From Trichoplax sp. H2 (taxonomy: Eukaryota): 64,000 bases of DNA. A program made the translations under genes and the position numbers. The DNA lies in contig NOWV01000113.1 in assembly GCA_003344405.1 (NCBI GenBank), forward strand, positions 124,001 to 188,000. The letters run 5' to 3'. Below, piece by piece: positions 1 to 64,000 of the stretch (position 1 is the stretch's first letter; each line of letters begins with the position of its first letter). The notes beneath the pieces are model-generated. The model made no database searches and was not told the origin of the DNA. It saw only the letters and a list, made by a program, of their open reading frames with translations.

Positions 1-1153
1 ACTTCTGTAGCATCATTAACGACTCGCAATGTTTCCGTATTTCATTAATCAGTGCTAAATGCAATGTTTATCATTTAATTTTAACAACTTCTTATTCTTT
101 GCATTTTGTTGTTTCTTGTGCAGCACGCGCTTAACGCCTGTTAACATCTTATTAGACACGCGTACAACTGTCGATATTGAATTTATTTACCTACCAAAGG
201 AATCATTTAAGATTAGGCGTAAATTGATGATCAACACGAAAGATTCATATTATTGCGAGAAACATAGTTGCAACAACCATTCTTCCTCAAGCAGAAGGCA
301 TGCTATGCTAATATTTAACAAATCTGTTACCAACTATTTCAAACACAATCAACAGCATTAGCCTTAACATCGTTATTAGCGTCATTGCTTAAAATCATGT
401 AGTAACAATTGTAATCGGAGCGTTTCGATTGCTAAAGAATAGGTTGTAATCTTACAGTTATTTGAATACATCTAACAATTTTGATCTTTCCATTACTCAC
501 TAGAACCATCGCTTCTATTCAAGATCACAATATGGAATTTCAATAAAAGACATTGATGCGATTTCACATTGCCACAAATTTTCGTGTCAACGAAGCGTTC
601 ATAAATAAATTGTTTGGATTTCATTTCATACTAACTAAAGCAGTAATACTGTAATAGGAATGTGATACTTTATAGAAAGTTTCCCATACAGTTATATCAT
701 ACAAGGTTCGAATTAAAAGCTAATAATTTTTATAACGGCTGTCTGTAAACACACCATACGTAGCTAGTCATGTGAATAACGGTAACACCTAACATAAAAG
801 AATAACTACTGTTCGAACTTGCTTAGTAATGCAAATGGTACATCAATAATTCATTTTTTAATATCAACCATTCTTTGGCACTAAAGTTTTCTGAATTTCA
901 GACGTTTTGCACGTGGTATAACAAATTACGTAACAGTTCCAAAAAGTAATAAAAGCCGTTACTACAACTATCTCTAAGATACTAACATATAAATGTAACG
1001 GCATAACGGACTCTACTAACGTTATCTCGTTCAGTGACTGCGTTTCTATAGGAATAGAATCTATCGTTGTTTAAATGCAGTCAAATAAATTTGACTACAA
1101 CCATAGTTGATGTTATTAGTTAAAAAATGTTTCGGATTGGCCGTATTCATTTC

Positions 1154-6079
<4,926 letters not shown>

Positions 6080-6731
6080 GGTCGCTGAGGTATTAAGGTA
6101 GAATAAAATTAATTTATCACCATTACGATAAAAATAACTACGAGGATCTATGGGCAGGAAACTTCTCCAGTAGGGAGCGCTGTTTGAAAGGAACATTGAA
6201 AATATGGGCCCAGCACATCAGCGCCTGCGTACGTTACAGTACTGCCTTAAAACCCCCCCCCCGTTTTTGTCCCAATCTACAGTCTCAACGGTCATGGCGG
6301 TACTGTGACAGTATATACTGTACACTGTACAAATCATGTCCATACACAACGCATTACCACCTGCGTCGTAGCAAAATACATGACCGAAATCAGCTTAAAA
6401 TCATAGATGTAAGAAAATCCTCCTCCCCTCCAAAAACATGCCACTGATTTAGACTACTTATAGTATTCAAATATTGTACAGTAAGGTATACAGTATAGTA
6501 TACTATGATGGACTACTAAGAATGGTAATAGTCGTAATATTCTAGTCGTCTATGATGAACAGATACTACGTAGTAGGTAGTATTGGACATTGCGTAAACG
6601 CTGTTGTGCAGCATGTTGACTGGTACAGTACTTGCATTGAACGTTCCAGTGGGCAGAAGCGATTACTCTGATGTATCTAGCGTGAAAATATTCGTAGATG
6701 CAGGAACTTTATTATACATACAAATTAATTA

Positions 6732-9003
6732 ATGCTACGAATTTGCAGCATGGTAGTAATCACTTCCAATTTTTTATACGTTGCAATATTTATTATTTTA
6801 GTCCTTTATCTTAACAGCATCATAGTCAATTACAATTATGGTTGGCCTACGTCGCCGCCTTTTAAGCGTCCTTACTTACGAGCCTTAAACCCAATCAAGA
6901 TCTTACAAATTAACAGAGAAATTCTTTACTACATCCTATCTTTTCGCCATATTAATTTATATTTTATGTGGAAAAAGTTATATAATACGGCCAAGCCACC
7001 ACATTTATATAAGGTTGGTAGGTTGCTATAGACATGATAGAAAAATTTAAAATGTGCAGGTCATCTTAATTAAGCAACATACGGTAGTGAGTGGCAATAT
7101 GATCGGCGCCACAAGTGATAAATAGAAGAGTTATACTGTATAGTGTAATAGCTTAGCATTACACTGCAATAACCAAAATAATGCTAGAAGTTACTATTAC
7201 TTCAAGGTAGACTTGTACCTAGGGTCAAATAGAAATTGTAATTATGACTAAAAAAGTGGAACTACCTATCCATCTATAGGATATACCATATTCACTTAAT
7301 GGATGCCGATTAGATATTCATCGTTCGGAAGAGAGTGTTCAAAATAACAGTACGTTACGCCCAATAGTCATCTATATATATGGTGGAGCATGGATGTTTG
7401 GCTCGAAGCAAATGTATTGTGTATTAGCTGCGAATTTAGCTAATTTAACAGGCTGCGTCGTTTGTTGTCCAAATTACCTACTGGTTAATAAGGTAAATTT
7501 GATGATCGATATGCAATAAAGCTACTGCTACTGTATACCCATGATGCGTTAGTAACCTTTTAATATTTCGGCCGATAACCTGATGTATAATTTATATAAT
7601 TGATGATGTATGTTCTTGTACTAGTATATTCCAACACAAACATAGTCTAATGTCTTTTTTATTATGCAAAATGTGCAATAGGGTAATGTAGTTCATATGC
7701 TACAAGATTTAAAGGATTGTACTCGATGGCTTATCGATCATGGGAAAGAATATGGAGGAGATCCTGTAATTAAATTAGAATTTATCGCAGTTGTCAATAC
7801 CTTAATACGTCTAAATTTTACAAATAATTCAGGATAATCATCCATTATTGTTCAATTTTTATTCCTAAATTTATCGTTAATCCTGCATTCAAAATTGATA
7901 TTTACAGACTTGCACGTACAGTTACGCGTATTACTGAACTGGTTATAATTTAATCGATAGGAAAACATATTATTCGTTGGACACTCTTCAGGAGCCCACT
8001 TATCCATTTTAAATTTGATAGAATTGATCAGCCAAAGTTATTGGAATACTGAAAGTAACAATATTGTACGCAAAATTAAAGGTATTACCTCAATCAATTC
8101 AAGTAGAGAGTTCATTCATTTTTAGTAAAATTGTTATTGAACTGCAATGTTTTTAGACGAGTAAGGCATATATTTTTTATACAGAAATAAAAATGTTTTA
8201 TTCCAAGATCCAAGTGACATGCTGTAGATTATGTACATCAAGTAAATTGTTAATGTGAAGGCGCATACGATATTGCTACTCTATATGTCAATGATTGTAG
8301 TGTCATACACTGCACTATAATGGTTAAGTTATTAATAATGTGTAATAGACAACTGATGATATCTAGAATCTACTGAAACTAAGAAAGTAATTCCAAAATC
8401 TTTTAGATATAACATCCTTTTTATTGTTAATTAGGCGTTATTGCACTAGCTGGCGTTTACGATATTCCACAACACTTATTATATGAGATAGGGAGAGGTG
8501 TCGAAGATGTATCCGGTATGTATAGAGCTATGCTCGGTGTTACCGGTTTAAAGCGCTATTCTCCCTACTATCTAGTTCAAGATATGCTATCAAGAAGTGA
8601 AAATACAAGCAGGTTTGATTTCACCTCGTGTGCTAGTTATTAAACGCAAATATCTCGTTAGCTGACTTTATAAGATTTCCGATATCTTAAAACTTTATAT
8701 TTATCTAGAATATGCAATATTTTTGGAATTTCTAATTTTAGTAGTCAAGAAAAAGACAGTAGTCTGTGGCCGCATATCATATTACTTCATGGAGAGAACG
8801 ATACTACTGTCCCAGTCCAGCAATCTGAAAAATTTTATCAAGTCGTTAAGGAATTAGATGTTACCATTGAATATTGCGAATTAAAGCACTTGGATCATAC
8901 AAACTACATTATTGATATGATGAATGCCAACTATCAAATTCACAAGATTATCTCTGAAATAATCACGCCCAATGTTCAGAAAATTATTCTTCGTGAACGC
9001 TAG
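6732..9003 (+). CDS. Alpha/beta hydrolase, isoprenylcysteine methylesterase (ICME)-like / HSL-type esterase
   Basis: Exons at about 6732-7013, 7280-7491, 7682-7765, 7961-8081, 8435-8612 and 8741-9003 give RLDIH..PIVIYIYGGAWMFGSK (oxyanion region), YGGDPENILFVGHSSGAHL (nucleophile), LAGVYDI, LLHGENDTTVP (acid) and LDHT (His). The 5' end is uncertain. Confidence 0.85.
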
Positions 9004-9272
9004 ATCTAAGATTAATTTTCATTGGACGTACCATATGAAATCTTTTAATTGTTTAAATGGCAATGTATTACATTAATACCAGATTTTTAGTAATAAATTA
9101 AAGTATTCTACACTTGCACCTAAAATATATGTGTACACGTGTATTTGCAATCGGTTACTGTAACAAGAATTTTTTATTCGCATTAATTGGATGTCCAAAA
9201 TTATAATCAATAATCACATTAAATTACAAAATAATGGTAAAGCTGTTTCAAGTAGCCATAATTATTATACAG

Positions 9273-16320
<7,048 letters not shown>

Positions 16321-16639
16321 AATTTCAACACGACCGTAAGTCTAGTGTCCTAACTTCCGAGTATAATTAATCCAGGAGCTGCTCTTATTAATGATGCTGC
16401 GGTGCTTAATTAAGTAGCATTGGATGTTTAGTGCACTAATTCTTGAACGCCACAACAATATAACTAAGAATGAAAATGATTCTCGCTCGATTTCGCCATT
16501 TGCAGTAAAAAAATGTTCTAGAATTCACCATGTAAAGATAAGATAAATAGCGAAAGATGTGTGAATCTTTCAGTCAACACCCAAAAGTCTGAAACTAGTG
16601 TGCGTCACCCCCAAAATTATACCTTAATTGAATAATAAA

Positions 16640-16950
16640 TACTGTACACTGTATCATGTCTGTGCTGTTCTACAGTATACAAATGTGTACAGTACGCTCC
16701 TGCAGTACAGTACATTTTGCGGGTCTCTACAGTTGTACAGTACTGTACTACTGTACTGTACTGTACAGTGTACAGTACAGTATAGTACGGACAAATGCTG
16801 GACAGGGGTACCGTATTGTACTGTCTTAGAGGTCTGGTAGAGTGACACTCACTCGTTGACGTGTACAATAAATGACTCTACAATGTATAGTACAGTTCAG
16901 TACAGCATGTGGTTCAACCACTGACTCAATACAGTACTGTAGACTGTACC
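16640..16950. repeat. Low-complexity TACAG/CTGTA/GTAC-rich tract upstream of HERC4
   Basis: Dense imperfect iteration, e.g. tacagtactgtactactgtactgtactgtacagtgtacagtacagtatagtac. The overlapping ORFs here are artefacts of the repeat. Confidence 0.85.
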
Positions 16951-17584
16951 GCCAACACGAGTGATGATGTCACCAACTGGAATCATGATCACCGGTAGGA
17001 TATCATTCCGGTACAGCTAGTTCTACGTAAAACGAAAGGCAAAATAACATGAAGAGGATTTTGCAGATCTGTGATGCCGACTGTATTATAATATACAGTA
17101 TAATAATCATGTATATTGTACAGTATAGTACTAGGTAAGGATACAAGAATATCATAAACCAAATCTCCGCAAACAATCGTCAAAACTATATCTAGTACAG
17201 TAAAAGAGTAAAATCCTCAAGCTTTAAGCTTTACGGTGATGTCACCGATTACAAGGATGACACATCATGTTTGCGTCATCATATTTGTCAAGCAGCTTGT
17301 GTGACACAAGTATGATCCCATTTCGGCCCATGCACACTTGTACAGTATGGCAAAAGAGTAAAACTCTCAAGTTTTGAGTTTTGCAGTGAAGGCAGGGGGA
17401 AATGAATGATTTATTAATGTATACCTTGATATCTTGATGATTTGCCATTTTGAGTTTGTGCAACGTTTTGAAGGATAAGATTAATAACCGTTATGCATGT
17501 ACTGTAAATGCTCGCACACAGATTAGTGCGCAATAGAATAGTATTGACAGTAAATGACTTAAAATGAACTAGTTAAACATTTGA

Positions 17585-18350
17585 GTTCCGTCACTGGATC
17601 ATGTTGAAGCTGAGAAGAGAGCTCGAAATAGTAAAGTATTGTTTTTCATTAGCTCTTGAGCACAACTGCGGCATCACCTTAATGATCATATTCTGAGTAT
17701 CCATGTTATCCAAGCATAGCAGTATAGGATTCTTAGTACGCAAGCTAACAAGAAAGTCTCAAACAGAGCTTCGCAATAGACATCGCGAACTCTATTACTT
17801 TTTAATCCATTCAATGTCGGCACTAGCTGGACGGTAATTAATGAATTGATGAATCAGTCGTCTCTGAGGATTGAGTCTGATGCTTAAATTAACTTGACGC
17901 TGATATTACTATAAGAATAAAAAACCACAACACCCAATATACTTTTAAATCTGATGACGTTAGCCCAAAGGCTAGCGATGATCTCAGAAATACAAACCAG
18001 TCCTGATATAATTGAGGGAATAACTAGCGATTCTCTGATGAAGAAACTCCAGCATGATTATGACTGATTCACCGATGATATAATTGAATTAATCAATTAA
18101 TTTAAATGATTCTCAGCGGATAGTCTCTAATTTAAAGCGTGACACTACTCAATTTTCAACTCTTGACTGCTAAATTCTGATATATGGATTCAAATTAGTC
18201 CTACGTTTCAAGTCTGCATACTATTTTTTTCAGCTTTGATTTTTTCTGAGTCGGTATGACGGTAGATAACTTGCGAAATATTAAATTTGAAAACCCTTTT
18301 TTTAATCTACAGTAAAATATATCAATTTCGAAAAGATAATGATTCATCGG
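17585..18350 (+). mobile_element. Decayed non-LTR retrotransposon (LINE, CR1/L2-like) ORF2 relic, tether to start of RT
   Basis: One + frame with scattered stops reads EKRARNSK...NVGTSWTVINELMNQ...FTDDIIELIN*FK...SIFNS*LLNSDIWIQISPTFQ...YQFRK, and an adjacent frame gives TFK-DDVSPK-ASD. These resemble LINE ORF2 motifs W-x-VINEL, FN-VGPKLA, IFNxSL-WK-VxPIFK and QxGFRK in the expected order. Recognised by eye only. Confidence 0.5.
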
Positions 18351-18936
18351 TACATACAATCACAGTATACCTGTAAGTACGCGCAACGTATAAACTGATG
18401 AAAATTGTTTTATTCAAGCATACTGATCAGGCTAGAGTTTTACAGTTACGTTTTGATTTAATTGAGTTCATTCGAAATTTTAATTGATTTCAAACGCTGG
18501 ATTATACATATGAACAGGAGCTACAACTTATCTTCCTCATGGATTACTGGAAGAAAATGTTTTCTTCTAGTAGTCCATGTCTTCCCCTACGAGGATCAAG
18601 TATAAGGTAACGATAATACGAGTAAGTATATGCTAATATCGAATCTACTGCATAAAGGTCCACAATAAGTAATATCGTTGTTACAAAGATAAAAAAACGA
18701 GAAATTTATTAATTGGTTACAATCTTGAAAGCGAATACATGTTTAATGGACAATCTCTATTTACGTCTAATTTAAGACTAAACTGTTTCATGAAGTAATC
18801 GAAAAATATATATTCACACTTGTGAAGTCGACATTCGAACAGACATGATCTGATAAATTTGCCCAGATCAGGACGGGTTGAGTATTCATAGGCCTAATCA
18901 TTCCCAGCTTAAAATGGCTTACAATCATAATGCTTT

Positions 18937-19474
18937 CTATTTTTTGCCTAATACCCACCAATGGCGTCGTCGAGAAAGTGGTCGATAATTTTTGTTTTCT
19001 CTAGATGAAGATGCTCCCCATAAAATCTGAAAATACGGATGAAATTGAAACCGGTAAAACATTGATATGCAGTATAAGATATACCTATTAATAACTGTAT
19101 GATCATACAATCGTTCAAAATTCTATATGTCGCTGGCTCACCTTATTGATGAATCTATGAATGCTCTGATCATGTGTAGCCTTCGGATTAGACTCATCAA
19201 CAACGATATAATCACGATCATTATTTATATCCTCCGAATCGATGGACGCTTTATGATTAATTCCGTCGTTGATTTGTTGATCTAATATATCTTCATCGCT
19301 ATCTTTACGTTGTGTTTCCGATTCGTTGTCGTCACCGGCTTCGTTTACTTCTAATGCTCTATCGGCGTCTTCGTCATTTTCGTGATCACGATAATTAGGG
19401 TAAACAGGATCGCTACAGGATAGCGCAATCAAAGCGATCACACTCAGGACAACAACTGCATTTATTGTAACCAT
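18937..19474 (-). CDS. Secreted prepropeptide (140 aa): signal peptide, acidic pro-region, basic C-terminus with amidation signal
   Basis: Exon 1 is 19474-19142 (MVTINAVVVLSVIALIALSCSDPVY...HRFINK, donor gtgagc). Exon 2 is 19026-18937 (acceptor tttcag; ILWGASSSRENKNYRPLSRRRHWWVLGKK*). The join is phase 0. Confidence 0.8.
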
Positions 19475-21369
19475 CTTATCCTTTAACAGGCAACAAGAAT
19501 CACTACATGATTATACAATATTTCATGCTATAGCTACATTTATAAATATCTAGTTTCTACTTATAGTAAATATTTATTTATATAAATGGTTAAACTAATA
19601 ATCGAAATCAAAAAGCTTCGTTTAATACGGAAGATTACCTCTTTCTTGCTTTAACTTTTATCGTTCGAAATCGTAGTAATACGTATATAGAATAGCGAAG
19701 CCGAGACTACAACCGGCATTTATATCTTTTTAGGCCATATTTCATGAATATTGCCTAATATGAACCTTTCCCTAAAATTTCTAAAGAAAATGGCTTACAA
19801 CGTGTTTGCCATTGTATTTAGTTTCGAAACCTCGTAAATTCTTCGAAAATAATCTATTCATGTAGAATTATGTATTTAAATAAGTAAACAAGTTCATATT
19901 TACCATTTAAATTATAGAAAATTAATGAGATATCATTAATTCTGGCTTCCGATTATTAATCTATCACCGAAAATGAACAACCACATTTTTCTATGTTATT
20001 TTATTCTGAAAAGTGGCGTCTATTATAATTATGAATAAATTAATAGCTGATCATTCACTGGACTAAGTACATTCGGTACTTTATTCTTTTGATGCATTCT
20101 ATAGAAGAAATTTAAGTTCACTATAAATGTAAACTTGACTTGGCGCCATTAATAGCGATACATAGAATGTAATTATACGTGTATGTAAACTAAAAGTGCT
20201 TTCGCTCGAAATGCATTTACAGTGTGTCATCTTAAAATTGCATGGTCTGTTTGCATGCCCTACTGCTGATTATGTAAATGTACAAATTTATCGCTGTTTA
20301 ATAATTATAGTGGCATGGAAATTGCTCTATGGCTCACTATCGATAATAATTTTGATAAATATATTCACTTGCTACTCGGACTATTGTGTTGATAAGAACG
20401 AAATGATGCATTAGCCTACAATATGCATGTCCCATGAATACTATGTTCTACATGCATATTTGACACTGATCAAAATATGAGATTAAAATCTCTTCCTTTT
20501 TAGAATACTATACGTACTATATAATTATCAAGAAATTATTGATGTCGACGGTTATACTGGTACAATACCTACACTATGCATCAAATATTAATGTTATCAT
20601 AAACTTTTCTTGATTTCAGGCACAAGAAGGAAATAAGCCTATTTGATAAGATTATTCTTTGTTCCTTCACTGAAATCATCTATACTTATCGACGGTTCCT
20701 ATTTTTACGTATAAATTAATGCCCAATAAATACTATCGTATAGTAATAAGGCGTTTGCATACTCCCCTGTGGTTATTAATACAATTAATAATAGCATCGA
20801 TGAATCTATCACGTAACAATAAATCTTTCGCTGGCCTAATTATAATTGCATTATAATTATCGTAGTTATAAAAACATAGAAAGGTTGCTTTCGAAATCGT
20901 GTCAGGCTTAACAGGTAGCTTCTTGCTAATTCATTTATTGTCCGACATAACATAAGTATAGCACGGTCACAATTGATTTAATATGAAGTTCTGATCACGC
21001 TAATCTTTACTCATTTCAGTAATTCGTATTTACTCATGAAATCGTATCTGTCGCAACCTGCAGCAGCATCAAACTACAATGCTTGTATCCTGAATACCTT
21101 ATCAAGCTGAATTTTTATAGGCCAATTTCTATAGCTGGAATATTATAAACCTGATACAGTAAGCAAGTTATTCCAATCTCATGTGCTATTGCTAAATAGC
21201 AGAATTATCGTAATTTATGTCCTCTATCCTTTCCGTATAGACAAAAGGCCTACTGTTGAGTATCGCATTGTAGTTATTGTCTTTCGTACTAAAAATAGTA
21301 AGAATAATATATAGAGCTTTCCCATTTGACTACATTCTTCTGAAAATCAAAATACTCACAGGTAGTTAA

Positions 21370-21650
21370 CAATGAAATATTTTTACATGAGGCATAATCT
21401 ATCCAATTTAGTCTTCAGGTGAATTTAAGAATAGTTTGTAAAAGTGACGATTACTATTACCGCCATACCGGAATAATTTCAAAATCTTATCGAAATCAAC
21501 TGAACGCAGGAGAACTTCTATAAAGATATCGCATTCATGCACATAGTTTTTATCCGCTGTAAAGCTAATAGTGTTTCTTCTGATGGATTGCAATATTTAT
21601 TCAGAGTTTATTGAAGACTGCTTGTATCAATTTTCGATTTATGTATTGTC
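21370..21650 (-). mobile_element. Possible decayed LINE ORF2 fragment (post-endonuclease tether)
   Basis: NTISFTADKNY..FIEVLLRSVDFDKIL..NSNRHFYKLFLNS, then frameshifted LDRLCLM*K. This resembles I.YRxYKNY..F..L..VDW...F...LDKHAPxK. Confidence 0.3.
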
Positions 21651-22333
21651 TATTTCAGGGAAGTAGTACATTAGTAAAATGATAATACTGTATATCTACG
21701 AAATTTAATAAAAATGAATTACTAATGTTAAATAATTACAGTTTTTAGTCCAGTAAAATGTAAGCTAAAAGTCATCGATTATTATAATTGGTAGCTTTTG
21801 AGATAGAAATAGTGAGCTTTATTGATAATTTCTAGGTTGCATAAATATAATAACGTGCCGGATACTGGATGAAAACGGTACAGACTTGTATGTTTAAACT
21901 ATTGCATAGAAATATGCTATATACAGCAGTGTTTGTCATGTTAGCATGGCATGATAAATATTTTGATAGTTTTCTTTAAACGATGAGTGAGTGCAGGCAA
22001 CCGTTAAATCACTATCAGTAAATTCAATTGTAGCACTTTAAAATTCCAATTCTTTTATATGAAGTAGTAGTACCTTTTTATAACAATACTTATGGTGTAC
22101 TGTATATATCAGGCAGTTTACAAATATAGTTGTACGCGTGTAACAATAATGTTGATATTGTCAATAATAATTCTGCATAAGTTTATTTATAGTCGCAAAG
22201 ATTTTTAAGTTTACCTAACGACCGAATAAGTGTTACAATGGAGATAATAGAATATAACTGTTGGCAAAGTATAACGGAAATGCGGATTCGTTATTGAATC
22301 ACCGAATGAACCAGTCTTGGCGAGAAGTAACCC

Positions 22334-24012
22334 TTAATCAGTTTTGATTTTTTTACCAAACACAGCAGTACAGCAAGAAAATAGCAAGCTTTTAACTATT
22401 CTCCAAATCATGTACAAAATTCCCAAGACTATAATGTACATATCGTAGCTACCAGCAATGATCCAAAACATGTTAAATTCCTCAGGCTTCAAGTGTTTTG
22501 TGCCGTGATTGAGCACATAATCAACCCAGTACCCCACTTCTTCTACAGATGATAAGTTATTTGGTCGATGATGCAATATACTAGCAATCTGACGGCTGTT
22601 GTCGATGATATACTCATCTTCTATTACCTGCTGGATGGCATAATATAACCAAGTACCGTTAACAAATTGCATAGGTGTAAATTTGCCCTTGTTGACATGC
22701 TCCATTCGATGAGCTAAATAGAAATTTTCGTTAGTTATGGGTAAACCAATGATTGGCACACCATGATAAGAAGCCTGGTGCACATCTATGATCTTACAGT
22801 TGGTAATAAATGCCTTTATCTTTGAATGGGATACTAGATTCCATGGCAGCTGTGATGTAATATAGACATTAGTTGGAACCAGCGATAACGACGGACCATT
22901 GTAGTGCCATATAAATTTATACGGTAATTTAGAAAAGGTATTAATAATATCACGTAATGTATTTCGATCGATAATTTCCTGTAAGTAGCCATCAAAATCG
23001 AAGGAAACCAGGATGAATCCCAGATCGGTATCTTGAATGATTGGAGTTTCTTTCTCTTTTACAGTTCCTGCATTTAGAGATGTGACAAAGACTGGACCGA
23101 TTAATTTTACAAATGGTGTATATGGGCGAGCATAATCGATACTAAAATCAGTTGCTAATAGATAGAGGGACGCTTTCGGTGATAAATCAGGAAATCCATT
23201 CTGAAAATGTTTTCGCGTAATGCGATATGTGCGAGGGATAGTATCTATCATAAAGTACACCTTAGCTGCCCAATATACCCAGAAATTTTGCAGCCGCTGC
23301 AGGATGGTCATATTTGTTGTACCGATGTCAGCACCATGTTGCGGTACGTAGGCTATTGGATTTGGAACTTTGTAATATGCAGTCGGTCCGGGATCTAGAA
23401 AGCCAGCTAAATTGATATCGATTTGACGTGAGGCGTTGGATACTCGTGACAGTAAATTACAGCCAAAAAAGCTAAATTCACAAATTAGTAAGTCTGAAAA
23501 GGTTAAAGAAATGCAAGCATATATTATTATACTCGTCAGTTTATTTGGTATTACACTTCATATTTCTCAAGCAACAGTATTCATTTGATTTTTAACTAAC
23601 CTGACTCTTGTACTAGATGTCTTGCTTTTTCGTCGCTCAGTATGGCATCTGCTTCTTTGTAAGCTTCATCTAGGCAAGGAGCAACATAAGAATTACCTTT
23701 TACTGCCAATCGACACCGATTAAAGTCATCTTCGATCAGCTGAGACTTGAAGGAATGAAAGTGAAATTGAGTGGAATCCACAGTATTGAGTTCTCCATGT
23801 TGAAATTTGACAGCAGATGATATAACGAAAGTAACGTCGTGACCTTGCTTTAGTAGTTGATGAGTAATTTGAATGAAACTGAAGGTATGAGTATAATATG
23901 AAAAGGGTATAATGACAACTTTAGCAGAATTAGCAGGTTGGATTGATGAAAAAATGAGTGCAATAGCGAAGATATTGCACAGATGTATCAAAGGTTTACA
24001 TACAGAAGTCAT
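22334..24012 (-). CDS. UDP-glycosyltransferase (UGT1/2/3/8-like fold), 2 exons, about 523 aa, ER type I membrane protein
   Basis: Exons 24012-23601 and 23493-22334. Features include a signal peptide, AKVVIIP..TH...GHDVTF, PNPIAYVP, MTILQRLQN, DYARPYTP, YHGVPIIGLP, YWVDYVLNHGTKHLKP, a TM helix and a C-terminal KKIKTD dilysine signal. Confidence 0.92.
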
Positions 24013-24559
24013 TGCTATAAAATATCCTAATATTTATCCTATTTTTAGCTACACCATTGCTAAACGTTGTAGACGTTTAGCGATGGAGGACTACAGCAAT
24101 ACTGTACCTATTATGCATCTACAGTATAGCGGAGTCTGCGTAGTTTACAGTGAAGATTATAGTCGGTTTCGAAGAAACACTTTATGGTAATCGACTGTAA
24201 TTAATCAACAGACGCCCATATTAACTAAACAGTAAACACCACACCCATAACCTTTGACGAAAGTCGATGTCTAAAGTACATGTCGATGGAGGGAACTTGC
24301 CGAGAGAAAAGACTGTAAAGACATCAAATAACCAATCTGATAATATTATCTGGCTGAAACCGTTTCAGCCAAATATCATCGTGATAATACTCTACTTACT
24401 TGTACCTACTACTGTACTGTACTGTAGTAGTTCTTTGTCCCTTGATAAAGTTCTCAATGTTTATTTTTATAAAACCTTATAATCGTAAAATGATAAAATA
24501 AATTCATTCCTTAATTGCAAGGATATCGTGGCCCAACAAGTTATGAAAATGATATGAAT

Positions 24560-24842
24560 ATAAGCATGGATTGCAATAAGTATGGCTATGGAATGCAAGA
24601 AATTAAGCAAATCTGTTGATTAATTACAGTTCATTCGTTTATCAGCATGGATTACAATAAGGATGGAATACATGCAATTAAGCTGAGTCGAATATTACGC
24701 CGTTAAGACAAATCTGTTGATTAATTTCAGTCCATTCGTTCATAAGTATGGATTACAATAAGTATAGAATACAAGCAATTAAGCTGAGTCGAATACTACA
24801 CCGTTAAGACAAATCTGTTGATTAATTTCAGTCCATTCGTTC
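24560..24842. repeat. Tandem repeat, about 100-bp unit, about 3 copies (first copy diverged)
   Basis: attaagctgagtcgaata(t/c)tac(g/a)ccgttaagacaaatctgttgattaatttcagtccattcgttc occurs at about 24677 and 24778. A shorter degenerate copy starts at about 24560. Confidence 0.9.
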
Positions 24843-26780
24843 AGGCAATAGCTATAATCACAGTGGACATCATACCTAGGATAGTACACAGAAGGTATAC
24901 AGAAGAGTATCAGATGTCCCTTGATCGTACAGAACAGTATAACCCTTGACTAATGTATAATACAGTACACTATCATCTTGAACTCGTCAATGGACTGAAT
25001 TAGTTAGCAAGCGCAGTAGGGAAGCCTGACTAAAAATATCGCCAACTACTGGTGTTGTATTATAGAGGAGTAGACGATGCGTATTTGCCCCTTAGATCCA
25101 GTTTGGATAGAATTAATTTACTGCCGATGATGGTAGGGTAAAGTAAGGAAGGAAGTGATTGCCTACAGTAGTTGAAAGAAGATCATGGCGTAGAAACGTA
25201 TGAAATTATATTAATGTAAGTATGACTGTAAGATATAGAAGATATCAACCAGGGGCTAATGGGATACTCTGGTGATTCATCCATGGACAACCTGCATGCA
25301 AAGAGTAGAATACCAAGGACATTCAAAAACATCATTGGATGTAGTGATGGACTTTTGTTATTTTAATAGGCCACCATGGAGTAAAACCAAGATAAATCCA
25401 ATGATTAACAGTATGACCGAGAGTAGATGATGTCTTGGTATTTGGATATTCAAAGCAATAGATAATAGAACCGTCATGCTATGAAGATTGTTCGGATCAG
25501 TTGAACGCACATACCGTTAAATCTATTTTCCCTTAGACTAACTCCAATTATTATGAGTAATTATTTATTCATTTAATCTATCTTATTACATTACTGTAAC
25601 AAATGGCATGATCTGTTGTGAAATTAGTTTAGTGGGATAAGATAGACATAGAGTTAATCTATTAGACCAGCAACTCATGGAGATAATATCTGGAATGAGT
25701 ACATCCTTAAAACTGCAATCCCAATATCTCAACCCTCAACGGACTAAACTGGACGTGATACGGTGCTATTTGCATTTTCCAGTCAATACAGTACTGTGCT
25801 CTAGAAGATAAACGAATAGGCAAGGATAAAGTGTCGGTCTCTTCTTTAAATGCCCTATCCTGATCAAACATTTTATTTTCGGACATTGCATGCTTAAAAA
25901 GAATTTCTTACGTACCATTGTTATTCCTTTTCTACTTGCTTGGGATAACTCAATTCTAACTTGGGTACAGAAGTGAAAAAAAATGACCAGAGATCGAATG
26001 GACTGTTTAAAATGATTGGATAGACGTAATACGTACAATAAATATGTTCGCATAGAAGTAAATGTTCAGTACTGAGTGATTATAGATCAATACAATTAAT
26101 ATTTTCCCAGTTAAACTGTTAATTAACTATCTATTTACAGTCGTAGGAGTATATTGAATCGTCATGCCGTATTTCCGTGACCAATGTAGTAAATTAACAG
26201 CTACAGATACGCCTATAACATGTATATGAATACACTTCTAATTCGTTCATGTTTTGATCAGCGATAGACGATATCAAGATCGAAAAGTAAAACAAAAAAG
26301 TGCCTCCTATAGCCTCGTCCATGGTATCACTTTGAAAAATTATTGGGTACTGTGGTTACAAGACTTGAAATTGATCGCTTAAAGATTATAGTTTTATTTT
26401 GGCTTAGTAATAACGATAATTAAAATTTATCTATCAAACGAATTTCGAAAACACTCGAAAAAGTGGCTATATTTTTCATTTCTTTTTACGCTGTCAAAAG
26501 TAATCTATCATCAATAGGCTTTCTGTCTGAAAAATAATTTAAAAATTGCCGGATTTAACAAGTTTTCCATAAGCTAGGTACTATAAATCGAAATAGAATC
26601 ACTACAGATTCTTACTACCTTTCCGAATTGAACACTACTGATAATAATTAGTCAATTTTATTGATATCGACTGCGCACTGAGTTTTAGCAAGCAAAACGT
26701 CCCTTTTTATTCACGCTAGGATCTTGTCTAGATCTTATAACAGTGCCTAAGAGGTATCATTACTACGGCCATTATTAACG

Positions 26781-29700
26781 ATGGACCTAGTTAGGCAGTT
26801 ACTTTCTGCGACAGAACAAGGCAATATTTCCACTGTAACTTCTATGTTGGATTTATCAGACAATGTGGATATAACTGACGAAGAAGGCACAACTGCACTG
26901 CAGGTAGCTTGCGCTAACGGTCACGAAAATGTAGCTCGTTTATTAGTGGTACGAGGCGCTGACTTAAATCGCAGCAATTATTATGGTTGGACGGGGTTAA
27001 TGCAAGCAGCGTCCTATGGCCATGTTGGTATGGTTAACTTACTCTTACAAAATAAGATAGAAGTAAATGCGGTTAATGAATTTGGTACTTCAGCGCTAGT
27101 ATTGGCTTCTTATATTGGTTGTTTTGAAATTGTTAAATATTTAATTGATGCTGGTGCCGAGGTCGATGGTTGCAGTGATGATATGACACCTTTAATGGCG
27201 GCATCACAACATGGTCATGAGGAAATTGCTCGATTACTAATTGATAAAGGTGCCTCAGTTAACAAACGTATGCTACCGATCAATTGGAATGCTTTAATGT
27301 TCGCTACTTTAAACAGCCATATGAAAATTGTCGAGTTATTACTTGATCGCCGTACCGATGTAGCTGCTATTAATCAAGCCAGTGACACTATTATTGATGT
27401 TGCTGTATCAAGTAAAAATGAAGCTATTTTAGAATATTTATTACGAAGAACACATTTAAAACCTAGAATTCAAAGTAAGATTGTCATTCTTATATACGTA
27501 TATAAATTTATACAAGTCCCAAATAGTGATTTTATAGTACTAGACTGTAATGACCAGTACCGGGTAGACTCACTTTCTCCTAAATTTGTCTATCTGATCT
27601 TACTATATAACCATTAAGTAAACCTTTTACCTACTAATCTTCCTTTAAATTTACTGAATTTTTAGAAATTCAAATTTCCCAGTCAGATATCTTCGAAGCT
27701 GTAAAATATGGTTAGTTAAACAATATTCTTATATGATATTATTTTGCACCTTTATTTCTATTTGATTTTAGTCAATTTCTTAGCATTCCTAACAATGGAG
27801 AGTTAAAAAAAATTTTTTAAACTAAGATGGTATAAATAAGTAAAATTAGACTAAATGCAAAGTCAGTAGCAAATGGTGACTTTAGCTGTCAAACAGATAC
27901 CATCATTTCGATGAATCCGCTTCTTGAATGTATGTTCATATTATATTTAGGCAATTTGCGTAGAGTGAAAGAATTAATAGCGAGTAATATTAATGCCGCA
28001 AATAGTTCGGATAAAGATGGTGCTACCCCATTAATGTTCGCTGCTATGCGAGGTCACACCGACATAGTCGATTTTTTAATTGAAAAGCACGCAAATGTTA
28101 ATGCTCAAGATAAGATTAGTGGATGGACTTCTCTTATGCAAGCCACTTATTATGGGTATATTTACATTACTTAATGAGTAACCTGATATAGTTTAATTAA
28201 TTTGGCCATTTTAATAACGAACTTAGTCACTGTTGCTATTTTACTGTAAATTGTATTTTCTGATCGGTCAAAATTAGTTATATATGAGATTGTTTAATTC
28301 TTCAACAGGCACAGAGGTTGTGTTCGTCGGTTAATAGATGCTGGAGCAGATGTTACTTTAAAGGCTACAAATGATTACACCGCATTCGATATGGCCTCTA
28401 TAATAGGTACGATGTGACTGTCCTGCACAGCAAAATTTTATCGATGTAATTAGTGAGAAATATCAGTTAATGAAGGGAATTTTAATTCTATCTTGAAAGT
28501 TTCAAATGATGCGTTTCTTATTGTAGGAGATACCGAAATTGTTCGAATGCTAGCTGCGGTTAGTTTAAAGGTACAAACCGGCAGAGAAAAGGAAGGTATA
28601 TAAATATCGGTCCAATGCACTTAAGACTGCAGCATGTAAAATCAAATACTGAATGATAATAACAAAACCTTTTAAATGCCATACAATCAAGCGAAGGTAT
28701 CAATTTTTGTATTATTATCCTGATCCGTAACTAATTCATAGGTCACAACGTTAATGCTTGGTCGGGAAATAAACATGATCGAAGTCCAGGATCTCCGAAC
28801 GATAGCAATAATAGGTTAGTTTTGTATAACTGGAGCGGGCATAAAACCGTCACGAATGAATGTCTAGTGATATTAGATAAGGACTATTAGAAAAAATCAT
28901 CTTTTGTAGTAATCCTTGTACGTACATTACAGAATTCATTAATATTATCTTCCTTTTGATATAGGCAATTCGATGTTGAATCGAAGGGGGGTTTGAAAGT
29001 TAGTGTTACTGCGCAATAATTAGCTCTAAATCATTATTAGTAACTTTATTATTACAAAAATTCCGGTTGCAATTCTTTTTTCTACTGAGATTAAAAATCC
29101 TTTTTCTTGGAAATAATTCGTACACTTCTAGACTTGGTGGATGCGAATGTCTAATCGATTTCGAAATTTAAAAATTGGTCGAACATCTCGTGTTGAAAGT
29201 GCTAATAACTCTTTGGTAACCAACAGTGGGATTTTACATCCTAGCGTCAGGATCAATAATAATGAAAATCACAGCGCATCAGGTAAAGTTTACAAGCTAA
29301 ATCTTATATTACAATACAGTTAAGACAGTATAGTACATAGACTGCACAGTTCTTCCATCTGTGAGATAAAAGTGCGCAGTTACACCCACTCAAAGTATAA
29401 TATTGCATATTTAGATATTAGTGGAAGTGAAGTTAACAAAGAAGCGAAGCGTCCTCAAGTCTTGGTAAGGCTTACACCAGCGATAACCAAATTTCGATTT
29501 TCTGTGTTGGTATCGCAATCAATGCTTCTTTAAAGATGTAACTTCTATTATCCTTATATTTGTTGGCCTATACACATATAGGCTCTAGCATCAGTTCCTA
29601 AAAAAGGTCAGAAGCTACCTGCCAACGTATTAGCTCCAATTGTGCCACCGTTTTTACCGGCACCAACGTTCGACCTCATGAGTCGTAACGCCGACCGTGC

Positions 29701-31054
29701 TAAAGGAAATAGTAGATCCCCGGTTGGATTTCCCGCTGAATCTCCGCAGGTAAGGAGTGCATATATGTGCCTATATTATTGCTAACAATACAAGCTAAAT
29801 TACAAAGTCATTCAATAACTATTGCTGAAGCAGTGTTAATTGATTCTGAAATTTTGATAGACTATTGGACATTCAGTCGTTCCTACATCACCCACTTCTC
29901 CATCTCCTCAGGCTATAACGCTACCTAATTTTTCATCGAGGGATAACAGTGCGCTATCTAGTAGACCTAATTCAACCACTTATATGAATTCTGGACCAAG
30001 TAAATGTGAGCATCAGCATTAAGTATTCTATCCTGACCACAATTGATTTTATTATCATTGTAGAAATGAAATAAAATGTCATGTTAGAATGAACAGTTAT
30101 TTTTAAAAAATGATTCATTCTAAAAATTTTGCATCAACCTCTGCTGTAATTTTGTTTAATACCCAGCGCCAAATGAGATAAGTGGCAGCAGTAAATCACC
30201 AATATATCCGGATTCAGCCTTCTTGCCGTTCTCTAGTAATTCGCGCAGGCGGGAACGAGATTCAAATGTTATTAGACCAATAAACAGTAGTGATAAGACT
30301 GCAAAACGGCCTGGAAGTGTTACATCAGCGTCGGGAGCGAATGTTACAACTACATCAATAAGAAAGTCAACGCCGGTTTTAAGACCAAGTTCAGGTCCAG
30401 TAACCAGAGTTGCATCCTGGAATATGGATGATAGTGGTAGTAGTATATCATTTAGTAATATAAGATCACGACAGAAATCAACGCAATCTTCCGATGAAGG
30501 TACGATATTTTTTCATATATTTTTAGTTAGAGACTAAAAAATCAGTTAATTACTTGATATAAACCTTAAATATATTTTTTTTTTGATGCAGATGAAGTGA
30601 GTAGCTTACTAAAGAAGTTATCGTTAGAAAAGTATACATCAGTATTTGAAGAGCAGGAGGTATTTCATAATTACTTTAATTTTCCTTTTATCATCAAACA
30701 TAACATTTTATAACGATCTTAAATTTCGTATTTCTATCTTAATTATTAAATCACTCTAAAGGTGGATATGGAAGCTTTCCTATCTTTAGATGACTTTGAT
30801 TTGAAAGATTTAGGCATAAATCATGATCAATCTAGAAAGCAAATACTTGCAGCTATTACAGAACTCAATAGTAATAAGGTAAGATTTTCTTAATTTTGTA
30901 ACAGGAATATTATCATAAAGTGTGTTGTAATGTTCGGCACATATGACTTACACTTTCTACTTCCATTATATCATTAAATTTAAAATTTATGTAGGATCGA
31001 CAAAGGCAAAATCTGCTTGCTTCGTTTCAATTACCTGGATCAGTTAAAAAATAA
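26781..31054 (+). CDS. ANKS6: Ankyrin repeat and SAM domain protein 6
   Basis: Ankyrin repeats are followed by ANKS6-typical segments [43 protein letters not shown] and [20 protein letters not shown] Ser-rich linker leads to the SAM domain [37 protein letters not shown]. The last exon is 30995-31054. Confidence 0.93.
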
Positions 31055-32857
31055 ATGGAAATGATCTGAATGTATTAAAATTAAATTTTTACGCTTTAAT
31101 GTTATAGTTGTAACAAGATCGAAAGTTTTATAATTTCGATCATATAAATATAAATAGTAGGTCCTTATATTTTTGACATAAAACGTGGTCAAATAGTGTC
31201 CTAAACGTAAGTTGTGGATGAATTTTGATTTCAATATTATTTCAATTTTACAACGACGAAAAAAGATTATTTTTGAAGCAAACATTAACTACTACATATA
31301 TTTATATAGAGAGACTACAGCTAATATCCAGATCGGTTTGCTACTGCAAAGTTTTGATACAGCATACTTTTGCAAGTGTAGCGTATACTTAATTCGCATG
31401 TACGCCAACATGTGCATGGTTTGCGTACTGTGCTTTTTGTTAGATGTTACAAAGTGTAATACTTACTGCTTTAACTTAATACGCGTGCTCAATCTTCGAT
31501 TGATCTTTATTTTATTTATACTTAAATAAAATTACCATCATTTTTTACTAATATAATCTTCAATTCTTGATGTCAGTAAGGTGTAGTACATGACTTTATA
31601 ACTGAATTAAATTCTTGCTTTAGACTGCGAAAAATTTCCGTCTCTTAGTATCTTCTATCATTTTTTTCTCCTCTTTAAAATTGATAACTTAAAAGGAGCA
31701 ATCTTTTTACTAAATATCGTGCAAAAATAAATGCCATCATCATAGTATTTGAAATCTGATACTGATGAACTGTAACTTCTGTAATTATGAAATTTAGATT
31801 CATTGATTAATGATTGATTACGTGTTTGTAAAAAGATATGCAAGCAAGATGTTTTCTTGAGATACGGTAAACTACACGTATTACTTTTATTAAATATCGT
31901 ACTTCTACTTTTATATCAAGTTAAATTCTTTCGTATAGTAATACTCTAGCTATCGCCAGTTATAACAAAATATGTAAGAAATATTTTTGCGTTGGAGTAG
32001 GCTGCTTTGAAGTACGAGTACAAAAAATGTGCCTATTAGAAATATTTATAAAAAATTTTCAAACTTTAGGTCGTTGCTTCAACATGATTATACTAGGTTT
32101 AACGCATCCTACAGCTCATCGCTTTTAGCTCAATATACTATAATATAATTGATGATTGCAACCGAAATGGCGATAATTAATACAATACTATGCACGGTTT
32201 ACACAAAGTTATAATATGATCTGATTCAATAATTACAATACACGTAGAAACTTGGGCTATCTGAAAGCTTTGTACATATCTTACCCTGGTTAAATCTAAT
32301 TAAGTGATCCAACAATGGAAGTAAACGCAACATAGCTACTGTACAACAAACTTGTGAAACAGTCATGAGTATTTTTAAATGTTCTACTGTTGCATTTCGA
32401 AAGTTAATATAAAAATTTTAATTGAGTAGCACCAAGTTACCGATCTGAGACTAACTCCTGACTAATTATCCTTTGTTGAAATCTAAATTTAACAAGCAGT
32501 TTAAATACTAAGAAATTTGGTAGAACTCATCTTTATTAATATCAATATAACTATAAATAACAATAAATCGATGTTTCGGATCAATGTTGATCTGAATTTC
32601 TACTAAATTATGATTAATAGCTTTTAAGTACAAACTATCCTGTGAAATAGCGAAGCCGTTAACCCTGAAAAGAATACGGTTAATATGTGCTAGCATCAAA
32701 TTATCTATTTTTATACACTAGATTAAGAAATTACAGTACTGTATGAGGACATTTTTATACATAAATGGGAGTTTTTCTTGTTTCTTGTTATGATCATTAT
32801 ACCTTATAATTCTACAATTGATATCTTGTAAAAATAGCAATTTAATGTGTATTGGTA

Positions 32858-34805
<1,948 letters not shown>

Positions 34806-35479
34806 TTTAGGTTAGACCTGAATCAATCTACTCGACTATAGAAGCTCGTCGTCTAGCAAAGTTGGCAATCGAGTGTTTGATCTTCTTCAAGTGTACCCAA
34901 AGGGCGTCACTGTCGTTATGAGCGCTTTTCGCCTTGGCGTACCTTATATTAGCGTGAGGGTACATATCAGTATATTAAACGGTCGATTCAGCTGATATGG
35001 TACCCTACAGTGTCTACCGGTGTATGGGTGTACTCATAGAAAGTGGTAGCAGGCTCGGAAAAAAGCTCTTCGGAACCATGGACAGTGGGACATTAGGTGA
35101 ACAATGGACATGGACATTGGACACTGGACAGTGGGCAGGACAGTGAGTACAGTACAGTACAGTATAATACTGTACTGCACGTACTGTAGTGTCTATTGTA
35201 CTGTTACAGTAGCAACGGAGTCATTCGTTCATTAAACGTTTAACTTAATGGGCCGACATCAATTAATTTATTTATTTATTTACTGTAAATTTATTACACA
35301 TGCAGTATTATGAATATTTATCATGCAGATCCGATAGACTATGAATTACGCTAATAAAGCTGCATTAAGCTATACAATCTATTTTTATCTCTCATTCACT
35401 ATTTTGGGTGTGTAACATGACGTAGCCTTTGGTCATTTGAAAGTAAGATTGTAGGAATAGTAGTATTTTCCTGCAAGCT

Positions 35480-35790
35480 TTTACTTCTTCAAGTCTACAG
35501 TAGGCTAAAGTTGATCAGCACATCCAATCAATCAACGAAATACTGTACTCTGCCTGCTTGATAAAGTCGTATAGACAACCTGTAATGACAGACATTTAGC
35601 AATAAATGAATAAAAATGGTATATTTTCTCATCCTTGAGCTAGTTACTAGCATCATTTGTCTTGCTTTTTGATGACAAGTCCAATATTAAGGATTACAAT
35701 ACGTTTATGCAATCTTTCTTTCCTAACTCTACAGTTCAAAGTGTTGTCCTATAGCATTAAGTGCTTTTATTCCTTCTTAAATTTGAAGTT
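35480..35790 (-). mobile_element. Possible decayed LINE reverse-transcriptase fragment
   Basis: LRRNKST*C followed about 25 codons later by LILDLSSK, matching the spacing of RT motifs GFRxxxST...FLDLSKAFD. Many stops; weak. Confidence 0.25.
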
Positions 35791-36719
35791 AAAGGAAAAT
35801 ATTCTGAACTTGTGGGCTCAAAACAGCAACCACTTCGCTATACAATAGTACAGTTCGTACTGTGTCAGTGTGTATACGGTATACCAGTACACCACTGAAC
35901 TACATTATATACGGAAGTACCATATGAACTAGCTAAAGTAAACAGCAATCCGGCCCAACGCTCTAAAAGTGAACATTATTGTAATTATAAAAATAGTATC
36001 TAGTAAAATGAATGCAATCCTATTGCGATAATCTCGATCTATCCTACTGTTTGGCGTTCGTGGATCAACTTACCAGAAATTAAATAATAATGCAGGCATT
36101 AATAAAAGTTTGTACTCTTTCACAATGTACGGTACGCGGACACTACTCTTTACGGCCTGATCATTCTATAACGTAGTATAATACGCGAACTAGTGCATAG
36201 TGATACTGGCGAATGTGAGCTAAGATACACCTACTACTTATATTAGAAATGAATTAAATGCTAAATTAATTAACTGTAATTTATTATTGATAATGGCCAT
36301 GAAATGACGAGTGTGTAGATAACATTAACATCAAAAGTAGCTTTATTTGCATCAGGATTTTAATCAACTCAATGACTACTCCTATGTTTATAGAAATACC
36401 GTTTACATTATAATAAATATTTTACTAATACATTAACTAATGATGTACTTCTTTAATAAGAGGCATTTCGACTGATTAATTATTATTTCACTGAATACGC
36501 TCTAGGCATGATTATTCGATTCTCGAAGATGAGTCGTTTAAAGATAACAATCAGCAAATACTGCATCATTAATTAGACGTTTCAGCTTAGCATTAACGAA
36601 GGTGACTATTGTTTTTCTATAGTTATAGTTCGTGCAGACTAAAACTTACTATTCACTAATAGATATGAGCACTTTTAACGCAGTAACGAAAGCTGCACAA
36701 TTATAGGTTAATCGTTTCA

Positions 36720-39100
36720 TTACTTCTTTGTAGTCTTATTTCGAAACCGATCGAAAAGCCCAGCCCAAAGCATACTGAAGAAGTTTCCATAATCCTTTGA
36801 AGGAAAAAATTTTATTATTAAAATGTAGTTTAGTTAGAAAAATCTATCGTCTTGAGACAATTCTATAACAGATATAGTAAAACCTACAAGTTTGCCAGAA
36901 GCCATTGCCTTCAATCTTGGACCGGTTGTTAGATTCATAAGCCTACACAAAATTAGGATTAATAATAGCAAAAGAAGTAGCAAGTGCAGTGAAATTATCT
37001 GACAATCTAAAGTGTCTAGCATGATATCGTTAATGGGACTTACCATTTACCCACAGATGGGGTATACTGCATTAAATATGTCATAAGTAATGGCAAATGG
37101 TTAGAGATCCATACTTCATCAATTTCATTAGCAATCGCTACCGACATTAAATGCGCAAAGCGATCCGTTGGCATTTTTTTCGAATTATCCATCCCACTTT
37201 CTCCTACTTGCTGCATTAAGAAAAATACCGAAATTATGGAGTTGTTAATTGTGACAATTTTTTAGGCGTAATTTCCCTATCTAGCTAAACTTGAGCACGA
37301 AAAAAAGTACATCTACCGCTACAGTAACATGTTAACTACTTAAAAAGACCTTACATCAAGATGTTGGTTACCTTATCAGCATTATCTGACAATGCATTTT
37401 TGCCCACATTTGACACAACTGCTCCAGGACATATTATGCTAGTTTTGATACCAGGATTTGTGGCAAAAAGTTCAGAATTTAATGCTTCAAAGAAGCCCTA
37501 AAAGTACCAAATTACAAGATTAGATCGCAAAGCAAGTAATAGTTGTATTAAATTAGCGCCGAGCTATTACAGAAGATTTTAAGAATGCTTTTGGTAATCT
37601 AAAGCTAATTATCGTAATATACGCAATTGTGAAGAATCACAAAATCAATAGCGCATTACGCTATATACATACATGAAGTGCAAATTTACTGGCACTGTAC
37701 CCACTGCTACCTGGAACGCCTAAATAGAAATTGATATACATTAGAAAGCAGAAGCACGCAATGACCGGTTTATTTTAATATACATATGGTATGATAGGCA
37801 ACACCGTATAGTGATGTGCATTTGCAAAGATAAGCGCATCTTAAAATTTTTTAAATGATTTACTCGAAAATGTAAAGATACATGCAATCATGATTTATCA
37901 CTACAACTATTATAGCGTTATCTCACTTACCGAATTTACCAGCAAGACTGGATATAACTACTAAGAGGCCTTTACCTCTTGCATACATATGATTGTGAAG
38001 GATAGATTTAGTTAAAGAAATTGTACCAATGACATTTAATTGGCATAGATACTGGTCAACACTGATATCTGCCTGCATTGCCAAGGAGCGTTGTGATCTT
38101 CCGGCATTATTTATAAGGATATCAACCTGAAAAGTGAATGATTACACTTTTTAGGTAATGACAAAAGTAAAATAGCAGATATATGTATTAAAAGAATAGT
38201 AATAAATACATTAAATAGTAAGATCTATGAAATCTAAATAAGTTACATAGGCATTCCATTGGTTTATAATTAATAAATCGTTTTATCAGATAGATAACTG
38301 TACGATTTAAATGTACTTAATAATACGTATCTTCAATTACATTGCTAACTTCGTCAGTAATAACATTACTGCGTAAAAGGTGAGCTATTGGAATACTTAC
38401 AACTCCAAAACACTGAACAGCCTCCGCAACGACGTCATTATGTTTTTGAATATCGGCGAGATCCAAAATTACAATTTTGACAGCTGATTCCTTTAATCCA
38501 TACCCTAAATGTTCATTGTAATTGAGATACATGTATAACTGGACAAATGTACAAATGTTGCAATTGTTGCATGGAACATAGAGGCTCTAGTTCATTAGTA
38601 CATACTATTATGAGTTCATATTTTGTAAATATAAATTCTTTATTAACTGTAAAGTAATTACAGTAAATTCTAGTTTCAATGCATAACGGCAACTAAGCTT
38701 GCACATACGCAGGAATCACTGATAATACTTTACTTGTACACTATACTTTCGATAGTTTCCTAATAGCAACTCCCAGCTAAGAACAGAAAGTGGTAAATAT
38801 CTAACCTATACAAGCTTGTTTGACACGCTTTAATTCATCTTCTCTTCTAGCCGACAAAATTAGCCGAATGTCCTTGCAATTTTGCGCCAAATTATAAGCC
38901 GCATACTCCCCAATCCCGCTACTAGCACCAGTAATCCAAACGACTTTGCCATTTAATGAAGAGATTGGTCGACCAAACTTTTCTTTGTATAAAACCGTTA
39001 AATCAGCATCGGCTAAGCAAAATCGAATAAACTGCACTACCAATATTAGTGGTAAAATGTAGTAAAACATTATTTCAAATAGGAAACATATAAGCCACAT
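36720..39100 (-). CDS. DHRS7: Short-chain dehydrogenase/reductase DHRS7-like
   Basis: N-terminal TM, ADADLT, KVVWITGASSGIG, LILSARREDEL, DILINNAGRSQRS, catalytic GYSASKFALH, ICPGAVVS, EVWISNHLPLL. The protein ends DRFRNKTTKK*. Confidence 0.92.
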
Positions 39101-40039
39101 TATTTTTCCTTCCGTATTTTGGTAACGACAGATGTAATGGAATGTTGATGAAAAAGTTTGCCTCTAATCTTTATTAACCTAACCGTAATGATGAGTAACA
39201 GTAGTTTCAATTACATATAGAAATACAGGCATAGAATTCAATTAATTTTGTATTCAGTTGTCTACTATAGAATCATAATTGCAATCGACATACACATCTT
39301 TCACTCTTTCAGTTTTCTAGGAGAATCTTAATTGACTGTACTCATCATGCTGAACAGTGACTATAAATATAGGTAATCATCTGCAATAAGAATGATAGTG
39401 TATGTAAAGTTATCAACTGACAGGAAAGATTCATTCTAATTATCGGAAAGCAGAAACTACCATTAAGACGAACTGATCGTTGGTTCATAACCTTATACTT
39501 TATGTTGATTTAATTTCAATGCTCGTACTCTATTTTTTCTTCCTCTCTTACCCTAGCGTAGTCTGCATTAATTAAGCAGTACAGCCTTCATTTGTAATTG
39601 AATAATAATTAATTATTATAGTATGCCTGTGCACTGGTCAGTGGATATCTTAAAGCAATATTGATTATTCACTAATTTATTGATGCTTAATAATTCACCT
39701 CGACAGTACAAACCAAATTATGACAGCATTAGTTTAAACTGTTGATTTCGATGATATCTTACAATGATGATTAATTAATTTATCTACGACGTTATCATGA
39801 GCATAAGATAATTAATTGTAGACGTAATAGATACGGTAACACTCGTACAGTACAGTAGATCTTATAAGATACAGACAGTATGCACGACTATGCAAGCTGC
39901 AATTCCGACGTTACTCTACCTGAGTTTTTCCACAATCGCTACAAGCCAGTATCGCCAAATTATGATTAATTAATTAATCTAGTAGCAAAGAGAAGCACTG
40001 CACAACAATACGTCTACACGTAGGTTGCACTTGAACGAC

Positions 40040-40780
40040 AGCCAATGCTAGGAAAGCTCAATTAGAATTCTGAAAAACTGTTTTCCCTTGCCTAATGTAC
40101 ACAGTACATCTACTCCGGTAAAACACCTACAGGTCGCCTGTACGATTACTGTTATTGTGAACATGCGTATAGATGTCCAGTATTATACTGTACTGTTGAA
40201 TAACGACTATAGCGACGAAAGTCCAAATATTATGCAGGCCATACAAGATTAGCTAATCGAGTCAAAATGTCGTCATTCGTAGTCGATAACTGCATGCCTA
40301 TGTGCCTTTTGTCAGCAATGTGAGCAGCAATAAATCAGCTATGCAGTATAATTGTATAATGGTCTAAGCAGGCTAGGCTCAGAAGGATTTTCTAGAGAAA
40401 TCGAAAAGTGTAAATCCATGATGAGATCGTATAGCGGACCTCTGCAAATGATGCCAAAATTAAGGCTGATGGGCTGCTACAGTAGTGATTGGTCTAATAG
40501 ACTTCAGTATACTGTACAGTCATGTAATGTTGATCTGTATTCGCTGCAAAGGATGCCAAAAAATCAAGCCGGTCTGCCGTATTGACTGATGATAGATGTA
40601 GTATTATGTACAGTATTACTAGTAGGTTTTTCCTTGATCTCGATGAGTCTAGGAAAAGAAAGTAATTTAATGTTGCACCTTGCCGCAGTATGTAGCGCTC
40701 CATTCGTACATTATATTGCATTGCATCAACCAGGATGATTCGTATGCGATGCTGTTGATTTTGAAGCCATAGTGTATCCT
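40040..40780 (+). mobile_element. Possible decayed CR1-like LINE RT C-terminal relic
   Basis: Fragments in order: ILKN (ILEK-like), NR-QNVVI (NRxQRVVI), SANDAKI (FADDTKI), DWSNRLQYTVQSCNV (xWSxxWQMxFNxxKCxV) and IRTLYC (xxLY). Frameshifted and stop-ridden. Confidence 0.35.
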
Positions 40781-41428
40781 ATACTGTACAGTATAGGCAA
40801 TATCTGCTATACTATACATACAATGTATTCTAGTTGACTGTATTGTGTATCCTCGCTCTATCGTATAGTAGTTATAGGATAACAGTGCTGTCATAAAGAT
40901 CTCTGCAGCTTAATAAACTCCCATGGTGCAGCTGATCAACGATGTTAAAGGACTTGATTCAATTACAAACTTAATTTATCAATTCTACTGCGTATTCCAA
41001 TGGGACTGCTAACTGATTCAACTAGCCGTAAGAGGCTACATAATCTCCTTTTCGCCAATTGGCCAATATTAAGGTATGTAGCAACCAACTGCATAGTATA
41101 AAACTATCAACCATAATCGTCCATAGTCACGACAGTAGTGTTATGAGTATTTAGGCTTCCACTTGCTTAATCATCGTTCCTAAATGAAAAGCTTGGCAAT
41201 TTTGGATCATGAAGTTATAAATTGCAATCAATATTCTTATCTCACTAGCCAGTTCTAAACTGTCTTGAGTTCTACGAGTGTTTAACCATCGTATGGTGTA
41301 CACGTATAGCGGTAAATGGCTGAATGTAGCAAAAAGAAAAGTTGATATACGTATTACACAGTGACATGATACCACAATTAAAATGTCAACCCTCAAACTA
41401 AATTCTATTACACTATCTTCATTTTAGC

Positions 41429-44400
41429 ATGGAACGTAATGTCAAATATGTTTTTTTTTTGCGACATAATCAGTCAGCTTGGCTGTACGCATGAATACCT
41501 TGAACTGAGTACATTCTGTATTTTATTAACTAGAAATTCTATTATTTTATGATTAGCATTTTGCTCTACGTTATTGGAATTATTTGGTTGCTAGCATTGG
41601 CTCTTGATGACTTCAACGATAGATGTTACATATCGGAAAATGCTTTGATGCCAGCCATGACGCATACGCACTATACCAATGCCAGAGACGTAACAAGTAT
41701 GACTAGTGAATTAACAGAGATGTCGTCGAGGTAATCGTATACTAGTTTATTGCTAAAAATTATTTTATTGTACATAAAGTTTTAGCTGTGTCGACCGATT
41801 GACTTTGCTAGTCGTATTTATTGACTAACAACTCTATATATTTGAATATCATACGACAACATAGCCAAATTAATAACACGCATTAGTACTTTGATTTGTT
41901 GCATTTTTTATACTTTACCTAAAAATGAAGTATCCATTGCATTATAGTTGATTGATTATTATAATACATGAGAAGATATACAATGTTATATTTAATATAC
42001 CCAAGCTGATAGTATAGTGGACTCAGGAGTAATTTGAGTTCTTATTTTATAGGACCGTGCCTGCTAACTGGATACTTGAGCATTTTAAGAAATCAGGATT
42101 CGATACATTTACGCAAAATTTTACTTACCAGCGGCCATTTAATTATGTCAAAAACAAGGTTTAGGCCTACCTGCTATCCCCATATAACATTTTACTTGTG
42201 CTACTGTAAATTACAGTTTTAAGACATATATAGTTATTATACTAGTACAGTATCACTAAGTGCTATATGTTGCGTTTATCACAGACTATTACTGGTATGA
42301 ATGTATATGGAATACTCAGAGCACCCCGTAAAGCTGGAACAGAGGCAATTGTCTTAAATGTTCCTTATCGCCCTATACATCAAATCAAGCAAGAAGCAAC
42401 TCATGCTGGACTTGCATTGATGATATCATTAGCTTCTTACTTTCAAGGTACAATTTTACATATTTTGTGTCTCTGATGTATATCATGTATTGCTTATCAT
42501 TATCTAAGCCACTATGAATTTCATCGAAGTAATACATTCGAATTAATCTATCTTTATGGCTTAGAAAAAACGTACTGGTCCAAGGATATCATCTTTTTGG
42601 TAACAGAGAGGGAATATTATGGATTGCAGGCATGGCTGGACAGCTACTATGATACCCATATACCTGGTAGTTATGACATACGAGTATCTCTTTATGTAAT
42701 AAACATACAGTATGCGAATAATAGAAAAACTAATACCTGGATAGTTTATTTAAAATTTATAAGCAAACAATTGTTTTTAATAATAATAATATACGTAGTA
42801 TACGAGTTGTTATATTAAATCCAGCCTAATATATGTTGTTATGGCAGGTATTGAGAGGGAAGAACTAGGCGGCAGAGGTGGATCGATTCAGTCTGCTATT
42901 ACATTAGAAATACCATCTGAATATGTTGAAAGTCTCAACTTGAAACTTGGTTGGTAACTTTATAGTCAGAATTTTTTAAAATTGCGCTTTTTCTGTATTA
43001 TAGGATAAATTTCATGAAGAACATCATTTTTAACTTTGTAACAATGGTACATCACTTTATATCTTTGCTAATACTATATTTTGATGCAAATGTGTAAATA
43101 TGATAGAAGGGGTAAATGGTCAGCTACCCAATCTAGATGTATTCAACATGGCTGTGAGAATATGTGACAGAGAAGGAATCACTCCTACACTTCCAAGGCC
43201 TGTAAGCATAAGTACAGCATAGCTGCAAGCGATAATTTGTGACTCAATATAGCTCAGTAACTATTTATGGCTCATTTCAGAGTTACAAGAGTTCAACTTC
43301 TTACTTGAAATCCTTGATGACAATGCTAACCATGATGTCAAAGCATGCTCTAGGAATTCCCACTGGCAACCACGGACTATTCTTAAAGTACTAAATGCTT
43401 ATCAGACACATTAAATTGAATTTATAATAATCTAGAATAGGAGTAACGTAACTAGTTCTCACACCAGGAAGATTAAAGCATCAAAATTTATTGCTTACAT
43501 TTGAACCCTTTATTTGAATTCTATTATTTTAGATATCATATTGAAGCTATTACCCTGCAGGGTGTACTATCTGATCACTCCTATATTTCGAAAATGCCCA
43601 ACATTGGCAGGTAAATATCATTATTCATCTGTTAGGAGGAAAGAATGTTCTCATGCACATATGACTCACGAGAAAGTAACACATTATTTTATATTTTCGT
43701 ATTATTGATACAATATTTATGAACTAAATTTTTTTATTCAGAGCTGTAGAAGGAATTTTTAGAAGTCTGAATAATCTATTGGAAAGATTTCATGCTTCAT
43801 ACTTTTTCTACGTGTTGCCTTCTGAACATCGATATGTATCGATTGGCCTCTACATGCCGCCATTTTTTTGCTTGATCATACCTTTATTGATTAAAATATC
43901 CAAACCTTAGGAAATTATTCAGTTTCAAATATTGTATATTTATATTTATCAAAGTAGTATCGTTCTCATTGTAATTATTAGGACGCTCACTTGCAACACT
44001 AAGCTAAAAATCGTTTCCCTTAACGTTAAGTAAGCTATTTTTCTATGGAATGCAGCTGCAGATACTCAATTTTTGAAGAAAATTTGTGAAGATGCAATCA
44101 ATGATGATAAGAACGTAGATAATAATCAAGGATCCTCAAAAGTGAATATGGAGGTCTTAATTTAATCTAATTACGATAAAATTGTCCTGTAATACGGTAA
44201 ATTAATTATATCCGAAAAGTGATGCATGGTAATAACTCGTATAATTATCTATTACGTATAGGTCGCTTTTTATAGTCACCAGCACGATTTTAAGTATTTA
44301 CTGGCTTTGGTTACACTAGTTTACTTTTCTGGTATTATATTATACATTTTACCTAATACTGTCTGGGAACAATCAATACGTTATGATGTTAATCCAATGG

Positions 44401-45106
44401 TTGCAATGTACGTTGCATATTTTAATATTATCCTAATATCCGTATGTGTCCCGTTCTTTCTTCGAAGGTACAGTACTTCAGTATAGAACTCTAAACTTAA
44501 CTTTTGATAACGCGTGTTCTAATTCTGACCTTTAACTTAATTATGGAAATGTAGCCAATTGACGAAATATATTTCTGCATGTACTAAAATGGACTATACC
44601 AGTAATTGGGTCACCGTACTTTGCGGTTCCTATACTTTACTAGCAATATCCTTGATTGCTTTATCAAATATAAACTTTTCTCTGGCGGTATCATTTGCAG
44701 TATTCATGACGCCCATAGTACTACTAGTGCAGCTGAAAAAAGATGGGTAAGATTTACAGTATCACTGCATAATGTATGCGACATATAATGAAACTATTTC
44801 ATATTTCGTCCTACATCGTTAATGTTTCCTAGGCTATACAAACAATTTCAGAGAATCCTCCTTTTATTGATATTTCCTCCGATCCTGGTTTCTGAATTTA
44901 TCGCTCTATTTCAATTGATAAATTCAGGAATGGAATCTACCGGAAGCTTAAAGATTGTGACCAAGTTTCATAGTGTATTACTTACCGCATTAACCGAACA
45001 GCAATTAATAGGTGTATCAAACTATCCAATTCTATGTTTAGTATTTTGGCCGGTATGGCTTATGTTTTGGGCAGTTGTGAATTTTAGCCCAGTTACGAAT
45101 AGATGA
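41429..45106 (+). CDS. GPAA1: GPI transamidase component GPAA1 (GAA1)
   Basis: [113 protein letters not shown], followed by a multi-TM C-terminus. The start exon is tentative. Confidence 0.95.
43896..44033 (+). other. U12-type intron in GPAA1 with apparent AT-AA termini
   Basis: The 5' end is ATATCCAA after PLLIK. A TTCCCTTAAC branch point lies at 44015-44024. Only an acceptor ending at 44033 (..AGTAA|GCT) restores the frame AIFLWNAA. Confidence 0.75.
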
Positions 45107-45583
45107 TCATAAAATTGTCTTAAGCAATGCTTTTAAGGCTAAATTGGACGAAGAAGTGATTGTACAATGCGTATATTTTTACATTACGAATGTTATTTAA
45201 ATTTCTATCAAATAGATAAATCGTTGTGTGAGATATCATGAACTAGAGGCTCATATTTCTTCCGTAGATCGTAAATATAGCAAAGGAACAATTTTACATG
45301 CTATACCAATACATCGCCCTACACAGCCTGATGATGATTGTTGTCAAAACAATTTATGAATACAATCGCAGTAAACTTACACAATAAAATTCCGATTTCT
45401 TGTTCAAAATGTACATGTTGCAGCTGTTGAATTAGTTCCAATAGCAAGGTACTTGACGTGAATAACTACTCCATTTCTTAGAAATACTAGTTCTATCTTC
45501 ATAAAGGTTGGATTAAGACTAGCAAGTTAATTGAGAATAGTTTAGAATCACCCTTATATTTAATGAACATTTCCTAGTTTTTA

Positions 45584-48073
45584 CTATGCATCTTTTACAG
45601 CCATCTTATTGACAACGGCATCTACTAGGTCTGTTGTGTTCAGTTCGGCATCGGTAATACTATAAATCTAAATAAAATATGTAACGCTAAGAATTTGCGT
45701 TATTATACTCACAAAGTAGGCTTGAACTTGGATTATTTTGAAATACTGTATTATGCATAAAGGTTGCTGCTGAAAGGGATTTACCTTTTTAATATCTTCA
45801 TATTTTGAGAAATCATTTATCTTTTCTATTCCAATGCGTTCACCTTTAACAGCCTGAATTGCCATCTGAAACTTAAATAAATACAATCGTTTTTCAGTAT
45901 ACATATACCGTAGTGTAGTACTTCACGATACATATTAGCCACCCACGTATATAGTCAAAAACAAGAGTTTACTTGCATCATAAGACTATTTGCTTACTTT
46001 ACTACTATTTTCTTCGCTTTCAGTATCAATGACAGCAACAATGACTGCATTTGAATCATTAGATAGTCCAAATTTTTTGAATGAGCCAGCAATCTTACAA
46101 TAATAAAATAGTATGCATTACAACACTTCAATTCCATTATGGCTTAGTGTATAACGGTAAATAAGATCACAATAAACTGATTCTAAGCTGTACAATTTTA
46201 CATTTTTAGATGGTGATAGACTATAAAGTAGTTCACTGTGAACATTGCGTGTCTTCATTTTATTAATATCTTGCAAGTGTGCGGCTTTAAAGGCTGCAAC
46301 CGATAATTGAAAGATTCCAACAATCTAAATGGGTAAATAGATAAAATAACAGTAGGTCGACATTAGTGATAACATTGTGAACTTTCGTATTGAAGTCTAT
46401 GGTTAGCTACAAATACATATAAAGTTCCAACTGATGTTTACTCGTCTATACGTTTAGGCTGGTCATCCGTATACTACTATACGTATATTGATAAGGCTGC
46501 AAGAAATTTTTGACAATTATATTGTCCTAGTATGTATTGTAATGACATACACGTTCAGCTACCGTATATTGTAAAATGTGATTAAAACAAGTTAACCACG
46601 TACTCGAATGCATTTACAGTATTGAAAGCAACTATGGTAATAACAAACAGCTACAACGAGCTAGGCATCATGCTTGGTCACTATAACATTTAAGTTTACA
46701 GCAGAAGAATATTTCTATTGTTAAGCATAGAATGATCAAGTACTTTGATCAAGACTCTATTGTCATCAATGGTGGGCAATTTCAATTAGTATTTTTAGTC
46801 CAGCAGCTGCAATGCATAAGGCAACATACTTTATCATTTAACAATTGAGGTACAGCTGAAGGATACTTTTGTTAGTGAGGATAAAATGAGCAAGGAAGTA
46901 TTTCGATCAAGACCATATAGCAATTATTAGTACACTTTTCTGTTTAGCATTTTCGCGTATCAGCTACCATTGCAGTACTTCAGGAATCTTGCTTTGTCAT
47001 TTTAGCATTTAAGAGTGCAGCTGAGGCACACTATATTATTGGAGAGGATAAAGTGAGCAAGGAAATTGTTTCGATGAAGGCTACGCGTGCATAGCAAAAT
47101 TATTTGTGTGTCTATAGTATTATTATTATCAGCTAGCATTTTGGTGTGCTCGTATGACTAAAGGATAGTTTGATTGATGAAGATAAAAACAGCGAAACAA
47201 GCGTTGCAGGCCTATGGTACTACTAGTTATTGTAATTTGCGCATTGACGTCGATAAAATGTGTAAGACAGTACTGTTGCAGACCTAATTCATGCATTAAT
47301 TCATGTGTAACTATTATTATTTTAAGTCAACATGGAAAACAGAAAGAGGTCATTTACCATTTACTAGTAGTGTAGTGTCTACGGAGTGTAAGCAATCAAG
47401 GATTACCTTGTTGCAGACCTCATACATGCATTAATTCATGTGTGACTATTATTTTAAGTCAACATGGAAAACAGAAAGAGATCATTTACCATTTATTAGT
47501 AGTGTAGTGTCTACGGAGTGTAAGCAATCAAGGATTACCTTGTTGCAGACCTCATACATGCATTAATTCATGTATGACTATTATTTTAAGTCAACATGGA
47601 AAACAGAAAGAAGTCATTTACCATTTACTAGTAGTGTAGTGTCTACGGAGTGTCAGCAATCAAAGATTACCTTGTGGCAGACCTAATGCATGCATTAATT
47701 CATGTGTGACTATTATTTGAACTCAATATGGAAAACAGAACGAGGTCATTTACCATTTACTAGTAGTGCAGTAGCAGTGTAGTGTATGCTGAGTGTAAGC
47801 AATCAAGGATTATCTTGTTGCACTAGCAAAGTATCTGCAAATGATTCGTATATTGCACATACGCGTATTATTATTATTGTCATCGATGCTTATCAATTGA
47901 ATTTATTTATGCCAAGGTTGCGTGATCCATGCTCTACTACTCACCAAAGCAGGATTGATGAAAGCAGCTGATATTTTATTGTCGATAAGGCCTTGCTTTA
48001 ACTCTTCCAGGTTGGTAACTTGACAAAATAAGGCTATATGCAGCCAGTATTTGCCATTCAATTTTAGCGACAT
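45584..48073 (-). CDS. TPRKB: KEOPS/EKC complex subunit TPRKB (CGI-121), 5 exons
   Basis: MSLKLNGKYWLHIALFCQVTNLEELKQ...[56 protein letters not shown]...-IKK-IYSITDAE...LVDAVVNKMAVKDA*. Confidence 0.93.
47274..47822. repeat. Tandem repeat, about 132-143 bp x 4, in TPRKB intron 1
   Basis: Units begin tgt(t/g)gcagacct at 47274, 47409, 47541 and 47673. They share catgcattaattcatg, caacatggaaaacagaa and tgtaagcaatcaaggatta. Confidence 0.95.
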
Positions 48074-48588
48074 CCTTGGTGAATTTCCAATTGCAGACCA
48101 CTGCGGCAGAGGTGTCGTGCCGGTAGGTAAGTGTTCGCTACCCAACACGGGCTAATATGATACACAGCATTGAAAGCTTGACGACGTGTCATGTGAGAAG
48201 GGCGTAATGCTTATAGTAACACATAGCGACGGCAATATAGATTGAGTTGTTGAGTAGCAATAGAGACTTTATTTCTGCACCCGGCGATACGGGATAGTAT
48301 TCCAGGCTAGTCAGAACTGCAGTACTAGCCCAGGATTGTGCGCGTGCGGTACTAGACCGTCATTGTATCTGTTTCACTTTGCACTTTTGCACTTTACAGG
48401 TAGAATTTACTATAATTCATTCTAATTAAATCAATTCTAATCCATTATTGAAGAAGTTGATACACCATCTGAGTAAAGTTCTATTCTTATTTTACGGTAG
48501 CGATGATGAAAAAGATGCTTACTATCGGACTAGACTCACGTGCTGCGTAGAGGATGTAGTAATGTACAAAAAAGATGTCACCTGTCGG

Positions 48589-49969
48589 CTAGAGTGGTTG
48601 AGTACCTACTGTGGGAACACGATGAAGTCACGGTGGCATCGATTTTGCTAGTCAGTTTACACCATTAGTGCTAACTGCATCGAGTATCGAAAGTAATGTG
48701 TATAGCGCCATAAGAATCATTGATTTATCCGTATGTAGAGTACATACAGTACACTACAAGTTGCTAGCAAAAATAATGTCACTAATCGTGTATGAAGTAT
48801 ACTGTCCTATACAGTACTGATGCATCATTTCTATACGAGTACAGACTAGCACTGGTAGGATTCTGCTCGAAGCGTCCATAAAGTAAGACATTTCTTTTGC
48901 ACAGTCTTATCCCACTGTATCGGTATACTGCACTATCAAGAAGGCGCTTGGTCAAAGAGTAAACGTTGGACCTGGATCGCCTACTCAATCTAGAGTGGTT
49001 GAGTACCTACTGTGGGAAGACGATGAAGTCATGGTGACATCAATTTTGCTAGTCAGTTTACGCTATTAGTGCTAACCGCATCGAGTATCGAAACTACTGT
49101 ATAGTGCCATAAGAATCGCTGACTTCTCCATATGTACGTCCACTATAAATCGCTAGCAAAATAATGTCCCTAATCATGTGTCAGTTCATTAGACTCTTAA
49201 CAAGGGTCTCTATATTGCACTATCAAGGAGGCGCTTGGTCAAAGAGTAGCGTTCGACCTTGATCGCCTACTCATCTAGAATGGTTGAGTACCTACTGGGG
49301 GAAGACGATGAAGTCATGGTGACATCGATTTTGCTAGTCATTTTACGCCATTAGCACTAACCGCATCGAGTATCGAAACTACTGTATAGTGCCATAAGAA
49401 TTGCTGACTTATCCATATGTACAGTAGTACGTCCACTACAAATCGCTAGCAAAAATAATGTCACTAATCATGCGTCAGTTTAGAGACCCTTAATTAGACT
49501 CTTAACAAGGGTCTCTATACTGCACTATCAAGGAGGCGCTTGGTCAAAGAGTAGCGTTCGACCTTGATCGCCTACTCATCTAGAGCGGTTGAGTACCTAC
49601 TGGGGGAAGACGATGAAGTCATGGTGACATGGATTTTGCTAGTCATTTTACGCCATTAGTGCTAACCGTATCCGAGTATCGAAAGTACTGTATACTGTCA
49701 TAAGAATCGCTGACTTCTCCATATGTACGTCCACTACAAATCGCTAGCAAAAATAATGTCACTAATCATGTATCGAGTAAGTTGTCCTATACAGTGCTGA
49801 TACAACATTTCTATACGAGTACAGACTAGTACCAGTAGGATTCTACTTGAAGCGTCTATGAAGTAAGACATTAGTTTTGCACAATCTCATCCCTCTGTAT
49901 CGGTATACTGCACTATCAAGGAGGCGCTTGGTGAAAGCGTAAACGCTCGACCTTGATCGCCTACTCAAT
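48589..49969. repeat. Tandem array of four related units (about 401, 285, 305 and 390 bp)
   Basis: Units begin ctaga..ggttgagtacctactg at 48589, 48990, 49275 and 49580 and end gatcgcctactca. Units 1 and 4 share an internal block; units 2 and 3 carry a different, shorter one. Confidence 0.95.
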
Positions 49970-51948
49970 CGTCAACACTCGCCTACTGTACTCCACACTA
50001 CCCTAAAAGCGTGCAAGCACTCTCTTACGGTCTTATCCACGATTGATCATGCCGTGCTATGGTTCTTGAGTGAAAAAACCCGATCGCTTCTCTTATTAGG
50101 TAAAATTAATTAGCCAAGGGATAGTGCTTTTAACTTCAACGTGCTATCAATTAACCCTCTGTACGAAAGAGAATACCAAGTGATAATTAGTTGGTATACA
50201 GTAAAATGTATCTTCGTGATGACTAGAATAACGATCGAGCGACTGTACAGTATATTGAAAGTAAGGAATTGAATTTGATTGTAGGGTCCCATCGAGCCAA
50301 TTTGGAACGCCTTGTCAAAGTACCATCTTCATTAATTAAGCGCCTATATTAATCTTTCAAAGAGCTTGAATCCGACGATCAAGTACAGCCTTATTCTATG
50401 TTGCAATCATGAGTGATACAAGTCATCCACCTTTACAAGAATCTGGGCATGAAATAGACGATGTTGGTAAGTTGAATACCATTCTTAGTATGGCATTGGT
50501 AGCCATCTCGTTTGCAGATAGACGAGTGCTGTCATGACTACAGACATACAAATTCATCTTCCATGATATATATCAACTGTATTCACCTTGCTACTATATT
50601 TTGCTGGACTTGAAAAAAATAGCAACATGAACTTCTAAAACTGCCAAGAATCTACAAATTCATCCATGCTGTAGCGTAGGTGAAAGACCCATGTGCAATA
50701 TTACCCTACGATACAGTGTACAGTATACTGTCATAATGAATGATATCATCAAAGGATAATCTTCAAAAAGTTGATAAAATGAAATAGATCGACTACGGAC
50801 GATGCCAATAAAAATATACGTACAAAGGGATCGGATATGATCCAATATCGATTAGTACGTATTGCTGTCATGGCTACTTTAAAAGCCTGTCGTTGTCAAC
50901 GGCTGCACAATCATGGAGTGGGCCACTGGCTACGAGTTGCAATAATACCAGTTGTACAACTGGTGTGTTATCACTTGGTGCTTGCTCATGAATTGAAATC
51001 ACGAAAGATTCATCAAAATTTGCTCTTTGCATAGAAAATATGACGCAGTACTGGAGTACTATAGAATCCATCCAGTTCTTACGTTGATTTAGTAAAAGCC
51101 ACACAACTATAGTACTGTACTGTACTTTTCTCGACTGCATGAAAATAATTTGCAATACAAAGCAACATACTCTTCTCTTGCTGGAATGGATACTGCTGTA
51201 ATATGCACTATAACTTTGTCATTTTCGTAATAAAAATATCGATTAATGACACCGTAGAGCTTTACTGTACTGACTATGTTCTAAAAGTAATATAACACAA
51301 GAATATTTGCCCAAGGCAAAATATTCCTGCATTGGCCTTACAGTGATCTACTGCATTAGTCGTAATTAATGAACTTCGGATTCATAACGTTAAATTAATG
51401 ATGCATCGAGATTGGCTACTTTGACTAAAATATGTCATACTTATCTAGTACGATAGATGGAATTGACCATGGTAGTTAAACATCTTGATAATACGCACCA
51501 TTTTTTACACACAGTTATAAAATTTGAAGTTGACTACTATGATAATAATAATAATATTAATTAGCTACATTATTCTTGGTTACATAATACTGTAGATTTT
51601 GACTGAATAAACCCAAACTACAGCCGATATGTGGAAAAGTACGAGAATATTAGAAATAATCTACTTGTATAGTTGTGTGCTCTATCTCCCCGATGTGTGA
51701 ATTAAGATTACTGTTGATAAGCTATGTAGTATGCCCCACAGCATTTGTATAGCTGTTTGCATATCCAGAGGCGGTAATTATTAGAAACTATTATCGGCTT
51801 CCATTTATAATTATTGACAGCTAACCATTGTTAGTACAGTTTCATACATATTTTACAATAACAAACTTCGGAAATATCTCAATATCATTACGTAGAGTAC
51901 GATCTGAAATCAACATTTCTCCCGTTCTTTTCTTTTAATTGTGCACCC

Positions 51949-54900
51949 ATGGAGAATAGATATGTACGCGTACGTTACTGTTCATACGCGTATAGAAAGC
52001 ATAACTAATTGATTTAATCATTATTCATATTTCAGAAGACAAAAGTGGCGAAGTCTTAAGTCAATCCAGTTTGAGGTAGAAATTAAAAATTTTTAACGTA
52101 TTCTCACGTATTCTTTATCACAAATGTATTTGATACAATATTTATATCCTTAAAATTTCTCTTCTTTCTCACTTTGCTAAATTAAAGCTTTAGCAACATC
52201 GAGCCTCCGTTACCTACGGTAAGCAAGAATTTCGATTTTCATTCGATTCATGGTGTTTGTAGACATTTTGCATGCTTCAACCTCAAGCTGTACATAGTTA
52301 TCTGTACTAAATCATATTGTAATAGAAACACACACTGTATATTGTACAACTGTCAATTTCATACTCAATTTAACGTATTCAATATTATTTAGACCTCGAT
52401 ACAATCATTTCAACTATCGCAATTTCTTATGGAAAAAGACTTATTTTCGAACTCAGACAGCAATAATGTTCGCCAAACAATGTACTTGCCCTATGTATTT
52501 TAATGACTTGTATGCTATCTCATTGATATAGCTTTCAGTTGCACAAAAATGACTACTACAACTTTCTCGAAATTTCTTAGACATTTGGGCGGTGAAGAGA
52601 AATGCTATAGCATTTACGGTAATGAGATCAAGATCATTACAAAAGAGTCTTCTTCCTGTAGTAACAAGGTATTCAAAAATTAAATTAATAATATAATGTC
52701 TTTCTAGCTTGCTTTCTTATCTGACCGATATTATCGCATTACTTTCATCAATCAAATTGCTAGATATGTTGTAATTGACTCATTGTTTTTGCTCATAAAT
52801 ATGATTAAATGGCTGCAGAATGCACCTGGAATAATTTGATTGCTTTATTTACAAAATAGGTTAAGTTTAAAACTATTGTTGATTACAACTGGGAACAGCG
52901 CTATTATTATAGCAATACCATTGCTGTCAATGAGAACTTCGTTTCTTACGGATTGAAAGGTACAGCAGTATCATCAAATGTCTAAATTTACTTCGTCTTA
53001 AAAATAATAATATTTGAGCCAGCTTTTCAGCAATCGCTGCTTAAGGTTAACGTTGCCTGACAAAAGTATTAAATTTTTTACATTTTTATCTATTAGGTCG
53101 TAATGGATTTCTAGTTAGGGTTATAAATCGAAATGACAAAAATATTACATTGTTACTAAAAGGAGCAAAAGCAGCAATTGATGAGTTAGCATTTGCTAAT
53201 TATTTTTCGAATAAGTTAGCTTTCATCGATAAAGCCGGAAATTTATTCGTAAGATTAATTACTTTGGAAGATGGATCACTAAAGTATGTAATAAATTTGA
53301 AACTGAAATCAGTTACTTCGCAACAATGAGCGATGTTACTGCAAGTAGGACCTAATTTCAAATTGTCATAACAGGGAAACATCGTTGTTGCATATCGAAG
53401 GCTGGAATACTTCTAAATCCAGCATTAATCGTCTAATTTGGAATCAATCACTGTATGAAAATACTTGCACGGAAGTCGACAAGCCAGGCGAAATATCAGC
53501 CCCATACTATGTAGCTATTGCTAGCGGCAATCAGGTGCAGGCTCAACTTAGACTAATCTCGATGATGTTGCAATTATTTTTTGTAATCACTAATTTATAT
53601 CTTGTTTCGGCAGGTCAAAGTATTTGATATCACAGCTCTGATATCGAACAATGTATCTTCGATAAATATAGCAGATTTACGGAAGCACTACGCGTGTATT
53701 AGTGACGACAGTTGCGCAGTAAGTAGATTAACCTCGAACTTAAAATTATCAGTAGCGATAAAAAATTCTCTAACGTAGAATGTAGGAATAAATATTACTA
53801 TTCATAATAAAACTATTTAGACAATTTACGATCTGGCGTTAACTGCCGGAGGAGATACGTTGGCTACTGCTGGCAATGATGGCACTTTGAAATTTTGGAA
53901 AATAAGCACATCTAATCCGAAAGAACAAATGTAAGTGTTAGCGTCTTTGTTTTCATGACTTGTCTAATAGGCGAGAATAAAACTCAGTCTCTTCTCTCTT
54001 AAAGGTGCGTTCATTTGCTTAGTAAACCGCATGATGGTGCTCCTATACATACGCTAAAATTTTGCGATGATATTACCACTCGGGACGATAGGTATATCTC
54101 TGTGGCTCGTTAAGGTTAACATGACAATTGAAGACAAATTTAAAAAATTCCCCAATTTTTCGATCTTAGTGAAGCTTTTTGGCGTTTTTTGATAACTGCG
54201 TCAAAATTTAACCATGAAATAAAGATCTGGTGCACAGTAGATTGGACATGCTTGCAAACTATTCGGTACGAAATTTGTATCCAACTTCCATGAAAGTTCA
54301 ATATTGATTAAATTATTTGTGTCTTACAGATTTACCTACCCTCCTGAAGAATCTAATGATGGTCAATTGTATGTGCAAATTATTATAGTTTACGCTACGA
54401 TCGTAGGCCATTTTTAATATCTGTTATCATCAATCATGCAGATCACCCATTCTGCAAGTAGCACTGGATAGGACAGCATCATACTTAACTCTATCCGATA
54501 TCAATCGGAAGGTTTGCACTGACTTGTAGTATCGTTTTATATTCGTACGGAGACCTAACGTTCGAATAATTTCCATCATTACTTTTTCTCTTTACATGGT
54601 AGATGCTCTACATTCTTAAGTTACATCAAAATGTAGAAGAGAATCTAGCATCAGCAACATCTATTTCTGAATTTTCGTTAGCACGATCGATTTTGCAGTT
54701 TTCCATCACTAGAGCAAAGCGCCTTACTTCTGTTGAAATGAGAGCTGAATTAACAGAAAGTGACGAGGATGACCTGGAAGATGATTTCAGAAACACTTCA
54801 TCCGTTGATGACTTGCATATTCAGTCGTTAGGTAGCGTCATAGAGATGACGACAGTCGATACTAGGTTGGAAACATGAAGTATTTCTTATGTGAACTCTT

Positions 54901-57900
54901 TCGAATCTTTTGATGTATACCGTTGATTAATGTGTTGGTAATATTGCAGATCTATCCAAGACGTGAAAATACGTTTTCAGCCTAATCCGACGGAGCCTAC
55001 TCCTTTGTCTTCCGTTACATCAGGTACATTTAGTGCAGTATTTCGATTAACGGCCATGAAACGATTTTGTACTTTATTTATTACTCAACTTTTATTTTTG
55101 CTATATCAAGCTATGCAATCAATCGCCTCAAATCTGGCGAACTCGACGACATCTAATGAATTTTTGCCTAATCTTGAAGACAGTATCTCGATGTTATCTA
55201 CCCAGAATTCTAGCATGGGTACCGTTACGCCATTACAAGTAATGTCTCCTGATGCGTTCGAACTGCCAAAATCAGCGAATACTATTGATGACAACATAGA
55301 TAGTATCGCTTCGTTATCCAAGGCTCCAAATATAGCTACGGAGCCAAAATCTTATGACACATTAGATAGTCAATTTGTACCCAAGGAACAACTGTCACAC
55401 GGTTTAAATGTCGATGAAATCTCTCGGGAAAAGGAACTTGAAACCCCTACTTCAACTCATGATAGTGCTAAAAAAGATTTAATCGATAGTAACATTTCAG
55501 AATCCACAGTTAATGATAACGATGAAGAAGATGTAATCATAGAAGATGACGAAATTGGTGTTGACTATGGAAGCGCTATCGATGAGCAACCATTGGCTTG
55601 CCATGTTGCGACAAATGCTACTACTGATTCCATCAAAGGTACAATTTTGGTTCATAATCATGACACAATCAGGGATAATCATTATATAATTGCATTAATT
55701 TTGATGTATGATGTATCTCTACCAGCCGCCACAAATGAGGAACTAGCAGATAGAATCAGTAGTACTACTAGTAGCAACAGCGAGGGGTTACCATCTGCAG
55801 AGCATGATCACGCTATTCACGTGCCTCCCGCAACTTCAGATGCTACTATGACCCCAGATGTATCTTTTACGCAAAGGTCTATAAATATTTCAATATAGAA
55901 TAATGTTTTATGATTTTATAATCCTTTGCCGTTAGCTTTAATAACTGTATTGAAATATGTTTGCAATGTAGGGCATCCGAAGTTGATAATCTTGCATCTG
56001 ATGGCAAGCAGGTTGAAACTTATTAACTTGCAAGCTAGTTACCGCTAACATTGATGGCTGGATAATTAAAAGCATTTATCCTATGTTTCAGGTGGTAGAA
56101 CAATTAAAAAGCATTATTATAATGTTGAACGCCCAGAAGTCTGAAATAAATGACTTGAAAAAGCAGCTGAAAGATTCTACAAGATCCGTAGTTACTAAAA
56201 CTTCCTCTACTGCAAATAATATCAATAACCGATTAAGCAGTTTGCAAAACACTTTACGTCAAGACCGTAAGTCCATAGCATTCATAATTTAATGAGAACT
56301 AATTCATCAGTGTTTATCTTCTATAGTAAATTATCTTATACATTGATTTTAGGCCAACGATTTGATCAATCACAACGTACTCAGCAACAGCAAGAGTATC
56401 AACAACTCGATAAAATTCAAGTCAGCGTAAATCAAGCACAATCTAACACTGTCGGTCGAATTGAAAAAATTATTAAAAATGAAATTAAAACGACCATTAT
56501 TCCTAGTAAGTCATTATTATCCTGCACTTATTTCCACATATTAATCAACACTGCATGAACAGTTTACGAAATCTGTATTATTAGGCATCGTATCAAACGT
56601 CTCATTAATTAAAGGACAATTGCCACGAGATAACGTAAGATATTTTGGTGGAGAGTACATTTAAATTTGTCCTTTTATTCAGATGTTCGCATGACACTAA
56701 TCACTTGCTTTTTTAAACTTTATTAACACGGACGTTAGAAACCTTCGGATGCTGTAGTAAAGCAATCTATTCGTGATTTATTTCTGGACAAGGTGTGTGT
56801 GCATGCTGATAAAATTCTTTCTACACTAACGCTAATATAAAAGGACGTTTTACCAGTTTGATTTCTTATGATTATTTTATAAGGCTGTCATGCAGAGCGT
56901 CGGCGATAGATTGATATCGTCTTTAAAGCCCAATCTTATTAGTGCTTGCCGTGAAAGTTTTGTGAACAATTTAGTACCAGCATTTGAGAAATCTTGTATG
57001 GAAATGATAAAGCAGTTTGATGTTAGCATTCAGAAAGGAATTCAAGACTGTAAGCCTAACTATATTACCTAGTTAGCGTAGTTATATTGTGCTTACATTG
57101 ATACGAGTATCTCTATATGTTCTTCAGATTTAAAACAGACAGAAACATATTTAGAAAAGAGCATACTACAACAGCAAGAGAGCACCAAAGCTGTGTTTGT
57201 AAACGAATTTAAGAATATTGAGTTGAGTCTAAGTCAGAATCAAGATGTTAATAGACATAAGCAGCTATTACAAACCATGTCTACTATGCATCAAACTTTA
57301 GCGGATGAATTTCAGAAGCGCCTAGATAAGTGAGTGAGATAAACAAATTGAATGAGATTATTCTTTATTATAACCATACATATTTTTGAAATAAACTTAA
57401 AAATCGTATATTGGCAGCTTTAAAGCAGAGATTGCAGAATCGGTAAAGCATATTGTTAACGAACAACTCAAGAATGCAGGTAGCGCTACTAACACTGCTA
57501 GTAGTACACCAACTTTGAGCCGAACAGATATTATCAAGGTAGGCCACTATCGGTACTCTAATAAGGTTGAATGTTGAGCTACAATGATTACTTTTCAAAT
57601 TCACTTATAGAAGGAAGTAAAGGCTTTATGCGATCAAGGAAAAGTTGTGGAAGCTTTCCATAAAGTAATAATCTAACTCTGCTCTAAAGAATATCTTGTA
57701 CGCTAATTGATGTACTGATATTAGTTCTTCTATTTGCCTAGGCATTACATACTTCTAATGTTAGCATCGTAACGGAGCTTTGTCGAGATGTTTCCTCATC
57801 TGTTATTTTCACCGGAAATGTTTGTCTTTTATCCCAAGCTATGCTACTATCACTAATACAGTATTTATCTGTGGAGATGACGAACGATATTGAATTAAAG

Positions 57901-58195
57901 ATTGGGTAAATATCAAAGATAACAGTTATAGGAAGGATTATCAATCAACGAATATAAAACGTAACAGTATTTATGATAATGATTGCCATCTTTTCGTTGC
58001 AGTTACTTGGAAGATTGTATAATGGCTCTTGACTTTACCGATGGAGTTACAAAAATGCATGGTGCTAAGATACTGCAAAGTTTATTGGACCACATCAATC
58101 GCATCTTGTTGATGTCAAATGAGTATAAAATATCGTCAACCATTGTAAAAAAGTTGAAAGTTTTAAAGTCTTTGTCGACGTCACATTTAAAGTAG
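51949..58195 (+). CDS. EDC4: Enhancer of mRNA decapping 4 (Ge-1/Hedls)
   Basis: KVKFKTIVDYNWEQRYYYSNTIAVN, KPHDGAPI..LKFCDD, FWRFLITASKFNHEIKIWCTVDWTCLQTI and LSDINRK mark the WD40 region. A Ser/acidic linker and coiled coil (LVPAFEKSCMEMIKQFD) lead to C-terminal LSQAMLLSLIQYLS..YLEDCIMALD. The first exons are uncertain. Confidence 0.92.
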
Positions 58196-59552
58196 ATGTT
58201 AATCTATAAGCATTTTCTGTGGATCTTTACGGTTTTCGTTATTCTATTGATTTTAAGTTAAGACGTTTACTTAACTTAAATCCCCAAGTATTACTGAAAT
58301 TTGTACGATAATTGTTACTTGGAATTACAGTAATTCATTTAATAAACTTTCTTTAACGTATTAATGTCAGCGGCAATGTATACTCCGGATTGGCAGGTTT
58401 CACATAATTTTTCATAGTAATACAATTGCTGTATAAACCTTCAAAGTTTTGTTCCTTATTATTTGATGAATACTTCTACGGTATCTTTGCACTGTACTGT
58501 AAAAAAGGGAACTTCAGTGAAAGTTTTATATGTTTATACAGCAATCACTCTAAAAAAATATTGTAAAACTTTTCATTCAACTTATTACATTGTATATATA
58601 TATATATACAACACGTTTCTATGAAGCTTGTCTATGCATAATTTATATACCGTGTTAAAGCGTAGAACTGCTTTGCTTCTATGTAGATGGGTCAAGTCTC
58701 GAATTTCAAGATAGTTGAACATGTAGGTTAAATTCTAGTATATCTTAATTTGTTGATGTTGCCTATTAACAGAAATATGTTAAATTTTAACTGCTTGGTA
58801 GTACGCATCAATTTTATGTTATTTAAGTTATGTGATGGTGAAAGATAAATACCTAGCCGATTGCTGCACTGTCTTTGATAACTTTATAGATACAATTTTA
58901 ATTCAACCGAACAAATGACCTTTATCGAATTTTTGTTATACTGTACTCATGATAATACCCTTTTTAGTATTGGAGCAATATATGCGACATGTGAGTACAG
59001 CAAATCGGTGTTTAAATCCTAATTAACAGTTGAGATATTATGTAGCAAATAAACGAACAGCAAATGCGATATGACGACTGAGAGATAGCTTAATTTCATA
59101 TTGAAGGTGAAAAGTGTCTTAGAAAATGTATAGTTAAATGAAAGTATTATAATGTAGCAGCCTTGTGCCTTAAAAGGTAGTCTGAATACCATAGAATGTG
59201 AAAAGTGTCTTAGATAAAGTAGCCGAGTATGTGGCTAATAAATAATGCATTGTAAAGTCATTACTTTGTGCAGTTATAATTTAGCTATTGTTACTGATAT
59301 ACAAAATTTCTAATCCTTATATTAGTGACTAATGAAATCCAGTGATGATAAACTGTATAACAGAAGTCGTGCTATCTCCGATAGCTGCAACAGTTAGCTG
59401 GCTAAGTGGTCAGACATAGAACTTTTACTTTCAAATCTATCCTACTGTACTATTAGTGACTGAAATGTTGTTGTAAAAAAAAATAACTTGATACTATTTC
59501 AACCCATCTAAAGTAAGAAAAGCCTCAGTCCTTTTCCTTAGCCTGCTAGCGA

Positions 59553-59570
59553 CCCCCCCCCCCCCCCCCC
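59553..59570. repeat. C18 homopolymer (G18 on the minus strand)
   Basis: Directly visible run between EDC4 and the WD40 gene. Confidence 0.9.
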
Positions 59571-60042
59571 TACTGTTGGTACAAATGAATGCATAGGCTA
59601 GAAAATGCTCTTACAGTCGTATACGAGACCTTACACATAGATGGATTTGTTGATTTAAAGAACACGTATACCTACGCTAGAATTTATGCATCAAAGCTTG
59701 ATAAAATTAATTGATAGATGAGATAATCATACAATATACGATTAACTAAAATTTGTAGTATGGAATGAATTAATTAGTAGCCGCCAACATAACCAATCCT
59801 GTACCACCCTTGCAGCTATAACTGCTTCCGCTGTCACTTTACTTGTGATATACAGTAAAACACCTTGAAAGCATTCCTTGAAATCTTTCCTACTCATCTA
59901 AGTAAACTTAAAATGCCTTATTGGCCGTTTTAACCTTTACTTGTCAAGTACATTATCGCATAGAAAGCTTTCATCATAACGTATATCATGCTCAGAGTTG
60001 CAACTGTACTGCAGAGCTCAATAAAATTAATCGAACAATGGC

Positions 60043-60056
60043 GTCGCCAAGGCGAC
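60043..60056. promoter_or_regulatory. Palindromic X-box (RFX)-like element about 200 bp upstream of the WDR88-like gene
   Basis: GTCGCC-AA-GGCGAC versus the RFX consensus GTTGCC-AT-GGCAAC. It is immediately preceded by a YY1-like AACAATGGC. Confidence 0.4.
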
Positions 60057-60256
60057 TAATTATAATCGTTAATTAGGGACTAGCCCTATTATTATACATG
60101 GTTCCAAACACTTTACTAATGTATACTAGCAGAACAAATTTTTATCTATCAGAATTGGTATAGAATTACTAACTTTATCCAAGTGATTCTAGCCAGAAGA
60201 GGAAAGACTGTTATTATCACTATCTTATTTAATTCTTATTCGTACTCAAGAGTAAA

Positions 60257-63200
60257 ATGGGCGATTCAGAAACACCGATTAGCGCTGGGAATTGGGAGCA
60301 TTCCAAGTTAGCCCAAGTAAGCTGATAAAAATTAATATAAGTAGAATAACATTACAATAGCTACGATATTTGTTCATCATGATGACTTTTCTTTATGAGA
60401 TGAATCCAAATGTCCTTTTTCAATATCTTAACTTCTTGGTCTAAACATTATACGTACGATGGATGGTTGATAAGATCTTCAAGTTATTAATCTTGGCGAT
60501 GATTTATCTGATAAATATTATCAAAAATATTTACTCTATAGCATAGATGATAGCAATATTCTATTACCTGTTAATACATTTATTATTATCATATTGAACC
60601 AGATATGAACTAATGATAGTTGTTGTGATTATAATGAAGAGCCACTAGGGTGCAACTAGCCAATAACTGTAACTTAACTTCTCCATCCATATTCAATATC
60701 GAGCACCTACTGTTTTTCCACGCCTTTACGCCAATTACTTTCTAGTAATTATTATGAACGTCGGTCTCAATTCACTTTTACGACTGATCTACCTATCGCA
60801 GATTATTAAAGAATCGGTAGTAGTCGTTCCTTACACTTGCAAGTCCTTGTTTCCTATCTGATTCCTGACTGCACTAATGTTAAGCTTCAAAGTTGCTCTT
60901 ATTGGTTTCCTCTACTTACTATCGACTGACTTACTTTCCTACTGACTTAATGATATTTATGCTTGCTTATTTAACTACTATCTCATTTTTTATAAGTTTA
61001 AATTAGATTTTAGTACCAATTAGTACTTTCTCTTACTTATACATCTACCATACTGCACTAAAAATTGCTACCAATTCTTCTTAGTTAACACCTAATTCCT
61101 TACTACGCTTAAGCCAAACTTTTAAGCTTATTGGCTGTTACTACTTTAAATTCGCTATTACTCCTTCCCCTTTCTCACTTAAGATATTTATTTATTTACT
61201 TGTCAGGGTCTTTACTGCGTCAAGTAGTAGAACCTGTTGTTTGTTTTCTATCTAATTTTTGACCAGACTTATTTTTAACTTTAAAATAGCGCCTGCTCCA
61301 CCTTTCTGTTTACTTACTTTACCATCTGGTTCTATATTGAAGCAAGTTTCAAAGTAGAGTTATTATTATTCCTACCTTTGACTTATTTTATTAGCATTTG
61401 GCTCTTAACTTCACTAAATTCTAGACTAATCCTGACCTAAAGTCCGTCTTATTCCTTTCCTTTACTTACTGGCTTTGATAGCTACCCTATACGGATCAAA
61501 TACTAGTTTATGAATCCTGTTGCTATTTTCCTCGATTTAATTACTTCAATAGCTAGTTTAGTAGTAGTAAGCTCAATATTAACTTCAAAAGCCGCGTAAC
61601 TAGCTAATCTTCAAATTGCAGTCACTTTATCACTTGTTTTACATACTCGTTTACCGTACTGTATAATAATTCTCCACCACGCCAAATTCTAGCTTTATCG
61701 TCAATCATCACTAATTGTAGCCGCCTTATAATAGCGGCGATTTCATAATCGGAATAGACAGTAGTCGCATCAATATATATTGTTATATGATCGACTATTT
61801 TTTAAGCAACTGTATTTGAAGGCCCACGAAAGCTACATAATCCAACTTTGATCTTATAATGAATAAACAACAACTAAGATTAGTCAGTACATGCAGCAAT
61901 GTCAGTGACAAATCTGAGGTATCAGTCTTATGCGATTCCTCTGGAGAGGTATAATTTGTAGACTTAATAACGTAGTAATCAGTTGCTATAGAGTATTCAG
62001 TATTGAATAATATGTTTTATTTTCTCTGTTATAATGAGAGTTAATCTTGGCTGTTTTTATCCGCATTTCTAGGTTCGAATGAAAGTTTTTCGTGGTCATT
62101 TCGATGCTATTAATTCATGCCAATTTTGCAATCGAGATTCACTAATTTTATCCGCATCGAATGATAAAACAATTCGATTTTGGGTAAGATTAATCTCTAA
62201 AAAGATAGTGCAAAACCTGAATATGCAAGTGGTATACCAGAACAACTTTACCTAGGATCTTTAAATGTCACTAAATTTAGCAGGTAGCATCAATTACTTA
62301 CCGTAACGAAATATTAATTTTTTAAGGAAAGCGATGGTGGAAGCCAATTGCAAAGTTTAAACTTACATACAGATATAATTTCTTGTTGTCGTGTAAACTC
62401 AAAAACGGACCCGTAAGTTATTTTAAATTCAGACTGCTTTCGTACCGGTATTAAGTAATTTGTAAGTAATGGCTAGCAGTATTTCCAGATTTCTTTTCAA
62501 TTTTCCTAACTTTCCTAGTAAATTTTCATTTGTTACATCGAGTTGGGATAAATCGGTAGCAAAATGGGATGGAGAAACCGGTCAAAATCTGGTAAGAATA
62601 AAACTGGAATAGTTTTAACTTTGTGTCTGCGATATCATGCCATGACTACATAGATCTTAGAAGCCATTCACTATTACTTATATGGATTATTTATTACGAT
62701 ATATGCAGTGGAGAGGCTTTCATGATGGTATTGTTACTACTTGTGCAATATCATCTGATGCCCATGTCATAGTGTCAGCATCCGATGGCGACTATGTCAT
62801 AAAAGTATGGGATACAAGAACCGACGAAAATGCAGTCCATACTATTAAAAGTAATTATAGACAATCAATATTGGCATAGCTAAGAATTAATATTAGATTT
62901 TTAATCATAGATGATCAAGATACTAACCTTTAAAATTAGATATCTTACAAGACAAGTTCTTGAACTAAATGCATTAGCAATTACAACTTCAATCTGCATA
63001 TTACTCCTATCTTCAGTCATACAGGGTTTTGATCTAGATACATTTCTTGAAGAATTAGACAACTTCCTGGGATATAGTAAATTGCTAAATTAGATACGTT
63101 ATCAATAAATACGATCTATGTATTACTGAATTTTCAGTTACAAAGCATCGGATTTAAAAGCAAAGTACTAAAAATTAGATTTTTCTATGATAACTATTGA

Positions 63201-64000
63201 ATTAAAGATATAATTAAAAATGACTCGGCTTGTCTTTACCGGAGTTTTAGTTTTGAAGCATCTGACTTACATACCAGTTACAGAATTAGATATTTCCTAT
63301 ATCAATTAGCCTCAAATTAGATCGATATATCACCAGATCTTTAATCATGTTTGACTACGTGCTAAATCTTTAAAATTAGATGCCTTATACATTGACCTTT
63401 ACACCTAAATATCTTATATACTGTACTAAAGTGTTAATAAATATTTTGAAGTAGGCTCAACTTGTATTCATTATTACCGTACATTTTTAATTATATCGGT
63501 ATATCATCTCCTAAAATTTATCGGATATACCTTACAGTAGATTCTTATGTAGATTCTTAGGTAAAAAAATAAATAAATTATGAATAAGATACTGATAACC
63601 ATTAACTTGATCTGCATATGAAAAGATTTTCATCGTGGATCCGTTACTAGTATCGCCTTCCATCCGGATAATTCAAGGATTTGCACGACATCATCAGATA
63701 TGACAGCAAGAATATGGGATTTTAACTCTACATCAACAACAGCTCAATTAAGGTTAAGATAATAGCAGCAAATTGTTCTTAGAGCTATTCTAGAATATTA
63801 GTGTTTGTTGTTAATTACAATCAAAATGCAGCTGGAAACTGAATTTGTCTTATTAACAGTAAAATAAATTTTCTCGTAAATTAGTGGGCACAAAAATATT
63901 GTTAGCTGCTGTGCGTTCTCCAACAATGGACGCATGTTATGTACTGGCTCTTGGGATAAATCTCTGCATCTTTGGGATATTGCCACTGGTTCATATAGGT
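60257..64000 (+). CDS. WDR88: WD40-repeat protein, WDR88-like (3' end beyond the window)
   Basis: [51 protein letters not shown]-...[29 protein letters not shown]..[24 protein letters not shown]..[38 protein letters not shown]. The layout recalls vertebrate WDR88. Confidence 0.8.
60640..61746 (-). mobile_element. Strand-skewed, coding-like relic in WDR88 intron 1; probably a decayed LINE endonuclease + tether
   Basis: One minus frame (about 61410-60775) has no TGA but about 21 TAA/TAG. It reads [53 protein letters not shown], resembling APE-endonuclease ETWL/RGGGVAI and tether RNY..F..L..VDW..DVN..Y motifs. Confidence 0.4.
62880..63420 (+). pseudogene. Degenerate leucine-rich-repeat-like coding relic inside a WDR88 intron
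   Basis: About 8 recurrences of (A/G)AATTAGA(T/C), i.e. K/E-L-D, within about 520 bp. Fragments read FLEELD, KLDTLSI and [32 protein letters not shown]. Frameshifted. Confidence 0.35.

What the first reader, a model, noticed from the sequence alone, without database searches (positions are those of the whole stretch)
18937..19474. Candidate novel amidated neuropeptide or antimicrobial peptide precursor (RRR-HWWVL-GKK*)
Seen: a hidden second exon (19026-18937) not shown in the ORF track completes a 140-aa protein. It has a hydrophobic signal peptide, a very acidic pro-region and the C-terminus ...YRPLSRRR-HWWVL-G-KK-stop. Established: a Gly followed by basic residues is the PAM amidation signal, and polybasic sites are convertase sites. 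Acidic pro-piece plus cationic amidated tail is also the architecture of arminin-type antimicrobial precursors. Inference: the product is either HWWVL-amide or a longer cationic Trp-rich amidated peptide (e.g. from FINKILWG onward). I do not recognise it among the placozoan peptides I know (SIFGamide, FFNPamide, WPPF, trichoplaxin), but I cannot search.
Basis: partly seen in the sequence, partly recalled or inferred. Interest (0 to 1): 0.78.

Follow-up and report, generated by a model that had tools for sequence, protein, structure and literature searches.

The report
Unstudied placozoan secreted amidated-peptide precursor gene
This is a real, already annotated but never studied two-exon Trichoplax gene for a small secreted protein built like an antimicrobial-peptide precursor, and published cell atlases place it in an immune-flavoured epithelial cell type rather than in the neuron-like peptide-secreting cells.

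Summary
On the minus strand, exon 1 (19474-19142), a 115-nt GT..AG intron and exon 2 (19026-18937) give a 140-aa protein: hydrophobic N-terminus, acidic middle (net -19), basic tail (net +8) ending RRR-HWWVL-G-KK-stop.

The exon is not hidden. T. adhaerens TRIADDRAFT_64229 ("expressed protein", 140 aa) uses the same junction and has an identical tail.

Tables of Najle et al. 2023 list one orthologue in each of four placozoan species. All four are strong members (0.91-0.98) of co-expression modules labelled "epithelia_unknown", not "peptidergic". That module group also holds the arminin-like AMP4, the secretory protein Ta 63786 and an amidating enzyme gene. The gene is not among the precursor genes listed in their mass-spectrometry peptide table.

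Best reading: a single-copy, arminin-like (by architecture only) prepropeptide of a defence-type epithelial secretory cell, giving a C-terminally amidated basic peptide. Whether the RRR site is cut is open. A signalling role is a live rival.

No paper searched names the gene or the peptide. No homologue sequence could be retrieved, so tail conservation is untested. I rate it a new member of a known kind, of moderate interest.

The parts
19538..19544 (-). TATA-like element (TATAAAT) 70 nt upstream of the ATG. A second one (TATATAA) starts at 19584. Putative core promoter.
   Evidence: Pattern scan. This is a consensus match only, with no transcript-start data.
19142..19474 (-). Exon 1: ATG to codon 111 (...FINK). 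There are in-frame stops upstream of the ATG.
   Evidence: 98% identical to residues 1-111 of TRIADDRAFT_64229.
19412..19474 (-). Signal peptide, residues 1 to about 19-21. The hydrophobic core is A6-L18. Small residues at -3/-1 allow cleavage after S19 or S21.
   Evidence: Mean hydropathy 2.5 over residues 1-20. AlphaFold2 helix 2-19, the only block with pLDDT above 70. The cleavage site is my heuristic reading; no SignalP was available.
19175..19411 (-). Acidic pro-region, residues 22-100. Net charge about -19. It has three D-E pairs, one N-X-S sequon (N50), one RK dibasic site (56-57), and both substitutions relative to T. adhaerens H1 (positions 74 and 92).
   Evidence: Predicted disordered, pLDDT about 50-58.
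19142..19174 (-). First part of the basic tail, residues 101-111. It contains the D102-Q103 pair, a possible acidic-residue cleavage and pyroglutamate start, and begins the amphipathic helix 102-114.
   Evidence: Hydrophobic moment 0.84 for residues 103-113. AlphaFold2 helix 102-114 at low confidence. The D-Q processing rule for placozoan precursors is described in PMC9545775 and visible in S8 Text.
19027..19141 (-). Intron, 115 nt, GTGAGC...TTTTCAG, phase 0.
   Evidence: GC 0.322. The same junction is in the public T. adhaerens protein.
18937..19026 (-). Exon 2: residues 112-140 plus the TAG stop.
   Evidence: Identical to the tail of TRIADDRAFT_64229.
18964..18972 (-). RRR130-132, a candidate prohormone-convertase site.
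   Evidence: RRR separates peptide copies in the published ELPE prepropeptide. Cleavage here is inferred.
18949..18963 (-). HWWVL (residues 133-137): the C-terminal end of the mature product. It is either a pentapeptide amide or the end of a longer peptide.
   Evidence: Processing is inferred.
18940..18948 (-). G138-K139-K140, an amidation signal. Carboxypeptidase would remove KK, and PAM would convert Gly to an amide on Leu137.
   Evidence: This rests on the established PAM/carboxypeptidase pathway, so it is inference. A PAM gene (TriadG63754) is a member of Tadh.darkorange, a module of the same 'epithelia_unknown' group.
18705..18710 (-). AATAAA 226 nt after the stop. An ATTAAA lies at 18742-18747, 189 nt after the stop. 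Candidate polyadenylation signals.
   Evidence: Pattern scan; no 3'-end data.

Best explanation
The locus is the Trichoplax gene known as TRIADDRAFT_64229 in T. adhaerens H1 and, by the published orthology table, TrispH2_007607 in Trichoplax sp. H2. It is a real, expressed, two-exon gene.

It encodes a 140-aa prepropeptide in three parts: a signal peptide of about 20 residues, a disordered and strongly acidic pro-piece of about 80 residues, and a basic tail of about 35-40 residues.

Proposed mechanism (inferred):
1. The protein enters the secretory pathway.
2. The acidic pro-piece neutralises the basic tail until it is cut off. Candidate cuts are after D102, which would leave Q103 free to cyclise to pyroglutamate, and/or at RRR130-132.
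3. Carboxypeptidase removes K139-K140.
4. Peptidylglycine alpha-amidating monooxygenase converts G138 into an amide on Leu137.

The product is then one of two things. It may be a 35-residue peptide (Q103-L137, net +7, with an amphipathic helix at its start and an Arg/Trp cluster at its end). Or it may be that peptide split at RRR into an upstream fragment plus HWWVL-amide.

The cells that make it are not the 'peptidergic' cell types. They are the conserved 'epithelia_unknown' group: small ciliated secretory epithelial cells marked by Ta 63786. The ventral rim subset of these cells also expresses the arminin-like AMP4 and an intelectin.

I therefore read the gene as a further arminin-like (by architecture, not by homology) epithelial defence or secretory effector peptide precursor, rather than a classical regulatory neuropeptide.

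Shown here: gene structure, sequence features, public annotation, orthogroup and module membership. Inferred: secretion, every processing step, amidation and the defence function.
For: Gene and splice:
- Searches give the structure and composition.
- The public 140-aa T. adhaerens protein has the same junction and an identical tail.

Expression and conservation:
- Table S4 of Najle et al. 2023 (mmc4) lists orthogroup OG_2434 with one gene in each of four placozoans: Tadh_TriadT64229, TrH2_TrispH2_007607, Hhon_g09095 and HoiH23_PlH23_005492.
- Table S3 (mmc3) gives module memberships of 0.915 (Tadh.skyblue3), 0.967 (TrH2.orangered4), 0.909 (Hhon.yellowgreen) and 0.984 (HoiH23.saddlebrown). All four modules are assigned to multi-species module gc005 'epithelia_unknown'.

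Company in gc005:
- Ta 63786 and a PAM gene (TriadG63754, 0.756) are in Tadh.darkorange, together with JAK2, STATs, NACHT/NB-ARC and PARP genes, nucleobindins and a synaptobrevin.
- In H2, the orthologues of AMP4 and Ta 63786 are in TrH2.maroon, also gc005.
- TrH2.orangered4 also holds cathepsin D/E and the genomic neighbours (002206, 002208) of the 63786 orthologue.
- Mayorova et al. 2025 localise Ta 63786+ cells and their AMP4/intelectin co-expression. They define 'arminin-like' by signal peptide, acidic N-region, basic C-region with aliphatic residues, DE motifs and a C-terminal Gly for amidation.

This protein shows those features: net charges -19 and +8, three DE pairs and G-KK-stop. Hydra arminin 1a-C, as synthesised, also ends ...VGKK (Table 1 of PMC6217004).

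Structure: no Pfam domain. Predicted disordered except for the signal helix and helix 102-114, as expected for a propeptide.

Synteny: a Gaa1/GPAA1 exon lies 23 kb away in the window. GPAA1 is TrispH2_007612, five gene numbers from 007607.
Against: - No homology to arminins or to anything else. An exhaustive HMMER search of 1.84 billion representatives and two word-based searches of 5.8 billion clusters returned only the T. adhaerens protein itself. The arminin comparison is therefore architectural only.
- At 140 aa the protein is just below the ~150-250 aa that Mayorova et al. give for their arminin-like genes.
- The tail is much less cationic than arminin 1a-C: about +7 over 35 residues against +13 over 31.
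- Its best helical hydrophobic moment is not beyond shuffled controls; 603 of 2000 shuffles reach it.
- The gene is in a different sub-module from AMP4 and Ta 63786 in both H1 and H2, so co-expression in the same cells is not shown.
- Neither TrispH2_007607 nor Hhon_g09095 appears in the peptide table of Najle et al. (mmc5). That table lists peptides from only 53 (H2) and 52 (H13) precursor genes, and I do not know whether a gene outside the peptidergic cell types could have been listed in it. The absence is therefore weak evidence.
- Epithelial expression does not exclude signalling. ELPE and RWamide precursors are also made by epithelial cells and mucocytes.
- With only two substitutions between the window and H1, both in the pro-region, there is no power to show constraint on the tail.
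Confidence: 0.45

Rival explanations
1. It is the precursor of a paracrine regulatory peptide. Convertase cuts after RRR132. KK is trimmed and Gly138 is converted to an amide, releasing HWWVL-amide (or the longer pyroGlu/amide peptide). This acts on a GPCR or a peptide-gated channel of neighbouring cells. On this reading it is a neuropeptide-like signal from a non-'peptidergic' epithelial cell.
For: - The RRR ... G-KK-stop motif matches processing sites in accepted placozoan prepropeptides: RRR spacers in ELPE, and KK and GKK/GKR sites in the LF, FFNPamide and endomorphin-like precursors.
- A PAM gene is in a module of the same cell-type group.
- Other placozoan prepropeptides are also expressed outside the peptidergic types: ELPE in dorsal epithelial cells and RWamide in mucocytes.
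- Language-model look-alikes include several peptide-hormone precursor families (DH2-like, UTS2B, osteocrin, 26RFa, NPFF). Their scores are only 0.80-0.85, a level the tool says shuffled proteins reach a third of the time.
Against: - All four orthologues are in 'epithelia_unknown' modules, none in a peptidergic or pan-peptidergic module.
- The precursor has a single copy of the candidate peptide, whereas every precursor in S8 Text is multi-copy.
- The gene is not among the precursor genes listed in the H2 and H13 peptide table.
- No receptor or behavioural data exist.
- An 80-residue acidic pro-piece balanced against a basic tail is more typical of host-defence precursors.
Confidence: 0.25
2. 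It is a secreted, intrinsically disordered acidic protein that works as a whole, for example as a granule-packing, mucus or matrix, or ion-binding component of this secretory cell. The basic C-terminus and the G-KK ending would then have no processing role.
For: - The whole mature protein is acidic, with pI 4.76, and predicted disordered.
- G-[KR]1-3-stop endings arise by chance at 0.67% of six-frame stops.
- No processed peptide from this gene is listed in the published table.
- The modules are rich in other unannotated small genes.
Against: The sharp charge partition (-19 then +8), the polybasic site placed five residues before a Gly-Lys-Lys-stop, and a PAM gene in the same module group are more than such a protein needs. 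The same layout has been read as a processed precursor in Trichoplax before.
Confidence: 0.2
3. The gene model is wrong. Either the transcript ends in the retained intron (a 119-aa product ending ...VSQRHIEF), or it uses another last exon, so the RRR-HWWVL-GKK tail is never made.
For: No RNA-seq reads or ESTs could be inspected here. The read-through ORF exists.
Against: - Near-consensus donor and acceptor with a pyrimidine tract.
- Exon-like GC in exon 2 against the intron.
- The public T. adhaerens model, named 'Expressed protein', uses the same junction.
- Gene models exist for the orthogroup in four species.
Confidence: 0.05

Closest known systems
Arminin-like putative antimicrobial peptide precursors of Trichoplax: AMP1 Ta 55945, AMP2 Ta 56030, AMP3 Ta 60631, AMP4 Ta 64402 (Mayorova et al., PLoS One 2025, PMC12013895)
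   Same: Signal peptide, highly acidic N-terminal region, basic C-terminal region with aliphatic residues, DE motifs and a Gly positioned for C-terminal amidation. AMP4 and this gene both fall in modules of the gc005 'epithelia_unknown' group in H2.
   Different: - No sequence similarity could be tested, because the AMP1-4 sequences were not retrievable.
- The gene is in a separate orthogroup (OG_2434, against OG_7677, OG_8170, OG_8172 and OG_8173).
- It is in a separate co-expression module from all four.
- It is 140 aa against ~150-250 aa.
- It is single-copy in all four species, whereas AMP families are patchy or expanded.
- It is not mentioned in that paper's main text or in the three supplements held.
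Hydra arminin 1a
   Same: An acidic pro-piece, a cationic C-terminal peptide that is amidated, and a precursor ending in ...G-K-K (pro-piece description).
   Different: No detectable homology. Arminin 1a-C carries +13 over 31 residues, against about +7 over 35 here. Different phylum. Antimicrobial activity is shown for arminin and untested here. The original arminin paper (PMC2786370) was not held.
Trichoplaxin-2 precursor (T. adhaerens EST GR418172.1; Molecules 2020, PMC7436000)
   Same: A Trichoplax precursor with the tripartite layout of signal peptide, acidic propeptide and C-terminal basic peptide. A run of Arg residues is followed directly by a His/Trp start, and the peptide was synthesised as an amide.
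   Different: A different gene and peptide. It has 13 consecutive Arg and a 20-residue strongly amphipathic helix with measured micromolar activity. Here there are 3 Arg and only 5 residues after them.
Placozoan regulatory prepropeptides (SIFGamide, FFNPamide, RWamide, WPPF, LF, ELPE, endomorphin-like)
   Same: Signal peptide, di- or tribasic cleavage sites, Gly-basic amidation signals, and acidic residues or D-Q before peptide starts.
   Different: Those are multi-copy repeat precursors. Those present in the part of the peptide table I read (PWN, SIFGamide, RWamide) have a peptidergic cell type as their highest-expressing type. This gene has one candidate peptide and sits in epithelial modules.

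Membership tests
Arminin-like putative AMP precursor, as defined by Mayorova et al. 2025 (architecture class, not a homology family) | N-terminal signal peptide | tested here: met
   Hydrophobic core A6-L18, mean hydropathy 2.5 over residues 1-20. AlphaFold2 helix 2-19. This is heuristic only: there was no SignalP, and the n-region has no basic residue.
Arminin-like putative AMP precursor, as defined by Mayorova et al. 2025 (architecture class, not a homology family) | Highly acidic N-terminal region with DE motifs | tested here: met
   Residues 21-100 have net charge -19 and pI 4.05. Three D-E pairs are visible in the translation.
Arminin-like putative AMP precursor, as defined by Mayorova et al. 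2025 (architecture class, not a homology family) | Basic C-terminal region containing aliphatic residues | tested here: met
   Residues 101-140 have net charge +8 and pI 11.7, and contain I, L and V residues. Charge density is lower than in arminin 1a-C.
Arminin-like putative AMP precursor, as defined by Mayorova et al. 2025 (architecture class, not a homology family) | C-terminal Gly placed for amidation | tested here: met
   G138-K139-K140-stop. The motif is present, but amidation itself was not tested.
Arminin-like putative AMP precursor, as defined by Mayorova et al. 2025 (architecture class, not a homology family) | Length about 150-250 aa | tested here: not met
   140 aa, just under the stated range. 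This is a loose descriptor, not a hard criterion.
Arminin-like putative AMP precursor, as defined by Mayorova et al. 2025 (architecture class, not a homology family) | High expression in lower-epithelial cells (AMP1-3) or Ta 63786+ rim cells (AMP4) | tested here: inconclusive
   The gene is in the same multi-species module group (gc005) as Ta 63786 (H1 and H2) and, in H2, the AMP4 orthologue. It is in different sub-modules from them. It is not in the AMP1-3 module Tadh.bisque4. Expression level and location were not seen.
Arminin-like putative AMP precursor, as defined by Mayorova et al. 2025 (architecture class, not a homology family) | Antimicrobial or membrane activity of the released peptide | not testable with these tools
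   Only a short amphipathic segment (residues 102-114) is predicted. Its hydrophobic moment is not beyond shuffles, 603 of 2000.
Hydra arminin gene family (homology) | Detectable sequence similarity to arminins | tested here: not met
   phmmer against 1.84 billion representatives returned 1 hit at E<=0.001, the query itself. Pfam gave 0 families.
Placozoan regulatory (neuro)peptide precursor | Signal peptide plus basic cleavage sites flanking a peptide with a Gly amidation signal | tested here: met
   RRR130-132, HWWVL, G138, KK139-140. Comparable sites occur in accepted precursors.
Placozoan regulatory (neuro)peptide precursor | Repeated copies of the peptide in the precursor | tested here: not met
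   There is one candidate peptide only. All precursors in S8 Text are multi-copy. This feature is typical rather than obligatory.
Placozoan regulatory (neuro)peptide precursor | Expression in peptidergic cell types or the pan-peptidergic module | tested here: not met
   All 4 of 4 orthologues are in gc005 'epithelia_unknown' modules.
Placozoan regulatory (neuro)peptide precursor | Mature peptide detected by mass spectrometry | tested here: not met
   There are 0 occurrences of TrispH2_007607, Hhon_g09095 or the HWWVL motif in mmc5, the peptide list for H2 and H13. I do not know whether that table was restricted to certain precursor genes, and a very short or very basic peptide can be missed.
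Placozoan regulatory (neuro)peptide precursor | Receptor activation or behavioural effect | not testable with these tools
   No data.

The most novel reading that the evidence does not exclude
The conserved 'epithelia_unknown' cells of placozoans are small ciliated cells. Their modules combine JAK/STAT, NACHT/NB-ARC, PARP, TRP-channel and opsin genes with an amidating enzyme. These cells may release a doubly protected peptide (pyroGlu at Q103, amide at L137), or its fragment HWWVL-amide. Such a peptide could act both as a microbe-directed effector and as an alarm signal to neighbouring cells. That would be a peptide channel linking sensing, immunity and behaviour outside the fourteen 'peptidergic' cell types, present in all four sampled placozoan lineages.
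Probability: 0.12. Interest if true: 0.65.

Novelty: new member of a known kind. Interest (0 to 1): 0.35.

Why it matters
Placozoans have no neurons. Their behaviour and their defence both depend on secreted peptides. The published catalogues cover multi-copy regulatory peptides and a few arminin-like genes. This gene has been in the databases as an unnamed 'expressed protein', and it appears in a cell atlas as a strong member of a poorly understood epithelial module that is conserved in four species. Recognising it as a single-copy, probably amidated peptide precursor gives that cell type a candidate secreted effector. It also gives two concrete peptides to synthesise and test. It would add to, rather than overturn, the picture that tripartite acidic/basic amidated precursors are a common defence device in early-branching animals.

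Tried and rejected
**Searches for relatives**
- Word-based search with exon 1: 1 hit among 6 candidates.
- Word-based search with the full-length H1 protein at E<=10: 1 hit among 18 candidates.
- Word-based search with the tail only, residues 101-140: 1 hit from 1 candidate.
- Exhaustive phmmer over 1.84 billion representatives: 1 hit.
- Every hit was the T. adhaerens protein itself. No paralogue, and no Hoilungia or Cladtertia sequence, was obtained. I cannot tell whether those proteomes are in the databases.
- tblastn of the spliced protein against the window found no paralogue. The best other match had E=0.025, in an ORF at 54942-55898, which has no Pfam family.

**Family and structure searches**
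- Pfam: 0 families.
- ESM Atlas: feature hits of at most 0.85 and structural TM of at most 0.42, leads at best.
- AlphaFold2 with a single sequence: mean pLDDT 56.6 and no fold. No fold search was made because the model is too poor.

**Literature**
- No paper text holds TRIADDRAFT_64229 or HWWVL/WWVLG. The WWVL and VLamide hits were all unrelated by title.
- '64229' together with 'Trichoplax' found one unrelated paper.
- The original arminin paper, PMC2786370, is not held.

**Rejected idea**
- I considered that the gene marks the 'unknown' secretory cell type that Najle et al. imaged with beta-secretase 2. That marker (TrispH2_001704) is in TrH2.pink, not in gc005.
- 'OG_2434' in mmc1 has up to 77 species per row and must be a different numbering, so I ignored it.

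**Not used or not available**
- Genome contigs holds only bacteria and archaea.
- bioRxiv supplements are closed.
- The figures of both atlas papers (expression maps) are not held.
- mmc1 and mmc4 of Najle et al. were cut when stored.
- Nikitin 2015 and Varoqueaux 2018 were not read. They are known to me only through the review and a search listing.
Full report
**What is there**

On the minus strand an ATG at 19474 opens a 333-nt exon that ends ...FINK at 19142. It is followed by GTGAGC, a 115-nt AT-rich intron and a TATTTTCAG acceptor. The 90-nt second exon (19026-18937) continues in phase 0 and ends ...RRRHWWVLGKK-TAG. GC content is 0.39 in both exons, 0.32 in the intron and 0.29-0.32 in the flanks.

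Stops lie in frame upstream of the ATG. TATA-like elements sit 70 and 110 nt upstream, and AATAAA/ATTAAA signals 189-226 nt downstream of the stop. Unspliced, the ORF would end after 8 more codons, giving 119 aa. The window is about 33% GC throughout.

**The protein**

It has 140 residues in three parts:
- Residues 1-20 are hydrophobic (mean hydropathy 2.5), with small residues placed for cleavage after S19 or S21.
- Residues 21-100 carry net charge -19.
- Residues 101-140 carry net charge +8, with pI 11.7.

The only polybasic sites are RK56-57, RRR130-132 and KK139-140. The only Gly followed by basic residues is G138.

Pfam finds nothing. The ESM Atlas model (pLDDT 0.49) and a single-sequence AlphaFold2 model (pLDDT 56.6) are disordered. 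The exceptions are the signal helix and a low-confidence helix at 102-114. That helix coincides with the one strongly amphipathic stretch (moment 0.84), but this value is not unusual against shuffles: 603 of 2000 reach it.

A G-[KR]1-3-stop ending occurs at 61 of 9152 six-frame stops in the window. The motif alone is therefore a roughly 1-in-150 event, not proof of anything.

**It is an annotated gene**

The only relative in 5.8 billion clusters is T. adhaerens TRIADDRAFT_64229, 140 aa, called 'Expressed protein' by UniRef. It has the same exon join and an identical last 48 residues, and differs from the window protein at residues 74 and 92. From recall, not from a call, that name was given to models with EST support.

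The window comes from a Trichoplax lineage very close to, but not identical with, the H1 reference. Trichoplax sp. H2 is the obvious candidate, which is my inference. A Gaa1/GPAA1 exon at 42477-42818 fits the H2 gene numbering, in which GPAA1 is TrispH2_007612 and this gene's orthologue is TrispH2_007607.

**Relatives**

An exhaustive phmmer search of 1.84 billion representatives, a full-length word search at E<=10 and a tail-only search each returned only that protein. tblastn found no paralogue in the window.

Table S4 of Najle et al. 2023 (Cell, PMC10580291; supplements searched by term, mmc4 cut when stored) lists orthogroup OG_2434 with exactly one gene each from T. adhaerens H1, Trichoplax sp. 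[quoted passage not shown] I could not obtain those sequences.

**Where it is expressed**

Table S3 of the same paper (mmc3; parts 27 and 28 read, the rest by term search) gives WGCNA module memberships:
- 0.915 in Tadh.skyblue3
- 0.967 in TrH2.orangered4
- 0.909 in Hhon.yellowgreen
- 0.984 in HoiH23.saddlebrown

All four modules are assigned to the multi-species module gc005, curated as 'epithelia_unknown' with broad type 'epithelia'. None is a peptidergic or pan-peptidergic module.

Other members of gc005 modules:
- Tadh.darkorange holds the secretory protein Ta 63786 and a peptidylglycine alpha-amidating monooxygenase gene (TriadG63754, 0.756). It also holds two nucleobindins, a synaptobrevin, JAK2, several STATs, NACHT/NB-ARC and PARP genes, TRP channels and an opsin.
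- TrH2.maroon holds the H2 orthologues of Ta 63786 and of the arminin-like AMP4.
- TrH2.orangered4, this gene's own H2 module, also holds cathepsin D/E and the genomic neighbours of the 63786 orthologue.
- Tadh.skyblue3 is mostly unannotated genes, plus LITAF, a sulfotransferase and LGR-type receptors.

Mayorova et al. 2025 (PLoS One, PMC12013895; outline, section 12, passages and S8 Text read) describe Ta 63786+ cells. They are small ciliated cells scattered in the dorsal epithelium and 10-40 um from the rim ventrally. The ventral ones co-express AMP4 and an intelectin, and earlier atlases called their metacells 'peptidergic' or 'epithelial unknown'.

I checked and rejected one tempting link. 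The 'unknown' secretory cell type that Najle et al. imaged with beta-secretase 2 belongs to another module, TrH2.pink.

**What kind of precursor**

[quoted passage not shown] This protein meets all of these except the loose length range.

It is not named in their main text or in the three supplements held. It also lies outside the orthogroups and modules of AMP1-4.

Two comparisons:
- Hydra arminin 1a-C, as synthesised, ends ...VGKK and carries +13 over 31 residues. The tail here is weaker, at about +7 over 35.
- Another Trichoplax tripartite precursor, trichoplaxin-2, has an Arg run followed by a His/Trp start and an amidated, experimentally active peptide. It is a different gene.

The accepted placozoan regulatory prepropeptides are ELPE, LF, SIFGamide, FFNPamide, RWamide, WPPF and endomorphin-like. 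All are multi-copy. They use RRR, KK, GKR/GKK and D-Q boundaries, so the processing signals here are plausible in this phylum.

Cleavage after D102 would expose Q103 for pyroglutamate formation. That gives a 35-residue peptide blocked at both ends (Q103-L137 amide, net +7). This is inference. D-Q also occurs at 65-66, and such pairs are expected by chance in so acidic a protein.

**Peptidomics**

Table S5 (mmc5, not cut; part 1 read) lists peptides identified in H2 and H13 by gene identifier. The paper counts 400 peptides from 53 genes in H2 and 333 from 52 genes in H13. Term searches over all five supplements found TrispH2_007607 and Hhon_g09095 only in mmc3 and mmc4, and found HWWVL nowhere.

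So no peptide from this precursor is listed. This counts against an abundant processed peptide, but only weakly. I do not know how the listed genes were selected, and very short or very basic peptides are easily missed.

**Verdict**

| Claim | Probability |
|---|---|
| The gene and its product are real | about 0.9 |
| It is a processed, amidated peptide precursor | about 0.6 |
| Its role is epithelial defence or secretion rather than regulatory signalling (preferred reading) | about 0.45 |
| Rival: signalling peptide | 0.25 |
| Rival: unprocessed acidic secreted protein | 0.2 |
| Rival: wrong gene model | 0.05 |

The category is already known: tripartite, amidated, arminin-like precursors in Trichoplax. 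The particular gene has not been described in any text I could search. It is a new member of a known kind and of moderate interest.

**What stayed unchecked**
- Orthologue sequences.
- RNA-seq junction reads.
- SignalP.
- Expression level and location. The figures are not held.
- bioRxiv supplements, and the closed metagenome and viral collections.

Noticed in passing
window 22334-24033 (-): UDP-glucuronosyl/glucosyltransferase gene. The 407-aa ORF at 22334-23557 matches PF00201 (E=1.5e-32). The adjacent 145-aa ORF at 23596-24033 looks like its N-terminal exon, with a hydrophobic start, but has no Pfam hit.
   Followed up: partly
window ~13000-16350 (-): Several ORFs with RCC1-repeat sequence (for example 16090-16341; PF00415 E=3.7e-13, RCC1-like domain). 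This is a multi-exon RCC1/HERC-type gene directly downstream of the peptide gene.
   Followed up: partly
window 26751-28174 (+): Ankyrin-repeat gene with at least two exons (PF12796 E=8e-44 and 8e-15).
   Followed up: partly
window 42477-42818 (+): Exon matching Gaa1/GPAA1, a GPI transamidase component (PF04114, E=1.1e-11). In the published orthology table, GPAA1 (TrispH2_007612 / TriadG59923) is five gene numbers from this gene's H2 orthologue, which fits conserved synteny.
   Followed up: partly
window 54942-55898 (+): The second-longest open frame in the window (318 aa), with no Pfam family. Weak tblastn matches to the acidic pro-region start at 55386 and run to 55820 (E=0.025 without composition correction). 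These are probably compositional.
   Followed up: no
window 16617-16877 (both strands): Open frames on both strands with a repetitive Tyr/Thr/Val/Gln-rich translation (…YTVQYSTV…). This suggests a short tandem or low-complexity DNA repeat in the 16-18 kb block, where GC rises to 0.38.
   Followed up: no
window 48001-50000: The highest GC in the window, 0.42 against about 0.33 elsewhere. The cause was not examined.
   Followed up: no
window 8431-9003 (+): ORFs with weak alpha/beta-hydrolase or prolyl-oligopeptidase-type matches (PF00326, E=3.3e-5). Probably exons of a serine hydrolase gene.
   Followed up: no
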